NCBI GenBank assembly: GCA_001772615.1
Contig: MEUZ01000004.1
Coordinates: forward strand, 8,455-72,454
Direction: 5' to 3'
Length of the DNA stretch: 64,000 nt
From: a candidate division WWE3 bacterium RIFCSPHIGHO2_01_FULL_40_23
Lineage (GTDB): Bacteria; Patescibacteriota; WWE3; UBA101185; 2-01-FULL-41-18
Shown here: one piece after another, positions 1 through 64,000 of the stretch
Numbering within the stretch: the stretch's first letter is position 1
Layout: each line of letters opens with the position of its first letter
Made by a program: the position numbers and the translations under genes
The notes under the pieces: generated by a model
What the model was told of the DNA's origin: nothing
Database searches by the model: none
What the model saw: the letters and a program-made list of their open reading frames with translations, nothing else

Positions 1-413
1 GTGATAACGCGCGTTATTTGTGTGAAAACAAAGGGTTGAGCTTAAAGTGTTCAATTGAAGATGACTTGTTTGTAACAGGTAAAGAAGAAAAACTGTCCCA
101 GGTTTTTTATAACCTTCTTGATAATGCCGTCAAATACACAACAGAGGGCGGCAACATAATAATAGAGTTATCTAAAAAGGGTGATTTAGCGGTGGTTAAA
201 GTTTTTGACAGCGGTGTAGGTATTGATAAGAAAGAGCTAGAAACCATATTTGATAGGTTTTATAGATCCGAAGGCAACAAGAACATCAAAGGTCATGGTC
301 TTGGGCTTAGTATAGCCAGCTCAATAATTAAAGCTCATAATGGAACTATAGAAGCAGAAAGTGAGAGAAATAAAGGTACGATTTTTACTGTAACTCTTCC
401 TCTATCTTCATAA
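1..413 (+). CDS. sensor histidine kinase, C-terminal ATP-binding (HATPase_c) fragment; 5' end lies outside the window
   Basis: Translation LDNAVKYT..GGNIIIEL..VFDSGVGI..GHGLGLSIASSIIKAHNGTI matches the N, G1 and G2 boxes of histidine kinase ATPase domains; the ORF is open to the window edge. Confidence 0.75.
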   Translation, partial: DNARYLCENKGLSLKCSIEDDLFVTGKEEKLSQVFYNLLDNAVKYTTEGGNIIIELSKKGDLAVVKVFDSGVGIDKKELETIFDRFYRSEGNKNIKGHGLGLSIASSIIKAHNGTIEAESERNKGTIFTVTLPLSS

Positions 414-445
414 GTTTTTAATTACACAAAGTATAGTATCAACTT

Positions 446-874
446 ATGAAACTGATAACTAGATCCGTAATACTGACAGTTACATCATCTTTAACTCTTA
501 TTACCCTTAGCTTTTTGGTGATAAGTTTACTATCTAAATCAGTTAGTTACGCTTTAGAGCAAATGGTTAGTCTGAAGTATTACATATTACCGTTAGCATT
601 GGGATTTGGTTTACAAGTCACTCTTTTTATAATGATTAAGGAAAAGGTTAAAGAATCCGCTGCTTTAGTAACAAGTACAGGAGCAATAAGCTCTGGAACA
701 ATGATTGCCTGCTGTGCGCACCATTTAACAGAAGCTTTACCCTTTTTGGCCGTTGGTGGGTTAAGTTTATTCTTTTTTAACTATCAGGAGGAACTTCTAA
801 TTTTATCTATCGCTTTAAATTGGGTTAGTGTTTTGTATATGTATAAAAAACTAAGGTTATTAAATGCGAGATAA
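446..874 (+). CDS. hypothetical polytopic membrane protein with CCAHH motif
   Basis: ORF with several hydrophobic helices and a Cys-Cys-Ala-His-His motif; no recognisable family. Confidence 0.4.
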   Translation: MKLITRSVILTVTSSLTLITLSFLVISLLSKSVSYALEQMVSLKYYILPLALGFGLQVTLFIMIKEKVKESAALVTSTGAISSGTMIACCAHHLTEALPFLAVGGLSLFFFNYQEELLILSIALNWVSVLYMYKKLRLLNAR

Positions 875-1313
875 AAATTATCTTTATACGCTATTAGCAC
901 TCATACTCATCTTATTTTCAATTTTGATACTGCTATATGTTCTGCGTGGTGGAAAATTAGCTAATACTAATGAAACTAGCGATAATGTCTTTCTTCTTGA
1001 AACCCAAAAAAAGAAAGTGGGTGATGTAGAAGTTTTGGCAACACCCAAACTTTCAAGTACAGCTTTTGAGGTATCGTTTGTTCTTGATACACATTCGGTT
1101 GAACTAAATTACGATTTAACACTACTTGCTGTACTAACTAACGAAGAAGGTGAAACTCTCACCCCTCTTAAGTGGAAGGGTGACGCTTTGGGAGGACACC
1201 ATAGAAAGGGTCAACTGTTTTTTCAACCATTTCCTACTATGCCTAAAACTTTAGATCTTGTTATTAACGAGATAGAGGGAGAAAGTGTAAAATTTACTTG
1301 GGAAGTTAAATAG
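864..1313 (+). CDS. hypothetical membrane-anchored protein
   Basis: N-terminal hydrophobic helix followed by a soluble domain; no family recognised. Confidence 0.4.
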   Translation: MRDKNYLYTLLALILILFSILILLYVLRGGKLANTNETSDNVFLLETQKKKVGDVEVLATPKLSSTAFEVSFVLDTHSVELNYDLTLLAVLTNEEGETLTPLKWKGDALGGHHRKGQLFFQPFPTMPKTLDLVINEIEGESVKFTWEVK

Positions 1314-1601
1314 GTGAAGGAGGTGAAAATTATGAGGCATGAACCTATCGTAACAGCTAATGCCGCTGCCGCTACAACAGGTATTGTTTTTGTAGCATGT
1401 AGAATATTAGTCGGTTTATTTCCTGAACTGATGTTTAATGTCGCACAATCCTGGTTTCATGGAATCGGGTTTAGCAGATTTGATTCTTCAAACTTAACTG
1501 TATCATCACTGGTGCTTGGACTTGTATCCTCTGTTCTTACAGTTTGGGTAATAGCCTATTTGTTTGCGCAGTTCTACAACTATTTCCTAAAAAACAAATA
1601 A
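1314..1601 (+). CDS. small hypothetical membrane protein
   Basis: 95-aa ORF, two hydrophobic segments, GGAGG-like SD (aggtgaaggaggtg) immediately upstream. Confidence 0.4.
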   Translation: MKEVKIMRHEPIVTANAAAATTGIVFVACRILVGLFPELMFNVAQSWFHGIGFSRFDSSNLTVSSLVLGLVSSVLTVWVIAYLFAQFYNYFLKNK

Positions 1602-1667
1602 CTATTGGCAATCTTAAAGTTCACAGAGCTACTTTTATAGTAGCTCTGTTTCTTCATAAGTTCTTTA

Positions 1668-2621
1668 ATGCTTTACTTGCATAATTTAACAATGAAAGAA
1701 AAGATTAAAAGCATCTTAGAGGCAGTTTTAATTGATAAATGGGTTCTGATTAGCTCAATATTAATTTTTGTACTGCTTTTTAACTACCTGTTTAGCATAG
1801 AGCTGAAAATAACCCCTAATTTTAAATTAAGGGAAAAGTTAAATCCTTCCTCGGTAAGCGCTGCAAAACCAAACCAAGTTATACAGCAAAATGTTTTGAC
1901 CACGGAAGTAAAACTTCCCATTAAGTGGGGGGATTTTGGGAAGCAATTGATTGAGAAAGGTGTAATAGATAAAGCTAAGTTTGAAAATATCATGGGGACA
2001 CTACCTGATACAGACAGGAAACTTTTGGAAAGTTCAGAGAATAATGAACTAGTGATGAACCAGCAGAATTCAAGATTAATCTTAAACCTATTGTGGGCTT
2101 TTGGGTTAGGTAACAAAAATGACGTTTTAGACAAAGGAGAGATGGTAAAAGACCCAAAGCAGACGGGAAATATGGCAAGTACCGGAGGCTGGGATGTCTC
2201 TGTAGGAGATCCCATGAACCACTACAGCAAGCACACAATGCTTTTACTAACAGCAGACCAACAGAACATGGTTGAGGAGATGTCTAAAAACATATATAGG
2301 CCATGCTGTAATAACTCAACCCACTTTCCTGACTGTAATCATGGAATGGCTATGTTAGGTCTATTAGAACTTATGGCAGCTAATGGGGTTTCAAGAGAAG
2401 AAGCTTACAGGGTGGCTTTGAATGTAAATGCGATGTGGTTTCCACGGGAATATCAGGAATTAGCCACTTTCTTTGCGGAAAATGGTATTACATGGGTTAA
2501 AGTTGATCCGAAATTAGTTCTAAGTTCCAAATATTCCAGTGCTTCAGGTTACAAACAAACAAGAACGCTGATTAAATCCCTGCCTCAACCAACACAGGGA
2601 GGCGGTGGATGCGGATTATAA
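1668..2621 (+). CDS. hypothetical membrane-anchored protein with Cys/His/Met-rich motif (PCCNNSTHFPDCNHGMAM)
   Basis: N-terminal TM helix, soluble domain with clustered Cys, His and Met residues suggestive of metal or redox chemistry; no family recognised. Confidence 0.4.
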   Translation: MLYLHNLTMKEKIKSILEAVLIDKWVLISSILIFVLLFNYLFSIELKITPNFKLREKLNPSSVSAAKPNQVIQQNVLTTEVKLPIKWGDFGKQLIEKGVIDKAKFENIMGTLPDTDRKLLESSENNELVMNQQNSRLILNLLWAFGLGNKNDVLDKGEMVKDPKQTGNMASTGGWDVSVGDPMNHYSKHTMLLLTADQQNMVEEMSKNIYRPCCNNSTHFPDCNHGMAMLGLLELMAANGVSREEAYRVALNVNAMWFPREYQELATFFAENGITWVKVDPKLVLSSKYSSASGYKQTRTLIKSLPQPTQGGGGCGL

Positions 2622-2631
2622 GAAAGGGAAA

Positions 2632-3198
2632 ATGTCATATAAACAAAACAAACTTAACAATATCTCTAGTCCTTGGGATGCACTCAAACCTATAGTGTAT
2701 GTAGTTATTGTACCAACTATCGTTATCTTTGGGATAATAGTGCTTACAATCAATAAGGATAGCAAGCCACAAGCAAATGCTGTCAACGTAGAGTCTGTAG
2801 ATTCTTCTTACAAACTTGATAAAACACATTACAGTTTCGGATCCGTATCCCAAAAGAACGGGAATGTTGAAACTTATTACAACCTTACTAATGCTGGGGC
2901 TTCTGATATATATGTAAAAAAACTCTATACTTCATGCATGTGCACACAAGCACAAATAGAGTTTTCTGATGGGAGTAAAACTGCTCTTAATGGAATGCTG
3001 GGCCACGGTCCGGATTCCAATTTACTTGTAGGAAAAACAATAAAAGCTGGGGAAACTGTGAAAATTAGAGCCGTATTTGATCCTAATGCTCACGGTCCGC
3101 AGGGGATCGGATTTATTAAAAGAAATATAACTCTTGAAACTAACCTCAAAGTGGAGCCAATTATTCAAGTTTCCTTTGACGCTGACGTTACAAAATGA
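2632..3198 (+). CDS. DUF1573-like secreted protein with conserved C-x-C motif
   Basis: N-terminal TM/signal segment; motif KKLYTSCMCTQ followed by a beta-rich region, reminiscent of DUF1573 (from memory of the family CxC signature); the adjacent gene is a paralog. Confidence 0.45.
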   Translation: MSYKQNKLNNISSPWDALKPIVYVVIVPTIVIFGIIVLTINKDSKPQANAVNVESVDSSYKLDKTHYSFGSVSQKNGNVETYYNLTNAGASDIYVKKLYTSCMCTQAQIEFSDGSKTALNGMLGHGPDSNLLVGKTIKAGETVKIRAVFDPNAHGPQGIGFIKRNITLETNLKVEPIIQVSFDADVTK

Positions 3199-3199
3199 T

Positions 3200-3622
3200 A
3201 TGACAAAAAAACTATGGATGCTTTTTCTGTTAATTACAGTGGTTGCAGCAGGTTTTTTCCTGAAGTTAAATGTTGGGAAAAAGTTAACAGGAGATGATTT
3301 AATAATAGATAGCGAGGTTGATTTGGGTCAGGTGAATAAGGATTCAAAAAGAGTGTTTAAAATTTCTCTTATTAATCCAACTCCCAGTAATTTCACTATA
3401 GCAAGAGTTTATACATCTTGCGGGTGTACAAAAGTAACTCTACCAGAAAATGGTACTTCACAATTTACCCTAAAAGCAGGAGAAGTAACTTATCTATCCC
3501 TTGAGTTTGACCCCAGTACCATGCATCAAAGGGGGGACGAAATAAACCATGAAGCATATATCTTAACAACAAAACCCTTTGAGAAAGAATATAAAGTAAA
3601 GATTACAGGCAAGATTATATGA
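3200..3622 (+). CDS. DUF1573-like secreted protein with conserved C-x-C motif (paralog of upstream gene)
   Basis: N-terminal TM helix; motif ARVYTSCGCTK mirrors TSCMC in the upstream gene; start chosen at ATG abutting the upstream stop. Confidence 0.45.
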   Translation: MTKKLWMLFLLITVVAAGFFLKLNVGKKLTGDDLIIDSEVDLGQVNKDSKRVFKISLINPTPSNFTIARVYTSCGCTKVTLPENGTSQFTLKAGEVTYLSLEFDPSTMHQRGDEINHEAYILTTKPFEKEYKVKITGKII

Positions 3623-4821
3623 AGAAGTTCTTTTTTTATTTGATATTTAATACTGTATTTTTGTTAACCCTATCATTAAGGGCACAGGCGGGGAGTAGCG
3701 TGGATATTTACTATAATAACGCGTGTTCTGACTGTGTAAGTTATATTGACGAATTAAAACCTGTCCTTAGCAACTACTACTTGGAACCTATTCTAAAAGA
3801 TTATATTAATAGACCAGAGTACAGGAAGGAATTAAATGAGGAAAATAAAAAGTATCAAGTACCAATAGGTCTTCAAGACAGTTTAACCATTTTTCTGAAG
3901 CCCAATTTAGCTATTGAAGGCCACGTGCGGGTAAGTACTGTAGAGAGTTTGTTAGCAAGTTATGAAAACCTTCCTAAACACAAGCTGATTATTTTATACC
4001 AGCCAGAAATGCATTCCAACGCTAAAGAAGTAACTGTTTTTGTTTCAGGTTATAAACAAGAAAAAGTTTCGGCTGATTTAGATTTGGTAAAACTAATCCA
4101 AGATAAAACCTTAAAAACCGAAATCAGCGCCCCCAGCAGCAACCTTTTCATACCGATAATAACGGGTGCAATAGCCAATAGCCTCCATCCCTGTGCTATC
4201 GCGGTTCTTCTGCTTTTACTAACCTTCCTTTATGCGATTCACAAGAAAAAAAAGGAGATTATAGATGTGGGGTTAGCTTACGTTTTTGGTATATTTGTCG
4301 TTTACTTCTTAATAGGTTTAGGAATTATGAAAGCCCTGTCGCTTTCCGACGAACCGTTCTTTGTAGCCAAAGTTGCCTCACTTATACTGATTGTTCTTGG
4401 TATCATAAACATTAAAGATTATTTCTTCCCCGATTTGCCTGTCCACTTAAAAATCCCTGATTTCACAAAAGGCGCGATTCAATACTTTCTAGAAAAAACA
4501 AGCATTCCAACAGCCTTTATAGTCGGTGCTTTGGTAGGGATATGCGCGTTCCCATGTACAGGTGGTATCTATACGGTAATTATTTCAACGTTAGCAGCAG
4601 TAAGATCATCACAGTTTATAGCATATCTTATGCTTTACAACTTTATATTTATACTGCCGTTGCTTTTAATAATTATGATAGCGGGCAATAGAAAGCTACT
4701 GGAAAGAGTAGAGGAGCTTGAAATAAGGAACTCAAAAAGGTTACATTTAATAATCGGAATTTTTATGGTACTTATAGGTCTGGGGGTTTATTTATGGATT
4801 AAGGCAATAATATATGGTTAA
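3619..4821 (+). CDS. CcdA/DsbD-like thiol:disulfide transporter membrane domain fused to an N-terminal secreted CxxC domain
   Basis: Signal peptide, soluble domain with ACSDC, then polytopic membrane domain with SLHPCAIAVLLLL and ICAFPCTGGIY resembling the two conserved PC motifs of the CcdA/DsbD family. Confidence 0.5.
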   Translation: MKKFFFYLIFNTVFLLTLSLRAQAGSSVDIYYNNACSDCVSYIDELKPVLSNYYLEPILKDYINRPEYRKELNEENKKYQVPIGLQDSLTIFLKPNLAIEGHVRVSTVESLLASYENLPKHKLIILYQPEMHSNAKEVTVFVSGYKQEKVSADLDLVKLIQDKTLKTEISAPSSNLFIPIITGAIANSLHPCAIAVLLLLLTFLYAIHKKKKEIIDVGLAYVFGIFVVYFLIGLGIMKALSLSDEPFFVAKVASLILIVLGIINIKDYFFPDLPVHLKIPDFTKGAIQYFLEKTSIPTAFIVGALVGICAFPCTGGIYTVIISTLAAVRSSQFIAYLMLYNFIFILPLLLIIMIAGNRKLLERVEELEIRNSKRLHLIIGIFMVLIGLGVYLWIKAIIYG

Positions 4822-5293
4822 TCAAATAGTCTTAGCTCTAGTATTGGAAACTGCATTCTTTCTTTTCTTTTATAGATTTGGCTTTAGGATAGCTTCATTT
4901 ATAGGTAGGAGAGTCTGTCCTGTATGTTTTGCCGTTGGATCAACATGGTTAAGTCTTCTACTTCTTAATTACTCTGGAATTTTCCCCATCAACCATTATT
5001 TAATAGCTTTGCTTTTATCCGAATCGGTTGTCGGTGTTTCTTACCTTGTTGAAGAGTTTCTAATAGTTCACCCGAAATATAACTTTCCTGATTACTTACT
5101 TAAATTTGGAATAATAATTTATGGAACCGCCTCTGTTTTAATCTTTGCTTTTATAAGAGAAACAGTTGGTATTGCTTTGTTTCTTCCGGTAATAATTTTT
5201 GGATTTTACGCGTTAACCCCTATCAACAGATTCAATGAAACGGTAAACTCTCAATCTGATCTGTTAAAGTCCAAACTAAAAAAGTGCTGCTAA
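4814..5293 (+). CDS. polytopic membrane protein with CxxC (RRVCPVCF) and C-terminal CC motifs
   Basis: Four predicted TM helices; CPVC at the start of TM2 and terminal KKCC; candidate membrane thiol-disulfide oxidoreductase, family not established. Confidence 0.4.
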   Translation: MVNQIVLALVLETAFFLFFYRFGFRIASFIGRRVCPVCFAVGSTWLSLLLLNYSGIFPINHYLIALLLSESVVGVSYLVEEFLIVHPKYNFPDYLLKFGIIIYGTASVLIFAFIRETVGIALFLPVIIFGFYALTPINRFNETVNSQSDLLKSKLKKCC

Positions 5294-5334
5294 AATAGAC
5301 CTCCACAAAGACATATTTATGCTATAAATAAAAT

Positions 5335-6948
5335 ATGCCAAAGTATAGGATTTACACTCTGCTTAAATATGTTTCAATCTTTTTGGTGCCCGCTTCCATT
5401 TTATTTTTCAGATTTTATAAGCTTAACTACTCCGAATTTCAAGGTGATGAGATAGAGGCTCAAGAATACTTGCTTTTTGAAGGGGATTTAAAAACCTTTC
5501 TTCTAACAAGAAGCAAAGGTCCCATGCAATACCTTATCACTTATTTGATGAATACTATATTCCTCAACAGTAAAATTTCAGAACTTATTGTAAGAATACC
5601 TTTCGCGTTTGCCGGAATTTTATGTCTCTTAGCTTTTTACTTCTTTATATACAAGAACTTTGGGAAAAAGACTGCAGTAATCTCCTCATCTATGCTTGGA
5701 CTTTCTGGTTTAATCATAGCCTTTTCAAGAATAGCGCAGTACCAATCTTTTGTCCTTCTTTTATCTATATTATCTGTTTATCTTATTTATAAAAGCTTTA
5801 ATGAACAAAGGAACTTATATCTGCTATCAGGAGCGATCCTGTCAGGGTTGGCCCTTCTTTTTCACTATGACTCTTTATCATTTATTATTCCTATTTTCTT
5901 AATACTTTGCCTAAGAAAGAAGACTTCCGCAGCAGCACAATATTTAATTATAACTATAGCAGTTGCATCGGTTTTCTATATTCCATTTATCTTCAATCCA
6001 GCATTTAAAGAAACCCTAAAGTATCTTTGGGAAAAGCGAATCCTGACAGGGAACTATTACTCCGTTTCACAGAGTTTTGAACTTCTTTCAATTTATCATT
6101 CAAAAGAGTACCTCATAGTCCTTTTGGCTGGGATCTTGCTTTGGTTTTATAACGTATCCAAGAGATTTAGCAATCTTGCAAAACTTCTTACTAGCCTTTT
6201 CATTGCAACTTATGCTTTAAGAATAGTGAATAATGAGGAACTTCTAAAACTATTGTATCCTTTAAGTGTTCTTTTGTTTCTATTAGTAATCCTTTCATAT
6301 GTTCTCCAATATTACAAAACCCAACCAGACAAGGTGGGAATATTTGAGTTTTGGTTTTTGATATCGTTTTTCATGTATGGTGTTATTATAAAATTCCCTC
6401 TGACTCACATTTACGCATACTTTATCCCTATGATATTTATATCATCTTATTCTCTTACTACATTTGTAAAACCAAAATTTCTATATCCCTTGGTCACACT
6501 TGTTTTTGCTTCAGCTTTTTCCTTTAATTACCAAGCTTTTATTGACACTAGGAAAGAGTACCCATGGCAGAAGAAAAATTATATTTTTGGAAAAATGTAT
6601 GATGGAATAGCCGAAAATTTGAAAGTAAAAGGCATTTTTGGCTTCCCTTATAAAAGGGGGTGGGAAGATGTTAGGAATGATATTTTTACTCTAAGTTTAC
6701 AGCAAGGCGGTGCGGGTAGAACTTTTACCTTTGATTCAAATGAGAAACCTGATATACCCTTATTTTATCTAAACAAAGGATCAAGCGGGGGAGTTAACTA
6801 TACGTTCACTCAAAATGATCCCGACTTTTATATTTACATTAAAAGACCACAAAGCCTTGTAAGCACACTTAAGGTTAAAGGCACTCCTGCAAAAAGAGGG
6901 GATATGTATGAAATCTACTTGAAGGGCACTTATAAACTTAAGGTGTAG
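5335..6948 (+). CDS. GT-C family membrane glycosyltransferase (ArnT/PMT-like, GT39/GT83-type)
   Basis: 537 aa, more than 10 TM helices, conserved first-loop region and overall architecture of polyprenyl-phosphate-sugar-dependent glycosyltransferases; paralogous to the next two genes. Confidence 0.6.
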   Translation: MPKYRIYTLLKYVSIFLVPASILFFRFYKLNYSEFQGDEIEAQEYLLFEGDLKTFLLTRSKGPMQYLITYLMNTIFLNSKISELIVRIPFAFAGILCLLAFYFFIYKNFGKKTAVISSSMLGLSGLIIAFSRIAQYQSFVLLLSILSVYLIYKSFNEQRNLYLLSGAILSGLALLFHYDSLSFIIPIFLILCLRKKTSAAAQYLIITIAVASVFYIPFIFNPAFKETLKYLWEKRILTGNYYSVSQSFELLSIYHSKEYLIVLLAGILLWFYNVSKRFSNLAKLLTSLFIATYALRIVNNEELLKLLYPLSVLLFLLVILSYVLQYYKTQPDKVGIFEFWFLISFFMYGVIIKFPLTHIYAYFIPMIFISSYSLTTFVKPKFLYPLVTLVFASAFSFNYQAFIDTRKEYPWQKKNYIFGKMYDGIAENLKVKGIFGFPYKRGWEDVRNDIFTLSLQQGGAGRTFTFDSNEKPDIPLFYLNKGSSGGVNYTFTQNDPDFYIYIKRPQSLVSTLKVKGTPAKRGDMYEIYLKGTYKLKV

Positions 6949-8458
6949 TTTTAGTACTTTGACAATTAAGTATCAAAACGATGCCTTCTAATTTAGATCC
7001 AAACTTAGCCCCCACAACCGGACATTTTTTTTGTAGCTTTTTTTCGGAGCTTAATTTATTAAAAGATAAAACTGTAAAGTCTGTTGTTTTTTCAAGCTTA
7101 TCCCGCATGTTGCTTTTCTCTTTATATAAGTAGTAGTATGACTCTTTGTTATACGGTACAAAGATTTCCTTCCCCTTTAAATTCTGATTTGCATATAAAG
7201 CCGCTTGGGCAAAGTATTGGCCGCTGTTAGTGTAAATATTAAATCTTAATGCTCCGTTTGATGACCCAAACAACGGAGAGTAATAAGCCGAATATACTGG
7301 GATGTACAAATAAGTAATCAAAAATGATGCCAGAAGATAAATACCAACAGTTATTTTCTGAAGTTTTACGTTAACACTATCTAAGAATATAGAAACAAGG
7401 AGGAAAACAGCAGGAAATACGGGAATTAAATACCTATCTATTTTCTTAACAGATATTGAAAGCGGAATATAATATAAGAGGCAGTAGAAGAGTATAAGAA
7501 AGATCGGTTTTAGGTTCTCTTTTTTTCTTAAATTAAAAATAGTTAGTGCCGTAAGAAGAAACATCAAGGGGGATACTTTAAAAAGATAAATAGTTGGGTA
7601 ATAAAAGAATGAAAACAAACCAAGAAAACTCTCTGCCCTTATATCCGAAGATATTGCGTTACTAATTCCTGAAAAAAGCTTTTCATAAACAAAACCAGGG
7701 TTAACCCAGAAAGCTGGAAAAAGGAGCACAGTAAAAAATGCTGCGGGAATTAAAAAAAGGGCAAAGTCAAAGCTCTTTCTTTTTCTGAATTTTATAAAAA
7801 ACATTAATGCAAATAAAGGGAGCATAACAAGAACCGTTGTTTTGCTTAGAAAGGCAAGTGAAAATAAAATACCGGAAATAAAGCAGTGAACCTTTTTATT
7901 TGTTTTAAACCAGGACCACATTAAAAGAAAAGATGTGAACAGCAGATAGCTTTCAAGAGAAGTTACATGAAATAACCTGTCTATACCGACAACATAAGGC
8001 TCTAATGACATAAATAAGCCATACATGTACGAAACCTTGGCGTTAATAAGAGTTTTAAGTAAAATAACCTGGGAAAGAAACAAACCAGACAAAACAAGAA
8101 CCAACATTCTCTTAGAACTTTTATGAACATTCAAATAGTTATCAGAATCAGAAAGAAAAGACTGTTTTGATATTAAATCTTCGTGAAACAAAATCTCATC
8201 CAGTGCCCCTATCCACATAAGTGTTACACCGGGCTGGTTGTGCTGATATGTTTTTTGATAATCCTTATTTAACAAAGCATTTAGAAATGAATCAGATCTG
8301 ATGTGCCATCTTGCAGCATCAGAATTTGAAATATCCTCGCCTAAAAGAGTTAGTCTTAAGGAGAGGAATAAAAATAAAAGAAGCAAAATTATAATTAAGT
8401 TTTTGCGTGTGTCAGAAAGAGAGAAAATCACTGCACTAGTTGACGGTACTGGTTTCAT
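6938..8458 (-). CDS. GT-C family membrane glycosyltransferase (ArnT/PMT-like)
   Basis: Polytopic membrane protein with same architecture as neighbours; start chosen at internal Met (MKPVPST) to reduce overlap with the upstream gene. Confidence 0.55.
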   Translation of the reverse strand: MKPVPSTSAVIFSLSDTRKNLIIILLLLFLFLSLRLTLLGEDISNSDAARWHIRSDSFLNALLNKDYQKTYQHNQPGVTLMWIGALDEILFHEDLISKQSFLSDSDNYLNVHKSSKRMLVLVLSGLFLSQVILLKTLINAKVSYMYGLFMSLEPYVVGIDRLFHVTSLESYLLFTSFLLMWSWFKTNKKVHCFISGILFSLAFLSKTTVLVMLPLFALMFFIKFRKRKSFDFALFLIPAAFFTVLLFPAFWVNPGFVYEKLFSGISNAISSDIRAESFLGLFSFFYYPTIYLFKVSPLMFLLTALTIFNLRKKENLKPIFLILFYCLLYYIPLSISVKKIDRYLIPVFPAVFLLVSIFLDSVNVKLQKITVGIYLLASFLITYLYIPVYSAYYSPLFGSSNGALRFNIYTNSGQYFAQAALYANQNLKGKEIFVPYNKESYYYLYKEKSNMRDKLEKTTDFTVLSFNKLSSEKKLQKKCPVVGAKFGSKLEGIVLILNCQSTKTTP

Positions 8459-10076
8459 TAACCGGTACCGGTATAAAATTGATATTTTTATAAATGTAAG
8501 CTGAAGACAAAGGCACAAGATTAGGTTCTAAGACTTTAAAAGACTTAACCAAAGTGAAATCTTTGGAATCTGTAATGGTTTCATCATATTTTTTCCATGC
8601 CAAGTAGTAGTTTGGATACAATTCTTTAAGGGTTACATTTCTATACCTCTCAAAGGGTCTTGACATAATAACCACGTATTCATACATTTTCGGATCATAC
8701 AAAACCTGATTAACCGCGCCTTGAGAAGAATAAACCAATACCTTCATAACTTTAATGCCGGAAACACTTCTAATGGGGTCTAGAGATGAATCAGTTATCA
8801 AAAGTTTAGGGTTTTGATTTTTTATGTTCTTTTTTGCCCAGTTAAAAGCTTCTATTTGAGGTGTAACTCTCCCTAGTTGATTTGAAATAGCAAAGGCAAA
8901 AACCGGATAGTTTAAAAAAGCAAGAATAAGAAATATATACATATATAAACGTAGTAAAAGTTGAGCCTTTGGTAAATACTTAATTAGAAAAGATATAAAA
9001 TAAGAGCCATACAAAAATAAGATTGGTATGACAGGAAGCATCCATCTGTCCACTCTTCTAGTGCTAAAAGTGAAAAAGTAAAAGTACACGAGAATATTTG
9101 CTATTAAAAAAAGGTGGAAGTAAAAATCACTGTTTTCTTTGTGTCTTAATAGCACTCTGATGATACCGCCGAGAGAAAGTAAAAATATTAAAGGGGTTAC
9201 TATGAAGCTTAAAGCAGATACATATTTAAAGGGTGAGAAATCAACTGAATCAAGAACTATACCGTTTTCCTTTAATCTCATTTCATTTACTCTTGAAATA
9301 AACCTTTCTGGTTCTTTAAAAGCGAAAGGATTAGATAAAGCATACGCAAGGAAAACAAATGTAGCAAAGAAAAGCACCTTCTCATAAGGAACTTTCTTAT
9401 ATAGAATTAATAAAAACAAAGGCAAGGAAATTAAGGCTGTTATTTTAGTTCCAACGCTAAATCCAAAGAAAATCCCAGAAAGCACTAGAAAGCGAAGATT
9501 AAATTTAGAATCGTGCAAAAATCTATAAAGAAAAAACAACGAGGCGAAAAGAAGCACTGTCAGCATAATATCCGCATTTAGATAATGGGAATGAACCACC
9601 AGTTTCCAATTTAAAGCGACAAATAATACGGTAAACATAAACCCAAGCTTATCCTTAAAAATTTTCAGGTAGAGTAGGGGAATAAGCATTGAAAGAAGGT
9701 ACGTCAAAAGGGCGTTTGATAACCTTAACGTGACGTAAGAGCCATAAATGTCTATATCTCTTCCAACAAGTTTAGTAAAAATCTTATAAATTAAAATAAA
9801 AAAGAAGTTAAGATATATGGAAAACGTCCCGTAAATAAAATCATCAGGCGAGAGTGCCGAAAAGCTTCCTGTCCGTGTAATATTTTTAATCCTGTAAGAG
9901 TTTTCTATTGCGAAATTCCCAAGCTTATCTTCATCAGCGTATGTAATATTTGGCAAACCAAAATCAATACCCCATAATCTTAATAACAGCCCAATTAAAA
10001 CGATCAATGCTAAAATCCATTGCTCTTTTTCTAGCTTCATTAACTCTGTTTTAATTTTTATAAAGAACGATATCAT
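8436..10076 (-). CDS. GT-C family membrane glycosyltransferase (ArnT/PMT-like)
   Basis: 546 aa polytopic protein; YADEDKLGNF loop motif resembling the DE motif of GT39/GT83 enzymes. Confidence 0.6.
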   Translation of the reverse strand: MISFFIKIKTELMKLEKEQWILALIVLIGLLLRLWGIDFGLPNITYADEDKLGNFAIENSYRIKNITRTGSFSALSPDDFIYGTFSIYLNFFFILIYKIFTKLVGRDIDIYGSYVTLRLSNALLTYLLSMLIPLLYLKIFKDKLGFMFTVLFVALNWKLVVHSHYLNADIMLTVLLFASLFFLYRFLHDSKFNLRFLVLSGIFFGFSVGTKITALISLPLFLLILYKKVPYEKVLFFATFVFLAYALSNPFAFKEPERFISRVNEMRLKENGIVLDSVDFSPFKYVSALSFIVTPLIFLLSLGGIIRVLLRHKENSDFYFHLFLIANILVYFYFFTFSTRRVDRWMLPVIPILFLYGSYFISFLIKYLPKAQLLLRLYMYIFLILAFLNYPVFAFAISNQLGRVTPQIEAFNWAKKNIKNQNPKLLITDSSLDPIRSVSGIKVMKVLVYSSQGAVNQVLYDPKMYEYVVIMSRPFERYRNVTLKELYPNYYLAWKKYDETITDSKDFTLVKSFKVLEPNLVPLSSAYIYKNINFIPVPVNETSTVN

Positions 10077-10142
10077 CAGCTGATTATATTATATCCTTGC
10101 ATAAACACATATTTCTGTTTTAAAATGCTTTAACAAGTCTAT

Positions 10143-10757
10143 ATGCCTTTTGAATTACCCAAACTTCCTTATTCTTATGATGCGCTTGAACCATATATAG
10201 ACGCAAGAACGATGGAAATCCACCATTCAAAACATCATAATGCCTATGTTACAAATCTTAACAGTACGCTTAAAGACTATCCCGAACTTTCATCTAAAAG
10301 TCTTGATGCAATTCTTTCTAACCTAAATGACATTCCTGTGCCTATAAAAGCAGTAGTAACAAATAACGCGGGAGGCCACTTCAACCATTCATTGTTCTGG
10401 CCCCTTTTGAAGAAGAATGGGAAAAAGGAACCCGAAGGCAAGCTTAAAAGTGCTATTAAAGAGAAGTTTAATTCTCTGGAGAGCTTTAAGGAAGAGTTCA
10501 CAAAAGCCGCAATGGGAAGGTTTGGAAGCGGTTGGGCATGGTTAAGTTTTGATAAGCAGGTGGGCCTTGTGATTCATTCAACCGCTAACCAGGATACCCC
10601 ACTGGCCGATAACCTTAAGCCTTTGCTCGGACTTGACGTCTGGGAGCACGCATACTATCTGCTTTATCAAAACAGAAGAGCGGATTACATTAGCGCCTGG
10701 TGGAACGTGGTCAATTGGCAGGAAATAGAAGAAAGCTATCAAAAAGCAGTTGATTAA
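10143..10757 (+). CDS. sodA: Fe/Mn superoxide dismutase
   Basis: [31 protein letters not shown] signature residues of Fe/Mn-SOD. Confidence 0.95.
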
Positions 10758-11838
10758 ATTCATCAGAGCTAACGGAAAACTAATATCAACCCCCGCCTTC
10801 TTCCCCGATGCCACCAGAGCAGTAATCAAATCTCTTACTCCTCATGACTTAGCTGACGCAGGTGTTGAGGGTATTGTAATTAATACATACCATTTATTAT
10901 TCACTCCAGGTTCCAAGATAATTAAAAAAGCAGGCGGTGCTCATAAATTTATGAATTTCAAAGGTCACATAATTTCCGATTCCGGTGGCTTTCAAATGCT
11001 TTCTTTAATCCATAAGAGTAAAAAATTCGGGAAAATAACCGATAAAGGCATTAAACTTACATATCCAGGCTTTAAAGAAGTGTTGTTTACACCCGAAAAA
11101 TGCATAGATGCGCAGTTTGACCTTGGTTCTGACATAATGATATGCCTTGATGACTGCCCTGGCATAGACGCTTCAAAAAAAGAAATAGACGAATCTGTTG
11201 AAAGAACAGTTAAATGGGCAGAAAGGTGTAAGAAGAGGTTTCAAGAAAACCTTAATAAGAATGGAAACTCAACCAACAGACCTTTACTTTTTGCTGTCGT
11301 GCAGGGAGGAAGCTATACAGCCCTTAGAGTAAACTGCGCAAAGGCGCTTGTAAAACTCTCCTTTGACGGTTACGCTTTCGGGGGTTGGCCCATGACACGT
11401 AAAAATGAGCTTGATATCAAATTTCTTAAACTTGTTTCAGACAATACACCAAAGAATTCTGCAAAATATGCGTTAGGAGTGGGAAAACCTGAAGAGATTG
11501 CAAAATGCGTTAAAATGGGCTACTCCATCTTTGACTGTGTTCTTCCAACAAGAGACGCTAGGCATAAAAGACTTTATGTTTTTAATAAGAATCCCTCAAA
11601 AACAAAAGATCTCACAAAAAGAAGCTTTTATGGTTATCTGGACTTAGGAAAAACGATGTATTCCAATAACAAAGGCCCGATTGATAAATATTGTTCATGC
11701 TATGCATGCAAACATTACACAAGAAGTTATATTCATCACCTCTTCAAAATAAAAGACAGCCTTGCGCACAGACTCTGCACAATTCATAACGTTTATATGT
11801 ACACAACAGTCATCAAAAGAATAAGAGAACTTGGGTAA
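10750..11838 (+). CDS. tgt: queuine tRNA-ribosyltransferase
   Basis: [10 protein letters not shown], zinc-binding [17 protein letters not shown] motif; TTG start overlapping the sod stop. Confidence 0.9.
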
Positions 11839-11855
11839 TATGATATTATTCCAGC

Positions 11856-12332
11856 ATGCGAATATTAGGCGTAGATCCTGGAACCGCCACTACAGGAATA
11901 GGAATAATTGAGGGTGAGAGAAATTCCGGCTTTAAAAGCATCAGTTACACCTGCATAAAAACAGACTCAAAGCTCCCCATCGAAGAAAGATTAAAACTAA
12001 TATATGACAGCCTAGATGCAATAATAAAGGAATCTAAACCGGATCTAATCTCTGTAGAAGAGCTTTTTTTCAACTCAAACCCAAAAACTGCTATGTCGGT
12101 TGGCAGAGCCTGTGGAGCTATAATACTTTGCGCCTCGCATAATAATCTTAAAGTTGTAGAGCACACACCACTTGAAGTAAAATCCGCAGTTGTAGGTTTT
12201 GGCCACGCCGAAAAAATACAAGTTCAAAAAATGATAACTAAGCTTTTAAAACTGAGTGAGATGCCAAAGCCAGATGATGCTGCCGATGCCCTTGCTATAG
12301 CGTATTGCGCGGGAGTTTCTTTAACAAGATAA
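11856..12332 (+). CDS. ruvC: Holliday junction resolvase RuvC
   Basis: MRILGVDPGTATTGIGII N-terminus and conserved catalytic acidic residues; precedes ruvA-ruvB. Confidence 0.9.
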   Translation: MRILGVDPGTATTGIGIIEGERNSGFKSISYTCIKTDSKLPIEERLKLIYDSLDAIIKESKPDLISVEELFFNSNPKTAMSVGRACGAIILCASHNNLKVVEHTPLEVKSAVVGFGHAEKIQVQKMITKLLKLSEMPKPDDAADALAIAYCAGVSLTR

Positions 12333-12914
12333 ATGATCGGTTATTTAAAAGGGAAAACAGTAAAACTTGATGATACAAGCGTAATAGTTGATGTAAACGG
12401 CGTGGGTTATAAAGTATTTCTCTTAAGTAACACAATTTCCACTCTCACAAATAACAGCATAAATGAATTTTATGTCCACACACATGTTAAGGAGGATCAA
12501 CTCTCTCTTTTCGCATTTCTTAAGCATGATGAACTTAAAATTTTTCAACTTCTTCTTGAGGTTTCAGGCGTCGGCCCTAAAACCGCCCTTACGATATTAT
12601 CAAGTTTAAAATATGAAGAACTCATCTCCGCAATACAAAAAGCCAAAGTTGGAGAGTTCACAAAAATCAGCGGAATAGGAAAAAAACTTGCCCAAAAAAT
12701 AATTCTTGAGCTCCAAAACAAAACCGGTAAAGTATCCGACTTGGACTTATCCATAGGCTCCTCCGATAACGAATTAATTGAAACTCTGTTAAATCTGGGG
12801 TTTACAAAGAAAGAGGCGTCAAACATGACTTTAGGTATAGATAAAGATCTGCCTCTGGAACAAAAAGTTAAAATTAGTTTAAAAAAAGTCAATGAAAAAA
12901 AGCGAAACTACTGA
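12333..12914 (+). CDS. ruvA: Holliday junction branch-migration protein RuvA
   Basis: MIGYLKGK..VDVNGVGYKV..LLLEVSGVGPKTAL helix-hairpin-helix region. Confidence 0.85.
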   Translation: MIGYLKGKTVKLDDTSVIVDVNGVGYKVFLLSNTISTLTNNSINEFYVHTHVKEDQLSLFAFLKHDELKIFQLLLEVSGVGPKTALTILSSLKYEELISAIQKAKVGEFTKISGIGKKLAQKIILELQNKTGKVSDLDLSIGSSDNELIETLLNLGFTKKEASNMTLGIDKDLPLEQKVKISLKKVNEKKRNY

Positions 12915-13869
12915 AAATCTTGAAGACAAAGAGCTGGATACAACCCTTAGACCAAAAAAACTGGAGGAATTCATAGGTCAAAGAGAGGTTGTGTCAAACC
13001 TGTCAGTTTTTATTAAGGCCGCCAAAAAAAGAGGCGAACCCATTGATCATATCTTGTTTTATGGTCCTCCTGGAATAGGTAAAACTACCCTGGCTCTAAT
13101 AATAGGCAATGAATTTAATGCGAGCGTGAAAATAACTTCCGGACCAGCAATCGAAAGAACGGGAGATCTTGCTTCTATACTTACTAATCTTGAAGATGGG
13201 GATATTTTATTTATTGATGAGATTCACAGACTAAACAAAACCATTGAAGAAATCATCTACCCTGCTATGGAAGACTTCGCTTTGGATATTATTTTAGGAA
13301 AGGGGCCGTCGGCAAGAACGGTGAGGATAGATCTTCCTAAATTTACATTAATTGGCGCCACAACTAAAGTCGGAAGTTTATCAAACCCCTTAAGAGATAG
13401 GTTTGGAACGATTTTAAAACTTAACTTCTACAACCAAGATGATCTAAAAAAGATTGTGAGCAGATCGGCTGAAATTCTTGGTTTAAGTATTGATGGCATA
13501 ACTTCCGAGATTGTAGCCAAAAGAGCAAGGGGAACTCCAAGAATAGCAAACAGGCTTCTTAAAAGAGTCAGGGATTACAGCGAGGTTCAAAATAAAGAAA
13601 TTACAGAACCGTTTATACTTAAAACCATGGAAAAACTTGGTATAAATGATATGGGTCTTGACCTTGAAGATGTGAAGTACTTAAAACTTATTGCAGATAA
13701 ATTCAATGGGGGGCCAGTTGGCCTAACTACCCTCTCCGCCGCATTATCGGAAGACACGGAAACAATAGAGGACTATATAGAGCCTTACCTACTTCAACAA
13801 GGGCTTATTACAAAAACAACTAAGGGAAGATATGTCAACCTTGAACGACTTCCTCATGCTTTGATTTAA
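12892..13869 (+). CDS. ruvB: Holliday junction ATP-dependent helicase RuvB
   Basis: LFYGPPGIGKTTLA Walker A, IDEIHRL Walker B, RuvB-specific C-terminal region. Confidence 0.95.
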   Translation: MKKSETTENLEDKELDTTLRPKKLEEFIGQREVVSNLSVFIKAAKKRGEPIDHILFYGPPGIGKTTLALIIGNEFNASVKITSGPAIERTGDLASILTNLEDGDILFIDEIHRLNKTIEEIIYPAMEDFALDIILGKGPSARTVRIDLPKFTLIGATTKVGSLSNPLRDRFGTILKLNFYNQDDLKKIVSRSAEILGLSIDGITSEIVAKRARGTPRIANRLLKRVRDYSEVQNKEITEPFILKTMEKLGINDMGLDLEDVKYLKLIADKFNGGPVGLTTLSAALSEDTETIEDYIEPYLLQQGLITKTTKGRYVNLERLPHALI

Positions 13870-15445
13870 GAAAATCAATAAGGTCTTCAAAAGACTGGAT
13901 AATTAATCTAAAGGGAGCTTCTAAAATAAAATCAAAGATGAGCGTAAAGAAATTAAATCTGGCCACACCCATTGAAAGGCTTTGTCCGACCTTTAAAATA
14001 GGAAGAGCAATAATATTTAAAACAGCTTGCCCCAGATTATCTTTTTTTGGAATTATTTCAAGATCCTGGCATCTTGCTCTGATATTCCAGGCAAAATAAC
14101 TAAGAATGGAGACAAAAAATATAAAGATTACAATACTGGTAAAGTTAAAACCAAGATTTGAAAGAATTAAAAATATCACACCATAAACAAGTAAATAAAG
14201 AACAGCGTAAATTAGTCCCATCCAGGGCTTTTCCGCGCCAGGAACTAAAATCTTCTTCCTGAAAGATTTTTCTTCTTGATCACTTAAAAACATCCTGTCT
14301 TCGTAAACTATTGATTTTAAAACCTGATGAATTCTATCGTTATTTTCTCTTCCCGGTATTGTTATCCTTTTTGCAATAAGGTAAAAAAGAACAACGGGAA
14401 AGGCTGTATTAATAGTGAGTGTAAAGTAATTAATACGTTTCATAAAAATAAGATCAACAGGAGCTTCAATTAAAATGGCAAGAAGCATTTTAGTGATGAA
14501 CAAGTATCCTAAAGTTCTTGTTATTCTTAAAGTTAATTTTCTTTTAAGCTCACTGTAGTATTTTTTAATGTAATCTTCGGATTTGTCTCTTAAAAAATTA
14601 GGGTTAGTTAAAATCAACTCAAGCCTATCTGGATTTTCCTCCAACACACCCTCAAGTACCTTAATCGGAGCTGACACCTTTCGAATCTGCATATACAAAG
14701 ATTCCTGAACTTTGCTTTTTAATATACTGTCAACATAAGCCTTAGTTGAAGGAAGAGCGGTTACAACAGACTTGATTATTTCATGGCCTGGGTCCTGAAA
14801 AAAAGACGGGTAGAGAAATGTCATAGCGTGGTATCTTAATATTGAGTAATCTGATTTTACTAAAGCTTTATGAGACGCAATAAAAACATGCAAACTTTCC
14901 TGTTCGGAGGAAAGGTCAAGTTTGGAGTCTCTTAATACGTTTAGTATATATTGTGAAAGAAGCTTAACAAAAATTTCAGGCTTATATAAAGGATCCAAAA
15001 TCTTTTCTATTTCCGACGCGGCAACGCCAAGAAGCCAGTCCCAAGTTTTGGAGAGTTCGGGAATCCTTAATTCGTTTAAGACTTGCTTTGAATAGGCGTA
15101 CTTCTCAAGGACCTTTGATATCTCCTCAACTTTGGAATCCGAGATTTTTGTATCGTCTTCGTACGCTCCTCTAATTAAATCTCTTATTAATAAATCAGCT
15201 ACTTCATCAGGATTTGATCTTGAAGTTAAAGAAAATCTTAAAAATCTCTGGATAGCAAATCTTCTGATTAAATGCTCGTCTTTAAAATCAATTGTATTTC
15301 TTATTCTTTCATAGATAGCCGAAAGAAAAGATGTAGCTTCACTGACCTCAAATTTTCTTGTTTTAACAGCCCTGATGCTTTCTTCGTAGGCTCTTCCAAG
15401 CTCGTCTATTAAAACTTTAGCATTCTGATTCCTAATTTCTTCCAT
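13835..15445 (-). CDS. hypothetical large membrane protein (cytoplasmic N-terminal 330 aa, C-terminal TM bundle)
   Basis: 536-aa ORF with coherent codon usage; no family recognised. Confidence 0.5.
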   Translation of the reverse strand: MEEIRNQNAKVLIDELGRAYEESIRAVKTRKFEVSEATSFLSAIYERIRNTIDFKDEHLIRRFAIQRFLRFSLTSRSNPDEVADLLIRDLIRGAYEDDTKISDSKVEEISKVLEKYAYSKQVLNELRIPELSKTWDWLLGVAASEIEKILDPLYKPEIFVKLLSQYILNVLRDSKLDLSSEQESLHVFIASHKALVKSDYSILRYHAMTFLYPSFFQDPGHEIIKSVVTALPSTKAYVDSILKSKVQESLYMQIRKVSAPIKVLEGVLEENPDRLELILTNPNFLRDKSEDYIKKYYSELKRKLTLRITRTLGYLFITKMLLAILIEAPVDLIFMKRINYFTLTINTAFPVVLFYLIAKRITIPGRENNDRIHQVLKSIVYEDRMFLSDQEEKSFRKKILVPGAEKPWMGLIYAVLYLLVYGVIFLILSNLGFNFTSIVIFIFFVSILSYFAWNIRARCQDLEIIPKKDNLGQAVLNIIALPILKVGQSLSMGVARFNFFTLIFDFILEAPFRLIIQSFEDLIDFLKSKHEEVVQG

Positions 15446-15582
15446 ACATCAATTATATTAAAATTTGGTCTTTTTTGCATGCGCCCTTAGCCCTTTTGCC
15501 TTCCTTTATATCGGAGAGCTACAAGGGCTAAAAAGCATTTATTTTTGATTAAAAACCATCAAGATAAAACAGATTCCCAAAC

Positions 15583-15792
15583 TTATGCCATTGGGCTATC
15601 AAGAGAATCAAATGTTTCCTTATTAACAAATTTAGTTAGATTCACCATATCCCCATCAACTTTAGTTGAAGCAACTACTGCGTACCTTGTCATTTTATTT
15701 CCACCTTTTCCAGTTACATCAAAAATTTTTTTCTTAAGATCGGATGTTGGAACTTCTACTTTTTTTCTATGTTTGACTGAATAAAACTCCAC
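15583..15792 (-). CDS. small basic hypothetical protein (69 aa), GTG start
   Basis: Perfect AAGGAGGTGA Shine-Dalgarno 6 nt upstream of a GTG start; lysine-rich product; sits upstream on the same strand as the 536-aa membrane protein gene. Confidence 0.5.
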   Translation of the reverse strand: MEFYSVKHRKKVEVPTSDLKKKIFDVTGKGGNKMTRYAVVASTKVDGDMVNLTKFVNKETFDSLDSPMA

Positions 15793-15846
15793 TAAAAATC
15801 ACCTCCTTAAAAATTACGTAACTAATATTGTTCTATTTACGGCTCA

Positions 15847-16980
15847 TTGTCAAGGAAAAACAAGAAATTCATTAAAAACTTATTGAATATATTAAAAGTT
15901 GCTTTAGAATACAATCTTGATATGGACCAGTCTTTATCCGAAAACTTAGATTCCGAATTTGGTGAAACACCAAAATTTATCGGTGTCTTATACTCTGATG
16001 TAAAAAGAGAATACTTTCCCTCCGAGGAACAATATATTTCAGAAGTTGGTGTAATAGAAGAAGCAAGGGTGGTTTCCGAGTACCTTGAAAAAATGGGTAT
16101 AAAAAGCAAAATTTATCCTGGCAACAGTGAACTTTCTAAAATGCTTATAGAGGATAAACCGGATATTGTTTTTAATCTTGTTCAATCCGTAAAAGGTCAT
16201 GAAGAGATGTCCCCAACAATTTCAGCTCTTTGTGAGCTTTTGGAAATTTCTTATACAGGGACAGGAACTTTCGGGCTTTCAATCACTTACAATAAATATT
16301 TCACTAAAAAACTTCTGGAGCTTATTGGGCTTCCGGTTCCCAGGTATCAGCTTTTCAACACACCTAATGATCCCATAGATGGTCAGTTAAAGTTTCCATT
16401 AATATCAAAGCTAAACGAAATACACGGAAGCGTAGGTATTGATGAAACATCAGTAAGCGAGGATGAAAAAACTCTTAGACAAAAATTAAGAGAGTTAATG
16501 TCAATTTACAAACAACCTGTGATAGTTGAAGAGTTTATTGTCGGGAGAGAAATTACATGCATACTTCTTGAGGGGACAAACAAAAAGGTTTACTCCGGTG
16601 AAAAATTACTTCCTGATGTTCCGGGAACCAAATACAAATTCGCCAGTTTTTTTTATCAATGGCTTGATGAAAAACCGGGGCAATATATAAAACATGATGG
16701 AGGAGACCTTCTAAGAGATTATATCAAATCGGCTTTTGATATCTTGAAAATGGATGACTATGCCAAATTTGATTTAAGACTTGATGAGTCGGGAAGATAC
16801 TATTTCATTGACTGTAATGCTAATCCCGCATTTGGCCCAAAGGAATTGGATATAGCAATTGGAACAATTCTTGACTTATATGGAATCACATTTGAAGAAG
16901 TATTAAAAAGAATTATTACAAACACACTTAAGGATGAATCTTTTAAAGTTCCCTCCATTGTCCCTTCCAATGGAAATTAA
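15847..16980 (+). CDS. ddl: D-alanine--D-alanine ligase family ATP-grasp enzyme (start codon uncertain, possibly 15922)
   Basis: DIVFNLVQSVKGHEEMSPTISALCELLEISYTGTGTFGLSITYNKYFTKK aligns to the Ddl central region; HGSVGI and C-terminal FIDCNANPAFGPKELDIAIGTILDLYGITFEEVL match the Ddl C-terminal motif. Confidence 0.7.
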   Translation: MSRKNKKFIKNLLNILKVALEYNLDMDQSLSENLDSEFGETPKFIGVLYSDVKREYFPSEEQYISEVGVIEEARVVSEYLEKMGIKSKIYPGNSELSKMLIEDKPDIVFNLVQSVKGHEEMSPTISALCELLEISYTGTGTFGLSITYNKYFTKKLLELIGLPVPRYQLFNTPNDPIDGQLKFPLISKLNEIHGSVGIDETSVSEDEKTLRQKLRELMSIYKQPVIVEEFIVGREITCILLEGTNKKVYSGEKLLPDVPGTKYKFASFFYQWLDEKPGQYIKHDGGDLLRDYIKSAFDILKMDDYAKFDLRLDESGRYYFIDCNANPAFGPKELDIAIGTILDLYGITFEEVLKRIITNTLKDESFKVPSIVPSNGN

Positions 16981-17006
16981 TTCCGGAATGTGGTATTAAT
17001 TTCATA

Positions 17007-17195
17007 ATGCCTAGGACCAAAACACAAAACAAGCAGGTTAGCGGGGAGAAACTGGATGTAAAAGAAACTTCGGAAAATAAGGATACTATTATCAAAGTTC
17101 CAAGGAAAAGAAGAAACAAGGATACAGATTACCTTTCGGATGTTGAACTTGAGGAATATGAATCAAGAACACCCGATGACGCCTTTGACAGCTAA
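17007..17195 (+). CDS. small acidic hypothetical protein (62 aa)
   Basis: ORF 3 nt upstream of the next gene; acidic C-terminus TDYLSDVELEEYESRTPDDAFDS. Confidence 0.35.
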   Translation: MPRTKTQNKQVSGEKLDVKETSENKDTIIKVPRKRRNKDTDYLSDVELEEYESRTPDDAFDS

Positions 17196-17197
17196 AA

Positions 17198-17647
17198 ATG
17201 CCTAACCTTCTTCATGTCGTAAGATCAATGAGAATATTCACCGGCGAAATTCACCCCACGTCACTTTATATTTATGATGATTACATGGTTTATGTAAAAA
17301 GAGGAATCATTAGAAGAAATGAAGCCACGATTTCATATAATCATGTGTCACAGGTTTATTTAAGGAGGGGATACCTGGCTTCAAGTTTGGAAGTTATAAA
17401 TACTGGAGGCGTTGAGAATATTCTTGTTAAATGGTTACCCATAGAGCAGGCCGCAAGAGCTAAAAAACTGATTGACCAGAAGATTTTCCACACGCATGCA
17501 AGAATAACCGGTAAACATCAGGACATGGGAAGAGAAGTTCCTGATTTTGAAAGAAAGCTTGCAAGGCTTAAAGAGCTTAAGCTTAAAGGCACTATTTCAA
17601 GGGGGGAGTTTGAAAAAAGAAGAAGGGAAATGCTAAAATCCGTATAA
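17198..17647 (+). CDS. bacterial PH-domain (bPH_2-like) protein with C-terminal SHOCT-like motif
   Basis: YIYDDYMVYVKRGIIRR..SYNHVSQVYLRRG resembles YdbT-type PH domains; C-terminal LKELKLKGTISRGEFEKRRREML resembles SHOCT. Confidence 0.5.
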   Translation: MPNLLHVVRSMRIFTGEIHPTSLYIYDDYMVYVKRGIIRRNEATISYNHVSQVYLRRGYLASSLEVINTGGVENILVKWLPIEQAARAKKLIDQKIFHTHARITGKHQDMGREVPDFERKLARLKELKLKGTISRGEFEKRRREMLKSV

Positions 17648-17662
17648 GAACTTAAGTGCCAG

Positions 17663-17737
17663 GCGGGAGTAATTCAGTGGTAGAATGTTTGCTTTCCAAG
17701 CAAAACGTCGCGGGTTCGAGTCCCGTCTCCCGCTCCA
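17663..17737 (+). tRNA. tRNA-Gly (anticodon TCC)
   Basis: Cloverleaf folded by hand: acceptor GCGGGAG/CTCCCGC, anticodon stem TTTGC/GCAAA with loop TTTCCAA, T-loop TTCGAGT, encoded CCA. Confidence 0.85.
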
Positions 17738-17768
17738 AAGTGACTGGGATACATAGAAAGTTACAATA

Positions 17769-18098
17769 ATGACTAAAAAATTAGCGTTTATTTTTGTGAC
17801 AGTTTTTGCTTTATTCTTCATCTCTCTAACAATCTTTTTTTATAACGAATTAAACTTACCTAAATATTCTGATATTCCCATTATAACCAGTGACAATATC
17901 AGTATTAATAAAAAAGACTTAAATAAAATTCTTGAAAATATGAAAGAATCATCTGTTAATTACATTAATTGTAACGACACAAAAACTTATTACAGCAACC
18001 AACTTAAACTATCATTTATATGTCCTGAAGATTTTGTGATATACGAGTGCAAAAACCCTAATTATGAATCTCTTGATGAAAAAGGAGTATATAGCTAA
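17769..18098 (+). CDS. small hypothetical membrane-anchored protein
   Basis: 109-aa ORF with N-terminal TM helix. Confidence 0.35.
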   Translation: MTKKLAFIFVTVFALFFISLTIFFYNELNLPKYSDIPIITSDNISINKKDLNKILENMKESSVNYINCNDTKTYYSNQLKLSFICPEDFVIYECKNPNYESLDEKGVYS

Positions 18099-18318
18099 TA
18101 ACTTAGTGATCCATCAAGTAATAGAATACGAAGGCGCCAATGAACCACCTCATTCTGAATTTGTAACTTTTAAACATAATAATCAGTACTTTCAAATTGG
18201 GTTCTAGGCGTAGAACTGATAAATACATTCAACCAAGTTATTAAGACCTTAAAATTTGATGATGATTAATTGGTTCTGGTTGGGTAATTCCTGAAAGAAC
18301 TAAAAGAAAAGTTTGATG

Positions 18319-19671
18319 TTAGTTATCGGTTGATTGTGGAGCGTTGCTATTGTTTCCAGGTGTATTATTGTTATTTCCTCCACTCGCATTATCCGTGCCA
18401 TCGTTAGCACTTTGTTGATCTTTATTCTTATCCTTCTTTTCCTTTGTGGGTTCAGGTGTAGGAGTAGGAGTTGGAGTCCTAGTCGGTCTTGGTGTGGGAG
18501 TAGGCGTAGGGGTTCTTGTTGGCCTCGGGGTTGGTGTTTGAGTTGGCGTTGGATCGGGCTCGTCTCCATCCCCTGATCCAGAACCTCCCCCACTATTGCC
18601 CCCGCTATTTCCTCCTCCGCCACTGTTACCTCCACCGGTATTGCCACTACCCCCTTGGTTTCCTCCAGTGTTTCCACCGTCCGTATTGTCACCGCTACTA
18701 TTATCACCGCTGCTACCTCCACCAGCACTCGGATTTTCAGGTTTATCTTCCTTATCCTTATCTGGTTTCCCGCCACCTACCGAATTATCACTTGAATTTC
18801 CGTCCGAACCGCCGCCATTGGAATCATTATTGCCGTTTGAACCATTATCGGATCCGCTTAAAACGCTTGAACCCCCTTCATTTGTAATGGAATAAATAGA
18901 CTGTGTGGGATCAGGGTAACCAGAAGGTGTAGCGCTTTCGCTAGCTTCAAGAATCCTTGTATCCGAAGTCCCCATTATACTTCCATCAGCATCTTTTTGA
19001 GGGGATATGAAACCCGCCAGTACAACCCCTGCTCCCGCGGTAAAAAGAAGAGAGGCTAACTTAATTGCGGGTATCAACTTTTTACCTAACATAAGTGGAA
19101 ATAACACAAAGGCTTTCTTTCCGCTCATAACCGAAGCTCCCCTGACAAGCGCTTTCTCACCTTCTCTTACAACACGGTAAATCTTTACCGCCTCCGGAAC
19201 GCCGCGAAGAAGCTTTGTACCGGCTGGTACGGCCCCTATTTCAGTTTTGTTCATTGCGAGATAAACAGCTTCGGTAAAAGATATATCTCCAGGTTCAGTT
19301 AGCGGCACAAGTCTAGCGGCCACATTTACAGGCTCTCCAAAGACATCGCCATCCTTGACACGAACTTCCCCGCTGTTAGCTGCTATACGAAACTTAATAT
19401 TCTCTTCAGGGGATACTGTTGCATTGTGAGTGTTAACCTCCTCTTGAATCCTCTTAGCACACAAAACGGCATTTGTAGGGGATTCAAAAGTAAGCATATA
19501 GCCATCACCCAGATTCTTAACAATATTGCCGCTCTGCTCTTTAGCCGCTGTTGCAACAATAAGTTCTTGTACAGCAAGAAGGTTGTCAACTTGTGTACGG
19601 GATAAACCGGAAGTACGGCTTGTAAAGCCTTCCATGTCAGTAAAAAGGATAGTAAGGTTTCGGGTCTCCAT
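18319..19671 (-). CDS. class III adenylate/guanylate cyclase domain protein with TM segment and long low-complexity C-terminal tail
   Basis: N-terminus LTILFTDMEGFTS..GDGYMLTF..RIAANSGEV matches the nucleotidyl cyclase catalytic domain; then hydrophobic segment; then G/S/N/D-rich and PTPTPRPTRT repeat tail. Confidence 0.75.
   Translation of the reverse strand: METRNLTILFTDMEGFTSRTSGLSRTQVDNLLAVQELIVATAAKEQSGNIVKNLGDGYMLTFESPTNAVLCAKRIQEEVNTHNATVSPEENIKFRIAANSGEVRVKDGDVFGEPVNVAARLVPLTEPGDISFTEAVYLAMNKTEIGAVPAGTKLLRGVPEAVKIYRVVREGEKALVRGASVMSGKKAFVLFPLMLGKKLIPAIKLASLLFTAGAGVVLAGFISPQKDADGSIMGTSDTRILEASESATPSGYPDPTQSIYSITNEGGSSVLSGSDNGSNGNNDSNGGGSDGNSSDNSVGGGKPDKDKEDKPENPSAGGGSSGDNSSGDNTDGGNTGGNQGGSGNTGGGNSGGGGNSGGNSGGGSGSGDGDEPDPTPTQTPTPRPTRTPTPTPTPRPTRTPTPTPTPEPTKEKKDKNKDQQSANDGTDNASGGNNNNTPGNNSNAPQSTDN
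18430..18560. repeat. imperfect tandem DNA repeats encoding the Pro/Thr-rich PTPTPRPTRT linker of the cyclase gene
   Basis: Reiterated ggagtaggagttggagtcctagtcggtcttggtgtggg-type units visible on the + strand. Confidence 0.6.
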
Positions 19672-19773
19672 GACTGCAATATACTACTATATTTTATCTC
19701 AATCAATAGCTCAATGTCTATACGTTTAAAGGGCTTTTAAGACGGTCAAATATTGAGTAAAATACACTTGCTT

Positions 19774-19849
19774 GCGACCGTAGCTCAATGGATAGAGCAA
19801 TTCCCTTCTAAGGAAGAGGTTGCGTGTTCGACTCACGCCGGTCGCACCA
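19774..19849 (+). tRNA. tRNA-Arg (anticodon TCT)
   Basis: Acceptor GCGACCG/CGGTCGC, D-arm GCTC..GAGC, anticodon loop CTTCTAA, T-loop TTCGACT, encoded CCA. Confidence 0.85.
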
Positions 19850-19896
19850 AGAGTTTTGTAATTACAGTGAGAAACCTATAGAAAAAAGTAACGTTT

Positions 19897-19982
19897 GCCC
19901 AGGTGGCGGAATAGGCATACGCTTCACACTTAAAATGTGATGCCGAACAGGCGTGTGGGTTCGAGTCCCACCCTGGGCACCA
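19897..19982 (+). tRNA. tRNA-Leu (anticodon TAA), type II with long variable arm
   Basis: Acceptor GCCCAGG/CCTGGGC, anticodon loop CTTAAAA, long variable arm, T-loop TTCGAGT, encoded CCA. Confidence 0.85.
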
Positions 19983-20002
19983 AGATCAAATTACTGAAAA
20001 AC

Positions 20003-20221
20003 ATGGACGAATTTCTTTATAAAGTTCCATTAATAGGAAGCATTATAAAAAAACAGTACAGCTATTTCAGAAACCACATGGCCCTGACTGATCTATTTCA
20101 TTTACTGGCTGGGTTCGGACTAGCGCTTATTTTCTTTACCAGTAGGATGCTACTTGGGTTTGTTATCCTCGGTTTTAGTATTTTGTACCATTTGTATGCG
20201 ATACTTAAAGTCAGAGATTAG
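20003..20221 (+). CDS. small hypothetical membrane protein (start moved downstream of tRNA-Leu)
   Basis: The track ORF begins inside the tRNA; first Met after the tRNA gives a 72-aa protein with two hydrophobic helices. Confidence 0.3.
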   Translation: MDEFLYKVPLIGSIIKKQYSYFRNHMALTDLFHLLAGFGLALIFFTSRMLLGFVILGFSILYHLYAILKVRD

Positions 20222-20230
20222 CCGTAAACT

Positions 20231-20926
20231 ATGTTTAGCTCCTTAACTCTTAAGGTTAAATTTGCTCTTTTCACTTTAGTACTTCTTGTACTTACCGGAG
20301 CAGTTTTGAATTACTCCGAATCTCTCAAACACAACAGTGAAAAGCTCCCTCCAGGGCTTGAGGAAAAACACAAGTTTAGAAAATGGATTGGAAAATGGAA
20401 GGATGAATTCCCTCAATTAGAGGCTGATACTTTTAAACAAATAGATGATGGAGAAATAATTTCCTCAACAAACCCAAGATACACGGTTGAAGAACTGAAT
20501 TTGGAGAAAGTCCAAACCGAAATAGCAAAATACAAAGGTGAAAGATATGTTGTTATTGCACCTGACAAACTTCAACTTCTTAACTTCAGGGTGTTCTTTT
20601 CCAATAATAAGGAAGCAACCTCTTCGTATGTTTATTACTTTGGAATACGTGATGACAAAGTTTTGCATGGACCTATTTATGAATGTAAGAAAACAAGCTG
20701 CTATTTTGATAAACCATTTTTTGAGGGGCCTGATCTGTTCTACCTTCCGGAAGTGGAAGAAAAAGTTATTCCAAATAAAGCTATGAAAGGCGCAACATCC
20801 ACTCCCGCTGTTTATGAACTATACCTGCATGAATTTGACCTCAAAGCCAACAAAAGAAAAACATATATCTCCACGCAACTTCTTACAGACTTCAGTAAAA
20901 TACAAGAAGTCCTTGAAGACCTTTAA
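20231..20926 (+). CDS. hypothetical secreted protein
   Basis: 231-aa ORF with N-terminal signal/TM helix. Confidence 0.45.
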   Translation: MFSSLTLKVKFALFTLVLLVLTGAVLNYSESLKHNSEKLPPGLEEKHKFRKWIGKWKDEFPQLEADTFKQIDDGEIISSTNPRYTVEELNLEKVQTEIAKYKGERYVVIAPDKLQLLNFRVFFSNNKEATSSYVYYFGIRDDKVLHGPIYECKKTSCYFDKPFFEGPDLFYLPEVEEKVIPNKAMKGATSTPAVYELYLHEFDLKANKRKTYISTQLLTDFSKIQEVLEDL

Positions 20927-20981
20927 TCCACTCCTAACTTAATACTTACAGCAAGATGTGATAAATTAAACATGACTACGG

Positions 20982-21058
20982 CGGGGTGTAGCTCAGTTGG
21001 CTAGAGCGCTACGTTTGGGACGTAGAAGTCGGAGGTTCAAGTCCCCCCACCCCGACCA
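20982..21058 (+). tRNA. tRNA-Pro (anticodon TGG)
   Basis: C1-G72 acceptor CGGGGTG/CACCCCG, anticodon stem CTACG/CGTAG with loop TTTGGGA, T-loop TTCAAGT; one A-C mismatch in my T-stem fold. Confidence 0.75.
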
Positions 21059-21091
21059 AAGCTGAAAAACTTAAATGGTACAATATAAACT

Positions 21092-21757
21092 GTGATTCCT
21101 ATTAAAGACAGTGAGCCATCAGGCATATTTCCTTTAGCAACTATATCAATAGTAATAATCTGCGCAATTATTCTATTTAACGAGATGTCTCAAGTTAACC
21201 TTGAGGAGTTTGTTTTTAAATGGGCACTGGTACCGTCACTTATTGACTTTTCAAACTTTTCAACACTTTATCCATTTGTGACATCCATATTTCTCCATGG
21301 CGGTTTTTTGCATTTTCTCTCCAACATGTGGTTTCTTCTGATTTTCGGAGACAATGTTGAAGCCTCTCTGGGAACAATTAAATATATTATATTTTTCCTA
21401 CTAGCTGGTATATTTGCTTCCTTTGTTCAATTTTTATTTCTCGTAGGGAGTAATGTGCCAATCCTTGGAGCAAGCGGCGCCATAGCGGGGGTTCTTGGTT
21501 TTTATATGGTCGCTTTCCCAAAAAACAAAGTAGATACTTTAATTCCTTACATTGGCCTTATAACAACAATTCGTCTTCCCGCGCAAGCTGTTCTTCTAAT
21601 GTGGTTTGTCACACAGCTCTTTAACGGGACTGCGGGATTTATTTCAGAAACATCAGCCACTTCAGGAATTGCATGGTGGGCTCATATTGGCGGGTTTATA
21701 TTTGGAGCTTTTATAGGACTTCTACATGGAAACTCGAAAAGGTCTTTTAATGTTTAA
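21092..21757 (+). CDS. rhomboid family intramembrane serine protease
   Basis: FLHGGFLHFLSNMWFLLIFG, catalytic GASGAIAG and AHIGGFIFG His motif across 6 TM helices. Confidence 0.85.
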   Translation: MIPIKDSEPSGIFPLATISIVIICAIILFNEMSQVNLEEFVFKWALVPSLIDFSNFSTLYPFVTSIFLHGGFLHFLSNMWFLLIFGDNVEASLGTIKYIIFFLLAGIFASFVQFLFLVGSNVPILGASGAIAGVLGFYMVAFPKNKVDTLIPYIGLITTIRLPAQAVLLMWFVTQLFNGTAGFISETSATSGIAWWAHIGGFIFGAFIGLLHGNSKRSFNV

Positions 21758-22299
21758 TTCTGCTGGAATGTTGTAGTCTCAATTATTTCAGAAAAATAAC
21801 TTTCTTTAAGCTTTCTTACCTCTTCAGAATCCGTTGGGTTAAATAAAACTACATATCTTACTTTTATACTTGAGTTATAAGGAAATGGAACTTCCGACAC
21901 AAAACTCGCTACGGATGAAAGGTCAGAAGAGAAATTAACTTCTTTATTAACGTGGGTACCGTAGACAACGACTGGCTTTAGATTATTCGTTAGTGGAGAA
22001 GTCTCTTTGTAGAAAACAGATCTTGAAGAAAAACTTACTGGGATAATGTACACATAGCCGAAAAGACCTTTTGAGGAGGTTAAAGATAAGCTAAGTGTAG
22101 CTCCTTTAACGGGGCTTTCAGACGCATTTAACTCTTTAATAAGAAGATTAGGGGGGTATTTAAAGCTGAAGTTGTGTTCAATGTCTTTATACTTTGCCCA
22201 GATATTCCTAGGCCATCTAATATTATCCCTGTTTATAACTCCATATACAGCAATACCCGCAAGTGCAAGAAAAGATATAATTAAAAGGGCAGATTTCAT
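21754..22299 (-). CDS. hypothetical secreted protein
   Basis: 181-aa ORF with N-terminal signal anchor. Confidence 0.45.
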   Translation of the reverse strand: MKSALLIISFLALAGIAVYGVINRDNIRWPRNIWAKYKDIEHNFSFKYPPNLLIKELNASESPVKGATLSLSLTSSKGLFGYVYIIPVSFSSRSVFYKETSPLTNNLKPVVVYGTHVNKEVNFSSDLSSVASFVSEVPFPYNSSIKVRYVVLFNPTDSEEVRKLKESYFSEIIETTTFQQN

Positions 22300-22396
22300 A
22301 TGAGCTTTCTAACAACTATAATATACTCGCAAAATCCTTACTACAATGGTCTAGGCAATTTCTGACTTCCACACAATTTTGAACTTTTAGGAAATT

Positions 22397-23023
22397 ATGG
22401 TATCTTTTTCACATCTTATGAAAAACTTTCTGCCCGGAAAAGATTTCACGCTTGTTGCCGCGTGGTTTTTTGCGTCCAATATGATTGTTCTAGTTTTAAT
22501 TATTATTCTTCTTTCGGTTCCAACAGGCGCGAGAAGTACAAATGAGGAAAATATCACTTATTCGGTCTTTTCTTCAAAACCTCCGGTTAACGCCACAATA
22601 TCCGATTCAGTAGAAATAGATGATGCCAGGGCTGCAATTATTGATCAATATTTCAAAGAACATAAGTGCCCGCTAGCTGGAACCGGGCGAAAAATGGTAG
22701 AGCTTTCGGATGAACATAACTTTGAGTTCTGGTGGCTTCCTGCTATAGCGTGGCAGGAGTCATCCTGCGGAAAAAACATCATTGATGGCTCCTATAACGC
22801 GTGGGGATATGGTATTTATGGTGACAACGCAAAAAAATTCTCGAACTGGGATGAAGCCATGGAAATAATAGCCAATGACCTTTCCGTAAACTTTTTTGGT
22901 AAAGGCCTTGTAGAACCATGTGAGGTTGAAAGAAGATACACACCCCCTTCTAAAGGGAGCTGGTGTAGAAGCATCAAATACTTTAAAGACGAACTTATCA
23001 ACTACAAATCCCCCAATATTTAA
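22397..23023 (+). CDS. hypothetical secreted protein, possible lysozyme-like/transglycosylase fold
   Basis: N-terminal TM; AIAWQESSCGKN..NAWGYGIYG loosely resembles the E-S catalytic motif region of SLT/GH23 domains (weak). Confidence 0.35.
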   Translation: MVSFSHLMKNFLPGKDFTLVAAWFFASNMIVLVLIIILLSVPTGARSTNEENITYSVFSSKPPVNATISDSVEIDDARAAIIDQYFKEHKCPLAGTGRKMVELSDEHNFEFWWLPAIAWQESSCGKNIIDGSYNAWGYGIYGDNAKKFSNWDEAMEIIANDLSVNFFGKGLVEPCEVERRYTPPSKGSWCRSIKYFKDELINYKSPNI

Positions 23024-23060
23024 ATCTCCTTTAGTTAATCTGTGATAATATTTAAGCTAG

Positions 23061-23151
23061 GCCGGGATGGCGGAATGGCAGACGCGATGGGCTTAGAACC
23101 CATTGGGGTTTCAAAAACCCCGTGGGAGTTCAAATCTCCCTCCCGGCACCA
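23061..23151 (+). tRNA. tRNA-Leu (anticodon TAG), type II
   Basis: Acceptor GCCGGGA/TCCCGGC, anticodon stem ATGGG/CCCAT with loop CTTAGAA, variable arm GGGG..CCCC, T-arm GGGAG-TTCAAAT-CTCCC, encoded CCA. Confidence 0.85.
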
Positions 23152-23306
23152 AGATCACTTCTAAGCTAATTGGAATCTTCTAGAGCTAAAAAACCAATAT
23201 AAAAGATTTGAAAGCCGCAGCCCGAGTTTATCGAGGGCGAGGCGGGGTCGCGAGCGTTAGAAACTCTTACGAACGAAGTGAGTTAGAGCTTCTTACAACT
23301 CGTGAC

Positions 23307-23329
23307 CAAATCTCCCTCCCGGCACCAAG
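23307..23329 (+). repeat. 23-bp direct repeat copy of the tRNA-Leu(TAG) 3' end (caaatctccctcccggcaccaag)
   Basis: Identical to 23131..23153; lacks the 5' half of the T-stem so not a functional tRNA; att-like duplication. Confidence 0.8.
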
Positions 23330-23335
23330 TAAAAC

Positions 23336-23767
23336 TTACGCAAGGTCAATATTCCAAATCATTATAAAAAATTTCTTTACATTCCTGTAAATCCAGTAGA
23401 GAAGAAGATAAAGATGAATTACTGTTATAACTTTAGCGCTGACTTCTAAAGAATTATTTAAAAGAAAGGAATAAGCAGGCATGAGGAAAGAAAAACCTAT
23501 ATAGGAAAGAACAACAATCAAAGCAAGGTACGAAAGCTTCCATAAAAAATCCTGATAGAGAAAGGTTTGGGCTAAAATATCAATGAAAAAAAGGCAAGCG
23601 CCAGAAGCTAAAAGAGTTAACACAACTCTTAAAAACATACCAAGCTCCAGATTTCCAAAATATGAAACAAAAAGTAGATAAAAGGTTAAGGAAAAAAACA
23701 GTAAAACGAGATAATAAATTCCCTTCTCAAGAGTCTGCTCACTTGCCATACTTATTTCATAACACAA
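23336..23767 (-). CDS. hypothetical polytopic membrane protein
   Basis: 143-aa ORF with four hydrophobic helices. Confidence 0.4.
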   Translation of the reverse strand: MCYEISMASEQTLEKGIYYLVLLFFSLTFYLLFVSYFGNLELGMFLRVVLTLLASGACLFFIDILAQTFLYQDFLWKLSYLALIVVLSYIGFSFLMPAYSFLLNNSLEVSAKVITVIHLYLLLYWIYRNVKKFFIMIWNIDLA

Positions 23768-23810
23768 AAGCCGTGTTTACTTCAAGATTATATGCTAAAA
23801 TACCGCGGTT

Positions 23811-24653
23811 ATGGAAGTGAAAGTTGAAAAACTCCCAAAATCAACCGTTAAACTCATAATTAAAATTGAATCCGATAAAGTCAAGGAAACTTACCAGCAT
23901 GTACTTTCGGAGTTCGCAGAAGAGACCGAAATGGAAGGCTTTAGAAAAGGCAAAGCCCCACTTCCTCTAGTTGAAAAGACAGTAAAAGAAGGTGACCTTA
24001 ATGGAGAAACCATAAACCACCTGCTAAGGCAGTATTACACATCAGCTCTAAAAGAGCACATGATTAAACCCGTTGGTAATCCTAAGGTAATAATCAAGGC
24101 TTTCTCAAAAGACGCGGATTTCGAATTTGAGGCCGAAATTGCAGTTAAGCCAGATATAGCCCTAGGAGACTACAAATCAAAACTTAAACAAGTCCATCTA
24201 AAGAAAAACCTTGAAAACAAAGACGAAAAGCAAAGCCTAAACATTGAAGATGTTATATTCGCTGTATCGGAAGTTTGCGAGGTGGAGTTTTCAGACATTT
24301 TGGTAGAAGAAGAAGTAAATAGAATGCTTGGGAGGCTCCTCCAACAAGCTGAAACCCTCGGATTAAACATAGAGCAGTACCTTTCAGCGCAAAACAAAAC
24401 AGTTGAACAGCTGCGAAAAGAGTATGAGGAAACAGCGAAGAAAAACATTAAAGCCGAGTTCGCTTTGTCTAAAGCAATTGAGCAAGAGGACATTAAAGTA
24501 GAGGATAGCGAAATAGAAGAAGCCATAAACGCTGTCCCTGACGAAAAAGTAAGGGAGGAACTTCAAAACGGGACAGACAGGTGGTATATTATCAGTATAC
24601 TGGCTAAAAACAAGCTTATTAAAAAATTAATAGATGAAACGGAGGGTAAATAA
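23811..24653 (+). CDS. tig: trigger factor, short form lacking the PPIase domain
   Basis: N-terminal ribosome-binding domain with GFRKGKAPL signature and C-terminal arm-like helical region; only 280 aa; followed by clpP as in the canonical tig-clpP arrangement. Confidence 0.75.
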
Positions 24654-24654
24654 T

Positions 24655-25263
24655 ATGTCAACTTCCAAAGGTCAACTAATCCCTGTAGTGGTAGAGAAAG
24701 ATCCTAAAGGTTTTGAAAGATCGTATGATATATATTCAAGGCTTTTAAAAGATAGAATTGTTTTCCTTCAAGACCAAATAGACACTTTTCATGCAAATAT
24801 AGTAATAGCCCAGCTTTTATTCCTGCAGGCTGAAAATCCTAAAGAGGATATAAAGCTTTATATAAACAGCCCAGGGGGAAGCGTGTACGCAGGAATGGCG
24901 GTTTATGACACTATCAAACACTTATCCTGTGACATTTCAACTATTGCAGTTGGGATGGCGGCGTCCATGGCTTCTTTAATACTCTCTGCAGGAACCAAAG
25001 GCAAAAGGTACGCTCTTCCTAACTCTATAGTTTTAATACATCAACCTCTAATGCATGGGCTTGAAGGTCAGGCTTCGGACATTGAAATTCATGCCAAAGA
25101 ACTTTTAAGGTTAAAAGATATGAGCGCTGAAGTTTTGGCAAAAAATACTGGTCAGAAAAAGGATAAGATATTAAGGGATATGGATAGAGATTTCTTTATG
25201 ACTGCAAAAGAGTCTAAAGAATACGGGATTATAGATAACGTGTTTGAAGAGAAGAAAGCTTAA
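24655..25263 (+). CDS. clpP: ATP-dependent Clp protease proteolytic subunit
   Basis: [19 protein letters not shown], catalytic Ser in [11 protein letters not shown], His in IHQPL; start placed at the Met with proper spacing after tig. Confidence 0.95.
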
Positions 25264-25311
25264 GCTTGGTGGGTCTGTGCCACGTTAAATTTGCGAAAGC
25301 AAGTTTTCACG

Positions 25312-25388
25312 TGGTGGGTCTGATAGGACTCGAACCTATGACCTTCTCGATGTCAACGAGACGCTCTAACCAACTGAGCTACAGACCC
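25312..25388 (-). tRNA. tRNA-Val (anticodon GAC)
   Basis: Reverse complement folds with acceptor GGGTCTG/CAGACCC, anticodon stem TCTCG/CGAGA with loop TTGACAT, T-loop TTCGAGT, encoded CCA. Confidence 0.85.
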
Positions 25389-25465
25389 CCGCAACCTTAA
25401 CTATATTAATTAATTACCCTCATTAAATCAACTTTAAACCTTCTAGATACGAAATCACATTTTAC

Positions 25466-25493
25466 TTGACAGGAAACCTATAGTCCGTATAAT
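25466..25493 (+). promoter_or_regulatory. near-consensus sigma70 promoter (TTGACA, 16-nt spacer, TATAAT)
   Basis: ttgacaggaaacctatagtccgtataat read directly; drives the GC-rich unit downstream. Confidence 0.6.
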
Positions 25494-25499
25494 TAGAGA

Positions 25500-25935
25500 A
25501 ACTTTAGAGATCATTAAGGAGAAGACAAGATGGAGCTCTATCTTTTGTTTATCGGGGGTATAACCCTTGTGGGAATTACCCTTTTCCTTGGGGTTTGGGC
25601 TTTGTCCAGGATCAGGGTGAGCCTTCCCGTCACGAGTCTGCCGAAAATCAAAGGGCCTCCTCGGCTTAATGAGCAACCCGCGAAGGCAAAGATCCTTTCT
25701 GCATGGAGGTCGGACAAAGGCGCACTGGTTATTAATACTGCTTCTGCACGTAAGTTCCCTACGACTGCACCAAAGGCTAAAGGCCATGGCTACCGCAAAG
25801 CAATGAAAATTGTGAAGGGGCGGGGTAGGCATCCTCATCTCCACTCAAGAAACGCGCTCAAGTGGGCACGTTTAACTCTTAGAACCGCGTAGAACATCTA
25901 AGACCGTCGCACACGCACCTGTGGCGGTCTTTTTA
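25500..25935 (+). ncRNA. candidate structured ncRNA of unknown identity, OR a foreign-composition small basic membrane protein gene (25530..25892)
   Basis: About 50 percent GC versus the AT-rich surroundings; bounded by consensus promoter and strong terminator; both-strand ORFs translate to low-quality proteins, but the + ORF has an AAGGAG SD 8 nt upstream of its ATG, so a coding reading cannot be excluded. Confidence 0.3.
25901..25933 (+). terminator. intrinsic terminator (10-bp stem gaccgtcgca/tgtggcggtc, 8-nt loop, TTTTT)
   Basis: Hairpin plus U-run read directly; also lies just beyond the convergent truB stop. Confidence 0.65.
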
Positions 25936-25936
25936 C

Positions 25937-26611
25937 TTAAAGATCATCCAAATTTAAACTATCTTCAACTTTAAATTTTCCAACCATTGTTCTGACAAGT
26001 TTAATAAGAGTTGCTCCTGTACCCATCTTTTTACCAAGATCATGAGCCAAGGATCTAATATATGTTCCTGATTGACATACAACTCTAATGGAAAGGACAG
26101 GAAAATCCTTTTTGACTTTTTCAACTCGTTTTACCTCAAATCCCTCAACTTTAATATCCTTAATCTCAACTTCTCTTACGGGAAGAGCTGTATAATTTTT
26201 AACCCCAGATCTTGCAATGTCATACAGTCTTCTTCCTTTTACTTTAACTGCGGAATAAAAAGGGACCACCTGTTTTATCTTTCCCAAAAAAGAGCTGATA
26301 ACTTCATTAAACTCATACGCTTTAAAAGCGGTTTCGGGATTCTCATAGACACAAGTTATTTTCCCTTCTAAATCATATGTGTCCGTTTCAATTCCAAAGG
26401 CAATCCCCGCGTAATATTCCTTCTCAAGATGCATGTAGGAATTCTGATTTTTAGTTTCCTCATCTGTTAGAACAATAAGAACTCCTTCAGCCATCGGGTC
26501 CAAAGTTCCTGCATGTCCGGCTTTTCTAACACCAAGCTTTTCCTTCACTATTTTAACGACATCAAAACTTGTGAACCCTTTTGGTTTAAAAACATTCAAA
26601 ACTTCGCCCAT
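25937..26611 (-). CDS. truB: tRNA pseudouridine(55) synthase
   Basis: GVLNVFKPKGFTSFDVV..AGHAGTLDPMAEGVL catalytic Asp motif. Confidence 0.9.
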   Translation of the reverse strand: MGEVLNVFKPKGFTSFDVVKIVKEKLGVRKAGHAGTLDPMAEGVLIVLTDEETKNQNSYMHLEKEYYAGIAFGIETDTYDLEGKITCVYENPETAFKAYEFNEVISSFLGKIKQVVPFYSAVKVKGRRLYDIARSGVKNYTALPVREVEIKDIKVEGFEVKRVEKVKKDFPVLSIRVVCQSGTYIRSLAHDLGKKMGTGATLIKLVRTMVGKFKVEDSLNLDDL

Positions 26612-26713
26612 AACACAAATATATCAAATAAGACCTACAAACCGACCTAAGCCGGGTACTATAGACTCCCCATGTGATACAATACATCCCGCGGGCAGAA
26701 AGCCCTATTTTTT

Positions 26714-28543
26714 ATGACCAAAACAAGAAACGACATTAGAAATATCGCAATAATTGCCCATGTTGACCACGGAAAGACCACACTCGTGGATGGAATGCTA
26801 AAGCAAACTAAAGTTTTCAGGGAAAACCAGGCTGAAATGAACCAGGATACAATTCTTGATTCAAACCAACTTGAAAGAGAAAAAGGAATTACAATCTTTG
26901 CCAAAAATGCGTCTATTCACTACAGGGGCATCAAAATAAACATAATTGATACCCCGGGTCATGCAGATTTTGGCGGAGAAGTGGAAAGGGTTTTAAACAT
27001 GGCGGACGGAGCACTATTAATAGTTGATTCATCGGAAGGGCCAATGGCCCAAACCAAGTTTGTTCTAAAGAAAGCTCTTGATCTAAACCTTAAGATTATC
27101 CTTGTTATAAATAAACTGGACAAAAAAGACCAAAGATCGAAAGAGGTTTTAAAACTCACGGAACACCTTTTCCTGGACCTCTCCAAAAATGATGAACAAC
27201 TTCATTTCCCCGTAATTTATGCTATTGGAAGAGAAGGAAAAGCCTACAGCTCATTTGAAGACTTCAAACAAAATAAATCTCAAAATCTTATTCCGCTCCT
27301 TGATAAGATAATTGACTTTTTTCACGGTCCGAATGTCAGCGAAACAGACCCCTTTCAAATGCTTGTTACTTCTCTTGATTTTGATTCACATCTTGGAAAA
27401 CACGCAATTGGTAAAGTGTTGTCAGGTAGCGTTAAAAAAGGAAACGAGCTAAAACTCTTTGGTAAACATGAGTCATCCCTAGTCAAAGTTGAAAAAGTTC
27501 TCGTTACAGAAGGTCTCTCAAAATTAGAGGTGCCTGAAGCAAAGGCCGGTGAGATTGTAACACTTGTCGGAATTTCCGGTGCCAAAATCGGGGATACTAT
27601 TGCAGGTAAATCCATAGAAAAAGCGCTTCCTAGAATAGAAGTTACTGAACCAACTTTAAAAATAACAATCGGAGCAAACACTTCACCTTTTTCAGGACTT
27701 GAAGGAAAGTATGTTACTTCAAGAGTCCTTGGTGAGAGGCTAATGCAGGAAGTTGAAACAAATGTAGCTTTAAATGTTGTCCCTAATCCAAATGGCAATG
27801 ACTTCATTGTGTCTGGAAGAGGCGAGCTTCATCTTGCAGTATTAATTGAAACCTTAAGAAGAGAAGGATTTGAACTTCAAGTTTCAAGGCCCGAAGTTAT
27901 ATACAAAGAAAAAGACGGAAAAACGCTTGAACCCATAGAAGATGTAATTATTGAGGTTAAAGATAGTTTTATAGGAAATATAACATCTGAAATGGGCGGG
28001 AGAAGAGCAAAACTTCTTGATATGAAAAGCGATGGGAGCGGGAATACGCATCTGGAATATAAAATACCGGTGAAAAATCTTCTTGGCTTTAGATCACAGT
28101 TTTTAACCCTGACCAAAGGGACAGGGGTAGTTAATACATCATTTCATGGCTATGAACCTGCTTTGGAATTTAACACAAAACTAAGAAACGGTGTTTTAAT
28201 AGCTTCGGATTCTGGTACTGCGACTCTTAACGGTCTGGAAGTAGCGCAGGGTAGGGGAGTAACTTTTATTTATCCAGGAACAAAAGTGTATGAAGGGATG
28301 ATTATTGGATTAAACACAAGAAGTGAAGATATTGAAATAAATGTTGTAAAAGAAAAAACGCTAACTAACGTGAGAAGTGGAAATGACGCACGAGGTATTC
28401 TCCTTTCCCCTCCAAAAATATTAAGCCTTGAAGAAGCGCTCACCTTTATAGAAGGAGATGAGTTGTTAGAAGTTACTCCCAAAAACCTACGGCTTAGAAA
28501 AAGAATTCTAAAGAAAGACTTAAGATACAAATCAAAAAGATAG
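26714..28543 (+). CDS. typA: translational GTPase TypA/BipA
   Basis: NIAIIAHVDHGKTTLVD G1, DTPGHADF G3, NKLD G4, EF-G-like domains and BipA C-terminal domain. Confidence 0.95.
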   Translation: MTKTRNDIRNIAIIAHVDHGKTTLVDGMLKQTKVFRENQAEMNQDTILDSNQLEREKGITIFAKNASIHYRGIKINIIDTPGHADFGGEVERVLNMADGALLIVDSSEGPMAQTKFVLKKALDLNLKIILVINKLDKKDQRSKEVLKLTEHLFLDLSKNDEQLHFPVIYAIGREGKAYSSFEDFKQNKSQNLIPLLDKIIDFFHGPNVSETDPFQMLVTSLDFDSHLGKHAIGKVLSGSVKKGNELKLFGKHESSLVKVEKVLVTEGLSKLEVPEAKAGEIVTLVGISGAKIGDTIAGKSIEKALPRIEVTEPTLKITIGANTSPFSGLEGKYVTSRVLGERLMQEVETNVALNVVPNPNGNDFIVSGRGELHLAVLIETLRREGFELQVSRPEVIYKEKDGKTLEPIEDVIIEVKDSFIGNITSEMGGRRAKLLDMKSDGSGNTHLEYKIPVKNLLGFRSQFLTLTKGTGVVNTSFHGYEPALEFNTKLRNGVLIASDSGTATLNGLEVAQGRGVTFIYPGTKVYEGMIIGLNTRSEDIEINVVKEKTLTNVRSGNDARGILLSPPKILSLEEALTFIEGDELLEVTPKNLRLRKRILKKDLRYKSKR

Positions 28544-28566
28544 GAAGCGAAACGCCAAATGATACG

Positions 28567-28953
28567 TCAACGCTTCCCATTCAATCTATCAAGCTCGCGC
28601 CTTAATTCTTCTTGACTCTTCCCACTTAAGTTTTTCCCGTTTTCGTCCCCTTTGTACTTGATGATAACGGCACCCGATCTTCCAATACCATTCAAGAGTG
28701 AAAGTTCGTGCGCAACTACCACAACATGAACCTTTCCTTCCGCTCCCAATTTCTTAATGAACCAGCCGACGCCTTGGTAGTAAACAACAATTACCAAGTC
28801 CCATCTTTGCTCCTCCAAAAATCTTAAAGCCTCCCTAATTGACCCGGCAACAACAGTTTCAAATCCTTTCTCTTCCACTATCCGGATCAAACTCACATCA
28901 ATGCGAACAAATACTTCTCCCTTAGCTTCAACTAACAAGCATCTTTTATCCAT
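28567..28953 (-). CDS. hypothetical protein with degenerate CheY-like receiver fold (no phospho-acceptor Asp)
   Basis: beta-alpha alternation like receiver domains (CLLVEAKGE..WDLVIVVYY..VVVVAHE) but the acidic pocket residues are not conserved. Confidence 0.3.
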   Translation of the reverse strand: MDKRCLLVEAKGEVFVRIDVSLIRIVEEKGFETVVAGSIREALRFLEEQRWDLVIVVYYQGVGWFIKKLGAEGKVHVVVVAHELSLLNGIGRSGAVIIKYKGDENGKNLSGKSQEELRRELDRLNGKR

Positions 28954-29166
28954 GGTCCTCTCCTTCTGTTATAAAGATCATTATTATCAGGATTTACTAA
29001 AATGTATAGTAGTGCCTTGACTTAAGTTTTATAACACGGTTTAATATCCTAAATGATTCTTGACTATTCAATACATGAACTTGTAACCCTTTTCACCACA
29101 ACCCCGTAAGGGGTAATAAATTCACACACCAGCTTAATATTTTTCTAATCATTAAAAAGGTATAAA

Positions 29167-30975
29167 ATGATTTATAAGGACACTATGAGCAAAATGAAAA
29201 AAGAATTAAAAAATGATCCGCTAATGCCGATGAGACATTCCTGTGAGCATGTTTTACATCAGGCTATGGTTGAACTTTATCCAGGATTAAAAAGAGCAAT
29301 GGGTCCGGCAACGGCCGAGGGCTTCTACCACGATTTTGATTACGATGGAAAAATATCGGAAGAAGACTTTTCTAAAATTGAAGAGAGAATGACAGAAATT
29401 ATTAGGAGAGACCTTCCCTTTATCAAAGAAGAGATATCCGTAAATGAAGCCAAGAAATTATTTTCAGATAACGAGTACAAACTGGATTGGATAAACGATA
29501 TAAAAGACAGGGGAGAAAAACTAACGATTTACTGGACGGGAAAACCCCACGAAAAAGGCTCCAACGTTGACCTTTGCGCCGGTCCTCATGTCTCTTCAAC
29601 GGGAAAAATCGGCCCATTTAAACTCTTAAGCATTGCAGGCGCCTACTGGCATGGAAATGAAAAAAACAAAATGCTTACAAGAATTTACGGTACCTGCTTT
29701 GAGAAGAAAGAAGATCTTGATAAGTACCTTAAGCAACTAGAAGAAGCCAAAAAAAGAGATCACAGAAAGCTTGGTCAGGAACTTGACCTTTTCTCGTTTG
29801 CGGATGAGGTTGGCCCGGGACTTGTCCTTTGGTCACCAAAAGGCGCCATTATAAGAGAGGAGCTTGAAAAACTTGCCAAAGAAACCGAAAAAAAGTTGGG
29901 ATATCAAAGGGTTGCAACTCCCCATATAGCAAAGCACACACTCTTTGAAATATCAGGACATCTTCCTTATTACAAAGACGACATGTACAGTCCCATGATG
30001 ATAGAAGGCGAGGAATATTACCTTAAAGGCATGAACTGCCCTCACCATCATATGATCTATAAGTCCAAAAAAAGATCGTATAAAGAGCTCCCTCTAAGAT
30101 ACGCTGAATACGGAATGGTTTACAGGTTTGAACAATCAGGCGCCTTATTTGGATTAATGAGGGTAAGAAGCATTTGCCAAAATGACGCTCACATATATTG
30201 CACGGAGGAACAGGCTGAAGAGGAATTCCTGAAAGTTTTAGAGCTTCATGACTTTTACTATAAATTATTCGGATTAACAAGAGATGATTACTATATAGTT
30301 ATGGGCCTTCCCGATCCCAAGAAAAAGGATAAGTACCACGGTGATAAGGCTTTGTGGGATAAAGCGGAAAAGCTGATGAGAGGCGCAATAAGTAAATCAG
30401 GCATGCACTCGGTTGATGATATAGGTGGCGCGGCGTTTTACGGTCCAAAAATAGACATAAATATTAGATCAGTAACTGGTAGAGAATTCGGAGCCTCAAC
30501 CAACCAGCTTGACCTTTACATGCCGGGGCGATTTAACCTTACGTATACTGATAAAGACGGGTCAGAAAAGCTTTGCGTTGCAATCCACAGAGCTCCGCTT
30601 GGTTCACATGAAAGATTCATAGGCTTTCTAATTGAGCACTTCGCGGGTGCATTCCCCGTGTGGCTCTCACCGGTGCAAGTAAAAATTATCCCGATTTCAG
30701 AAAACGAGCTTTCCTACGCCCGTAAAATTGAAGCAAACCTTGATGAAGCCGGGTTAAGGGCAGAGGTTGATGATAGATCTGAAACAATGCAGGCAAAAAT
30801 AAGAGACGCCCAGCTTCAAAAAGTGCCTTACATGTTTATAATTGGGAAAAAGGAATCGGAAGCTGGTACCATAAGCATTAGGTTGAGAACAGGCGAAAAC
30901 ATTCCTGATGTAAAAGAGGACGAGGCCATAGGCAGAGTTTTAAAGATGTATAAGGAAAGAAGCCTTGATCTCTAA
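29167..30975 (+). CDS. thrS: threonyl-tRNA synthetase (lacks N-terminal TGS domain)
   Basis: Editing-domain RHSCEHVLHQA, class II motifs and zinc site MNCPHHHMIY..CQNDAHIYC, C-terminal anticodon-binding domain. Confidence 0.95.
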   Translation: MIYKDTMSKMKKELKNDPLMPMRHSCEHVLHQAMVELYPGLKRAMGPATAEGFYHDFDYDGKISEEDFSKIEERMTEIIRRDLPFIKEEISVNEAKKLFSDNEYKLDWINDIKDRGEKLTIYWTGKPHEKGSNVDLCAGPHVSSTGKIGPFKLLSIAGAYWHGNEKNKMLTRIYGTCFEKKEDLDKYLKQLEEAKKRDHRKLGQELDLFSFADEVGPGLVLWSPKGAIIREELEKLAKETEKKLGYQRVATPHIAKHTLFEISGHLPYYKDDMYSPMMIEGEEYYLKGMNCPHHHMIYKSKKRSYKELPLRYAEYGMVYRFEQSGALFGLMRVRSICQNDAHIYCTEEQAEEEFLKVLELHDFYYKLFGLTRDDYYIVMGLPDPKKKDKYHGDKALWDKAEKLMRGAISKSGMHSVDDIGGAAFYGPKIDINIRSVTGREFGASTNQLDLYMPGRFNLTYTDKDGSEKLCVAIHRAPLGSHERFIGFLIEHFAGAFPVWLSPVQVKIIPISENELSYARKIEANLDEAGLRAEVDDRSETMQAKIRDAQLQKVPYMFIIGKKESEAGTISIRLRTGENIPDVKEDEAIGRVLKMYKERSLDL

Positions 30976-31014
30976 AAATGATACAAACAACCATACCGTT
31001 AGTGAGTAATCCTG

Positions 31015-34000
31015 ATGAAAATACACATTAAACAAAAACGCTTCAAACTTAAGTCTTTCTTCAGATTGCCAACGTTACTTGGCAGCTTTGTTATTATAAT
31101 AGTCCTGCTTGTTATTTTCATTCGCCTCACACTGTCGCCTGCGGCGGCAGCCTGGTTCGATGACTCATACAGCTACCGTGTCAAATTCACCTTCACCCAT
31201 GACACCGATATTTCCAGTGAGCGCTCTATCACCTACACCCTGGATACTCTGGAATTGACCACTGCCAATATCATGCAAGATGACTGTGACGACATCAGGT
31301 TCACCGATATCAATGGCAAGATCCTCCGCTTTCAGATGACCGGCTCCTGTAGTTCCGCCACCAACACTTTTGAAGTCGTCTTTCCCACGATTGTCAATGG
31401 CACCAACGTCGGCTACGCCTACTACTCCAACCCCGCCGCCGTCTCGGCCAGCGTCGACGTCTCCGACGTCACCGCTCTCACTCCCTCCGGCGGCGATCCT
31501 TCCGACTCCAACCCCACCGCCAATGACGAAGTCGGCCCCGGCCCCATCGCCTACTGGAAATTTGACGAAGGCGCCGAAAACACTTGCTCCGGCGGCAGCA
31601 ATGACGCCTGCGACAGTGCAAGGGGCACAGGCGGTAATCTAGATTTGGCCTTCGATAACTCAGCCGGTACCACCCCAGACTACGTCACGGAAGACCGGTG
31701 TATTTCCGGCAAATGCGTGATTTTATACGACGACAACGACAACCCTTACCTCTACACCGCTAACGGCTTTCCATTTCCCACCACGGATTTTACATATTCT
31801 TTTTGGTTTCGCCATACCGACACGGCTACCGGTGCCGTAGACGCAGGCTGGCTAGTACTTTATACAAATAGTGATGGCTCAACCGAATTTGAAATCAGAA
31901 TAGGTTCCAATCAAAACATCGTTGTAAACACCAACGGAGGAGCCAGCGAGATTACCAGCGTCGTCACCCTCGACAACGGCCGTTGGTACCATGTTGTCGC
32001 TACCAGAACCGGGTCCTCACTAAGCCTTTATCTCAACGGGATTCTCGACACTCAAGTCTCCAACGCCTCGGCCATGACCTACTCCGGTTGCTCGCTTATT
32101 ATTGGCACGGACGACCAAGGAGCCGACTGTGCCGTTCCTCTTCTGGACGCTGATATTACTAACAATTTCACCGGCTCCATCGACGAACTCAAAGTCTACG
32201 ATCGTGGATTGACCGCCGCCCAGGTCAAATCCGAGTACTTAATTGGCACCACAGCTAAGGGCAGCAGCGTTTCTATCTCCGCTCCCCAAGTCAAATATCT
32301 CTCCGATGAACTTGACGCTTACTGGCCAATGGACGAGAGCGGAAGCACCTCTCCGGTCGACTACAGCGGTTTTCAAAACACCCTCACACGAATCGCCAGC
32401 CCCACTATGGTTTCGGCAAAATTTGGTAACGGTGCCGACCTGGAGAGCGGCAGTTCCCAATACTTCACCAGATCAGACCGCATCGAGTATTCCATCACCG
32501 GCAGTTTGACTTTGGCTGCCTGGATCAAGCCCGAATCGGTTACTGCCTCTACCCTATTCGATATAGTAGGCAAGTTCGACGACGCCAATGAATCCTATCA
32601 ACTCTCCCAATATGGCGATGAAATCCGCATGTACATCGACTCCAGCTCCAACTACGCCACCACCGACGCTGCCAATTTGGCCACCGGTACCTGGTATCAT
32701 GTTGCGGGGGTCTATGACGCCACCAGCCAATCTGTCGCCATTTATATCAACGGTTCACTCGCCAGCTCCACCGTCACCGGAACAATACCTAGTGGTATCG
32801 GTAACGACGCCGGCGTCTTCCACATCGGCGCCGAGGATTCAACCACCGGCGGCGACGCCCCGGGAAACTTTTACGACGGGATAATCGACGAAGTTCGCAT
32901 GTATAGCCGGGCTCTCCCGGCTAAAGACGTCTCCAGTCTCTACACCTTCGCCCCCGGCCCGGTCGGCTGGTGGAAGCTCGATGAAAATTCCGGGACCACC
33001 GCTTTTGATTCCAGTAACAAAGGCAACAATCTCACTCTCACCAACGGCCCGGCTTGGGTCCCAGGGAAACAGGGATCTGCCCTCGAATACGACGGTAATA
33101 CCCAGTGCGCCATCAATTCCGCTACCTCCGGCATCGCCCCCATCACCGATATGACAGTCGCGGCCTGGGTCTACGCCCGCGCCCCCGCTGCTGACGACGA
33201 CGCCATTATTAATCTCTCCGGCACCGACGAGACCGAAGCCGAGAACGTCAATTTCTACTTCTTTATCAATGACACCAATAATGTTTTACGCCTCACATGG
33301 GAGCACGGAGGGGGCGTCAACGACATCATCAGTTCCACCGTCGCCCCGGCCATCAAATCCGGACAATGGGTTCATTTCGCCGCCACCCGAAACACCTCCA
33401 CCAACGAAGTCATGTTCTACGAAAACGGTATCCAGCTGGGAACCACGGTTTCTTACACCAACGACCCCTCCGGCGGCACATCCGACCAACGTCTAGACAT
33501 CGGCCATGAAAGTTCCACCTGTCTCAGCGGAACCAATGAAGGCTTCAACGGCAAAATCAGCGACGTCATCGTCTATAACTACGTCCGTACAGGGAAGCAA
33601 ATCATCGAGGACCTAAACGCCGGGCATCCGACCATAGGTACTGTTGGTTCCTATGTTGCCCATTGGGATATGGATGATGCCACCGGCACAATCGCCCAGG
33701 ACACTTCTATAAACAATAACGATCTTACTCTTTCTACCGCTTCTTGGACTCTCCAAGGCAAGTTTAATTCAGCCTGGAATGGTAATGGGACTTCTCGTCT
33801 AGCACCGGCTTTAGGCAACAATCCCGATTTTGATTTCTCTGCCACTGAAGACTTTACTCTCTCCATCTGGTTTAAGTCGGATCTTGCCGGAAACCCAACT
33901 GCCACCGAATACCTAGCCGCCAATGGAGGACCTTCCGGTTCTGCAGGCTATGCTCTCTATGCTACTGACACCAATGGCTTTATTTGTTTTGGCATAGATG

Positions 34001-35799
34001 ACGACGCCTCTTGGGGACCAGACGTTTCCGCCTGCACAACCTCCGATTACTATGACAATACCTGGCATCATATCGTAGGTGTAAGAAATGTCACAGCTGA
34101 TACTATTTACATCTATATTGACGGAGTATTAAAAGGCCAGACTGCTGATACCACATCTGCTACCCTGGATAGTAACGGCACTTTTCGTCTTGGCGACATA
34201 GACACCGACGACGCGGCTTCCGGGGAGGAGTTGGCAGGCGATTTGGATGAGGTCAAAGTCTACCGCCTGGCCCTTTCAGCCTCCGATGTGAAGCTTGAAT
34301 ACAATCGTGCTTCAAGTTTAGTTCTCGGATCTCTCTCGACAGAATCCGACGGCTTGACCACGACCTCTTCAGCTGCCTCCGCCTTCTGCATCCCCGGCGA
34401 TACTACTAGCTGTAATCCCCCAGTCGGCTATTGGAAACTGGACGACAACACCGGAACCACCGCCGTGGACTCCTCCGGTAATGGCAACAACGGTTCGTTC
34501 GTGGGCAGTCCTTCCTGGGGTTCAGGCTGCAAATCCGGTAGCTGCATTACCACCCAGATGAACGGGGTAGAAGACAACGTCAACATCCCAAATCCTGCTA
34601 ACGATGTTTTCGACTTTCCTCCCGGCACAGATTTTACCGCCCAAGTTTGGGTAAAAATTATTAACAAGGAGGACTATGTCCAACCACTATTTAGGGGAGG
34701 TAGCAGCGTGGGAACAAATGGCTATGAGGTGGAGGTCCACACAACTACAAAACTGTCCCAATGTGGGTACGCGGACGGTACAACTAGAGATGTCGCTACC
34801 GGAACAACTGCCCTCGTTGACGGCCGATGGCATTTTATCTCCTGCGTCATGGATCGAAATGGCACAGCCACCGGAACAGTAGGACTCCACGTTTTTGTCG
34901 ATGGGGTCTTGGAAGGTTCAGACACTAGCCTCGGAGCGGTTAATAACTTCGACAACACCCGAGCTATAGAAATCGGCGAACGCAGTAATTCTACAGAGTT
35001 CGACGGTTCCACCGACATGGCCGCTATCTACAACTACGCCCGTACCCGAGCCCAAGTCGCCTGGGACTTCAACCGCGGCGTGCCAATAGCCTATTGGGAT
35101 TTTGACGAATGCCAAGGTGCTACCATTCATGACGCTTCCACCAAGTCTGATCTGCGTTCTACCGGCATAAACGGCACCATAACCCTGGGAGGGTCACCAT
35201 CTTTAGGAGACTGCACCACTGCCGCCACTGCATGGGGCAACGGGGCCACAGGTAAATATAACTCCTCTTTAGATTTTGACGGTTCAGACGATTATATTCT
35301 TTTTGGCGACGTTCTTGATCAAACAACGAACGATTTCACTTTTTCAGCCTGGATTAAAAGGGGTGATGACACCACTAATCACGAAATAGTGTCAAAAGGC
35401 GGTGCGGCGGAACCAAGTTATTCCTTTGGCATAGATGGCGCAACCGACGTTTTAAGACTCATCGTAAGAGATAGCGGCGGACAAACCACTGCCGATAGTA
35501 CCCGGACTGTCAACGACACCAATTGGCATCATGTCGTGGTAGTCGCAGACCGCGATGCCAACGCCACTTTTTATATTGACGGCACTCCAGCAGGGACCGT
35601 TGACATTTCGACCAGAACCGGCACTCTTGCCAATGGTGATAACTTTGAAATAGGACGTTCCCGTGATCAAACAACCGTCGCCAACGGATTAATTGATGAT
35701 CTGCGTATCTTTAACTACGCTCTTACTGCCACACAAATCAAAATCTTATATAATCAAAGCAGTTCGGTTAGATTCGGCCCGGAAACAGGCACACCATAA
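31015..35799 (+). CDS. giant secreted protein (1594 aa): DUF2341-like N-terminus followed by multiple concanavalin A-like lectin/LamG domains (MshQ-like)
   Basis: Signal anchor; N-terminal WFDDSYSYRVKFTFTH resembles the DUF2341 W..W.YR..I.I motif; at least four repeats ending in D(E/D)(L/V)(K/R)(V/I)(Y/F)..ALtaaq(V/I)..(L/E)Y typical of LamG_3 jelly-rolls; GC-rich third codon positions unlike every neighbouring gene. Confidence 0.8.
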   Translation: MKIHIKQKRFKLKSFFRLPTLLGSFVIIIVLLVIFIRLTLSPAAAAWFDDSYSYRVKFTFTHDTDISSERSITYTLDTLELTTANIMQDDCDDIRFTDINGKILRFQMTGSCSSATNTFEVVFPTIVNGTNVGYAYYSNPAAVSASVDVSDVTALTPSGGDPSDSNPTANDEVGPGPIAYWKFDEGAENTCSGGSNDACDSARGTGGNLDLAFDNSAGTTPDYVTEDRCISGKCVILYDDNDNPYLYTANGFPFPTTDFTYSFWFRHTDTATGAVDAGWLVLYTNSDGSTEFEIRIGSNQNIVVNTNGGASEITSVVTLDNGRWYHVVATRTGSSLSLYLNGILDTQVSNASAMTYSGCSLIIGTDDQGADCAVPLLDADITNNFTGSIDELKVYDRGLTAAQVKSEYLIGTTAKGSSVSISAPQVKYLSDELDAYWPMDESGSTSPVDYSGFQNTLTRIASPTMVSAKFGNGADLESGSSQYFTRSDRIEYSITGSLTLAAWIKPESVTASTLFDIVGKFDDANESYQLSQYGDEIRMYIDSSSNYATTDAANLATGTWYHVAGVYDATSQSVAIYINGSLASSTVTGTIPSGIGNDAGVFHIGAEDSTTGGDAPGNFYDGIIDEVRMYSRALPAKDVSSLYTFAPGPVGWWKLDENSGTTAFDSSNKGNNLTLTNGPAWVPGKQGSALEYDGNTQCAINSATSGIAPITDMTVAAWVYARAPAADDDAIINLSGTDETEAENVNFYFFINDTNNVLRLTWEHGGGVNDIISSTVAPAIKSGQWVHFAATRNTSTNEVMFYENGIQLGTTVSYTNDPSGGTSDQRLDIGHESSTCLSGTNEGFNGKISDVIVYNYVRTGKQIIEDLNAGHPTIGTVGSYVAHWDMDDATGTIAQDTSINNNDLTLSTASWTLQGKFNSAWNGNGTSRLAPALGNNPDFDFSATEDFTLSIWFKSDLAGNPTATEYLAANGGPSGSAGYALYATDTNGFICFGIDDDASWGPDVSACTTSDYYDNTWHHIVGVRNVTADTIYIYIDGVLKGQTADTTSATLDSNGTFRLGDIDTDDAASGEELAGDLDEVKVYRLALSASDVKLEYNRASSLVLGSLSTESDGLTTTSSAASAFCIPGDTTSCNPPVGYWKLDDNTGTTAVDSSGNGNNGSFVGSPSWGSGCKSGSCITTQMNGVEDNVNIPNPANDVFDFPPGTDFTAQVWVKIINKEDYVQPLFRGGSSVGTNGYEVEVHTTTKLSQCGYADGTTRDVATGTTALVDGRWHFISCVMDRNGTATGTVGLHVFVDGVLEGSDTSLGAVNNFDNTRAIEIGERSNSTEFDGSTDMAAIYNYARTRAQVAWDFNRGVPIAYWDFDECQGATIHDASTKSDLRSTGINGTITLGGSPSLGDCTTAATAWGNGATGKYNSSLDFDGSDDYILFGDVLDQTTNDFTFSAWIKRGDDTTNHEIVSKGGAAEPSYSFGIDGATDVLRLIVRDSGGQTTADSTRTVNDTNWHHVVVVADRDANATFYIDGTPAGTVDISTRTGTLANGDNFEIGRSRDQTTVANGLIDDLRIFNYALTATQIKILYNQSSSVRFGPETGTP

Positions 35800-35847
35800 T
35801 AGAAGTCTTGATCTATAAAGGTATTTATGATAACTTAGCTTAGTTTA

Positions 35848-36357
35848 ATGGATACAAAAAGGTACTTTACCAACGAAAAGATTAGAGCACAGAACCTAAG
35901 GATTATTAACTCCAAAGGTGAGAACATAGGGGTGGTGACAAAAGGGGAAGCTCTAAGGATGGCCAGGGAGGAAAAACTAGATCTTGTGGAAATAGCGCCA
36001 AATGCCAACCCTCCCGTAGCAAAGATCCTTGATTTTAAGAAGTTTTTATATACTGAAAGGAAAAAAGCTTCCGCCGCGAGAGCCCACTCAAAGCAAACTG
36101 AACTTAAGGAATTTAAGTTCGGGCCTAATATTGGTTCAAATGATTTAAATTTAAAGATAGGGAGGGCCAAAGAATTTTTAAAAGGAAAAAACAGGGTTAA
36201 ATTTACGGTAGCTTTCAGAGGAAGGGAAAACGCTCATCCCGAAGTCGGGTGGGAAAAAATCAAAAAAGCTATTAGTGAACTGTCAGAGCTTGGGCATCCC
36301 GAAGCAGATCCAAGACTGGTTAACAAAATGATTAGCGTAACAATAGTCGCAAGTTAA
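35848..36357 (+). CDS. infC: translation initiation factor IF-3
   Basis: INEKIRAQNLRIIN..GVV...AL..A.E..LDLVEIAPNANPPVAKIL conserved IF3 N- and C-domains. Confidence 0.9.
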   Translation: MDTKRYFTNEKIRAQNLRIINSKGENIGVVTKGEALRMAREEKLDLVEIAPNANPPVAKILDFKKFLYTERKKASAARAHSKQTELKEFKFGPNIGSNDLNLKIGRAKEFLKGKNRVKFTVAFRGRENAHPEVGWEKIKKAISELSELGHPEADPRLVNKMISVTIVAS

Positions 36358-36359
36358 AA

Positions 36360-36560
36360 ATGAAATTAAAAAGCAAGAAAACACTCCAAAAAAGAATAAA
36401 AGTAACAGGTTCAGGAAAACTTTTAAGAAAAAGGATCAGAACATCTCATCTTAAGGTTAAGCTTACAGCTGGCCGAAAGCATAGAAAAAGAAGGTATGTC
36501 TTAGTAGCGCGTGGTTTTACAAAAACGTTGAAAAACATGCTACCTTACAATAGGAACTGA
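36360..36560 (+). CDS. rpmI: 50S ribosomal protein L35
   Basis: MKLKSKKTLQKRIKVTGSGKLLRKR matches L35. Confidence 0.9.
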   Translation: MKLKSKKTLQKRIKVTGSGKLLRKRIRTSHLKVKLTAGRKHRKRRYVLVARGFTKTLKNMLPYNRN

Positions 36561-36561
36561 T

Positions 36562-36909
36562 ATGACAAGAGTAAAAGGTGGTTTTAAAACAAGAAGAAGG
36601 CACAAAGAAATTAAAAAGCTTGCTAAGGGTTATTATGGAAGCAGACACAGGCTTTATAAAAGAGCATCGGATGCAGTTTTGCATAGCGGTGAATACGCAT
36701 TTGCCGGAAGAAGACAAAGAAGAAGAGATTTGAGAAGGCTCTGGATCACAAGAATTAATGCGGGTTTAAAACCTTTTAATATTAGATACAGCCATTTCAT
36801 TAAGTTGCTTAAGGATAAAAATATTGAACTTGACAGAAAAATTCTTGCGGATTTAGCCGCAACGGATTCTAAAGCTTTTGAAGAAGTGGTGGCAAAGGTA
36901 AAACAATAG
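36562..36909 (+). CDS. rplT: 50S ribosomal protein L20
   Basis: MTRVKGGFKTRRRHKEIKKLAKGYYGSR matches L20. Confidence 0.95.
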   Translation: MTRVKGGFKTRRRHKEIKKLAKGYYGSRHRLYKRASDAVLHSGEYAFAGRRQRRRDLRRLWITRINAGLKPFNIRYSHFIKLLKDKNIELDRKILADLAATDSKAFEEVVAKVKQ

Positions 36910-36980
36910 GCAATACTTGAAGGTCTTGCCTTTTTTAATCGCCAAGTTGGCCCTGGCAAAAGCTAGGGTTTTTTATTTTC
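36908..36980 (+). terminator. two tandem intrinsic terminators after rplT
   Basis: aggcaa-12nt-ttgcct TTTTTT, then ccctggcaaaagctaggg TTTTTTATTTT. Confidence 0.6.
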
Positions 36981-37003
36981 TAAAGCTATAATATTTAGAT
37001 TAC

Positions 37004-38008
37004 ATGACGTTTGAGAACTTGCTTTCGGAAATTAAAAAAATCTTAAAAAGCGTTGACTCGCTTAAATCCCTAAACGAAAAAAAACTTGAAATACTTTCCG
37101 GCAAGTGGAGTATTTTAAACAAATTAACTAAGGAATTATCTGAAAAAGGGGAGGGGGAGCGAAAAAATCTTGGAATAGAAATAAATAAACTTAAAGATGA
37201 AGTTGAACAACTTATTACCAAAAAAGAGCAGGAGCTATTTCATAAAGAGGACACAAAAGAAGAATGGTTTGATGCAACCCTGCCAGTTAAAAAAACCAAA
37301 ATCGGCCACTTAAGTCCTGACACACAGGTTATCAGGATGATGAACGAGTTTTTTAAGTATCACGGTTATTCTATTGCAGAAGGGCCGGACATTGAGCTTG
37401 ATTTATATAATTTTGAAAAAACAAATCTTCCCAAAGACCATCCGGCAAGAGACCTTCAAGACACTATTTACATAGAAAGTCCCGAAATACTCTTAAGAAC
37501 ACATACATCCAGCGTGGAAACAAGAATACTTTCAACTCATAAACCTCCTCTAAGATTTGTCGTTCCAGGCGTTTCTTTTAGAAATGAGATTATTAACCCA
37601 AGCAACCACGCAATATTCCAGCAATACCAAGGTGTCTGCGTTGACGAAAATATAAGCATGGCTAATCTTAAAGCAACGCTTGAAGAATTTGCAAAATTTC
37701 TGTACGGAGAGGATACCAAAACAAGGTTCAGAACAAAATACTATCCCGAGGTTGAACCCGGCGCAGGAATGGATATTTTATGCACTTTCTGCAAAGGAGA
37801 GGGATGCAGAATCTGCAAAATGCGCGGTTGGATTGAAATACTTGGGAGCGGAATGATTCATCGAAACCTGCTGGAAAAGTGCGGCCTAGATTATCACAAA
37901 TGGAGCGGCTTCGCCTTTGGGATGGGATTAGATAGGATTATTATGACCAAGTTTAACATCAGCGACATAAGGAGTTTACATGGGGGTAGTTTAGTTTTCG
38001 TTGAGTAA
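37004..38008 (+). CDS. pheS: phenylalanyl-tRNA synthetase alpha subunit
   Basis: HPARDLQDTIYI motif 2 region, class II motif 3 GFAFGMGLDR. Confidence 0.95.
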   Translation: MTFENLLSEIKKILKSVDSLKSLNEKKLEILSGKWSILNKLTKELSEKGEGERKNLGIEINKLKDEVEQLITKKEQELFHKEDTKEEWFDATLPVKKTKIGHLSPDTQVIRMMNEFFKYHGYSIAEGPDIELDLYNFEKTNLPKDHPARDLQDTIYIESPEILLRTHTSSVETRILSTHKPPLRFVVPGVSFRNEIINPSNHAIFQQYQGVCVDENISMANLKATLEEFAKFLYGEDTKTRFRTKYYPEVEPGAGMDILCTFCKGEGCRICKMRGWIEILGSGMIHRNLLEKCGLDYHKWSGFAFGMGLDRIIMTKFNISDIRSLHGGSLVFVE

Positions 38009-38028
38009 ACCTTCACTTGGAACATGAT

Positions 38029-40038
38029 ATGAGAATACCTTTTGGGTGGCTAAAACAATACGTAGACGTTTACTTGACGCCAAAGGATGTGGCAAATTCC
38101 TTGACTCTAATAGGCCATGCTCTTGATAAACCCATTTTTTCCCAAGAAGGAGACTTTGTCATGGACTTTGAGGATCGCGGAAATAGAGCCGATGTTTCTG
38201 GTGTCATAGGCATTGCTAGAGATTTAGCCGCTGTTACAGAAGAGAAACTTAAACTTCCGAAACTTTCAGAAATTCCCGAAACCAACAATAAACTGTTCCA
38301 GCCTGCAATAAAAGTAGAATCCGATAAAGTTTTAAGATGGAGAGCCGTCGTTTTTAAAGGCATCAAAGTGGAACCCTCTCCGGACTGGATGCAAAAAAGA
38401 CTTAAATCTTATGGAATTGAAGTCATAAATAACATAGTGGATATAACTAACTATGTAATGATAGAGTTTGGGATGCCTCTGCACGCGTTTGATCTTGATA
38501 AAGTTAATGAAATAATCTTAAGAAGCGCAAAAAGAGGGGAAACGATGGTTACCTTTGAAGGAACCAAACTTAGTCTTGATGAAAATGATCTAATAGCCGC
38601 TGACAAAACTAAACCACTCACTTTGACTACAGCTGTCGGAGGAGCAGAAAGCGGGATCTCTATCTCAACTAAAAATGTTCTGATTGAAGCAGGACTTTAT
38701 CATCAAGCAACTGCAAGGCGATCCGCAATCAAACATAACGTCAGAAATGAAACTTCAAATAGACTCGGAAAGTATTTACACCCTCATTATTGTGAAATAG
38801 CAATAGCCCGTGCCATACAACTTATGAAAGAAGTAACCGGAACTGATTGTGAAGAAGTAAGCTTTGATTATTACCCGAAAAAAGAAGACTCTTTAATTTT
38901 AAAACTTACAAAAGAGAGATTAAATTTGATTTCAGGAGAAGACATTCCGCTTAAGACTGCAGGGAAACATCTTGAAGATCTTGGTTTTCTGATTAACGGC
39001 ATGGATGATAAAAACCTTATTGTAAGCGTTCCGTACTTTAGAACGGATGTGGTAAGTGAAGACGATCTAATTGAAGAAGTTTTAAGAATAAAAGGTTATG
39101 ACACAATTCCTTCATATCTTCCTCAAAAACCTGCTCCGACAAAATTGCATTTTCCCGAAATGGAACTAGAAGATGAGATAAGAGATATTCTTTCAAAACT
39201 TGAATTTAATGAAATTGCGAGTGAACAAATAATTGATATAGAGGAGTTAAGAAAAATAGGTTTTCTTTTGGAAGAATCAACTTTAAGGGGAGAGCATTTA
39301 GTAAAACTTGAAAACTCCTGGAATAAAGAACTTAATATACTAAGGCCAACACTCCTTCTTAATTTCATAAAATATCTTAGCTCTTATCTTAAACAAGGGG
39401 TGGGGGATATAAAACTTTTTGAATGCGGAAAAGTATATAAAGTAAACCCCAACAAAAAAGGGTATGAAAAATATCTGGAAGTCAGAAAAGTAGGCATCAT
39501 GGTAAATTCGGATTTTCTTACACTAAAATCACGCTTAGAAACTTTCCTTTTAGAATTAGGAATTAAAAATATTTCCTATGAAAAAGAAGAAAACTTCCTT
39601 TCAAAATCTCAAAAATCGGCTGTATTAATCTATGACGAGCAAACTCTAGGCAGAGTAGGGGAGTTAAAACAAAAAGTGGTGGGTGAATTTGGAATTAACG
39701 AAGTTATTTCATATTGTGAACTTGACTTAAGAACGATTCTTGAGTTCACAACGGATAACTTTTCCGGCGAAGTGAAAACATCTTTAGAAAATCTTGTGTC
39801 CGAAGACTTTACTTTTACAGTTGATGAACACTTTGAAGTTGGAAAGTTAGTCAATGAATTGCAGCAAGTTCTAGATATAACGACGTCAATTATTTTTGTG
39901 GGAGTTTACAAAGATGAGAAACTAAAAAAAGATAAGAAAAAATCCGTAACCTTTAATTTTAAATTTCAAATTGACAAATCAAATTGGGAATCAAAAAAGG
40001 TGAAACGGCTCTGGGATTCATATTCTCACAGCGCATAA
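38029..40038 (+). CDS. pheT: phenylalanyl-tRNA synthetase beta subunit (short form)
   Basis: MRIPFGWLKQYVD B3/4-domain N-terminus, B5 domain, C-terminal FDX-ACB-like domain. Confidence 0.9.
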   Translation: MRIPFGWLKQYVDVYLTPKDVANSLTLIGHALDKPIFSQEGDFVMDFEDRGNRADVSGVIGIARDLAAVTEEKLKLPKLSEIPETNNKLFQPAIKVESDKVLRWRAVVFKGIKVEPSPDWMQKRLKSYGIEVINNIVDITNYVMIEFGMPLHAFDLDKVNEIILRSAKRGETMVTFEGTKLSLDENDLIAADKTKPLTLTTAVGGAESGISISTKNVLIEAGLYHQATARRSAIKHNVRNETSNRLGKYLHPHYCEIAIARAIQLMKEVTGTDCEEVSFDYYPKKEDSLILKLTKERLNLISGEDIPLKTAGKHLEDLGFLINGMDDKNLIVSVPYFRTDVVSEDDLIEEVLRIKGYDTIPSYLPQKPAPTKLHFPEMELEDEIRDILSKLEFNEIASEQIIDIEELRKIGFLLEESTLRGEHLVKLENSWNKELNILRPTLLLNFIKYLSSYLKQGVGDIKLFECGKVYKVNPNKKGYEKYLEVRKVGIMVNSDFLTLKSRLETFLLELGIKNISYEKEENFLSKSQKSAVLIYDEQTLGRVGELKQKVVGEFGINEVISYCELDLRTILEFTTDNFSGEVKTSLENLVSEDFTFTVDEHFEVGKLVNELQQVLDITTSIIFVGVYKDEKLKKDKKKSVTFNFKFQIDKSNWESKKVKRLWDSYSHSA

Positions 40039-40147
40039 CTTATAAAGACCTTAAATTAGTTAGCCTAAAGTTAGTTGAGATTTCGGTAAATTTCTGGTAC
40101 TCTAGCTTTACTTATCGGAGCCGGGACTAATACTGAAAGGAGATACA

Positions 40148-40942
40148 ATGGTCACAAAAGCAATTAGTTACACATTAACGTTGAGGTGGGCAACTCCGCT
40201 TCTTAAAAGTGTGTGTTGGGACGCTGTTGCGTCTCTTATATACATTTTGATTGAGCCGAGATTTCAAAATGTTCCATGGTGGATAAGGGCTGCCCTTTGG
40301 GTTCCAACAGGATTCTGGTTTGTTGAAGCCCTTAGGAAAGGCCTTGCAGTGAGTGTGGGGTACGCACTTTTCGGTGTTGGAGTAACCTTCACAAACGGAA
40401 TTGCAGGATTATTCCTCGGGCAGTATCCAAACGACCTATGGAAACTCACTATCGCAGTTCTGTGCGGATTATCGGCTATTGCTATCGGTGCAAAGGCGCG
40501 AACGGAGGAGGATCAAGTCCCAAATGGCTGGGAGTGGGCCGTTTCATATGCACCTGTGGCTGTCATCATTGGTGCTATAGAAGGGGGATATGGGTTCACA
40601 AAGCTTGCCCTTCTCGGTTTTCCGCTCGCAGATAGCGGAGGGAGTTCACTATCCCTATTACTTGAGGGGATTGGACTACACCTTACTAAACAAAGGTACA
40701 AAAAGGTTGTGGAGATCATAGCGTGGAGCTTAGCTTTCGCTCCTGCTTCATACCTTTTCTCCGTTATTCTTCAGGAGCAACAAATCCTTCTAAACACAGC
40801 AGTCATTGGAGGGATTCTTAGCGCAATTTTTGCTCCGTTCTTCGAAAGAATGGTTTACAAAAGCAGACCCAATCTTGTGTACTCTCTTCTCACAGTCACT
40901 CTTGGGGTAGTATCCATCTACCTTTTGACATCTTCCTACTGA
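40148..40942 (+). CDS. hypothetical polytopic membrane protein (elevated GC)
   Basis: 264-aa ORF, about 7 hydrophobic helices, Gly-rich. Confidence 0.45.
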   Translation: MVTKAISYTLTLRWATPLLKSVCWDAVASLIYILIEPRFQNVPWWIRAALWVPTGFWFVEALRKGLAVSVGYALFGVGVTFTNGIAGLFLGQYPNDLWKLTIAVLCGLSAIAIGAKARTEEDQVPNGWEWAVSYAPVAVIIGAIEGGYGFTKLALLGFPLADSGGSSLSLLLEGIGLHLTKQRYKKVVEIIAWSLAFAPASYLFSVILQEQQILLNTAVIGGILSAIFAPFFERMVYKSRPNLVYSLLTVTLGVVSIYLLTSSY

Positions 40943-40948
40943 TCGACA

Positions 40949-40982
40949 GGCGCCTTGCAAAACACAAGGCGCTTCTTTCTTG
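40949..40982 (+). terminator. intrinsic terminator (ggcgccttg/caaggcgct stem, T-rich tail)
   Basis: Read directly downstream of the 40148..40942 gene stop. Confidence 0.6.
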
Positions 40983-41016
40983 ACACAAACGAATAACAAG
41001 TCTTTATAATAGTGGA

Positions 41017-41112
41017 ATGAGGCCATACGCGGGATACTTTTACGCGGCCGTCGGGCTGATAGCATTTATAGTTTTTCTCCTGTACGCCAAGGGAATAATT
41101 AAAGTTTATTAG
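41017..41112 (+). CDS. candidate small hydrophobic peptide (31 aa, MRPYAGYFYAAVGLIAFIVFLLYAKGIIKVY)
   Basis: Not in the ORF track (too short); preceded by ttgaca..tataat-like promoter at about 40986..41012; single TM helix; converges on the PBP1A gene stop. Confidence 0.25.
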   Translation: MRPYAGYFYAAVGLIAFIVFLLYAKGIIKVY

Positions 41113-41127
41113 AGGGATTTTCTAAAA

Positions 41128-43476
41128 TCAGTCTTCATCAGGATATTTCGATTTTTTGGTAGGTGGGAAGTACTCATCCTCATCATCATATTTTTCCTTA
41201 ACCCATATATCAACATATTCTTGCCATTCGGGAAGTTCCGCCTGGATTTTTATATAATTTTTAGTCTTTGTCTTGTCATCTTCACGACAGGCATCATTTG
41301 CAATCCTGCCATCTTCCTTGCAAATTTCAAGCTTTAAATACCAAGGGCTTCTTGTTGTCGGCTGACTGCCTTCAACAAACTTTTCAACCCTTGTTTTATA
41401 ATCACTATAAGGAAGCATTCCTGTAAGCTTGTCTATCTCTACTTCAACTATGTTACTTGGTTTTTTAAACCATTCATCAGGTTTATCTTTTAAATATTCC
41501 TTCATAAATCTGTTCCAGATCGGAGAAGCTCCTGTAATACCCGAAGCAAGACTTGGATGCATAGGTGAGTTATTGTTATTCCCAACCCACACTCCAACCG
41601 CTATTACAGGAGTGTACCCGTAAGTGTGGTTGTCCCTTTTATCATCAGTGGTTCCTGTTTTTACGGCAACATGATGCGCCGGAATATTTAATAAGCTTCC
41701 TGGGCCAAAAACCTCGGATCTCGCTCCATCATCAGCTAAAATATCAGAAATTAAATATGAAACCTCTTCATCTAAAACTTTTTTCCCACCCGTATCTCTC
41801 CATTTTTCAAAAACATTTCCTTGAGAATCCTTGACTTCTAAAATGGCAACGGGATCTCTATAAATTCCTCCTCTTGCAAAAGTAGCAAACACATTTGTCA
41901 GTTCTAACACTTTTGTCTCCCCACCTCCAAGAGTTAGTGACAAACCATAACGGCTGTAATCTCTTAATGTAGTTATTCCAAGATTATGAGCAAACTCAAG
42001 CATTGCTGGGAGGGTCACTATTTTTAATGCCTTAACCGCGGGGATATTTATTGAATTTCCTAAAGCATTCCTTAAAGATGTGGGACCCCTGAATTTTCCG
42101 TCATAGTTAACGGGTTTGTAATCAGGATACCCTTCCCCTAGTGGAAACGTTGTTGGTACATCAAGAAACGGAAACGCAACAGTATAACCTTTAGAAAGCA
42201 AAGCGGCATAGGTGATTGGTTTAATTGAAGAACCCGGCTGTCTTTCTGATAAAGCAGTATTTACGCTTGGTTCAAAAACACAGCTTCCCTCCCCCGTTGT
42301 GCCGGGGTTACAACCTTCAGGTTCGGGATCCGAAAAGAAATCTTTTGACCCAACCATAGCAAGGATGTAACCGGTTTTTGGATCTATGGCTACAAGAGAC
42401 CCATTTCCGACCCGCAAACCTTTGGCCTTTTCAAGTTCTTCCGCGACAATCCTTTCAGCAGTTTCCTGGAGCTCCAAATCAAGGGAGGTGGTAACCTGCA
42501 AACCGCCGGTTTCTACAAAATCCTGACCGTATTTTTCAGCAAGCAACGATCTCACATAAAAGACGAAGTGAGGCGCATGGATAGATCTTGTAATACTTGA
42601 GAAAGTAAGCTCTTCTGCCAAAGCCTTGTTATATTCTTCTTCCGTTATTGTGTATCTTTTGCGATCACTACCAACCCAGCCTTTCTCTCTCATAAGCTTT
42701 AAAACGGTTCTCTGCCTGTTTACCCCCGCTTTGGGATCGGAACTGTAAGGGGAGTAATAAGTAGGTCTTTGAGGAAGACCAGCAAGATATGCCGCTTCTG
42801 CTAAAGTCAGCTCCGATGGCTTCTTGCTAAAATATGAGGCTGAAGCGGTGTAGACACCGTAATTTTGACCGCCATAGGGACTTTCATTTAAATAAAGCTG
42901 GAGTATTTCTTCTTTAGTATATTTATTCTCTATTTCCAAAGATAAAATAAACTCCTTAACTTTTCTCCATAAAGTTCTCTCCTGTGATAAAAGCGTGTTT
43001 TTAACAACCTGCTGTGTAATTGTAGATCCCCCCTGCAGACCTTGCCCCCTCAACCTGTTAAAAACGGCTCTTACAATACCAACAAGGTAAAAACCCTTGT
43101 GTTCATAAAAGGTGGAATCCTCCGTGGCCAGTGTTGCATTAATTAGGTTGGGAGAAACTTCGGAAAACTTAGCTAAAGTTCTGTTTTTTTCGCCGTAAAC
43201 CTCAAAGAGAGTTTTGCCGTTTTTATCCGTAATCCTTGTTGATAGTTCTGTGTTTCTTTGCCTTAAACGGTTAGGGTTTGGAAGAAAAGGAGATATAACC
43301 GCAAATAGGATGAACATCCCTACAATCCCTATTATTAACAAAAAAAAGGATGATGTTGCAATGAAAGTTGAATAAACAAGGATTTTCCTTTTTCTCGCCC
43401 TATTCAAATAGAGCCTTTTAATAAGACGTTCCCTAAATGATCTTTTTTCCATAATACTGTAAGGAAAATTATACAT
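41128..43476 (-). CDS. class A penicillin-binding protein (PBP1A-type transglycosylase/transpeptidase)
   Basis: GT51 motifs ATEDSTFYEHKG and GGSTITQQVVKN; transpeptidase PGSSIKP (SxxK), SLN and KTGTTDD (KTG) motifs. Confidence 0.9.
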   Translation of the reverse strand: MYNFPYSIMEKRSFRERLIKRLYLNRARKRKILVYSTFIATSSFFLLIIGIVGMFILFAVISPFLPNPNRLRQRNTELSTRITDKNGKTLFEVYGEKNRTLAKFSEVSPNLINATLATEDSTFYEHKGFYLVGIVRAVFNRLRGQGLQGGSTITQQVVKNTLLSQERTLWRKVKEFILSLEIENKYTKEEILQLYLNESPYGGQNYGVYTASASYFSKKPSELTLAEAAYLAGLPQRPTYYSPYSSDPKAGVNRQRTVLKLMREKGWVGSDRKRYTITEEEYNKALAEELTFSSITRSIHAPHFVFYVRSLLAEKYGQDFVETGGLQVTTSLDLELQETAERIVAEELEKAKGLRVGNGSLVAIDPKTGYILAMVGSKDFFSDPEPEGCNPGTTGEGSCVFEPSVNTALSERQPGSSIKPITYAALLSKGYTVAFPFLDVPTTFPLGEGYPDYKPVNYDGKFRGPTSLRNALGNSINIPAVKALKIVTLPAMLEFAHNLGITTLRDYSRYGLSLTLGGGETKVLELTNVFATFARGGIYRDPVAILEVKDSQGNVFEKWRDTGGKKVLDEEVSYLISDILADDGARSEVFGPGSLLNIPAHHVAVKTGTTDDKRDNHTYGYTPVIAVGVWVGNNNNSPMHPSLASGITGASPIWNRFMKEYLKDKPDEWFKKPSNIVEVEIDKLTGMLPYSDYKTRVEKFVEGSQPTTRSPWYLKLEICKEDGRIANDACREDDKTKTKNYIKIQAELPEWQEYVDIWVKEKYDDEDEYFPPTKKSKYPDED

Positions 43477-43577
43477 CAGACATTGGTCTTTTCCAAAGCA
43501 TCGGATCCTCTTCTTGCCACCATTGTCATTTCCGCCCTATAACAGAATACCTGAAACAAAGGTGTTATAATTTTTTT

Positions 43578-44801
43578 GTGAAAATAAACACAGACCCAAA
43601 AAAAGTGGATGAAGTACTTTCAAGAGGTGTTGAGGATGTTATCGTTAAGGAACACCTAAGAAAAGAAATGCTTTCGGGAAAAGAGCTTAAGATTTACCTT
43701 GGAACCGATCCCACGGGGGGAGAGCTCCACCTGGGGCATGCGGTTATTCACAAAAAGCTAAGAGACTTCCAGGAGCTTGGGCACAAGGTGACGCTTCTTG
43801 TCGGCGATTTTACCGTGCTTGTAGGCGATCACTCGGATAAGGACGATCAACGAATAGAACTTGTAAAATCCCAGATAGAAGAAAATATGAAAGAATATAA
43901 AGAGCAGTTTGGAAAAACCGTTGACCTTTCTAAAGTTAACCTTGTATATAACTCCTCATGGTTAAAAAAACTTGACTTTAATGATGTAATTGATCTTGCT
44001 AAAATTTTTACTCTTTCCCAGATGGTTGAAAGAGATGCTATCCAAAAAAGACTAAAAGAAGAAAAGCCAGTAGGTTTTGATGAGCTTTTATACCCTCTTA
44101 TGCAGGGTTTTGACGCGCTTGAGCTAAAAACCGATATTCAGATAGGCGGCTCCGACCAGCTCTTTAACATGCAGGCGGGAAGAAAGATAATGGAGCATTA
44201 CGGAGTAAAACCCCAGGATATCATTACGGTAAAGCTCCTCATAGGAAATGACGGCAGGAAAATGGGTAAGAGCCTAAAAAATTATATTCCAATAAGAAGC
44301 AGCGCATTTGATATGTACTCTGGCTTAATGACCATCGTTGACGAAGCCATAATTGAGTATTTCACTCTTCTTACACGAGTGCTTCAGGAAGAAATTTCGG
44401 AGATGGTTAAAGCCATGGGGGAGGGGAGTGTTAATCCAAAAGACTTAAAGTCAAAACTTGCTTTTGAAGTAACCAAATCCTTTAACGGTGAGAAGGAAGC
44501 TAGGGAAGCTGAAGAGAAATTTAAAAAAGTCGTATCAAAAGGAGAAGTTCCCGAAGATATCACTGAAATAGAATTGGGAGATGTAGGAAAACCTGATTCC
44601 AAAGGAAAAATTCACTTAACGACCCTTGAAATTCTTGTCGCTTCTAAACTAAATCAAAGCAGATCAGAAGCAAGAAGAATGATTCAACAGGGAGGTTTTG
44701 AGATTAACGGCGAAAAAATCACAGATCCAAATCAAATTGTTGAGTTAAAAAAGGATGATGTTATAAGAAGCGGGAAAAGAGGCTTTGTAAAGATAATTTA
44801 G
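43578..44801 (+). CDS. tyrS: tyrosyl-tRNA synthetase
   Basis: GTDPTGGELHLGHAV HIGH region, KMGKS, C-terminal S4 domain. Confidence 0.85.
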   Translation: MKINTDPKKVDEVLSRGVEDVIVKEHLRKEMLSGKELKIYLGTDPTGGELHLGHAVIHKKLRDFQELGHKVTLLVGDFTVLVGDHSDKDDQRIELVKSQIEENMKEYKEQFGKTVDLSKVNLVYNSSWLKKLDFNDVIDLAKIFTLSQMVERDAIQKRLKEEKPVGFDELLYPLMQGFDALELKTDIQIGGSDQLFNMQAGRKIMEHYGVKPQDIITVKLLIGNDGRKMGKSLKNYIPIRSSAFDMYSGLMTIVDEAIIEYFTLLTRVLQEEISEMVKAMGEGSVNPKDLKSKLAFEVTKSFNGEKEAREAEEKFKKVVSKGEVPEDITEIELGDVGKPDSKGKIHLTTLEILVASKLNQSRSEARRMIQQGGFEINGEKITDPNQIVELKKDDVIRSGKRGFVKII

Positions 44802-44893
44802 GTTCATTTGATTTTCTCCTAAAACTATATACACTATAGGTTCAATCGAGTTCTGGCAAAAGAAACGCACATTGAAACCTAAATGGAGGAAAA

Positions 44894-46303
44894 ATGAAAG
44901 CTTCTTACTTGCCAAGGTGGCTTCTGATACTTGTTATCTTAAGCCTAACCGTCACCCTTCCTCGGAAAGCTTCCAAACTGGAAGCCGGAGGAGGTGGGTA
45001 CACAGTATGCACCACAAGATACTCAAAAGGAGGGGTAGAATCAAACATAACCGTATACGAAAGTCCACCATCGGATGGCCTTTATGTAAGGCTTAATACA
45101 ACCGCCCAGCTAGGGTCGGTCGTAACAGAGGGTGTGAGGGTAAACGGAGAAACCATCACCGGTACCCTCCCTGTTTCCGCTACTGTGTATGCCTGGTTTA
45201 GTGTAACTACTCCGGTCGTTACAACCTACACTGTCACGGGAGAGGTTCACACGGCGGTAGTTTCCAGCTGGACGTATACTGGGACGAAGCAGTACACCGC
45301 GTGGACGCTCTATTATCCGTTAGGCACACTTGACCAGGATGTCGTTGTATACCTTAACGGTGATGAGATCCCTTGCACTCCAACTGCTAAAGTAACTGAG
45401 TGCTGGCCCGCATCGAACTTTGTAATAAGCGCTATCTTGTATCACGGGACTCAATTTAGCGCATACGTGGCTACCACGGTTGGTCCCCAAAACCAGCTTG
45501 TGGAGATTACCGTCCTGAAGGGATACCTTGAGGACAAGCCATATGACGTGAGGGTAACAGGAAGCTATCCTCCGGGCGGGAGCGCGTTTGAGAGACCAAA
45601 GAGCGAAACGCTTTGGGACGTCGGAGTAAGTTGGGTTGGGAAATACACATCATGGTACTACGTAGAATACTCCGGTACATTTTCCAGTACCATAGCCAAA
45701 CCAACACTATACGCGGCCTACAAAGTGGGTGAGAACCAACCTTTTGTTTACACTCCGTGTGTACTGGACGGGCACAATGATGAGCGTCCACCCGCGGAAG
45801 TGACGCCAACTCCAATGGCTACCCAAACAAGCACACCAACGGTTGCTTGGACTCCTACCCCCGCGGCAACACCAACCCCTACCCATACTCCAATTCCCGT
45901 TATAAGAATATGTCCGGTTGACGGGATTGAGCTACTGCCGGAAGTATCATGGACAAAGTCCGAGCCAAACGCGGGAGTTTTTGTGGAAGGGGAACCATTT
46001 ACACTTAACCGTGATACCACAATCAAGGTTTGGGCGGCAGTTGATGACCAGGCCGTAATTCAAAGGTCAGCCCTAGGCGGTTTTGCCGATTACTGGACCG
46101 ATCCCTTTAGTCCGATGCCCGGGCAAAACCTTAACTGGCCGTCAGGATGGGAGCATGAGTTAAAGGTCACACTGCCAAACGGCACCTATCGCTTTGTTGG
46201 GAGAGATACACATGAAGGCGAGGGAAACCGGTTCGGAAGTTTGCAGATCATAGGGGCTTGTGGCCTTCCCTATGATTTGTTCTTCCCTCTTGTACTCAAA
46301 TAA
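44894..46303 (+). CDS. hypothetical secreted protein with Pro/Thr-rich linker (elevated GC)
   Basis: Signal anchor, beta-rich domains separated by TPTPMATQTSTPTVAWTPTPAATPTPTHTP linker. Confidence 0.5.
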   Translation: MKASYLPRWLLILVILSLTVTLPRKASKLEAGGGGYTVCTTRYSKGGVESNITVYESPPSDGLYVRLNTTAQLGSVVTEGVRVNGETITGTLPVSATVYAWFSVTTPVVTTYTVTGEVHTAVVSSWTYTGTKQYTAWTLYYPLGTLDQDVVVYLNGDEIPCTPTAKVTECWPASNFVISAILYHGTQFSAYVATTVGPQNQLVEITVLKGYLEDKPYDVRVTGSYPPGGSAFERPKSETLWDVGVSWVGKYTSWYYVEYSGTFSSTIAKPTLYAAYKVGENQPFVYTPCVLDGHNDERPPAEVTPTPMATQTSTPTVAWTPTPAATPTPTHTPIPVIRICPVDGIELLPEVSWTKSEPNAGVFVEGEPFTLNRDTTIKVWAAVDDQAVIQRSALGGFADYWTDPFSPMPGQNLNWPSGWEHELKVTLPNGTYRFVGRDTHEGEGNRFGSLQIIGACGLPYDLFFPLVLK

Positions 46304-46310
46304 CCACACG

Positions 46311-46346
46311 AGCGGTCTCTAAAACTTTCGGAGACCGCTTTTTTAT
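46311..46346 (+). terminator. intrinsic terminator (agcggtctc/gagaccgct stem, TTTTTTATTT)
   Basis: Read directly after the 44894..46303 gene. Confidence 0.7.
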
Positions 46347-46548
46347 TTATTAAACAAAAAGTTGTCTTTTTTTCTACCTAGGAATAATATATCTTCTTGA
46401 ATGAAAATACTTAAAATATTAAGGAAAAGAAGGTACATCTGGACGATAGTAACAATTGTTGCATCCCTCGCTCTTTTATTATCGTCAGTTGCCCCCGCGC
46501 TATTTCAGTAAATGGGAAGTTTTCACCATCTTGTTATAAAATTACCCC

Positions 46549-48570
46549 GTGACCCTAAACATTAATAGCCCAGTCTCAATAGTTCCCCTCATAGGACCAC
46601 GCTATGAAAGAATTCTTGCCAAACTTGATATTTTTACTGTCAAGGACCTTTTGTACCACTTCCCTTCAAGATACGAGGATTACTCAAAAATAGTAAAGAC
46701 AAAAAGTGCCCGTGTTGGAGAAGTTGTTACGGTAATCGGTGAGATAAAAGAAGCAAGAAATATACTAACCAAAAACAGAAAGAGAATAACCAAAGTTCTA
46801 CTTTCAGATGAGACGGGGGAAATACAAGCAATTTGGTTTAACCAGTACTTTCTTTCAGGAGTTTTTAAAAATATCCCAAAACTTTCCCTATCTGGAGAGG
46901 TTTCTTTTTTTGATCGTGACAAAGCTCTTATTTCACCGGAATATGAAATTGTAAGAGCGCAAAAGTTAATTCATACAGGAAGACTTGTTCCAATATATCC
47001 TGAAACAAGAGGGGTTAGTTCAAAATGGTTAAGAGGAAGAATTAATTATGTTTTAAATTCAGTTTCTCTAAACGACCAGTTTCCACAAAACTTATTAAAA
47101 TCTCAAAATCTTATACCTTTAGAAAACGCACTTAATCAGATCCACTTTCCGAAATCTCTTGAAGAAGTAAAACTTGCCAAAGAAAGGTTTGCATTTGAAG
47201 AAGTATTTGAACTTATCTTAAAAGCAGAAGTAAAAAAATTAAACCGGGAATCATTAAGATCCAAAAAAGCATTTAAACTTTTTGAAGAGGAGGTAGGCAA
47301 ACTTATTGAATCATTACCATTTAAACTCACTTTTTCGCAAGAAAACGCAGTTTCTGAAATTATTTCGGATTTAACTAAAGAAAAACCTATGAACAGGCTT
47401 TTACAAGGGGATGTTGGTTCAGGAAAGACTGTTGTAGCTCTTATTGCTTCTTTCTTATCCTATCTAAATGGGAGCAAGGTAATTTATATGGCCCCTACGG
47501 AAATCCTTGCTAAACAGCATTTTGAAACATTTAAAGAGTATTTAGACCCTTTTAAAATAAAAGTTTCACTTACAACATCAAGCAAAAAAGGGGATCTTTC
47601 CGCAGATATTAACATCGGAACCCATGCCTTACTCTTTAACAAAAAAGAAGCAGTAAACGCTGGTCTTATAATCATTGACGAACAGCATAGATTCGGTGTT
47701 CTCCAGAGAGGTCAGCTCACTAAATCAGAAGACGGTAGCGCACCTCATGTACTCACAATGACCGCAACCCCAATACCAAGAACTCTTGCTTTAACAATTT
47801 ACGGAGATCTGGATATAAGCACACTTTCAGAACTTCCAGAAGGCAGGATAAAAGTAACAACCTGGGTTGTCCCAAAGGAAAAGAGGGAGGGGGCTTATAC
47901 GTGGCTTAAAACCAAAATTTTAAACGCTTCATCTACCCAAAAAGCCTTTATTGTATGTCCGCTAATTGAGGAATCGGACAAAGAAAGCATGGAAAACGTT
48001 AAAGCCGCCGCAAGTGAGTTTAAAAATTTAAGCAATGGAATTCTAGAAGGCGTTAAAACCGGTCTCATTCATGGAAAAATGAAAGCCAAAGAAAAAGAAG
48101 GGGTAATAGAAAATTTCAGTAAAGGAGATTTAAAGGTTCTTATTGCAACACCGGTGATAGAGGTCGGCCTTGATATAACAGACGCAACCATCATTATTAT
48201 AGAAGCGGCTGAAAGGTTTGGACTTGCTTCTTTACACCAAATAAGAGGCAGAGTGGGAAGAAGCGATAAAAAGTCTTATTGCCTTTTATTTACAGAGTCT
48301 CAAAATGATTCAGTCCTTAAAAGACTTAAAGCGCTTGAAACAACTCATAACGGACTAAAACTTTCGGAAATAGACTTAAAAGCAAGGGGTCAGGGTGATG
48401 TCTTTGGGGTAAGACAACACGGAATTGTAAACTTTAAGGTTTTTAACCCATCCGACTTTAACCTGATAAAAAGAACCAAATCTGCGGTCCTAAATATACT
48501 TAACAACCCTAAGGAAAACTCAAATCTCATAGATCAGATCTTAAAGCAGGGCAGAATTTCACAAACGTAA
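46549..48570 (+). CDS. recG: ATP-dependent DNA helicase RecG
   Basis: Wedge domain N-terminus, helicase motif I GDVGSGKTVVA, DEQHRFG motif II, TATPIPRT motif. Confidence 0.9.
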   Translation: MTLNINSPVSIVPLIGPRYERILAKLDIFTVKDLLYHFPSRYEDYSKIVKTKSARVGEVVTVIGEIKEARNILTKNRKRITKVLLSDETGEIQAIWFNQYFLSGVFKNIPKLSLSGEVSFFDRDKALISPEYEIVRAQKLIHTGRLVPIYPETRGVSSKWLRGRINYVLNSVSLNDQFPQNLLKSQNLIPLENALNQIHFPKSLEEVKLAKERFAFEEVFELILKAEVKKLNRESLRSKKAFKLFEEEVGKLIESLPFKLTFSQENAVSEIISDLTKEKPMNRLLQGDVGSGKTVVALIASFLSYLNGSKVIYMAPTEILAKQHFETFKEYLDPFKIKVSLTTSSKKGDLSADINIGTHALLFNKKEAVNAGLIIIDEQHRFGVLQRGQLTKSEDGSAPHVLTMTATPIPRTLALTIYGDLDISTLSELPEGRIKVTTWVVPKEKREGAYTWLKTKILNASSTQKAFIVCPLIEESDKESMENVKAAASEFKNLSNGILEGVKTGLIHGKMKAKEKEGVIENFSKGDLKVLIATPVIEVGLDITDATIIIIEAAERFGLASLHQIRGRVGRSDKKSYCLLFTESQNDSVLKRLKALETTHNGLKLSEIDLKARGQGDVFGVRQHGIVNFKVFNPSDFNLIKRTKSAVLNILNNPKENSNLIDQILKQGRISQT

Positions 48571-48621
48571 AGTCAGTTCACGTCGGCTTTACAAGGGACT
48601 TTTAAGATACCATAATGAACC

Positions 48622-49176
48622 TTGATGAGAATCTCATCTGGAAGCGCGAAAAACAAAAAACTAATCGCACCAAAAATACCAGGAATCAGAATCTCCCAAG
48701 AAATAGTGAGACAAGCGGCATTCTCAATAGTAGGCAGTAAAATTAAAGATGCCATATGCCTTGACCTTTACGCAGGTTCAGGAAGCATTGGTATAGAAGC
48801 ATTAAGCAGAGGCGCGGAATGGTGCGATTTTGTTGACATAAATCCGGAAGCTTCTAAAACCATAAACGAAAATTTAAAGCATACTGATCTTTTTCTAAAA
48901 AGCCAGGTTTTTACACAGGACAGCTTAAAATATGTCTTAAACTGTCACAAAAAATATGATCTTATCTTTCTTGACCCCTATTATGACCAGATAGCTCACA
49001 AGCACATTTTTAAATCCCTCCCTGAAATTATGAACAAAGAAGGGCTTATTGTGTTTCTTCACGGAAAGGAGCTTAAGATAGATAAATATTTGGAAGACAC
49101 AGTCTTAAAATTAGGCGAGGAGAGAAGATACGGCGCAACCAACGTGTCTTTTATCTCTGTTGACACAAGCAGGTAA
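48622..49176 (+). CDS. rsmD: 16S rRNA (guanine966-N2)-methyltransferase RsmD-like
   Basis: LDLYAGSGSIGIEALSRGA SAM-binding motif and FLDPYY signature. Confidence 0.8.
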   Translation: MMRISSGSAKNKKLIAPKIPGIRISQEIVRQAAFSIVGSKIKDAICLDLYAGSGSIGIEALSRGAEWCDFVDINPEASKTINENLKHTDLFLKSQVFTQDSLKYVLNCHKKYDLIFLDPYYDQIAHKHIFKSLPEIMNKEGLIVFLHGKELKIDKYLEDTVLKLGEERRYGATNVSFISVDTSR

Positions 49177-49196
49177 AAATTTTAATATCCACTGTT

Positions 49197-49352
49197 ATGG
49201 CACCACTACCTAAAAGAAAACTAAGCAAAGGACGAAGAGGAAGAAGGAGAAACAGCTACGCAAGCACAAAGATAGTAAAGGCTGTCACGTGCAAACACTG
49301 CAAGGAGCAGAAGCTTCCGCACAGAGTTTGCGAAAACTGCGGCAAAATGTAA
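49197..49352 (+). CDS. rpmF: 50S ribosomal protein L32
   Basis: Hand-translated 51-aa ORF MAPLPKRKLSKGRRGRRRNSY..CKHC..C.NCG with the L32 zinc ribbon; too short for the ORF track. Confidence 0.85.
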   Translation: MAPLPKRKLSKGRRGRRRNSYASTKIVKAVTCKHCKEQKLPHRVCENCGKM

Positions 49353-49367
49353 AAAAGGAGCTTAATT

Positions 49368-49793
49368 ATGCCTCACACTTTTGACGCCAGGCACGAGGCT
49401 AGACGCGTTGCCCTCTCAACCATATTTTCATGGTCATTCATGTCGTCAAAAAATGAAGATCCTAAGTCTCTCGCATTAGAAGGACTTGAAGTCAGTGATT
49501 TTGATACAGAGCTCGCAAATTCAATAATTGAAGGTGTTGAAAATAATATTGATCAAATAGACAAAGTGATTATGCAGTCCGCACCTGAATGGCCGATTGA
49601 TAAAATTCCTAAAATTGACCTCGTTGCATTAAGAATTGCAGTATATGAGCTTACTATATCCAAAAGCGTGCCTCCTAAAGTTGCCATTGACGAAGCAATT
49701 GAACTTGGAAAAGAATTTGGAAGCGATTCATCACAAAAATTTGTTAATGGGGTTTTGGGCTCGGTTGTAAAACTTTATGGACTTGCGGCATAA
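49368..49793 (+). CDS. nusB: transcription antitermination factor NusB
   Basis: [51 protein letters not shown] matches NusB. Confidence 0.85.
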
Positions 49794-49845
49794 TGTGGGG
49801 ATAGCACTTGTAGTCATTTATGTTTATAAATATATATAATTAAAA

Positions 49846-50085
49846 ATGGTTATGAAACAGACTTTTGAAAAAATTAAGGAGATAATTTCCGAAAAAACTG
49901 GGGTAGAAAAATCTGAAATAAAACCCGAGGCCTTTTTTATGGAAGATTTAAATATTGACGAGATGGAGCTTGCCGAAATAATAACCGAGGTTGAGGAAAT
50001 TCTTAATTTAGAACAGGATATTGACATAAAAAACATAAAATCGGTTGGCGATCTTCTTCACTCTATAAACGAGCTGACGGAGTAG
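49846..50085 (+). CDS. acyl carrier protein homolog lacking the phosphopantetheinylation serine (DSL replaced by DEM)
   Basis: Aligns to ACP helix II region FMEDLNIDEMELAEIITEVEE versus [21 protein letters not shown]; located directly upstream of rnc as acpP/acpA is in many bacteria. Confidence 0.7.
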   Translation: MVMKQTFEKIKEIISEKTGVEKSEIKPEAFFMEDLNIDEMELAEIITEVEEILNLEQDIDIKNIKSVGDLLHSINELTE

Positions 50086-50117
50086 TTTTACCTGACTTTA
50101 ATTAACTTATATTAAAT

Positions 50118-50807
50118 ATGGCTGAAAACGTGAAAAATGTTGAAAAAATTCTTGAAATAAACTTTAAAAATGAGGAACTTTTAAAGACCGCGCTTACTCA
50201 CAGATCTTATTTAAACGAGCATCCGGAATACAAAAACCCTTCAAATGAAAGGCTTGAATTTTTGGGAGATGCCGTTTTACAGTTTCTTTCGTCTAAATAC
50301 CTTTATGACATCTTCCCGAAAGCACCCGAAGGAAATTTAACGAACGTAAGAGCCGCTTTAGTCAATACAAGATCGCTTGCCGAGGAATCAAGGAGGCTTG
50401 GGTATGGAGAATACCTTTTACTATCAAACGGGGAGGAAGCATCGGGCGGAAGAGACAGAGAATACATTTTAGCAAACACTTTTGAAGCAGTTCTGGGTGC
50501 CATATATATTGAGCATGGAATAGAAAAGTGTGATGAATTTCTTAACAAAAGCTTGTTTTATAAAGTCAAATCAATAGTTGAAAACAACGCATACAAGGAC
50601 TATAAGTCCACACTTCAGGAGCTTTCACAGGCAAAGCTTTCAGAAACACCCACCTATAAGGTCCTGGAAGAAATAGGACCTGACCACAACAAAACTTTTA
50701 AAATAGGCATTTTTATTAATGATAAGAAATACGGCAGTGGAGAAGGCTCAAGCAAGCAAAAAGCCGAGCAGGCTGCTGCGAAAAACGCCCTGGACAACTG
50801 GAAATAA
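50118..50807 (+). CDS. rnc: ribonuclease III
   Basis: ERLEFLGDAVLQF RNase III signature and C-terminal dsRBD. Confidence 0.95.
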   Translation: MAENVKNVEKILEINFKNEELLKTALTHRSYLNEHPEYKNPSNERLEFLGDAVLQFLSSKYLYDIFPKAPEGNLTNVRAALVNTRSLAEESRRLGYGEYLLLSNGEEASGGRDREYILANTFEAVLGAIYIEHGIEKCDEFLNKSLFYKVKSIVENNAYKDYKSTLQELSQAKLSETPTYKVLEEIGPDHNKTFKIGIFINDKKYGSGEGSSKQKAEQAAAKNALDNWK

Positions 50808-50831
50808 CTTTGCTAACCTTTCAACCTATAT

Positions 50832-51119
50832 ATGTCTTTATCAATTAGATTATCAAAAATAGGCAAGAAAAACTCGCCTTCTTTTAGAATCGTGGTTTGT
50901 GAAACCAGATCAAAAAGAGATGGCGTTCAAAAAGATATTTTAGGGCATTTTAATCCATCAGGAACGCCTGTCCTTTTTGAATACGACAAAAAAGGAGTAG
51001 AGGATTGGGTAAAGAAAGGAGCGATAGTCAGCAGCGCGGTAAAAAAGCTAATGGAAGGAAAATATCAATTTACAAAGTATCAACCTAAAAAAACTGCTGA
51101 AACAGAAGCGAAGGTTTAA
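50832..51119 (+). CDS. rpsP: 30S ribosomal protein S16
   Basis: MSLSIRLSKIGKKNSPSFRIVV matches S16. Confidence 0.9.
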   Translation: MSLSIRLSKIGKKNSPSFRIVVCETRSKRDGVQKDILGHFNPSGTPVLFEYDKKGVEDWVKKGAIVSSAVKKLMEGKYQFTKYQPKKTAETEAKV

Positions 51120-51121
51120 AT

Positions 51122-51370
51122 ATGAAAGAATTTCTTGAATTTCTCGTCAAGGGAATTGTTAAAAAAGAAGGTGATATAGTTATAGAAGAAGAAAGGAACC
51201 CAGATAATATTATAAATTTAAAACTCAAGGTGGATAAGGAGGATATGGGGATTGTCATTGGGAAAGAAGGCAAAACAATCAAAAGCCTAAGAAATCTCCT
51301 AAAAGCCAAAGCCATAAGAGAAAATGTGAGAGTCAATCTAGAACTCATCGATTTGAGAACTGAAGATTAA
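51122..51370 (+). CDS. KH-domain RNA-binding protein (YlqC/UPF0109-like)
   Basis: GIVIGKEGKTIKSLRNLL KH GXXG loop; canonical position after rpsP. Confidence 0.85.
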   Translation: MKEFLEFLVKGIVKKEGDIVIEEERNPDNIINLKLKVDKEDMGIVIGKEGKTIKSLRNLLKAKAIRENVRVNLELIDLRTED

Positions 51371-51468
51371 TACTGCTGATAAAAAACTTTAATCCTTGCC
51401 TATCCTACATAAATTTATAACAATCTTAAAACCCTCTCCATAGAGAACATAGTATCTATGCAACTTAA

Positions 51469-52161
51469 TTGCTGTGGGATAGAATATATGGAGTGAAAAA
51501 AGTTGCTTTAATTTTAAGTATACTTCTATTGGCTAGTATTTTGATGCTTATCTTTTTCAAGGTTCCTCTATTTGGAACCAGGCGTTCAACTAAACTTGAA
51601 ACTTTCAAAGATCTTTTTGACTATCTTCCAGAAAAAAGCGAGGTAAAGACTGACTTCAACTGCAAAATGAGATCTGGCGTAGCACGGCTTTCAAACGCTG
51701 ATGACAGCTCATACACACTTGAAAAACATAAAGACAGCTTCGCACCCAGCAAAGGATTATGTAATCCAGATGTTTATGAATCCTCTCCCAGTTCTTCGAT
51801 TTCAGATCTAACAAAGGTGTCAAACTTTGTTTATTTTCAAGTTTTAAGCTGTAATGAGGAATACAGCGGGTATTGCAATAAAATGGTTAAAGGGAAAATT
51901 AAGATATTGGGACAAAACTATATCAGGGTAGAGCTTGAAAATGGGGAACAGGCTGATTTATTATTGTCTAAAGTGACTAAAGAGACACCAACTTCTAAAG
52001 AAAACGCAGTCAAAAAGCTAGGCCTAGGACTTAAGGAGGGTTCCAACATAGTTTTTATATACCATAATAGCTACAATCCGAAAAAATATGAAAGTGAAGG
52101 AAAAGAGATTATACTCTTTGATGATCCGTCTTATCTAATTTACTTAGGTTTAGTAAAATAG
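51469..52161 (+). CDS. hypothetical secreted protein
   Basis: 230-aa ORF with signal anchor. Confidence 0.4.
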   Translation: MLWDRIYGVKKVALILSILLLASILMLIFFKVPLFGTRRSTKLETFKDLFDYLPEKSEVKTDFNCKMRSGVARLSNADDSSYTLEKHKDSFAPSKGLCNPDVYESSPSSSISDLTKVSNFVYFQVLSCNEEYSGYCNKMVKGKIKILGQNYIRVELENGEQADLLLSKVTKETPTSKENAVKKLGLGLKEGSNIVFIYHNSYNPKKYESEGKEIILFDDPSYLIYLGLVK

Positions 52162-52164
52162 CTT

Positions 52165-54858
52165 ATGTGGAGACTTAACAAACTTCTACTTTTCATAACA
52201 GCAATGTTAGTTTCTTTGTCAGTATTCTTTTTTTCTACATCCTCGGTAAAGGCTGACTGCCCAGAAGCATGCGTCCGCGAGGACAGCGGATGCGGTGGTC
52301 AAAGCTGGACAAGGTGTTCTACCAATAACCCATTTGACCCTGATGAAACAGCTATTTTTTGTTGCTTTGGTGGATGCAATGGCGATTGCGGCTTTGATGG
52401 GGGATGCTGCGGAGGTGGGGGCGGTTGTACAAGCTCGGGGCCGGGTGCGCCAACTAACCTTGATGTAAATCCGAAATTTGCAGCAGGCGGCTATAATCAA
52501 GTAGCCAGTGCGACTGCAACTCTTTCTTGGACGAGCGGGGGGTGGGGGAACAACTGTGACGGAAACGTTAAAAGCTACAGCGTGTACTACACAAGAGTAG
52601 CGCTTTCTTCATCCTGTCCGGCAATTGATCCTGTAAATGATGCAGGATACACACTTCTTGGTACCAACAACGACCCTGATCCAAACAGCGACTCAAATGA
52701 CCCCGGCACAGCCATGAATATTGGGAGCAGTTTAACCCAGGACACCTGCTGGTATGTAAAGGCATCAAATTACGGGAGCGCAAGGGGAGGCCCTGCGAGA
52801 TTTCATGCCCCAAGGACAGCAAATTGTTTCAATCTCACGGGAACAACTCAAGTATATGTAGGTACCCCATATGTTTACACCGCAGGTTACTCAAATTCCA
52901 ACGGGCCGCTGACAAGAGGAGGTATGGAGCTCTACAATAACGCTTCTGTATGCAGTTCACTTTGGTCTCCCGTGACCGTCGAACCTATTCCTCCCGGAAA
53001 CTATAGCTTTACATGGACACCGACCTCGCAAGGAAACTACACACTTTACTGCAGAGCTTGGAATGACGGCGTTGCCGAATGCAGAGGCGCGTGTTATTCA
53101 AATACAACAAACCCGTATAGATGTGACGGCTCAAGAGGCGGGGGAGGGGGCACTTACGTCACGATCTGTACACTTCCACAACCCCCTACAAACCTACAAC
53201 CTGTTAATGGGGCCTCCTTGACTTGTGAAACAAGTGTAACTTTATCCTGGTCACCGTCACCCGGTGCAACTAATTACGTTGTACAAATGACCGACACAAC
53301 AACGGGCGCCACTGTTCTTGACATTAATACAACCGGCTTATCACAATCAGTAAGTTCGTTAACTCCCAGCCACAACTACACTTGGAGAGTCAGACCGGTT
53401 AATGCATGCGGAATCGGGTGGGCAAGTGAAAGGTCTTCAAGCTTTACGATAAACGGCTGCACGGTATCTATCCAGGGAAATATTCATGAAAAATATGCTA
53501 CTGAAGCCTGTTCGTCGGCCCCTACCACAAGAGGGGTTGCCGACCAATCCGATGACTATGTACAAAAAACCGACCAGCCAACTTTCCAGGGTTCCATATC
53601 TTCACCCTCCGGAAGCTACACCATTACAAATGTACCTTACACAATTAGTCAAACTGGAGTTGTCTGTCCTGTTAACATAGAGCCCTCTTCACCCGGATTT
53701 TCCAGATACAGATTGGTATGTATAAACAGCCAGAACGCGGCTTCAGCAACGGGATGGACTCAAACAGGAAACTGCGCACAGTCAGGCTCTGTTTTTACAC
53801 AGGCCGCTAACGGCACGTCACTATCGCTCGATTTAGGCTATGAGTCTGTTTCCTCCGGGTGGTTCCAAACCCTTCTCGGAGATATATTCTCAAACTGCGA
53901 CTATGACACGTCTTGCTCCTACGGACTTATTAACGGAGTTCCAAGTAGTGCGGGTACTTATGACGCTCTTCCCTACACTGCAGACAATAACGATACAGGC
54001 CTTACTCCATTATCAGGCAGTACCAGGGGCGGAATTTATGGGATTCTCATTTCCAGAGCGCCCGTAGTTGCTAAAACTTCAGACGGGGACAATAGGACAG
54101 GGTATGGCATGGCTACAACCACCGCTCCAACAACACAACCTCCTTATTTTATAGAAAAGTATCAGGATTGGAGTCAATTCACTTGGCCTGCAACAGTTGA
54201 CTTTATACCTCCTGAAGGCGCTACAACAATCACAAGCTCAACAACACCAAACTGCACAAGTTTCGGAACTTCGGCCGTAGGCGGAGACGTTTACAGAATG
54301 GATATTGCATGTGCACAAAGCTTTGTTAATAGTCTTTCGGGAACTACTTATAATTGGCCGACAGATGGCACTGTAGTCTTATACGTTACCGGTGCATCAA
54401 GCACGCCGCTTAATATACAGAACATGGTAAGAACAATAGGCTTTAATGACAGGCTCATACTAATTGTTAATGGTACAGTTTCTATAAGCAGCTCCATTAA
54501 TACATGGAACGGCGCTCCTCCACCTTCCGCATTTCCAACATTTAACTCGGATCCTATGATTGACGCTACCATAATTGCTCAAGGAAGCTCATCAGGCGGA
54601 ATTGGTTTTACTTGCATCGGCGGTATTGGGGGCTGTAATGGAACTGACGGTTCAATCCTTGTGAACGGGTCTCTACTTGCAAGAGACGGCGGTATAATTT
54701 TCAGAAGGGACAGGGGGCAAATAAATAATCAATACCCTGCTGAAATCGTAAGGTATAAACTAAGAGAAATAATTGATCTAACAACCACCGAGATAACATC
54801 AAGTGTTCCTAACAAAACCGGACTTTTTGAGTATAGCGTTAGCTTTGAGGTCAGATAA
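52165..54858 (+). CDS. large secreted protein with Cys/Gly-rich N-terminal module and fibronectin type III-like domains
   Basis: Signal peptide; CCFGGCNGDCGFDGGCCGGGGGC; FN3-like segment PTNLQP..SVTLSWSPSPGATNYVVQ..YTWRVRPVN. Confidence 0.55.
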   Translation: MWRLNKLLLFITAMLVSLSVFFFSTSSVKADCPEACVREDSGCGGQSWTRCSTNNPFDPDETAIFCCFGGCNGDCGFDGGCCGGGGGCTSSGPGAPTNLDVNPKFAAGGYNQVASATATLSWTSGGWGNNCDGNVKSYSVYYTRVALSSSCPAIDPVNDAGYTLLGTNNDPDPNSDSNDPGTAMNIGSSLTQDTCWYVKASNYGSARGGPARFHAPRTANCFNLTGTTQVYVGTPYVYTAGYSNSNGPLTRGGMELYNNASVCSSLWSPVTVEPIPPGNYSFTWTPTSQGNYTLYCRAWNDGVAECRGACYSNTTNPYRCDGSRGGGGGTYVTICTLPQPPTNLQPVNGASLTCETSVTLSWSPSPGATNYVVQMTDTTTGATVLDINTTGLSQSVSSLTPSHNYTWRVRPVNACGIGWASERSSSFTINGCTVSIQGNIHEKYATEACSSAPTTRGVADQSDDYVQKTDQPTFQGSISSPSGSYTITNVPYTISQTGVVCPVNIEPSSPGFSRYRLVCINSQNAASATGWTQTGNCAQSGSVFTQAANGTSLSLDLGYESVSSGWFQTLLGDIFSNCDYDTSCSYGLINGVPSSAGTYDALPYTADNNDTGLTPLSGSTRGGIYGILISRAPVVAKTSDGDNRTGYGMATTTAPTTQPPYFIEKYQDWSQFTWPATVDFIPPEGATTITSSTTPNCTSFGTSAVGGDVYRMDIACAQSFVNSLSGTTYNWPTDGTVVLYVTGASSTPLNIQNMVRTIGFNDRLILIVNGTVSISSSINTWNGAPPPSAFPTFNSDPMIDATIIAQGSSSGGIGFTCIGGIGGCNGTDGSILVNGSLLARDGGIIFRRDRGQINNQYPAEIVRYKLREIIDLTTTEITSSVPNKTGLFEYSVSFEVR

Positions 54859-54863
54859 AGATT

Positions 54864-55784
54864 ATGAAAAGATTAAAAGAATTTAAAGAATCGGGGCAGA
54901 CACTGATATTTGTTCTTCTAGTGATGACAATCGCTCTTGCTGTTGGCATATCAATATCAACAAGAACAATTTCGGGCGTCAGGCGAACTACAAACATAGA
55001 TTCATCTGTCAGAGCCCAAGCAGCCGCTGAAGCCGCTATTGAATATTATCTCTCACGACCCGTTTCAGAGCTAAACGGCATCATAGGCAATAGTGACGTG
55101 TATGACTGCAGTGCAACCGGTGCAAGAACTTATCCGCCAGGGGGTGGATCCCTTACTTCTTCTCAAGATCAAATTAGAGCAACAGCAGATGTAGTTATTA
55201 GTAGGTATGGATGCCTTGGTTATAATACACTTTCAGATCCATATGAACTTCCAAGAGATGGCATGCTTGAAATAAAGCTAGACCCAAGAATGCTAGGGGA
55301 CAGTACAAGCTCAACTTTGGGTAGCTCCCAGAGCATAAGAATCTGCTGGGATCTTCCTCCAACAGGCTACAACCCGGCAATTTATTACCACTACATATTC
55401 GGACCACCCCCACATTATTTGATTCAAAAGATGGGGTGGAGATATAACTCAACAGATGAGGGTGAAAACTTCAAGGTAGCTACAAATTACGGCGCACCGG
55501 ACGGTTACTGCGCCACACAGGAGCTAACAACCTCGACAAGCGGCTGGCTTCCAAGAGTCTTAAGGATTACAAGCCTTTATAACTCTTCCACTGTCCGAGT
55601 TAAGATGATAAACAGTGGTGGAAGACTCCCATATCAAGGTTTTATCATTTCAGCAACGGGGATAGTCGGCGAATCGCAACAAGGAGCAAGAAGAGTAATA
55701 GAAGCGAGAAGAAGCCTTCCCCAACTCCCAGTGTTATTCAACTTCGGCTTATATTCAGGCTCTCAAACGGCACCTGTTCAGTAA
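54864..55784 (+). CDS. PilX-like minor pilin/pseudopilin (N-terminal PilX_N-type hydrophobic segment)
   Basis: GQTLIFVLLVMTIALAVGISIST N-terminus; paralog of 60354..61163. Confidence 0.5.
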   Translation: MKRLKEFKESGQTLIFVLLVMTIALAVGISISTRTISGVRRTTNIDSSVRAQAAAEAAIEYYLSRPVSELNGIIGNSDVYDCSATGARTYPPGGGSLTSSQDQIRATADVVISRYGCLGYNTLSDPYELPRDGMLEIKLDPRMLGDSTSSTLGSSQSIRICWDLPPTGYNPAIYYHYIFGPPPHYLIQKMGWRYNSTDEGENFKVATNYGAPDGYCATQELTTSTSGWLPRVLRITSLYNSSTVRVKMINSGGRLPYQGFIISATGIVGESQQGARRVIEARRSLPQLPVLFNFGLYSGSQTAPVQ

Positions 55785-55804
55785 ATTCTGATATAATTTC
55801 TCTA

Positions 55805-57706
55805 ATGAAAAAGTCGCTTGCCCTTTTTTTCATCTTTCTCCTTTTGCTTGAAATCAACATGATTTTTAAAAGCAAAAGATATTCAAGAGCCGATTCTGAC
55901 ACAACGCCGCCGACATCAACACTTTCTCAAATCCCCTCTTCTCCGGACGGGACAAATGATTGGTATGTTTCCCCAATTGACTTCACAATAACCGCAGACG
56001 ATCTTGAATCAGGTGTAAGATCTATAAGCTATAAGCTTGATTCAGACGACGTTCAAACTCAAATCTTTAATAACACCCTTAACCTTGTTCAAAACCCAAG
56101 TTTTGAGGAGGCGGGGACTCCGGTTAACCTTTGGGATAAAACAAATGACGATATCAACGCGGTATTCACACAAGATTCCATAGCGGCGCCCTCATTTGGT
56201 ACCAAATCGGCCAAGATTAGCGCAACCACGGGTACATGGAACGGTTATAACAACAGAAATAACTTTGCGGTCGCAACTTCCAATGAAAATATGACCTCAA
56301 GCCTATGGATAAAAACACAAAACGTAAACCTGCAGGTAAATTATAAAATTTATGCAGTCTACACGGGCATGGGAGGCAGTGAACAAACACAGTTAATAGC
56401 TGCAACCTCCGACATTTCAGGAACAAATGATTGGCAGAAACTCACTTTGAATTTTGTTGTAAATGTTGACAATGCTATAGGAGTTTATATGGACATGGGA
56501 ATTAAGGGGAGCGGGAGCGCGTGGTTTGACGGGGCTTCAATTACTTCAGCCTTTACACAGCCCTCGGTTGAGTTTGTGGTTTCTTCAAACGGAAGCCACA
56601 CCCTTGAATACTACAGCACCGATAACGCAGGGAACGAAGAAACCCACCAAACTACAACCTTTAAAATAGACACAAAGGCCCCAAGCCGCTTCACAAACTT
56701 TACAATTACACAAGCGGGAAACGACCATACGTTTATCGTTTCAATAAGCGTTACCGATAATACATCAGGTCTTGATACGGGAACGGCGCAGTTTCAGTAC
56801 TCGGTTGATGAAGGTGTAACATGGGGCTATTATTCTGATTTCTCAAACTGCAACTCTACTTTTACAGAGGATTGGACTAACGGCTCCACAAACCCGTCAA
56901 CATCAGGGACAAAAAACACAATTATCTCAACCCCCGCCATCGACTTTTGCAATAACAACTGGGCAGTCACCAAAAAAATCAGATTTAAAATAAAGGATCT
57001 TGCTGGAAACCAGGGCCAAAGCGCGGATTTTACAATCAATGGGGCGTGGATAGAAGTAGTAAACGGTGATATTTTCGCAAATGAGGGTATATCAATGCAG
57101 TCAAGTTCTAAGATCACTTATCTCGCAGGAGCCGTAGACGGCATATCAAACATAACTTCAACAAACAATTGGTTCCTTGAAGATTATGAAGCAATGGATT
57201 TTAGCACTTATGATGAATGGTACGCGAAAAACCCAACAACTACAGCTTTGCCTGCAGGCAAGCTCCCAACAACAAGCGGATCTTACAGAGTAAACAGCGA
57301 TTTCACAATCGCAAGTACTACTGTTCCTAACGGCCTGGATGATGTGCAAGATCTTTCGGGTTTAATCTATGTAAACGGTGATTTAAACATTAACTCTAAT
57401 TATGAGCTTCATGATACAAGCGGAATAATATTTATTGTAAAAGGTGACATTACGGTAAATAGCGCAGTTTCGTCAATTGATGGGTTCTTTATTACCGACG
57501 CTTTATTTGACCTTACAGGAGGAAACACACAAATAGATATTTTCGGGGGAGTACAGGCGGATGAATACAACATGAAAAGGTCTTTAAGCGGAAATCAGAA
57601 CTCAACAACACCCGCTCAAATCTTTACATATAAACCGAAATATCTTATTGTAGGTAAGAATCAACTTACAACAAATTCAGATGTAACATGGTTGGAAGTT
57701 AAATAA
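55805..57706 (+). CDS. large hypothetical secreted protein
   Basis: 633-aa ORF with signal peptide, beta-rich, Thr/Asn-rich. Confidence 0.45.
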   Translation: MKKSLALFFIFLLLLEINMIFKSKRYSRADSDTTPPTSTLSQIPSSPDGTNDWYVSPIDFTITADDLESGVRSISYKLDSDDVQTQIFNNTLNLVQNPSFEEAGTPVNLWDKTNDDINAVFTQDSIAAPSFGTKSAKISATTGTWNGYNNRNNFAVATSNENMTSSLWIKTQNVNLQVNYKIYAVYTGMGGSEQTQLIAATSDISGTNDWQKLTLNFVVNVDNAIGVYMDMGIKGSGSAWFDGASITSAFTQPSVEFVVSSNGSHTLEYYSTDNAGNEETHQTTTFKIDTKAPSRFTNFTITQAGNDHTFIVSISVTDNTSGLDTGTAQFQYSVDEGVTWGYYSDFSNCNSTFTEDWTNGSTNPSTSGTKNTIISTPAIDFCNNNWAVTKKIRFKIKDLAGNQGQSADFTINGAWIEVVNGDIFANEGISMQSSSKITYLAGAVDGISNITSTNNWFLEDYEAMDFSTYDEWYAKNPTTTALPAGKLPTTSGSYRVNSDFTIASTTVPNGLDDVQDLSGLIYVNGDLNINSNYELHDTSGIIFIVKGDITVNSAVSSIDGFFITDALFDLTGGNTQIDIFGGVQADEYNMKRSLSGNQNSTTPAQIFTYKPKYLIVGKNQLTTNSDVTWLEVK

Positions 57707-57713
57707 CTGCCTT

Positions 57714-58745
57714 ATGAATGTAGTTGGTCTTGATCTTGGAATCAGAAATTTCAAAGCAATAGAAATAAAAAAAGAAAAGGGAATGGCGGAACTTGTCAGA
57801 TATGGTATAAGCGAAACTATTCCCGCTAATCTTTTGTCGGAAACTAAAGAAGAACTTGAGAAATATTCCAAGGAACTTCTTTTATTCTTTAATGAATCCG
57901 GTTTTTCCACCCCCAATGTTATAGTTGCACTTCCCGAAACAAGCGTCTTCACTAGAATTATTACGGTGCCAAAAATGAGTGAAAAAGAACTTAAAAGTGC
58001 AATGATGTTTGAAGCCGAGCAATATATACCCCTTCCATTAAAAGAAGTTAACTTTGACTTTCAGATTTTAAATGATGACACAGTTGACAAAGGAAATATG
58101 AGCGTTCTTCTTGTAGCGGCGGCAAAAACTCTCATTAATAAATATATAAAAATTTTAAAAGATGCTAAACTTACACCTGTCGGACTTGAACCTGAAACAT
58201 TATCTCTTGCAAGAATAGTGGGGGATAAAATAGACCAACCCAACCCCTCAATAATTGTCAGCATTGACTCAAATGTAACAAACATTATCGTCACCTATAA
58301 AGGAATTGTAAGGTTTACAAGAAGCATTTCAACAGGCGGGGACGCTCTCACAAGAGCCGTAGCGCAGGGCCTCGGGTTTGATTTTACACAAGCCGAGGAA
58401 TATAAAAAAACTTACGGTCTTGACTCTTCACAGGTTGACGGCAAAGTATTTAGCGCCATAAAACCCGTCTTTGACATAATTTTAAATGAGATCAGAAGAG
58501 CCTATTACTTCTATACAACACATAATACTGATGTTAATATTAGAAGAGTAGTAGTTTGCGGAGGAACTGCCCTGATGCCGGGACTTCTTTTTTACCTGAC
58601 AACAAACCTCAACCTTGAAGTTGAACTTGCCAACCCATGGCAGAAAATCACAATTCCAGGAAAATTTATTAAAGAAAGGCAAAATTTAATGGAAAGAGGC
58701 CCTTTCTTTGTAACATCCATTGGTTTAGCATTAAAGGAAGATTAA
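57714..58745 (+). CDS. pilM: type IV pilus assembly protein PilM (actin-like ATPase fold)
   Basis: MNVVGLDLGIRNFKAIEI N-terminal phosphate-1 motif and PilM-length actin fold, followed by PilN/PilO-like genes. Confidence 0.85.
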   Translation: MNVVGLDLGIRNFKAIEIKKEKGMAELVRYGISETIPANLLSETKEELEKYSKELLLFFNESGFSTPNVIVALPETSVFTRIITVPKMSEKELKSAMMFEAEQYIPLPLKEVNFDFQILNDDTVDKGNMSVLLVAAAKTLINKYIKILKDAKLTPVGLEPETLSLARIVGDKIDQPNPSIIVSIDSNVTNIIVTYKGIVRFTRSISTGGDALTRAVAQGLGFDFTQAEEYKKTYGLDSSQVDGKVFSAIKPVFDIILNEIRRAYYFYTTHNTDVNIRRVVVCGGTALMPGLLFYLTTNLNLEVELANPWQKITIPGKFIKERQNLMERGPFFVTSIGLALKED

Positions 58746-58746
58746 A

Positions 58747-59340
58747 ATGGACCAGCCTGTTATTGACCTTATACCGCAGGAAGAAAGAATAAAAAGAGGC
58801 AAGCAAAAAGCCCAGAAAGCAGGGCTTATTATCGCTTTTATTCTTTTCTTCCTCTCGGGCGCTTTATCGGTGGGACTTTATTTTTATACAAGAGAAGTTG
58901 ATGAAAAAATTTCTCTTGCGAAGTCATCCGTTGAAGCAAAAAAAGCCAAAATTCAGGACAAGGCCGCCGTTGAGATTTCAATTAGAAACCTTGATGCAAA
59001 ATATAAAGTCTTATCAAACATACTTCATACAAGGCTTTATTACTCTCTTCTTCTTGAAGAACTTTCGCAAAGAATACCCCAAAGCGTGAATGTTAACACC
59101 CTTGACAGCTCAACAGCCGATACCGTGAGTCTTACAGGAACATCCTCCGATTACATATCCCTCGCAAAATTTCTCAACTCTCTTTCTGATCCGAACCTTG
59201 CCAGTCCTTCGGCAACACCAAAAGACAAGAATATGTTTACAAACATAGCTATAAATAGTGTTACACTTGACCCCTTGACGGCCGAAGCCAGATTTAATCT
59301 GACTATTAATCTTGATACGGAGTTATTAAAGAAGGAGTAA
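58747..59340 (+). CDS. pilN: PilN-like type IV pilus assembly protein
   Basis: Short cytoplasmic N-terminus, single TM, coiled-coil periplasmic region; position after pilM. Confidence 0.55.
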   Translation: MDQPVIDLIPQEERIKRGKQKAQKAGLIIAFILFFLSGALSVGLYFYTREVDEKISLAKSSVEAKKAKIQDKAAVEISIRNLDAKYKVLSNILHTRLYYSLLLEELSQRIPQSVNVNTLDSSTADTVSLTGTSSDYISLAKFLNSLSDPNLASPSATPKDKNMFTNIAINSVTLDPLTAEARFNLTINLDTELLKKE

Positions 59341-59341
59341 C

Positions 59342-60076
59342 ATGGAACTTGCCAAATCGGGAAAGCCAAAAATAGCTAAAGATTTTTTCATTTACTTTCT
59401 GCTTCCGATATTGCTTCTTGGAGGTACCGCGGCTCTTTCCGTATTAATTGCCTATCCCGCTTATAAAGACCTTCCTGTTAAAGATTCAGAACTTAAAGCA
59501 TTGCAGGAAAAAGACTTAAGGCTTGATCAAAAACTTAAAAAACTTAATGATCTGACCGACTTTAAAGAAATTGTAGATGAAGATTTAAAGTTAGTTAACT
59601 TTGCGCTTCCTTCGGAAGCCGAAGTACCTCTTCTTTTAACGGAGGTTCAACAAATAGCGAAAGAATCAGGGCTTGCAATAGGGGCTTTAAACTACTCTTC
59701 AAGCGGACCTAATGAAGCCGGTGATACAAGCAGAGTTAATGTCTTTCTTAACGCGAAGGGAAACTTTAGTCAAACTAAGACATTTCTTGTAACTTTAGAA
59801 AAAGCCGCAAGAATAGTTGATATCTCAACGATTAGGTTTTCTTCTTTAAAAGGAGCCAGTCCCCAGTCACTTGAAGTATCGGAAATTGACTTATCGCTTG
59901 GCTTAACATCGCCTTTTCTTTTCGTGGAGTCAAAAGCTGTCACCGAAGACCCCATAACCATTGATATAAGAGATGGTGCTTTTGTTAAGTTTATGAACAA
60001 TCTAAAAAATTATAAGGTTTATGAAACTGTTGTTGACACTTCAAATATAGGAAAAGAAAACCCCTTTGTGCAATAA
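59342..60076 (+). CDS. PilO-like type IV pilus assembly protein
   Basis: Single TM then coiled coil and alpha/beta domain; position after pilN-like gene. Confidence 0.45.
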   Translation: MELAKSGKPKIAKDFFIYFLLPILLLGGTAALSVLIAYPAYKDLPVKDSELKALQEKDLRLDQKLKKLNDLTDFKEIVDEDLKLVNFALPSEAEVPLLLTEVQQIAKESGLAIGALNYSSSGPNEAGDTSRVNVFLNAKGNFSQTKTFLVTLEKAARIVDISTIRFSSLKGASPQSLEVSEIDLSLGLTSPFLFVESKAVTEDPITIDIRDGAFVKFMNNLKNYKVYETVVDTSNIGKENPFVQ

Positions 60077-60128
60077 CCCCCTCCTCCTCGGGGTATATTC
60101 TAAAATTCACCTTGGAAACCCTCCGCAT

Positions 60129-60332
60129 AAGACAACAGGAAATGCCTCTTAAGGGGCACTCGGAGCGCAATGTTTTGTCATCCTGAACTTGACTTAGGAT
60201 CTGTGATAAGATTACCGCTTTCGCGGGAATGACATCGCATTGCGCGAGAAAGAACGCCGCGAGTTCTGTGCTATACAATTAATTATTAGAGACTAGCGGA
60301 CGTGACCCCGTAGAGGCATTTCCTGTTGTCTT
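60129..60332. repeat. perfect 21-bp inverted repeat (aagacaacaggaaatgcctct / agaggcatttcctgttgtctt) enclosing a 162-bp structured segment
   Basis: Read directly; encloses nested inverted repeats gcgcaatg/cattgcgc and element A below. Confidence 0.8.
60176..60235 (+). repeat. structured inverted-repeat element, copy A (tgtcatcc..ccgctttcgcgggaatgacat)
   Basis: ATGTCAT-type terminal inverted repeat plus GAAA/TTTC-loop hairpin; second copy at 62797..62890. Confidence 0.6.
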
Positions 60333-60353
60333 CCAGATCGGGGACTTTAAAAC

Positions 60354-61163
60354 TTAATTTTGTAAAGGAGTGTCATCTGAAGTGGAAAAGATTGCAAAGT
60401 CAAATTCCGAAGGAAGATAAGGTTTGGTCTTAAGCGCTGTTACTGTCTTTACAACATCACTAACAGCTCCAGTAGCGGTAATCACATAACCCTGGATAGG
60501 GAGAGCTGATCCGCCTTTAGGTATTACGTGAAGATTAATATCATTGTAAATAGCTCGGACTCTTAGAAATAAAGGTGTAGTTTTGGCTGGAACCGTAAAA
60601 CAGTTAGGATATGAAAGATCGGATGCGGCAGTTGAAAAACCATTAGAACCATGAAGGGTAGAAGCGGCATTATAAGCATACTTTGACAGAGAATACGGAG
60701 AAGCCCCATGCACATAAGAAACGTAAACCGAAGGGTTATCACCGCTTGCGGCGTCATCCCAGCAAAGTTCTACCGTGCTTGATGAACTATACCCCGTAAG
60801 ATCAACCTCGTATGTTGCATTCTTTTCAACCTTAACATCAAGCTGATTTGTTGAATTCCCGTAATGGGAAAGAGTGGCCTGGGCTGTTGCGGTGATGCCA
60901 TCGGAGCCCGTTATGATAAGCTGACATGCGGACCCGCAGCTGTTGTTAGCTATGTAATCATCAAGCGTACCGGAATTTAAAGTAAGGATCCTTTCAACAA
61001 GGGCTTCAGCTACCCCTAAAGCCCTTACAGAGGAATCAATTTTAACGCTTCTTTTAAACCCTTGTATGACCCTATTGGAAACAATAAGTCCTGTAGCAAG
61101 AGCAAGGATCATAACAAGCAGCACAATTACAAGTGTCTGCCCTTTTTGATTGTAATAAAGCAT
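60354..61163 (-). CDS. PilX-like minor pilin/pseudopilin
   Basis: N-terminus KGQTLVIVLLVMILALATGLIVS; paralog of 54864..55784. Confidence 0.5.
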   Translation of the reverse strand: MLYYNQKGQTLVIVLLVMILALATGLIVSNRVIQGFKRSVKIDSSVRALGVAEALVERILTLNSGTLDDYIANNSCGSACQLIITGSDGITATAQATLSHYGNSTNQLDVKVEKNATYEVDLTGYSSSSTVELCWDDAASGDNPSVYVSYVHGASPYSLSKYAYNAASTLHGSNGFSTAASDLSYPNCFTVPAKTTPLFLRVRAIYNDINLHVIPKGGSALPIQGYVITATGAVSDVVKTVTALKTKPYLPSEFDFAIFSTSDDTPLQN

Positions 61164-61165
61164 AT

Positions 61166-61738
61166 TTAATAACTTGCTCCTAGCATTACAACGGAGGTTC
61201 TAAAGTAGGATCCCGCAGATTGTGACACCTGTGACGACGGGACAGCAAAATATATGGTTATCGCAAAGGTGTAAGGACTTACTGATACCAACTGAAATGA
61301 AGAAACTAAAACATTAATTGTCACTCCTTCAGTGTTGTCGCAGTTGGTTATCGGCTCTTTAGAAGCTCCATTTACTGACCTGGTTACAGCTATCACCGAA
61401 CCGCACGGAGAACCAGCGGACCCAAGACCGGAAGCTGACTCAATCGTATAAGTTATACTATCTCCAGCTTGGTCAACCATCGTCACCAAGTTGGAAGATC
61501 CAAGCGCAGTAGGGGACGTGAGAGATCTTGCGTTTTTTAAATCATAAGAAAGCTTTGCCAAAGCATAATTTCCGTTTTGCTCAACTTCATTTAAGGACCT
61601 GGTTTTGTTGTAGCTTCTGATTATTGTCACAACAAGGTCCCCGGCAACTCCTACCGAAATCAGAAGAACCGAAACAACAACCAAAAGTTCTATCAAAGTA
61701 AAGCCCTTTTCTCTGATTTTTGTCATCTTCCCCTCCAA
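61166..61738 (-). CDS. type IV pilin/pseudopilin with prepilin peptidase cleavage motif
   Basis: KGFTLIELLVVVSVLLI class III signal (G/FTLIE). Confidence 0.6.
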   Translation of the reverse strand: MEGKMTKIREKGFTLIELLVVVSVLLISVGVAGDLVVTIIRSYNKTRSLNEVEQNGNYALAKLSYDLKNARSLTSPTALGSSNLVTMVDQAGDSITYTIESASGLGSAGSPCGSVIAVTRSVNGASKEPITNCDNTEGVTINVLVSSFQLVSVSPYTFAITIYFAVPSSQVSQSAGSYFRTSVVMLGASY

Positions 61739-62244
61739 TTAGTAAAATCAGTAGTGTTATAAACCCTTTCGGTTTTACCTCCAAGACTCCAGGAAACAAT
61801 AGCGGTGATTCTTATCACGTCATCATTGTAGCTTGTATCAGAGCAGGTCGCAGGAGAGGGAGAAGGACAGGAGGAAATAATATAATAGGTAAACGGGGAT
61901 ACGTTCGTACCAGCGGCCCCTGTCGTAAACAACCCGCTAGTTAACATATCAAAGTAACAATGGGACGCGGTAAGACATGTTGAGGTATTGTTATTGTAAA
62001 AGGCCGTTAAAAATTGGCTCCACGTATTTGAATCCCTATAAGATCTTGCGTATTCCAGTTGAGCCTGCGCTATTTGTGTAGCTTGAGCTATATATGTTGA
62101 CTGTCTTGAGTTGCGAAGCGCAAAAACCCCAAGAGCAACAAGAGCCGTCACAACAATGATGGAAACAGAAGCGGCAAGAAGGGTCTCAACAAGTCCCTGT
62201 CCTTCTTCTGACTTAACCTGTCTTAAAAGCCACTTTAAGGACAT
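61723..62244 (-). CDS. type IV pseudopilin-like protein
   Basis: EEGQGLVETLLAASVSIIVV prepilin-like N-terminus (less canonical). Confidence 0.45.
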   Translation of the reverse strand: MSLKWLLRQVKSEEGQGLVETLLAASVSIIVVTALVALGVFALRNSRQSTYIAQATQIAQAQLEYARSYRDSNTWSQFLTAFYNNNTSTCLTASHCYFDMLTSGLFTTGAAGTNVSPFTYYIISSCPSPSPATCSDTSYNDDVIRITAIVSWSLGGKTERVYNTTDFTNWRGR

Positions 62245-62750
62245 GAGTTTACCCCCTTTATCAAACCACTACCATTAATTTCAACCGAATAACATGTAGA
62301 ACTGCCGGATATAGAGGTTCGCACATAAATATTACTGTAAAGGCCCGTCTGGGTTACTATACCTGATCCCATCGCATAATAAATACAAGCGGGGGAAGAG
62401 CTCACACCAAGTGTTGCATCACCCGGAAGAACGGCAGAGGTATCAACAACAGTTATAGAACCACAGCTTGTAGTATCGGCTGATTTTCCTATATTAAAGG
62501 TTGTGCCCCCGCTAGAAGCCCTGAAAACCCAATAAGAGTAATTCGTTGAGTCAACACCGGCCATTGCTCTGATCTGCGTATCCCTTATCCCGTTTTTTAT
62601 CTGCTCCTGCGACTGCTTTAGGTTCTGCGAACGAATAAAGTTATTAAAGTTAGGTATTGTAACAGCCGTAAGAACAGCAAGTATTGAAACGGAAACAAGC
62701 AGTTCAACAAGAGTGAAACCCGGGTTTTTAAAGGCAGGAAACTTATTCAT
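62235..62750 (-). CDS. type IV pilin/pseudopilin with prepilin cleavage motif (start at internal Met)
   Basis: NPGFTLVELLVSVSILAVL class III signal. Confidence 0.6.
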   Translation of the reverse strand: MNKFPAFKNPGFTLVELLVSVSILAVLTAVTIPNFNNFIRSQNLKQSQEQIKNGIRDTQIRAMAGVDSTNYSYWVFRASSGGTTFNIGKSADTTSCGSITVVDTSAVLPGDATLGVSSSPACIYYAMGSGIVTQTGLYSNIYVRTSISGSSTCYSVEINGSGLIKGVNSCP

Positions 62751-62796
62751 CCTGGCATTAATGTTATATAAGAAGAGTAGGGGAGTCAATCAGAGC

Positions 62797-62890
62797 ATGT
62801 CATTCCAGACCTGCCTGCTGCAAGCAGGCACATAATCTGGGATATCTACAGAAGATCCGACGGGATCCCTGCTTTCGCAGGGATGACATC
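62797..62890 (+). repeat. structured inverted-repeat element, copy B (atgtcattcc..ccctgctttcgcagggatgacat)
   Basis: Same termini and internal tttcgc hairpin as copy A, plus hairpin gcctgctgcaagcaggc; lies 47 nt upstream of the pilin gene start on the minus strand. Confidence 0.6.
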
Positions 62891-63379
62891 TCAATTAATA
62901 ATAGTGAGATCTGTTCCTACTTCATAAAAGCCGTTGTTATCACCTCCGTCATCTTCCATCTTCTCGGTAAAGTATTCAAGTTTCACATTTACCTCATAAG
63001 AAGAACCGCTTCTCTGATATAAGTATCTATAAGTATTATCATTAATAGGATCTATGGGAAGCCTTGTCAGATAACTGCTTAAGTCGGAAACAATCCAGCC
63101 TGAAGAAGAACTCTCAACAGGTCCCGCATTCCCTTCAGGAATAACATTGCTATATCTCATTGTATCATCTTCATCAGGGGGTGACTCATTATTTAATACA
63201 TACTCCTCAATTGCCGAGGAAAGCCTCACGGCATCTGACAGCCTTACATTATCTCTTGCTTTACGCTGGTAAATCACGGGGTTAATAAATATGGAAACAA
63301 TCAGAGCAATAAGCCCAAGAAGCAAAAATATTACTGTAAGTTCTAAAAGAGTGTAGCCTTTTTCATTTCCCACAATCAT
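62891..63379 (-). CDS. type IV pilin/pseudopilin with prepilin cleavage motif
   Basis: KGYTLLELTVIFLLLGLIALIV class III signal. Confidence 0.6.
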   Translation of the reverse strand: MIVGNEKGYTLLELTVIFLLLGLIALIVSIFINPVIYQRKARDNVRLSDAVRLSSAIEEYVLNNESPPDEDDTMRYSNVIPEGNAGPVESSSSGWIVSDLSSYLTRLPIDPINDNTYRYLYQRSGSSYEVNVKLEYFTEKMEDDGGDNNGFYEVGTDLTIIN

Positions 63380-63948
63380 CTGCCTTCAACGCCATAACAA
63401 TAGTCGCTTGTCATGAAGGAGCCGCAGATACCGCTCCAGTTTGTAAGAGATCCGCAGGGATTGGTATCGTTGGATGTAGGCACACTCATCATAGTAGTAA
63501 GGACGTATCTACTTGCTCTTGCCGAAGAGGTAGATAACGCTGGAGCCCAGTAGTTATATCGCCTTGAGGTAGTGTCAGTGCAGGCGCTTGCCGGAGCACT
63601 TGAGCTGTACTCGGGGTCATTTGGTATTTGTGTTAGAACGGCGGAGCCTAAAGTACCATCAACCGCAAGAAGCTGTGAGCTTAAATTATCGGTTCCCGTA
63701 ACTTTAACAAAAACGCTTTCACTTGTAGATGTATTATTCGCAATAGATGCCGGGTAAGCTCTGTATCTTAAGTAATACCTTTCAAGCGCGGCCTGAATAG
63801 TTTTTATGTCTGCGGCTCTTTGAGAATCTGTTGCTTTTGATCTTACCTGGACGGGATTAATCACAACAAGAGCCACGCCCATAAGAATTACTATCAAAAG
63901 CACCGAGAGAAGAAGTTCAATTAATGTAAAACCAAATGTCTTTTTCAT
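63376..63948 (-). CDS. type IV pilin (candidate major pilin) with prepilin cleavage motif
   Basis: MKKTFGFTLIELLLSVLLIVILMGVALV class III signal; first gene of the minus-strand pilin operon in this window. Confidence 0.65.
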   Translation of the reverse strand: MKKTFGFTLIELLLSVLLIVILMGVALVVINPVQVRSKATDSQRAADIKTIQAALERYYLRYRAYPASIANNTSTSESVFVKVTGTDNLSSQLLAVDGTLGSAVLTQIPNDPEYSSSAPASACTDTTSRRYNYWAPALSTSSARASRYVLTTMMSVPTSNDTNPCGSLTNWSGICGSFMTSDYCYGVEGR

Positions 63949-64000
63949 ACTTAAGGATTCGGATTTTGCAGTCCATAACAGAAAGATGCCGCCGAGTAAG

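Follow-up and report, generated by a model that had tools for sequence, protein, structure and literature searches.

Phage morons are independent transcription units carried in prophages, each provided with a promoter and a terminator of its own (reviewed in PMC3594210). A unit of comparable design is found in the window analysed here (the whole stretch of DNA, 64 kb in length), which comes from a groundwater CPR/Patescibacteria bin, the candidate division WWE3 bacterium RIFCSPHIGHO2_01_FULL_40_23. Like a phage moron, this unit appears as a single extra gene between conserved neighbours, is equipped with its own promoter and intrinsic terminator, and has a deviant composition. Unlike a phage moron, it lies outside a prophage, being flanked by housekeeping genes (tig, clpP, tRNA-Val, truB, typA and thrS), and it shows no significant PHROG match, no similarity to phage DNA and no relative in viral contigs. 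In other words, the unit is moron-like in its architecture and, because it is not located in a prophage, is not classed as a moron.

A second term of comparison is offered by the orphan small membrane proteins of CPR/Patescibacteria, with which the predicted product shares a short length, one N-terminal transmembrane helix, the lack of a family, the restriction to one lineage and the annotation as hypothetical. What sets the unit apart from these is a promoter and a terminator that are unusually perfect, a GC content about 12 points above the genome mean, and codons that are not those of the host. Bacterial RNase P RNA represents a third. In a set of circularised CPR genomes, default thresholds overlooked 10 of 35 RNase P RNAs, and the molecules so missed, which keep many conserved features, were recovered by the RF00010 model at lowered thresholds (PMC8172020). 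The unit is like such an RNA, the diverged CPR forms included, in its length of about 400 nt, in its GC excess within an AT-rich genome and in its position beside a tRNA gene; it is unlike it in having no RF00010 or RF00011 match, no CR-I/CR-V (P4) elements and no thermodynamic signal of structure.

The reading that we favour, and hold to be reasonably probable, is that the unit is an autonomous monocistronic cassette of moron-like design, lineage-specific and probably acquired or recently evolved, whose product is a single-pass membrane protein bearing a polybasic tail. The features of the locus are the following.

23811-24653, plus strand: tig, flanking gene
24634-25263, plus strand: clpP, flanking gene
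25312-25388, minus strand: tRNA-Val(GAC), identified by Rfam and ARAGORN, divergent from the unit
25455-25844, minus strand: open reading frame of 129 aa, rich in Cys, Pro and Arg, exactly in register with the plus-strand frame
25466-25493, plus strand: sigma-70-type promoter, TTGACA, 16-nt spacer, TATAAT, 12/12 consensus matches
25516-25521, plus strand: Shine-Dalgarno sequence AAGGAG, read from the sequence, 8 nt upstream of the ATG at 25530, an optimal spacing
25530-25892, plus strand: open reading frame of 120 codons plus a TAG stop (25890-25892), GenBank hypothetical protein A2716_01340
25533-25619, plus strand: predicted N-terminal transmembrane helix, codons 2-30 (ELYLLFIGGITLVGITLFLGVWALSRIRV), from AlphaFold2 and Kyte-Doolittle hydropathy
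25620-25889, plus strand: polybasic tail, codons 31-120, predicted to be disordered, with a short C-terminal helix at residues 107-119
25900-25933, plus strand: intrinsic terminator, a GC-rich hairpin of 10-12 bp followed by a T-run, beginning 8 nt past the stop codon
25937-26611, minus strand: truB, convergent with the unit
26714-28543, plus strand: typA, flanking gene, with thrS beyond

The elements listed in the preliminary description were all recovered, namely a GC-rich unit of about 50% between tRNA-Val and truB, a TTGACA/16 nt/TATAAT promoter, a good AAGGAG sequence, a 10-bp-stem terminator with a TTTTT tail, a 120-aa hyper-basic product with one transmembrane helix, and a minus-strand frame judged to be Cys/Pro/Arg junk. 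In particular, no site of the window other than this promoter has 12/12 matches and a spacer of 16-18 nt, and perfect hexamer pairs with any spacer of 15-19 nt are expected 0.07 times per window. Both this promoter and the open frame exceed chance expectation. The only other perfect TTGACA...TATAAT pair of the window, at 40980-41010, has a spacer of 19 nt and is located just past an open reading frame at 40148-40942.

Downstream of the promoter, transcription would start near 25500, and the plus-strand frame, beginning 30 nt past this putative start, spans the transcript between the Shine-Dalgarno sequence and the terminator. A ribosome-binding site, a start codon and a frame that remains uninterrupted beyond chance are thus found together. 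A local hairpin is predicted at 25508-25593, in which the region of the Shine-Dalgarno sequence and start codon (AAGGAGAAG...) pairs with CUUUUCCUU in codons 18-21; it is only weakly better than shuffled sequences (z = -1.66, 13/200) and could represent either translational masking or chance. At the other end, the terminator hairpin (25900-25931) counts 12 pairs, including two G-T, or 10 pairs and a TTTTT tail if the A-T pairs are assigned to the tail, and the 150-nt window containing it folds with z = -3.86. The terminator also lies 4 nt beyond the stop codon of truB, which is encoded on the opposite strand.

The predicted product of 120 aa is identical to the deposited protein of the WWE3 bacterium, has a pI of 11.95, contains 23 Lys and Arg as against 3 Asp and Glu, and is devoid of Cys. 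The basic residues are concentrated behind the hydrophobic N-terminus, residues 27-120 including 12 Lys, 11 Arg and 4 His with a single Asp and a single Glu. AlphaFold2, run on the single sequence, confidently models residues 2-30 as a helix (block pLDDT 84-97), and the model as a whole consists of the transmembrane helix and disorder only (pTM 0.27). Three tests on this frame, all of them picked after the sequence had been inspected, gave p values of 0.005-0.01: the Kyte-Doolittle maximum over 19 residues is 2.24 (window from residue 5; p = 0.005 against random stop-free frames), the net charge of the whole protein is +20 versus 7.9 +/- 4.8 in random frames (p ~0.01), and the codon log-likelihood, under a model trained on the genes of the window, is -0.07 bit per codon versus -0.257 +/- 0.085 in stop-free shuffles (p = 0.007). 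The probability of 120 open codons at the composition of the unit, likewise computed after inspection, is 0.003.

The same codon score is lower than that of every 360-nt chunk of real genes and falls inside the range of antisense shadow frames. Two other orphan frames of the window score alike, at -0.11, and at least one of them is conserved in position in the closest relative. The synonymous codon usage of the plus-strand frame is more than 3 sd below that of host genes, and its GC content at the three codon positions is 0.52/0.50/0.52, that is, three-base GC periodicity is absent.

With regard to the complementary strand, the 129-aa frame stays open because the plus-strand frame has no TTA, CTA or TCA codons in that range; being exactly in register, it is therefore a shadow of the plus-strand frame. 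It overlaps the promoter, the Shine-Dalgarno sequence and the start codon of the plus strand, which makes it less likely to be a gene. A search of a protein database of 5.8 billion clusters returned this frame itself alone, and no family of Pfam, PHROGs or NCBIfam matched it. The minus-strand frame is probably not a gene.

In terms of base composition, GC content reaches 0.485-0.53 over 25500-25900 versus 0.31-0.43 on either side. The unit is not unique in this respect, as GC of at least 0.5 elsewhere in the window corresponds to several long protein-coding frames. Specifically, the long frames at 31015-35799, 44894-46303 and 18319-19671 have GC contents of 0.47-0.52 in a window of 0.40 GC, and two of them, 31015-35799 (1594 aa, with pentaxin-like Laminin_G_3 domains) and 44894-46303 (469 aa), show flat GC values across the three codon positions. 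These long frames form a compositionally distinct class of genes in this genome, probably surface or accessory ones. Comparison of the window with itself detected no paralogous or source sequence for the unit elsewhere in it. A run of small frames at 60354-63948, with N-terminal motifs of the GFTLIELL/GYTLLEL type, looks like a set of type IV pilin or pseudopilin genes.

For the transcription, translation, membrane topology and origin of the unit, we infer the following course. From the consensus sigma-70-type promoter, RNA synthesis would begin near 25500 and yield about 435 nt, ribosomes would load at the AAGGAG sequence and begin at the ATG at 25530, and the resulting 120-aa product would enter the membrane through its N-terminal helix (residues ~2-26). 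The positive-inside rule places basic segments on the cytoplasmic side of the membrane and, by this rule, the polybasic and largely disordered tail of about 90 residues would stay in the cytoplasm. Transcription would end at the hairpin and T-run, 8 nt past the stop codon. As to function, our guess from the composition is that the product might be a polycation tethered to the membrane, with nucleic acid, ribosomes or acidic lipids as its binding partner. The high GC content, extending to the third codon positions, the non-host codons, the absence from every relative sampled and the differing cargo of the genomic slot point to a recently acquired or evolved accessory gene.

The last two of these arguments derive from the comparison of the locus with six relatives (L009, L010, L012, L014, L015 and L016), whose TruB proteins are 50-57% identical to that of the window; the nearest TruB in the database is 58% identical. 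The order tig-clpP-tRNA-Val ... truB is kept in all six, and the interval between tRNA-Val and truB is occupied as follows.

L009, 5676-7800: a 97-aa orphan, a short-chain dehydrogenase and a 185-aa orphan
L010 (5685-7680), L014 (5703-9200) and L015 (5685-7740): frames of 141, 167 and 182 aa, and a cupin
L012 (5618-7503) and L016 (3589-8180): a frame of 339-361 aa and a nucleotidyltransferase
L016, additionally: a methyltransferase/Mrr-like nuclease gene, restriction-modification-like

Three sub-lineages thus carry three different gene sets in the slot, mostly orphans, all in the orientation that the unit has in the window. Neither DNA similar to the unit (nhmmer) nor a similar protein was found in the slot of any of the six syntenic relatives. 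Since the cargo differs from one sub-lineage to the other and the unit is absent from these relatives, the unit sits in a lineage-variable cargo slot; judged by gene content, the tRNA-Val-truB interval is a site of cargo exchange across WWE3-like relatives.

Searches for relatives outside the syntenic loci were likewise negative. The word-indexed search of 5.8 billion clusters and an exhaustive phmmer search of 1.84 billion representatives gave no homologs of the plus-strand product, some 15 billion proteins being covered, the sole matches in the protein databases being the protein itself and one variant differing by one SNP. Pfam, PHROGs, NCBIfam, PADLOC and PDB contained no match to it, viral contigs contained no relative of it, and phage and plasmid collections gave nothing meaningful for the DNA of the unit. 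Metagenome scans, by protein and by 20-mer, returned nothing, which is a weak negative as the source organism itself was not returned; a scan of genome contigs with exact 8-aa TruB peptide patterns gave two unrelated Clostridia loci only and is uninformative. Over 6-10 kb, same-species contigs from several samples show 99.86-100% identity, with 0-3 SNPs per 10 kb; the population is clonal, and the one variant that falls in the unit is the non-synonymous SNP H105L.

In the window the slot also differs in the tRNA gene at its border. It is inverted there, whereas each of the six relatives has tRNA-Val downstream of clpP on the clpP strand, within about 5-20 nt. Positions 25267-25277 and 25312-25322 of the window carry the copies of an 11-nt direct repeat, TGGTGGGTCTG, complementary to the tRNA 3' end CAGACCCACCA. 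Enclosed by these copies, in the gap from clpP to the tRNA, is a stable 34-nt hairpin whose loop is GAAA (z = -3.15). The appearance of the segment 25264-25388 suggests a scar left by local inversion or by integration. As in tRNA-linked genomic islets, which an integrase inserts at a tRNA 3' end and which are bracketed by direct repeats of that end, the unit adjoins a tRNA gene, has a tRNA-end repeat nearby and is foreign in composition; unlike in such islets, the repeats enclose only the 34-nt hairpin, which is situated 3' of the tRNA, the unit being 5' of it, and no integrase gene is found among the flanking genes.

An alternative that we regard as unlikely is that a rearrangement, or the decay of a foreign insert, left the unit behind as non-functional debris. 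The plus-strand frame would then be open by chance or decaying, free of selection, and the promoter and terminator would be either remnants or signals used by the neighbours, the hairpin possibly terminating truB. The inversion of tRNA-Val relative to six relatives and the 11-nt repeat around the 34-nt hairpin agree with such a history, as do the turnover of slot contents among lineages, the foreign composition and codon usage, the absence of homologs and the fact that the sole observed variant is non-synonymous. Against it, all four expression signals are intact and correctly spaced and the frame is uninterrupted, a state improbable by chance, in tests picked after inspection, both for the open frame (0.003) and for the protein-level features (p ~0.005-0.01). 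CPR genomes are small and compact, and a stretch of 0.5 kb that is dead yet keeps a perfect promoter would be out of the ordinary in one of them.

Somewhat less likely still is that the unit specifies a novel non-coding or dual-function RNA of about 435 nt, produced at high level from the consensus promoter, with the open frame incidental or secondary. This possibility is close to one arm of the preliminary description, which had proposed an abundant structured RNA, such as a divergent RNase P RNA or tmRNA. The strong promoter, the clean terminator and a GC content far above that of the flanks, as in the tRNAs of this genome, would suit an RNA gene, and so would a frame without homologs or GC periodicity and with a codon score under that of real genes. 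Moreover, since CPR RNase P RNAs missed by default Rfam searches exist (PMC8172020), the RNase P idea had a real prior. With Rfam 15 at gathering thresholds, the whole window gave six tRNAs only. At E<=10, searches with 801 nt and 447 nt gave noise matches only (PhrS, snoRNAs, FAS-AS1 and DUF805b), the weakest matches listed for the 447 nt scoring about 10-16 bits and belonging to unrelated families; the Rfam scan for RNase P RNA, tmRNA and other families, which had been proposed as a check, thus assigned the unit to no family at either setting. The CPR RNase P RNAs missed by default did match RF00010 when thresholds were lowered (PMC8172020).

Motif searches gave the same picture. In RNase P RNA the P4 helix is built from CR-I (GAGGAAAGUCC) and CR-V (ACAGAA...GGCUUA), which are widely separated along the molecule. 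The best match to CR-I in the unit has 4/11 mismatches; the best match to CR-V has 3-4/12 mismatches, a level expected from background (about 2 per 447 nt). The P4-like AGAACCGCG pointed out in the preliminary description is, on reading the sequence, without a distant complementary partner. Bacterial RNase P RNA was rejected on these grounds, with no RF00010 or RF00011 match even at E<=10 and the P4 motifs absent. So was tmRNA, whose marks are a tRNA-like domain (acceptor stem, T-arm and CCA end) and a reading frame for the tag: ARAGORN found none in the window, no Rfam tmRNA model matched the unit, and the best T-loop has 3/10 mismatches. The earlier observation that the transcript matches neither molecule is, in this respect, borne out by models, motifs and ARAGORN alike.

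Folding was evaluated independently of any family. Compared with dinucleotide-shuffled sequences, the 441-nt transcript gains no extra stability (plus strand, z = -0.56; minus strand, +0.79). Sliding 150-nt windows over 25450-25850 gave z values from -0.7 to +1.7 on both strands, whereas that scan readily picked up the tRNA-Val region (-6.6/-3.7) and the terminator (-3.9). Thermodynamic structure in the body of the unit was rejected on this basis. The Rfam, motif and fold results therefore leave the structured-RNA arm of the preliminary description without positive support. For a novel RNA of any kind, the lack of a DNA relative in the six syntenic loci, in phages, in plasmids or in the metagenome scan is a further adverse point, and an RNA reading leaves the Shine-Dalgarno sequence, the open frame, the transmembrane helix and the polybasic organisation jointly unexplained.

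The other arm, a laterally acquired small membrane protein, fared better: the tidy signals, the transmembrane helix, the polybasic tail and the variable slot speak for it, and the lack of homologs and the atypical codon usage speak against it. It is the better supported of the two and is favoured but unproven.

Type I toxins are hydrophobic peptides, typically of less than 60 aa, that have an overlapping antisense RNA gene. That the unit encodes a membrane-active toxic or lysis-type small protein, resembling a type I toxin or the products of phage single-gene lysis, is highly improbable: the short hydrophobic N-terminus with a basic tail, the autonomous cassette in a variable slot (which in L016 holds a restriction-modification-like gene) and the predicted partial sequestration of the Shine-Dalgarno sequence would fit, but 120 aa far exceeds the length of type I toxins, no consensus-level antisense promoter is present within the unit, PHROG and PADLOC are negative, phage genes are absent nearby, and a constitutive consensus promoter on a toxin without a visible antidote is implausible. 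A type I toxin-antitoxin system was rejected on the size of the product and on the lack of any minus-strand promoter-like site within 25440-25935.

If the reading of the unit as a cassette for a membrane protein is true, it adds one more lineage-specific CPR small membrane protein, already deposited as hypothetical, and means little beyond annotation. Wider interest would arise only from an abundant functional RNA or a demonstrable de novo gene birth. It is rather doubtful that the unit is a very young gene caught soon after its arrival or birth, or a new, abundant and weakly structured RNA, in a recombination-prone slot beside an inverted tRNA-Val and under the control of the region's strongest promoter. 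If the polybasic, membrane-tethered product or the RNA is truly produced in large amounts, it could contribute, as a factor specific to the lineage, to the episymbiotic life of the organism. As for the genome studied, GC-rich islands with a clean promoter and terminator are an unreliable flag for structured RNAs in this WWE3 bacterium, because its accessory protein genes have that composition. The tRNA-Val-truB slot, for its part, could serve the study of gene turnover in reduced genomes.

Gene order also varies on the other side of truB. The truB-thrS interval of the window contains typA and a 128-aa orphan (26714-28953), and that of L009 is similar. In L010, L012, L014, L015 and L016 these two genes are absent from that position and truB is found beside thrS, with at most one short frame between them; such a frame encodes 62 aa in L010 and 35 aa in L014, and in L015 it is a 146-aa NUDIX gene. 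Judging from these arrangements, the truB-thrS interval is a second point of gene-order variation.

Follow-up and report, generated by a model that had tools for sequence, protein, structure and literature searches.

A giant LamG-repeat gene, probably acquired horizontally, at the thrS-infC junction of a WWE3 bacterium

MshQ, the putative tip adhesin and PilY1 analogue of the MSHA type IVa pilus of Vibrio cholerae, is a large, secreted protein with a DUF2341-plus-LamG-type architecture. It is ∼1200 aa long and is encoded immediately 3′ of the minor pilins mshDOP. MshQ has been proposed to dock via its extreme C-terminal strand (PMC12918778). The annotation of DUF2341 is that of a type IV pilus-like system component, and the domain is found in large proteins encoded at archaeal pilus loci (PMC4858521, PMC11809585). 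TafC, a Tat-fimbriae subunit of haloarchaea, also has a LamG-type profile part (PMC11821415). Concanavalin/LamG surface proteins are furthermore described from CPR and DPANN symbionts, including groundwater Patescibacteria, where they are presumed to serve in attachment and are treated as a generic class (PMC11310336, PMC12911398). Finally, databases hold giant proteins of Patescibacteria annotated as “DUF2341 domain-containing” or “LamG-like jellyroll fold domain-containing,” which are uncharacterised.

Here we describe a LamG gene of the WWE3 bacterium RIFCSPHIGHO2_01_FULL_40_23, found in a 64,000-nt stretch of its DNA (the window). Its product resembles MshQ in being large and, by prediction, secreted, and belongs to the same fold class as the CPR and DPANN surface proteins; like those of groundwater Patescibacteria, it comes from this group and habitat, and its presumed role is the same. 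In contrast to MshQ, it has 1594 aa with six LamG modules, and its gene lies between thrS and infC. TafC differs from it in export (Tat versus Sec-type) and in domain and kingdom context, and that likeness is at the domain level only. With the Patescibacteria giants the protein aligns end to end, sharing the signal peptide, an N-domain with the motif AWFDDxYxYRxKFTFTH, six LamG modules, a VRFGPxTGxP terminus and paired cysteines. It is unlike them in its WWE3 host, its position at a housekeeping junction and its donor-type codon usage.

The LamG ORF runs from ATG to stop at 31015–35799 on the + strand (∼4.8 kb). Upstream of it, the native thrS (29167..30975, +; Pfam tRNA-synt_2b, HGTP_anticodon and tRNA_SAD) encodes a threonyl-tRNA synthetase of 602 aa, and its 3′ end is the insertion point. 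A 38-nt leader read from the sequence (30977..31014, +) connects the thrS stop to the LamG start. Downstream, the native infC (35848..36357, +; Pfam IF3_N and IF3_C) encodes an IF3 of 169 aa and now lies 4.8 kb from thrS. The Pfam search of the window also placed L20 (rplT) at 36562–36909, PheS and PheT after it, and BipA upstream; L35 is called between infC and rplT in contigs identical to the window. The ORF call and the Pfam neighbours bear out the first-pass annotation, which had put a 4.8-kb gene for a 1594-aa protein exactly between thrS and infC. It had also mentioned many antisense ORFs, and 9 of the 16 short ORFs (60–98 aa) within the gene are indeed antisense. Terminator and promoter scans at both junctions gave nothing above shuffle expectation. 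As no terminator separates the three genes, the LamG gene is probably co-transcribed with thrS and infC.

The thrS-LamG-infC arrangement is identical in independent ENA, Logan, JGI and NCBI assemblies. A gene of a GC-rich organism could have been joined to a WWE3 contig during metagenome assembly, and the assemblies are in fact often broken inside the gene, with some contig ends chimeric with DNA of ∼68% GC. However, independent assemblies, made from different samples with different pipelines, run across both junctions at 100% identity, the ORF is intact and close-packed against both neighbours, and a repeat of the thrS end lies at its flanks. An assembly chimera is effectively refuted. Population SNPs seem to be clustered in the LamG gene; since most of them lie at contig ends or beside N-runs, we make no claim of diversifying selection.

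The first-pass annotation had called thrS and infC adjacent in most bacteria, and they are adjacent without a LamG gene in most of the ∼40 loci of relatives with infC in reach, infC following thrS by ∼40–200 bp. It comes directly after thrS in L003 and L007 and in the WWE3 genomes L005 and L014; L003, with a thrS 76% identical, is the closest relative with an empty site. No LamG homologue was found within 10 kb of thrS-infC in the ∼40 Patescibacteria loci. A common hot spot was considered and rejected: L017, L020 and L025 hold unrelated small genes at the junction and have no repeat signature in common. Five contigs whose gene calls differ behind thrS or ahead of infC (L245, L246, L249, L251, and L256) were considered as strains with an empty site or an alternative cassette. 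They carry the same sequence at at least 99% identity, and what differs are N-runs and, on fragments, gene calls that are antisense or frameshifted. An empty site was not found in any conspecific strain, and all sampled conspecific contigs carry the gene. Because of this, and because the closest empty-site ThrRS is 76% identical, the insertion event cannot be dated.

A 19-nt direct repeat flanks the gene. The left copy, AGAAGCCTTGATCTCTAAA (30958..30976, +), comprises the last five codons (RSLDL) and the stop of the functional thrS plus one base. The right copy, AGAAGTCTTGATCTATAAA (35801..35819, +), again reads RSLDL-stop and represents a relic of the thrS terminus. The copies are identical at 17/19 positions, which none of 1000 shuffles reached (repeat family D15). 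The LamG stop codon ends 1 nt before the right copy, and GGTATTTATGATAACTTAGC, just 3′ of this copy, can be aligned to the spacer between thrS and infC in L003 and L007, the closest relatives. Neither the window nor 3.66 Mb of loci contained a third match to the 19-mer at ≤2 mismatches, and none was found beside other family genes in the same loci.

This single repeat pair suggests a mechanism of integration. Recombination within the 19-nt sequence that includes the thrS stop and the five codons before it would have brought in the insert of ∼4.84 kb with its single gene, regenerated an intact thrS end and left the relic copy before the former spacer of thrS and infC. The positions at which the two copies differ are those that a reciprocal crossover in the central CTTGATCT would give. 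If a circular 4.8-kb form exists, it would carry AGAAGTCTTGATCTCTAAA. Co-transfer of the 3′ part of thrS was tried as an explanation and rejected: GC3 (0.36–0.48) and C3 are flat, and the identity profiles to L003, L007, and L005 are parallel.

The site resembles att-type islets at the 3′ ends of conserved genes in its direct repeat over the target 3′ end, its restored target and its foreign composition, but, unlike them, it holds exactly one gene and nothing further as cargo, lacks an integrase and has no att partner that could be recognised elsewhere. The insert is a single ORF with LamG and DUF2341 domains only, and no recombinase, integrase or transposase was found in it by Pfam. Neither terminal inverted repeats nor an attC-like structure was found at the insert, and a transposon or an integron was rejected on these grounds.

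Integrase-mediated elements classically insert into the 3′ end of a gene and leave a duplicated core by which that gene is made whole again. The same arrangement at thrS would fit an auxiliary gene brought in by a phage, or what is left of a prophage or integrative element that targeted the thrS 3′ end and then decayed. An excisionase-like HTH_17 gene occurs near the closest homologue, and concanavalin/LamG genes are reported on CPR phages (PMC11310336, PMC12911398). However, the insert consists of the leader and one ORF without any integrase or phage gene, and IMG/VR yielded matches to single LamG domains only, no full-length family member being found on its viral contigs. We consider a phage or integrative-element origin quite unlikely.

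In composition the LamG gene is set apart from its surroundings. Its GC is 0.52 versus ∼0.38 in the flanks, and its GC3 of 0.573 is the highest in the window, where typical genes have 0.28–0.41 (∼0.33). With amino-acid usage taken into account, its GC3 is in excess by +0.209 (z = 5.1 within the window), which makes it the strongest outlier there and agrees with the GC-rich third positions and AT-rich neighbours described earlier. The bias is toward C-ending codons (GCC, ACC, GTC, TCC, GGC, and CGC/CGT for Arg) and not toward codons ending in G. At 45 other loci, the family gene exceeds its flanks in GC3 by +0.009 ± 0.05, compared to +0.227 here (z = 4.4). The RSCU of the LamG gene correlates at 0.00 with the rest of the window, at 0.80 with the homologue on L084 and at 0.90 with the flanking genes of L095. 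The correlation with the housekeeping flanks of L084 is poor (r = 0.14), and the family as a whole prefers C over G in third positions (0.66 vs. 0.56 in flanks, in 36 of 45 loci). Thus, part of the codon signature is a trait of the family and not of a donor genome.

The family-wide preference would also suit a gene that was ancestral at the site and lost in the relatives, with a codon usage intrinsic to the family, e.g., through selection for C-ending codons. Such a history would likewise be in accordance with the RSCU of the L084 homologue, which differs from that of its own flanks, and with the gene being carried by every conspecific contig sampled. Against this, family genes elsewhere track the GC3 of their hosts, and the thrS-terminus relic downstream of the gene requires an insertion. 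In addition, the gene is at or near the site in 0 of ∼40 related loci, and its best-matching modules are found in a different candidate phylum, the N-terminal block at 84% nucleotide identity. Ancestry followed by loss is disfavoured, and we regard it as very unlikely.

That the LamG gene was horizontally acquired by its WWE3 host as a single-gene insert is well supported. The first-pass annotation had proposed a horizontally acquired gene dropped between thrS and infC, and this view is upheld by the empty sites, the thrS relic with its 19-nt repeat, the compositional baseline and the donor-like lineage. What was not upheld is its implication of a gene foreign to the lineage. The family is widespread within Patescibacteria, and the transfer would therefore have taken place between candidate phyla inside the CPR, not from outside.

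The closest relatives of the gene are located on Amesbacteria-type contigs of 47–53% GC from the same aquifer sample series. One of these (L084) carries a ProRS 100% identical to that of Candidatus Amesbacteria RIFCSPHIGHO2_02_FULL_47_9. The donor was presumably a Microgenomates lineage of the Amesbacteria type with 47–53% GC, living in the same aquifer, and the LamG gene would retain the C-ending codon usage of this lineage. As the nearest homologue is 44% identical overall, with 71–84% nucleotide identity in the common modules, the true donor is unsampled. Adjacency to thrS on the donor side was also considered, but the “thrS” near the L084 and L085 homologues is ProRS (22% identity, opposite strand), leaving homologous recombination via a common thrS flank unsupported.

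The protein starts with a signal peptide or N-terminal anchor (aa 1–46; 31015..31152, +), recognised by hydropathy and a conserved motif. Behind a positively charged n-region comes the one strongly hydrophobic stretch of the protein (aa 18–36, hydropathy maximum 2.96; the next best value elsewhere is 0.97), and then A-x-A before an invariant W47; this AxAAW motif is kept across the family. The 20 cysteines of the protein occur in closely spaced pairs. From the one N-terminal hydrophobic segment, the AxA site, the paired cysteines and the family-conserved N-terminus, we predict that the LamG protein is Sec-exported and extracellular.

The best-conserved module is an N-terminal DUF2341-like beta-sandwich with a linker (aa 47–175; 31153..31539, +), modelled by AF2 with a pLDDT of ∼90. 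The N-terminus had been called DUF2341-like from the start. In the LamG protein itself, DUF2341 (PF10102) stays below the Pfam threshold (17.8 bits vs. a cut-off of 23.4, E 0.0046, aa 90–148), but 14 of the 20 full-length homologues in the alignment match it at E ≤ 1e-3, the best of them at 2e-9. PF10102 is also carried by P0121, 60% identical to aa 47–175 (N-domain search of a 5.8-billion-protein word index, two matches). Homology of the domain to DUF2341 is supported through these family members and not through its own match.

Laminin_G_3 (PF13385) matches the protein in six stretches (456.2 bits vs. a cut-off of 27.6, E 3.5e-138) and matches 20/20 homologues, so that the LamG repeats are borne out by Pfam and their number, previously given as at least four, is corrected to six. 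The modules, all on the + strand, are LamG1 (aa 176–425; 31540..32289; Laminin_G_3/Laminin_G_2), LamG2 (aa 426–648; 32290..32958; Pfam Laminin_G_3), LamG3 (aa 649–850; 32959..33564) and LamG4 with a linker (aa 851–1135; 33565..34419), the latter two compared by domain-wise blastp and blastn, LamG5 (aa 1136–1350; 34420..35064; best-match search) and LamG6 (aa 1351–1576; 35065..35742; best Laminin_G_3 stretch aa 1422–1576). LamG1 and LamG6 are orphans. LamG2 has a PDB sequence match to 4qvs, an S-layer domain protein. The AF2 models of LamG1 and LamG6 are all-beta, that of LamG6 being confident, and are of the jelly-roll type foreseen for the single repeats.

The protein ends in a tail, …SSVRFGPETGTP plus the stop codon (35743..35799, +), defined by family conservation. 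Residues G1588, P1589, G1592, and P1594 are at least 90% conserved in the family, and the last 11 residues have a pLDDT < 50 and no secondary structure in the AF2 monomer model. The tail is conserved and free, and apparently disordered in the monomer.

A Foldseek search against PDB, dominated by the LamG module and with nothing specific to the N-terminal domain, matched the fold of LamG1 to lectin-type jelly-rolls (E ∼1e-9 to 1e-10). Among these are the neurotoxin Hc-N subdomain, a trans-sialidase lectin domain and GH43 CBMs. The fold matches to GH43 arabinanase and trans-sialidase entries, together with weak Pfam matches of family members to Sialidase N-terminal, TS_C and 3keto-disac_hyd, could point to an extracellular carbohydrate-active enzyme (a glycosidase or trans-sialidase-like) instead of an adhesin. 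All these matches, however, are to non-catalytic lectin or CBM-type jelly-roll parts, and no catalytic domain was found across the 1594 aa in Pfam, NCBIfam and PDB sequence searches. An enzyme is most improbable. The function would be multivalent binding of glycans or surface polymers, by which the ultrasmall cell would be attached to a host cell or a matrix.

Alignments place the LamG gene in a Patescibacteria-wide collinear family encoding proteins of ∼1500–1600 aa. More than 100 full-length homologues have 28–44% identity, with a coverage of 98–100% for dozens among the matches listed, and the family was also found at 78 metagenome loci. The hosts include Amesbacteria, Levybacteria, Woesebacteria, Shapirobacteria, Roizmanbacteria and others. 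Invariant alignment columns extend across the entire family length, and the N-terminal region is the best conserved.

Within this family, the set and order of modules in the LamG protein are unique among the sequences compared. The N-terminal domain (aa 47–175) is 86–91% identical to the Amesbacteria-type proteins P0002 and P0003, and window positions 31147–31572 have 84.4% nucleotide identity to contigs L083 and L095. LamG4 is 73–76% identical to P0002 775–1058 and P0003 785–1068, compared to a family background of 36% (window 33574–34476 vs. L083 11652–12551, 71.2% by blastn). LamG3 is 75% identical to P0002 residues 1059–1259 (window 32967–33590 vs. L083 12503–13123, 74.7% by blastn). As this counterpart is placed after the LamG4-like module of P0002, the module order is permuted. 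The best matches of LamG2, at 55–57%, are P0043, P0024, P0077, P0012, and P0005, not the Amesbacteria pair. LamG5 is closest (54%) to a neighbouring 2097-aa paralogue on L083 and L095, and window positions 34334–34553 have 80.7% nucleotide identity to L083 7764–7983. LamG1 and LamG6 are at most 36% and 45% identical, respectively, to any sequence compared. These comparisons reveal the LamG gene as a mosaic, in which the N-domain and the permuted LamG3 and LamG4 look Amesbacteria-like and the other modules are at family background. The breakpoints fall at the conserved …GYWKxDE module-junction motif. The gene was thus put together by shuffling of LamG modules between paralogues, before or during the transfer.

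The closest homologues are neighboured by other giant surface proteins, an MG2 protein and HTH_17, not by pilins. In the window, there is a type IV pilus locus downstream of the LamG gene, with PilM/N/O at 57714–60076 and four prepilin-motif genes at 61166–63948 on the opposite strand; large fn3/Big_13 proteins start at 52165. The locus noticed in the first-pass annotation is thus real, but lies 22–28 kb and not 17 kb away, the nearest prepilin gene being at least 25 kb off. At 22 kb, it is not evidence of linkage. The same annotation had named the product an MshQ-type pilus-associated adhesin. This is not established: the gene is outside any pilus or minor-pilin operon, and no sequence-family match links the protein to MshQ. 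In NCBIfam it matched only TafC (NF052521), at 176.9 bits versus a cut-off of 410, in five stretches at profile positions 149–365, and no MshQ-named proteins are among the 120 homologues listed. The label “MshQ-like pilus adhesin” is weakly supported, and the support from pili is at the family level only.

At that level, 3 of the 79 homologue loci (L089, L090, and L097) have prepilin genes (N_methyl confirmed) immediately 3′ of the family gene, and prepilin-motif genes are ∼10-fold enriched near family genes relative to housekeeping control loci, a control that may understate the pilin gene background. This raises the question whether the protein is a CPR counterpart of MshQ and PilY1, a type IV pilus tip adhesin whose tail docks on the minor-pilin initiation complex by beta-strand addition. 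Such a role would be a functional refinement of our main explanation and fits with horizontal acquisition. The family's highly conserved extreme C-terminus, unstructured in the monomer model, could take the strand-donation role proposed for MshQ (PMC12918778), the DUF2341 annotation in pilus-like systems points the same way (PMC4858521, PMC11809585), and the window genome has a pilus locus with four prepilin-like genes. On the other hand, the gene is situated inside a translation operon far from these genes, ∼74 of the 79 homologue loci are without a prepilin gene in reach, and a role as a signal for sorting or anchoring would suit the conserved, disordered tail equally well. Given also the neighbours of the closest homologues and the NCBIfam result, we consider a tip adhesin possible but doubtful.

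Taken together, we assign a probability of roughly 0.78 to the explanation as a whole, i.e., a Sec-exported LamG protein with a binding function, encoded by a gene with shuffled modules that was acquired from an Amesbacteria-type donor. What appears to be new here is the module mosaic of the LamG gene and the Patescibacteria-wide collinear family with its conserved tail. Horizontal transfer and modular evolution of surface adhesins are a familiar theme, of which this is a clear but fairly ordinary case. It is also a clean and well-bounded one, in which a whole giant adhesin-like gene appears to have passed from the Microgenomates/Amesbacteria type to WWE3 in a common aquifer, into a highly conserved translation operon that was left undisrupted. 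Its LamG modules have been shuffled, the order of two is permuted, and the breakpoints coincide with a conserved junction motif. The conserved free tail and the occasional pilin neighbours offer a testable link to type IV pili. Further-reaching, and in our view unlikely, is the idea that CPR type IV pili have in this family their missing tip adhesin of the PilY1/MshQ type, docked via the conserved C-terminal tail. Its host or ligand specificity would be reset by module shuffling at the GYWKxDE junctions and by whole genes passing between co-resident CPR phyla as single-gene cassettes without an integrase, in this case caught at the thrS terminus. If true, this would provide a concrete molecular entry point to host choice and host switching in episymbiotic ultrasmall bacteria. 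More generally, if surface specificity is traded and recombined in this way, the host range of symbionts could shift quickly.

The LamG gene is an uninterrupted ORF (31015–35799, + strand) of 1594 aa, preceded by the genes for BipA (26714–28543) and ThrRS (thrS, 29167–30975) and followed by those for IF3 (infC, 35848–36357), L35, L20 (36562–36909), PheS and PheT. This agrees with the first-pass annotation of a secreted-type ORF between thrS and infC. A Pfam search found six Laminin_G_3 stretches (456 bits) together with weaker matches to related jelly-roll families, so the LamG repeats, put earlier at "at least four", number six. The DUF2341-like N-terminus is present only as a sub-threshold match at aa 90–148 (17.8 bits against a curated cut-off of 23.4 bits). 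A hypothetical protein of candidate division WWE3 bacterium RIFCSPHIGHO2_01_FULL_40_23 has an identical sequence. The NCBI model of the gene (P0001, 1508 aa) starts 86 codons downstream at M87, which leaves out the signal peptide and the first part of the conserved N-terminal domain; the start giving 1594 aa is supported by the alignment of the family.

Loci centred on thrS were taken from 80 GTDB species representatives and searched for thrS, infC, rplT, pheS and LamG homologues. infC was in reach in ∼40 Patescibacteria loci, and in most of these it starts ∼40–200 bp past thrS, as had been expected of these two genes. This direct order is seen in the closest relatives, L003 (ThrRS 76% identical) and L007, and in the named WWE3 genomes L005 and L014, and none of the ∼40 loci has a LamG homologue within 10 kb. 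Unrelated small genes separate thrS from infC in three Microgenomates-type loci (L017 4520–6725, L020 6348–7190, L025 11773–13360), the insert in L025 having two ORFs that resemble a split transposase and may represent one. Other lineages, too, thus occasionally have unrelated DNA inserted at the thrS–infC junction.

The insert is 4843 bp long and consists solely of a 38-nt leader and the ORF. The left copy of a 19-nt repeat, AGAAGCCTTGATCTCTAAA (30958–30976), corresponds to the last five thrS codons and the stop codon. The right copy (35801–35819) begins one base past the LamG stop, is identical to the left at 17 of 19 positions and also reads RSLDL-stop. Such a match was reached in 0 of 1000 shuffles, and no further 19-mer with ≤2 mismatches was found in the window or in 3.66 Mb of compared loci. 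The DNA after the right copy aligns with the uninterrupted thrS–infC spacer of L003 and L007, which identifies the right copy as a relic of the ancestral thrS terminus. Polarised by the relatives' AGC CTT GAT TTA TAA, the left copy is ancestral at the first mismatch and derived at the second; the right copy has the reverse polarity, derived at the first and ancestral at the second. This is the pattern that would be expected of a reciprocal crossover within the central CTTGATCT, between the resident site and a similar site on the incoming DNA. No 3′ mosaic was seen in thrS, either in GC3 or in identity to relatives, and the insert has no recombinase, terminal inverted repeats or attC-like structure. 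As newly defined here, the insert is a segment of one gene without an integrase, delimited by the duplicated end of thrS. No terminator-like site was found between the LamG gene and thrS or infC, and promoter- and terminator-like sites were not above shuffle expectation; judged from the sequence, co-transcription with the operon is plausible.

The thrS–LamG–infC order is found at 99–100% identity in independent ENA, Logan, JGI and NCBI assemblies and is therefore not an assembly chimera. No empty-site allele was found among conspecific contigs. Several contigs with apparently different genes beside thrS or infC turned out to have this sequence too, their gene calls being antisense or frameshifted on fragments. 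Many independent assemblies break within the LamG gene at ∼31400–31560 and ∼32400–32450, some of these contig ends running on into unrelated ∼68% GC DNA (L251 4168–4338), and between-assembly SNPs are concentrated in the gene, mostly close to contig ends. The breaks and SNPs could be due to strain heterogeneity or to cross-genome repeat confusion.

Along the window, GC rises from ∼0.38 to 0.52 across the LamG gene. Its GC3 of 0.573 is the highest of ∼55 ORFs, and an excess of +0.209 remains once amino-acid composition is corrected for, placing the gene 5.1 standard deviations from the rest of the window genes, which bears out the GC-rich third positions first described. The excess is due to C-ending codons (GCC 83 vs GCG 9, ACC 98 vs ACG 9, GTC 52 vs GTG 9), and CGC/CGT are used for Arg in place of the host's AGA. 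The second strongest compositional outlier (44894–46303, + strand; GC 0.507, GC3 0.489, amino-acid-corrected excess +0.132) encodes a 469-aa product with a signal peptide, a Thr/Pro-rich linker and no Pfam match. No homologue was found in the relatives' loci, which cover that position only partly; the product is a candidate for a second acquired surface protein.

More than 100 full-length collinear homologues (28–44% identity, mostly 1500–1600 aa) occur in Amesbacteria, Levybacteria, Woesebacteria, Shapirobacteria, Roizmanbacteria and unnamed Patescibacteria, and a metagenome scan added 78 homologue loci. The window protein is thus not foreign to the Patescibacteria (CPR). IMG/VR viral contigs yielded no full-length family member, only isolated LamG domains. 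Elsewhere, the family gene matches the composition of its own host: GC is just +0.03 above the flanks, and GC3 differs from that of the flanks by +0.009 ± 0.050 (at most +0.107) over the 45 loci that had sufficient flanking sequence. For the window copy this difference is +0.227 (z = 4.4 against the 45 loci). C is mildly favoured over G at third positions as an intrinsic feature of the family (0.66, against 0.56 for flanking genes); this preference is independent of host GC, and the family gene has the higher value in 36 of 45 loci among L083–L161. In C/(C+G), at 0.81, and in GC3 alike, the window copy matches the four loci of its closest relatives (L083, L084, L085, L095; GC3 0.53–0.62, C/(C+G) 0.80–0.83), whose contigs are 51–53% GC throughout. 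Correlation coefficients for RSCU between the window gene and other sequences are 0.00 (rest of the window), −0.01 (related contig L003), −0.08 (related contig L005), 0.80 (L084 homologue) and 0.90 (flanking genes on L095). The correlation with the L084 housekeeping flanks is just 0.14, and the donor signal is therefore partly confounded with the family trait. GC3 within the gene is lowest (0.40–0.46, vs 0.61–0.69 in the L084 homologue) at 33715–34314 (aa ∼900–1100, LamG4), the module best conserved with the Amesbacteria homologues.

The ProRS on L084 is 100% identical to that of Candidatus Amesbacteria bacterium RIFCSPHIGHO2_02_FULL_47_9, a Microgenomates-group organism whose sample series is also that of the host. 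Transfer from an Amesbacteria-type lineage of ∼47–53% GC to a 40% GC WWE3 genome in the same aquifer is the reading that fits best, and it adds to the earlier description a transfer between candidate phyla within the CPR. As the nearest homologue is just 44% identical overall, the actual donor is unsampled. On the Amesbacteria-type contigs L083 (1–18874) and L095, two family paralogues (2097 aa and 1526 aa) stand in tandem, and the second of them is the closest homologue. After them come genes for an MG2-domain protein and a 1328-aa protein, and then an HTH_17 (excisionase-like) gene. The tandem paralogues are the likely substrate for module shuffling.

Identity to the Amesbacteria-type homologues P0002 and P0003 is very uneven along the protein. 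It is 83–91% for the N-terminal domain and linker (aa 47–175; family background ∼54%) and 70–76% for LamG4 and its linker (aa 851–1135; background ∼36%), and falls to 26–36%, similar to the background, for LamG1, 2, 5 and 6. In separate per-module searches, LamG3 (aa 649–850) is 75% identical to P0002 1059–1259, which sits after the LamG4-like 775–1058 of that protein; two adjacent modules are therefore swapped in order. LamG5 is best matched (54%) by the neighbouring 2097-aa paralogue on the same contig and LamG2 (55–57%) by proteins from other lineages; for LamG1 and LamG6, the sequences compared included nothing closely related. By blastn, 31147–31572 matches L083 at 84.4%, 32967–33590 matches L083 12503–13123 at 74.7%, 33574–34476 matches L083 11652–12551 at 71.2%, and 34334–34553 matches the neighbouring paralogue at 80.7%. 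Block boundaries fall on the module-opening motif ...[AG][YWH]W[KDP]xD[ED]... (aa 179–185, 651–657, 1138–1144) or on a domain-end motif (aa 849–855), and within the gene no DNA repeats other than these boundary motifs (families D1 and D3) stand out. Since its six modules are just 21–41% alike, this is exchange between genes, not recent internal duplication. A further new result is that shuffled LamG modules make up the gene.

At the N-terminus, a charged n-region, the sole strongly hydrophobic segment (aa 18–36) and a conserved AxA right before the invariant W47 make up a predicted Sec signal peptide or signal anchor. Twenty cysteines in closely spaced pairs, several invariant in the family, form a pattern that would be expected outside the cell. 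In an AF2 model of aa 44–425, the N-terminal domain is a beta-sandwich predicted with confidence (pLDDT about 90), accompanied by a LamG jelly-roll. Fold matches in the PDB include lectin-like subdomains of clostridial neurotoxins, a trans-sialidase lectin domain, GH43 carbohydrate-binding modules and a Bacteroides carbohydrate-binding protein; by sequence, the PDB matches were limited to an S-layer-domain protein and a pentraxin. The protein has no catalytic domain, and the supported reading is a predicted multivalent cell-surface binding protein. Concanavalin/LamG-class surface proteins have already been proposed as attachment factors of CPR symbionts (PMC11310336, PMC12911398).

A resemblance to MshQ-type pilus-associated adhesins had also been suggested, and annotations assign DUF2341 to type IV pilus-like systems as a component (PMC11809585, PMC4858521). 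The pilus region of the window (52165–63948) comprises three large fn3/Big_13-type proteins (52165–57706), PilM, PilN and PilO (57714–60076) and four prepilin-motif genes (61166–63948, minus strand); the reported pilus genes are present, at a distance of 22–28 kb and not 17 kb. MshQ, a putative adhesin of ∼1200 residues, is encoded directly after the minor pilins mshDOP and predicted to dock on a PilK-like pilin via its extreme C-terminal strand (PMC12918778, PMC7096442), whereas the window gene lies outside any pilus operon. Its sole NCBIfam match, to the haloarchaeal Tat-fimbria subunit TafC (PMC11821415), scores 177 bits where the cut-off is 410. The strongly conserved family C-terminus, ...AVRFGPxTGxP, is unstructured (pLDDT below 50) past a confident LamG6 domain in an AF2 model of aa 1351–1594, and such a free tail could serve a docking role. 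Prepilin-motif ORFs are ∼10 times more frequent near family genes than in thrS control loci, and L089, L090 and L097 have prepilin genes (confirmed N_methyl) directly downstream of the family gene, but a prepilin gene is absent from the reach of about 74 of the 79 homologue loci. L090 (156–18625), the clearest case of a family gene in a pilin-containing cluster, has a 3242-aa ORF without Pfam match directly upstream and three N_methyl prepilin genes and a TPR/Wzy_C protein downstream. We regard a pilus-tip role for the family as unlikely, and the MshQ-like label as a resemblance, membership not being demonstrated.

Taken together, the ORF, domains and composition checked out, and the original observation is thus confirmed with corrections. 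The finding is real and the proposed horizontal acquisition is right, given the insertion scar, the empty sites, the family baseline and the donor-like lineage. Known processes, namely transfer and modular evolution of surface adhesins, are well illustrated by the locus, which does not represent a new type of system.

Follow-up and report, generated by a model that had tools for sequence, protein, structure and literature searches.

The 277-bp gap at 60077–60353 of the 64,000-nucleotide stretch of DNA analysed here (the window) separates two convergent pilus operons, and we interpret it, with a probability of roughly 55%, as a lineage-restricted composite of two nested palindromic elements, in which an NTS/SRM-like repeat doublet lies inside a strand-symmetric shell hairpin that acts at transcript ends. 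The inner layer, or core (60176–60234), is an inverted pair of ~28-nt DNA hairpin repeats of the NTS/SRM kind. The outer layer, or shell (60129–60332), is an independent long-stem element with a 21-bp closing stem, a second short helix, and central and side hairpins. The doublet lies within the central-hairpin loop and, in the proposed order of events, was inserted into the shell. In read-through transcripts of both pilus operons, the shell most likely works as a strand-symmetric hairpin that defines or processes their 3′ ends, as a terminator, as a 21- to 28-bp RNase III duplex, or as both.

The called genes on the + strand side of the gap are PilM, PilN, and PilO, while those on the − strand are a PilX-like gene followed by pilin-like (N_methyl) genes, in agreement with a first-pass annotation of this DNA, which described a pilMNO-like operon (+) converging on a pilin operon (−). 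The gap begins with a left spacer (60077–60128) that contains a small CCCC(N9)GGGG hairpin at 60077–60093. The perfect 21-bp inverted repeat that had been reported forms the closing stem, P1, of the shell, with its left arm at 60129–60149 and its right arm at 60312–60332 consisting of AAGACAACAGGAAATGCCTCT and its exact reverse complement. The arms start 183 nt apart, with 162 nt between them, and a repeat finder extends them to 31 nt at 87% complementarity. The outermost 9 nt of the left arm, AAGACAACA, are A-rich and the last 9 nt of the right arm, TGTTGTCTT, are T-rich. The 21-mer arm occurs in only two places in the window, both at this site, where shuffled sequences lead to an expectation of 0, and the pair is the sole inverted repeat in the 64 kb that is 16 nt or longer and has arms no more than 400 nt apart. 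Inside P1, the 5′ halves of the inner helices lie at 60153–60172, with GGGG(CAC) at 60153–60159 pairing with (GTGA)CCCC at 60302–60309. Both nested inverted repeats that had been noticed are present: GCGCAATG (60165–60172) pairs with CATTGCGC (60238–60245) to form the central hairpin, the loop of which contains the repeat doublet, and TGTCATCC (from 60176) pairs with GGAATGACA (ending at 60234). The CCGCTTTCGCGG hairpin described inside the element can also be seen in the sequence. The right interior of the shell (60238–60311) comprises the 3′ half of the central hairpin, CATTGCGC, and the side hairpin, in which ACGCCGC (60254–60260) pairs with GCGG-A-CGT (60296–60303) around an AT-rich loop.

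Folding of both strands, a check that the first-pass annotation had recommended, revealed strong structure across 60120–60340, with energies of −92.9 kcal/mol (z = −7.3) for the + strand and −87.6 kcal/mol (z = −8.1) for the − strand, which no shuffled sequence matched. The shell resembles a bidirectional terminator or an RNase III stem in that a fully Watson-Crick stem is placed exactly between two convergent operons, and its A-rich and T-rich outer ends are further similar to those of a bidirectional terminator. Duplexes of 21 to 28 bp are of the length cleaved by RNase III, and a gene for RNase III is found ~9 kb upstream in the same gene array. However, the stem encloses 140–160 nt of structure instead of the 3- to 8-nt loop of a terminator, and a closing stem around an interior of ~160 nt is atypical for an intrinsic terminator. 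Further, the right arm is followed by CCAGAT and not by a clean T-run, with only its last 9 nt T-rich. Most relatives have abutting genes with no hairpin. A simple terminator scan identified one weak site on the − strand at the element, and terminator-like sites were not enriched between 44 and 64 kb (20 found versus 19.1 expected).

The whole gap element is missing from most relatives. Conservation in relatives, by which the first-pass annotation had proposed to judge the element, was not found: in seven syntenic relatives the element is missing and the intergenic stretch measures −4 to 83 nt. In five relatives, PilO and the convergent gene are separated by −4, 2, 2, 4, and 9 nt, and given these near-abutting genes the gap is apparently the derived state. 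Variation also occurs among co-occurring strains, with the scaffold of one (L007) having 40 nt at the gap site. L007 matches the window at 100% identity as far as 60080, where identity stops, and at only 88% from 60317 onward, across the junction ...AACCCCATATCTTGTTGTCTTCC..., although it is a single 2.9-kb metagenome scaffold that could be a chimera of two strains. Its short allele, which is derivable from the window allele by two indels, retains the outer 9 nt of the right arm, and therefore the allele boundaries differ from the inverted-repeat boundaries.

This strain-variable presence, together with a non-coding length of ~200 bp and perfect terminal inverted repeats, gives the shell the appearance of a MITE, here a 204-bp non-autonomous transposon that has 21-bp terminal inverted repeats and would have landed between the operons. 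The GC content of the element (48% versus 39.7% for the window) and the breakage of several assemblies inside it, at 60150 and 60171, are also compatible with such an origin. However, the sequences flanking the outer arms are CCGCAT and CCAGAT, and we confirmed from the sequence that there is no target-site duplication, either around the 21-bp arms or around the copies of the core. No further copy of this arm exists in the window, in ~6 kb beyond it, or in ~9.5 kb before it, and the arm was also unmatched in a metagenome scan, which is a weak result as the collection evidently does not contain this organism. Transposase-bound ends are normally the conserved part of a transposon. In contrast, the two known members of the shell have unlike ends, with the sole homologue located at the same site and bearing arms of different sequence, and the short allele keeps part of one end. 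We consider insertion of a MITE to be very unlikely.

The one homologue of the shell that was detected is in locus L163, where it occupies the same site in the same orientation, next to a PilO that is 57% identical to the one in the window; pilN and pilO have ~60% nucleotide identity between the two lineages. The arms in L163 are perfect and 27–28 bp long but unlike the window arms in sequence, and they read A5G6...C6T5, which is the classical shape of the base of a bidirectional terminator. RNAalifold analysis of the two copies identified 40 shared pairs, with 15 changed on both sides, 1 changed on one side, and 0 broken, in a comparison where the covariation is that of two sequences and the structure is derived from the same two. 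When the partners are slid by 1–3 columns, only 40–51% of cells pair. Between the L163 and window arms, 5 of the 14 innermost aligned pairs are double-changed, which becomes 10 of 21 when the RNAalifold register is used. G-T pairs are absent among the 48 arm pairs, as predicted by constraint on both strands. The shell has thus been conserved by compensatory change in one other lineage. The motif TAGCGGACGTGACCC (60294–60308) is common to the window and L163, and the asymmetric side hairpin keeps its orientation relative to pilO. Overall similarity between the two sequences is modest, consisting of a 31-nt blastn match (E = 0.003) in a co-linear position and a local score of 27, compared with a mean of 17.4 and a maximum of 31 for 500 shuffles. 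A bidirectional terminator, insulator, or RNase III site, as the first-pass annotation had suggested, probably remains the best reading for the outer stem, of which L163 keeps the 40 pairs.

Beyond L163, a search of 378 kb with the shell model R2 returned only its two training sequences and one generic hairpin in L159. A pattern for the side-hairpin (P4) motif matched nothing in viral contigs, and TAGCGGACGYGACCC was present in no other locus among those examined. A neighbor-joining tree of PilN and PilO is star-like, with L170, which has a 9-nt gap, as near to the window as L163, and the tree does not separate vertical inheritance with losses from repeated gain.

The gap could instead be functionless palindromic debris, in which inverted duplication or template switching enlarged a small terminator hairpin that selfish repeats later colonized, while intramolecular gene conversion kept the arms perfect. 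Gap length varies from −4 to 277 nt among relatives, and in one of them (L167) the gap site contains a short hairpin, AAGACACACCA...TGGTGTGTT, with a similarity to the outermost 9 nt of the arms in the window. The palindromes within palindromes of the shell and of one repeat unit (the c2-B loop, described below), as well as the decay of the core copy in the gap, fit this scenario too. However, two lineages keep the same multi-helix architecture with compensated changes that include the inner helices, which gene conversion of the arms does not explain, and the orientation of the side hairpin relative to pilO is conserved. The debris scenario is therefore unlikely.

The core belongs to a different kind of element. 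The core doublet is absent from L163, but doublets recur elsewhere in this genome as pairs of units, A and B, each of which has the form tGTC, an 8-nt arm starting with AT, a 4- to 6-nt loop, the complementary arm, and then C. In the gap copy, unit c1-B (60174–60206, + strand) reads tGTC-ATCCTGAA-loop-TTAGGAT-C and is a decayed copy, and unit c1-A (60205–60236, − strand) reads tGTC-ATTCCCGC-GAAA-GCGGTAAT-C. The second doublet consists of c2-B (62797–62858, + strand), which reads tGTC-ATTCCAGA...TCTGGGAT-A and has its loop enlarged by a nested perfect hairpin, TGCCTGCT-GCA-AGCAGGCA (62812–62830), and c2-A (62859–62890, − strand), which reads tGTC-ATCCCTGC-GAAA-GCAGGGAT-C and has a perfect stem. 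Unit c2-A starts immediately 3′ of the stop codon of a pilin-like gene (62891–63379, − strand) and takes up the greater part of the space before the next pilin gene. Recurrence of the core at 62797–62890, as the first-pass annotation had claimed, is therefore real but partial: the two copies have in common the termini ATGTCATYCC...GGRATGACAT and the GCTTTCGC hairpin, while their interiors differ and the second spans 93 nt where the first spans 59 nt. A third doublet (c3-A and c3-B) is located ~1.1 kb beyond the window end and is inverted relative to the other two.

To search for units we used a covariance model, R1, built solely from the units of other genomes. R1 produced exactly three significant matches in the window, c2-A (36.1 bits, E = 4e-7), c1-B (26.6 bits, E = 1.3e-4), and c1-A (24.7 bits, E = 4.1e-4), with the next best at E = 3.4; it missed c2-B and gave two further matches just past the window end. 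The model found no units in five syntenic relatives, in the 9.5 kb upstream of the window, or in six further loci. All three doublets are intergenic or at a gene start. They are in or beside the minor-pilin operon and within 5.3 kb of pilin genes, with none in the other ~75 kb examined; across the ~80 kb of this genome that was covered, the doublets are thus confined to the pilin cluster. All six units start with (T/C)GTC followed by AT, and a C lies directly 3′ of the palindrome in five of them, with an A in c2-B. Stem pairing is 8/8 in c2-A, c3-A, and c3-B, 7/8 in c1-A, and 7/8 in c2-B with its expanded loop, while c1-B has a one-base deletion. The gap copy is the most decayed of the three, folds weakly as DNA (z = −1.1 and −2.3), and in L005 and L006 carries a T-to-C change at 60200 in c1-B that breaks a pair. 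The degenerate sequence, poor DNA folding, and pair-breaking polymorphism suggest that the c1 doublet may be non-functional.

The units are similar to the neisserial NTS, or Neisseria Transformation Sequence, which extends the older dRS3 repeat ATTCCC-N8-GGGAAT, and to Ssn-related motifs (SRM) (Chenal et al, 2025; PMC11893778). They share with these sequences a (C/T)GTC, a palindrome of the ATTCCCGC...GCGGGAAT type with a 4-nt loop, a C, and a YRG-like tail, as well as being in either orientation, often in inverted pairs, and near particular genes. In other Patescibacteria, the repeats are also multi-copy and mostly intergenic, as NTS/SRM sequences are. Each of the six units has 3–6 differences from the 28-nt NTS consensus (4 for c1-A), and the differences in the stems are largely compensated. 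The published degenerate SRM pattern, HGTCWYN(0-2)YYVSBRHN(0-5)WNVSBRGN(0-2)RNCYNB, has no match in the window or the L001 tail and fits none of the six units. However, this pattern is a hand-made search tool, and failing it therefore indicates divergence, not exclusion. Other differences from the neisserial system are that there are three doublets in ~80 kb here versus hundreds of copies per genome in pathogenic Neisseria, that the sequence searched here contains no Ssn gene, and that the host is a Patescibacteria MAG.

By sequence and structure, the core is a member of a repeat family whose doublets are also found elsewhere. When a pattern based on the window copies was run against species-representative genomes, it had 24 exact matches, most of them in Patescibacteria (Roizman-, Curtiss-, Davies-, Kuenen-, and Nealsonbacteria, and Saccharibacteria), with the others in a Rickettsia endosymbiont, Novosphingobium, and a Flavobacteriaceae genome. 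The matched loci contain up to nine units per 8 kb, usually as inverted pairs, and units form mosaic arrays in, for example, L142, L146, and L152. Of 77 units, 64 are outside long ORFs, although such ORFs make up 81% of that sequence, and members of the family are found in either orientation beside unrelated genes in many genomes. Many partner units equal the published NTS consensus save for the first base, and many others use different stems (ATCCTGAA, ATGCTGAA, ATTCCGCA, and others) with 5-nt loops. Of 74 units taken from these 24 genomes, the published SRM pattern matches only 19, even though canonical NTS copies and doublet partners are among the 74. Because the variants mostly escape this pattern, surveys that use it probably undercount the family. 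In viral contigs, a single-unit pattern has at least 120 matches, some of which adjoin genes for ~97-aa GIY-YIG proteins, while no mixed A+B doublets were found there.

The doublets also have features of REP/REPIN/BIME elements, which are short intergenic palindromes with a conserved non-palindromic head, form inverted doublets that fold into a larger hairpin and sometimes mosaic arrays, and are often downstream of genes. REP elements downstream of genes can stabilize or terminate transcripts. However, the head of the units is GTC followed by AT instead of GTAG, the two units of a doublet here usually have different stems, and no gene for a Y1 transposase (TnpA-REP), as in REP/RAYT systems, was noticed among the called genes. 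Sequence identity thus points to NTS and not to any REP family.

Membership of the core in this family bears on whether the whole of 60129–60332 could be a single functional structured RNA, for example a small RNA, a riboregulator, or a processed 3′-UTR element, with its core reused in the leader of a pilin gene. The very low fold energy on both strands, the compensated outer helices in L163, and the GAAA tetraloops that copies 1 and 2 have on the − strand, the sense strand for the pilin operon, are consistent with a single RNA. However, L163 lacks the core, the third copy of the core is in inverted orientation with respect to its operon, the element is missing in most syntenic relatives, where the genes abut, and the core is an intergenic DNA repeat family that lies beside unrelated genes. 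The arms have no G-U pairs, which speaks against selection on one strand. No Rfam family matches: the window, searched at gathering scores, and 59900–60500 and L163 3380–3726, searched at E values up to 10, yielded only tRNAs and noise, with no tRNA or tmRNA at the locus. In addition, Ssn, the nuclease of the NTS/SRM system, does not bind the RNA form of the motif (PMC11893778). A single functional RNA is consequently quite improbable. The first-pass annotation had preferred an RNA structure to a MITE; the high degree of structure was borne out and the MITE is unsupported, but the gap is not one RNA element, as its core is a DNA repeat family. Two other RNA candidates were rejected. A retron non-coding RNA, prompted by the flanking inverted repeats and a TAGCG motif, was discarded because there is no reverse-transcriptase domain among the called genes of the neighborhood and the motif is on the wrong side of the stem. 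The long closing stem also suggested 6S RNA, which was discarded because the locus has no Rfam match, its duplex is perfect, and relatives lack the element.

In Neisseria, Wolbachia, and other bacteria, GIY-YIG nucleases of ~95 aa known as Ssn bind NTS/SRM as single-stranded DNA and cut it a few bases upstream of the repeat, and their activity lowers the integration of transforming DNA (PMC11893778). The upstream GTC is needed for cleavage by SsnA and the C after the palindrome is most critical for binding, while N. meningitidis SsnA is inactive on an altered palindrome sequence (PMC11893778). The variants in the window would therefore need their own cognate enzyme. As the pair is inverted, each DNA strand has one unit in the forward orientation, which could be cut if the units are Ssn targets as proposed. 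By analogy with these enzymes, an Ssn-type nuclease may recognize the core units and thereby influence transformation. Neither motif scans nor tblastn over 405 kb (best E = 1.4) detected an Ssn/GIY-YIG gene in the window, in the flanking sequence, or in the 24 loci with repeats; the Ssn motif pattern recovered GIY-YIG genes in viral loci, indicating that it works. An Ssn-like protein query had 5,474 matches, the best 120 of which are mostly unnamed, with the named ones among them all alphaproteobacterial (Sphingomonadales and others), a result that is uninformative about Patescibacteria. Patescibacteria are absent from the main text of the study of Ssn (PMC11893778).

The placement of the doublets raises the question of whether they serve as cis sites for pilin variation, either through recombination or inversion between cassettes or as boundaries of a cassette exchanged by transformation. 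Three doublets are found within 5.3 kb of the pilin genes and none in the other ~75 kb, but the clustering statistic of ~(5.3/80)^2 = 0.004 was calculated post hoc. One doublet is inverted relative to the other two, and the drop in identity of L007 from 100% to 88% across the element implies that strain divergence begins at the element, although L007 is one 2.9-kb scaffold and possibly a chimera. Neisseria NTS/dRS3 repeats concentrate near variable genes (PMC11893778), and an inverted NTS pair is included in the sequence of a G4-region construct from N. gonorrhoeae (PMC7593972). However, the gene calls include no recombinase or invertase gene in the cluster, and in the 24 other genomes no pilin genes are beside the doublets. 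A role as sites of pilin variation is accordingly highly doubtful, and we retain for the core the reading as a member of a dispersed NTS/SRM-like DNA repeat family.

A broader and still quite unlikely proposal is that both layers are functional and tied to the competence pilus. The bacterium is presumably competent, judging from its type IV pilus genes. The shell would then represent a strand-symmetric RNA element not described before, which in some WWE3-like Patescibacteria ends or processes the transcripts of both convergent pilus operons, while the doublets and a putative Ssn-type nuclease would limit or bound the replacement of minor-pilin cassettes by transforming DNA. If true, this would be the first sign that the candidate phyla radiation has Ssn/NTS control of transformation, located at the very genes that encode the DNA-uptake machine. 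If an Ssn-type nuclease exists here, the position of the repeats in the pilin cluster would provide a testable link between pilus-gene variation and transformation control.

On the reading of the gap as a composite, a candidate structured RNA turns out to be two nested palindromes with different histories, and the case guards against annotating repeat-derived hairpins as riboregulators. The shell provides a small, clean case of a perfect 21- to 28-bp stem kept by compensatory change at the junction of convergent operons. The core carries the NTS/SRM family, which was characterized only in 2025, into Patescibacteria.

The 277-bp gap at 60077-60353 separates pilM-pilN-pilO on the + strand from a PilX-like gene and then a row of pilin-like genes on the - strand, and the closest named relatives of the flanking proteins are from WWE3 bacteria. 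The perfect 21-bp inverted repeat described in the first-pass annotation was located by reading the sequence, with AAGACAACAGGAAATGCCTCT at 60129-60149 and its exact reverse complement at 60312-60332, and a repeat finder extended the complementarity of the arms to 31 nt at 87%. The 21-mer occurs at these two sites only in the window (0 in shuffles), and forms the only inverted repeat of ≥16 nt with arms ≤400 nt apart in the 64 kb. The structures described as nested inside the arms are likewise all present: GCGCAATG pairs with CATTGCGC, TGTCATCC with GGAATGACA, and CCGCTTTCGCGG forms a hairpin. Folding of 60120-60340 confirmed strong structure on both strands, with -92.9 kcal/mol (z = -7.3) for the + strand and -87.6 kcal/mol (z = -8.1) for the - strand. 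Elsewhere in the window, 17663-25388 contains six tRNA genes within 8 kb (Gly-tcc, Arg-tct, Leu-taa, Pro-tgg, Leu-tag, Val-gac) that have no relation to the gap element.

The core inside the arms (doublet c1, 60176-60234) had been said to recur at 62797-62890 (c2); its termini and one hairpin do recur, but the interior differs. In every core copy, two units of the form tGTC-AT-stem-loop-stem-AT-C are joined head to head, and a third doublet lies in the opposite orientation ~1.1 kb past the window end (15743-15798 of the extended locus L001, window-equivalent 65084-65139). A covariance model of 74 units, all from other genomes, gave exactly three significant matches in the window, at 62859-62890 (-, 36.1 bits), 60174-60206 (+, 26.6 bits) and 60205-60236 (-, 24.7 bits), with the next best at E = 3.4, and two further matches in the doublet past the window end; these scores and the pair counts are partly circular, because the search pattern came from the window copies and the units were chosen as palindromic. 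The same scan found no unit in five syntenic relatives, the 9.5 kb upstream of the window or six further loci. The gap copy is the most decayed of the three doublets, showing a mismatch in a stem, the loss of one base, poor folding as DNA and a pair-breaking polymorphism. This polymorphism, a T-to-C change at 60200 within unit c1-B (position 2919 in contigs L005 and L006), breaks the closing A-T pair of the unit and is the sole difference from the window over 3.6 kb. The third doublet is the best preserved and abuts the start of a pilin gene. A called ORF (L001 15227-15856, -) runs through it as ...NRHPEFNSGSILDSCFCRNDVCKG|FTLIE, and the only start near the prepilin cleavage motif is a GTG that would yield the 4-residue leader MCKG. 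The doublet may have displaced the original start of the pilin gene, or may be translated as a long leader.

Searching species-representative genomes with a doublet pattern derived from the window copies gave 24 exact matches, mostly in Patescibacteria, but also in a Rickettsia endosymbiont, Novosphingobium and a Flavobacteriaceae genome. These loci use many different stems and reach 9 units per 8 kb, and 64 of 77 units fall outside long ORFs, which make up 81% of that sequence. The single-unit pattern had at least 120 matches in viral contigs, and among those listed were Neisseria-type repeats and some copies adjoining genes for ~97-residue GIY-YIG proteins. The Neisseria Transformation Sequence (NTS), CGTCATTCCCGCGMAVGCGGGAATCYRG, has degenerate relatives, the Ssn-related motifs (SRMs), in a wide range of bacteria; to be bound and cleaved by the GIY-YIG nuclease SsnA, such a motif must be single-stranded DNA, and the cut falls a few bases upstream of it; cleavage depends on the GTC and binding on the C that follows the palindrome, and the Ssn system reduces integration of transforming DNA that carries the motif (Chenal et al, 2025; PMC11893778). 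The A-type units of the window are 3-6 positions off the 28-nt NTS consensus, with partly compensated stem changes, and five of the six window units retain both the GTC and the C. However, the published degenerate SRM pattern misses all six window units and fits only 19 of 74 distinct units from the 24 doublet loci (L137-L160), so that these are variants outside the published definition. Common stems missed by the pattern (ATTCCTGC, ATCCTGAA, ATGCTGAA and ATTCCGCA) are partners of canonical NTS-type units. Judged by sequence and structure, the core motif is a variant member of this NTS/SRM-like family of DNA hairpin repeats; independent evidence for that assignment comes from the presence of matches in other genomes and from the fit to the published consensus. 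An Ssn-type nuclease could recognize the units, with a possible effect on recombination within the pilin cluster. No Ssn-like gene was found in the window, its flanks or the examined Patescibacteria loci.

The outer shell (60129-60332) is an element separate from the core. None of the 24 doublets elsewhere is surrounded by a perfect inverted repeat of >13 nt, and a shell of the same architecture, oriented alike with respect to pilO, occupies this site in the relative L163 without hairpin units. Its arms are perfect over 27-28 bp (3493-3519/3638-3664) and unlike the window arms in sequence, and both interiors contain CGCCGCG and TAGCGGACG(T/C)GACCC. RNAalifold on these two sequences, with the doublet removed from the window copy, predicted a shared fold with 40 pairs across five helices, in which 15 pairs are changed on both sides, 1 on one side and 0 broken; sliding the partners by 1-3 columns lowers the pairing cells to 40-51%. 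There are no G-T pairs among 48 in the arms, as expected if constraint acts on both strands or directly on the DNA, because wherever one transcript has a G-U pair, the transcript of the opposite strand has A facing C, a mismatch. A shell-model match of 21.8 bits (E about 3e-4) to a Nealsonbacteria contig (L159 1722-1769) covers just a 48-nt hairpin, probably a generic long one rather than a homologue. The loop of the shell's central hairpin houses the c1 doublet and, in parallel, the loop of unit c2-B holds a perfect 8-bp hairpin, TGCCTGCT-GCA-AGCAGGCA (62812-62830). Further palindromes may land preferentially in hairpin loops.

The conservation in relatives that bears on the first-pass reading did not hold up, as the gap element is absent at the locus in most syntenic relatives. 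Across eight relatives that share the gene order (PilO identity 49-58%), the distance from pilO to the convergent gene is -4 nt (L161), 2 nt (L011, L162), 4 nt (L013 to L015), 9 nt (L170), 77 nt (L169), 83 nt with a short hairpin inside (L167) and about 275 nt (L163). The gap at the pilO junction thus appears derived, not conserved. The L167 hairpin, AAGACACACCA...TGGTGTGTT followed by GCTTTT (gap 1617-1699), has outer bases resembling the outermost 9 nt of the arms in the window (AAGACAACA/TGTTGTCTT), and may be what is left of the long stem or a precursor to it. The PilN and PilO tree is star-like and does not group the two shell-bearing lineages as sisters, so that inheritance with losses looks the same as repeated gain of the shell. 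Scaffold L007 comes from a sample in the same project series and matches the window at 100% identity for 2,788 nt, as far as 60080; it has a gap of only 40 nt (2785-2824) and from 60317 on is 88% identical. Its gap terminates in TGTTGTCTT, the outer 9 nt of the right arm, and the polymorphism boundaries therefore differ from those of the inverted repeat. Either the pilin clusters of co-occurring strains diverge sharply exactly at the element, or the scaffold is a two-strain chimera. Three assemblies end inside the element (L003 at 60171, L009 and L010 at 60150), and contigs L016, L164, L165 and L166 stop 41-91 nt past pilO. Such breaks, recurring in many independent assemblies from the source organism and relatives, suggest that palindromic or variable sequence just 3′ of pilO is commoner than complete contigs show. 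In L168, the C-terminal part of a PilX-like gene (3665-3875, ...GYLITSTGYVNNVKKTVSVMKTKAFPPSVFDYAIFSTS) directly follows pilO on the same strand, inverted relative to every other locus, which reflects either a genuine inversion or a misassembly that folded back at a palindrome.

The shell stem could act as a bidirectional terminator, and the A5G6...C6T5 arms of L163 have the shape of a bidirectional terminator base, the window arms being merely A-rich and T-rich at their ends. However, the stem surrounds 140-160 nt of sequence, the neighborhood shows no enrichment of simple terminator-like sites, and most relatives have no hairpin at the site. A perfect duplex of 21-28 bp is a substrate for RNase III, a gene for which lies ~9 kb upstream of the gap, and the shell would form or process transcript ends. 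The first-pass annotation favored an RNA structure over a MITE. A MITE is indeed unsupported, and at the convergent-operon junction the outer stem behaves as a strand-symmetric structure that is being maintained, but the region as a whole is not one RNA element: the core belongs, as a variant, to a DNA hairpin-repeat family, and the locus is missing in most relatives.

The 'Multisite G4' construct of N. gonorrhoeae contains an inverted NTS pair, GTCATTCCCGCGAAAGCGGGAATCTAG ... CTGGATTCCCACTTTCGTGGGAATGAC (strain table, PMC7593972). Among the 24 doublet loci in other genomes, none has a pilin gene beside the doublet. The G4 of the N. gonorrhoeae construct should lie upstream of pilE, in which case Neisseria too has NTS doublets next to type IV pilin genes. 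Surveys based on the SRM pattern probably undercount the family, above all in Patescibacteria.
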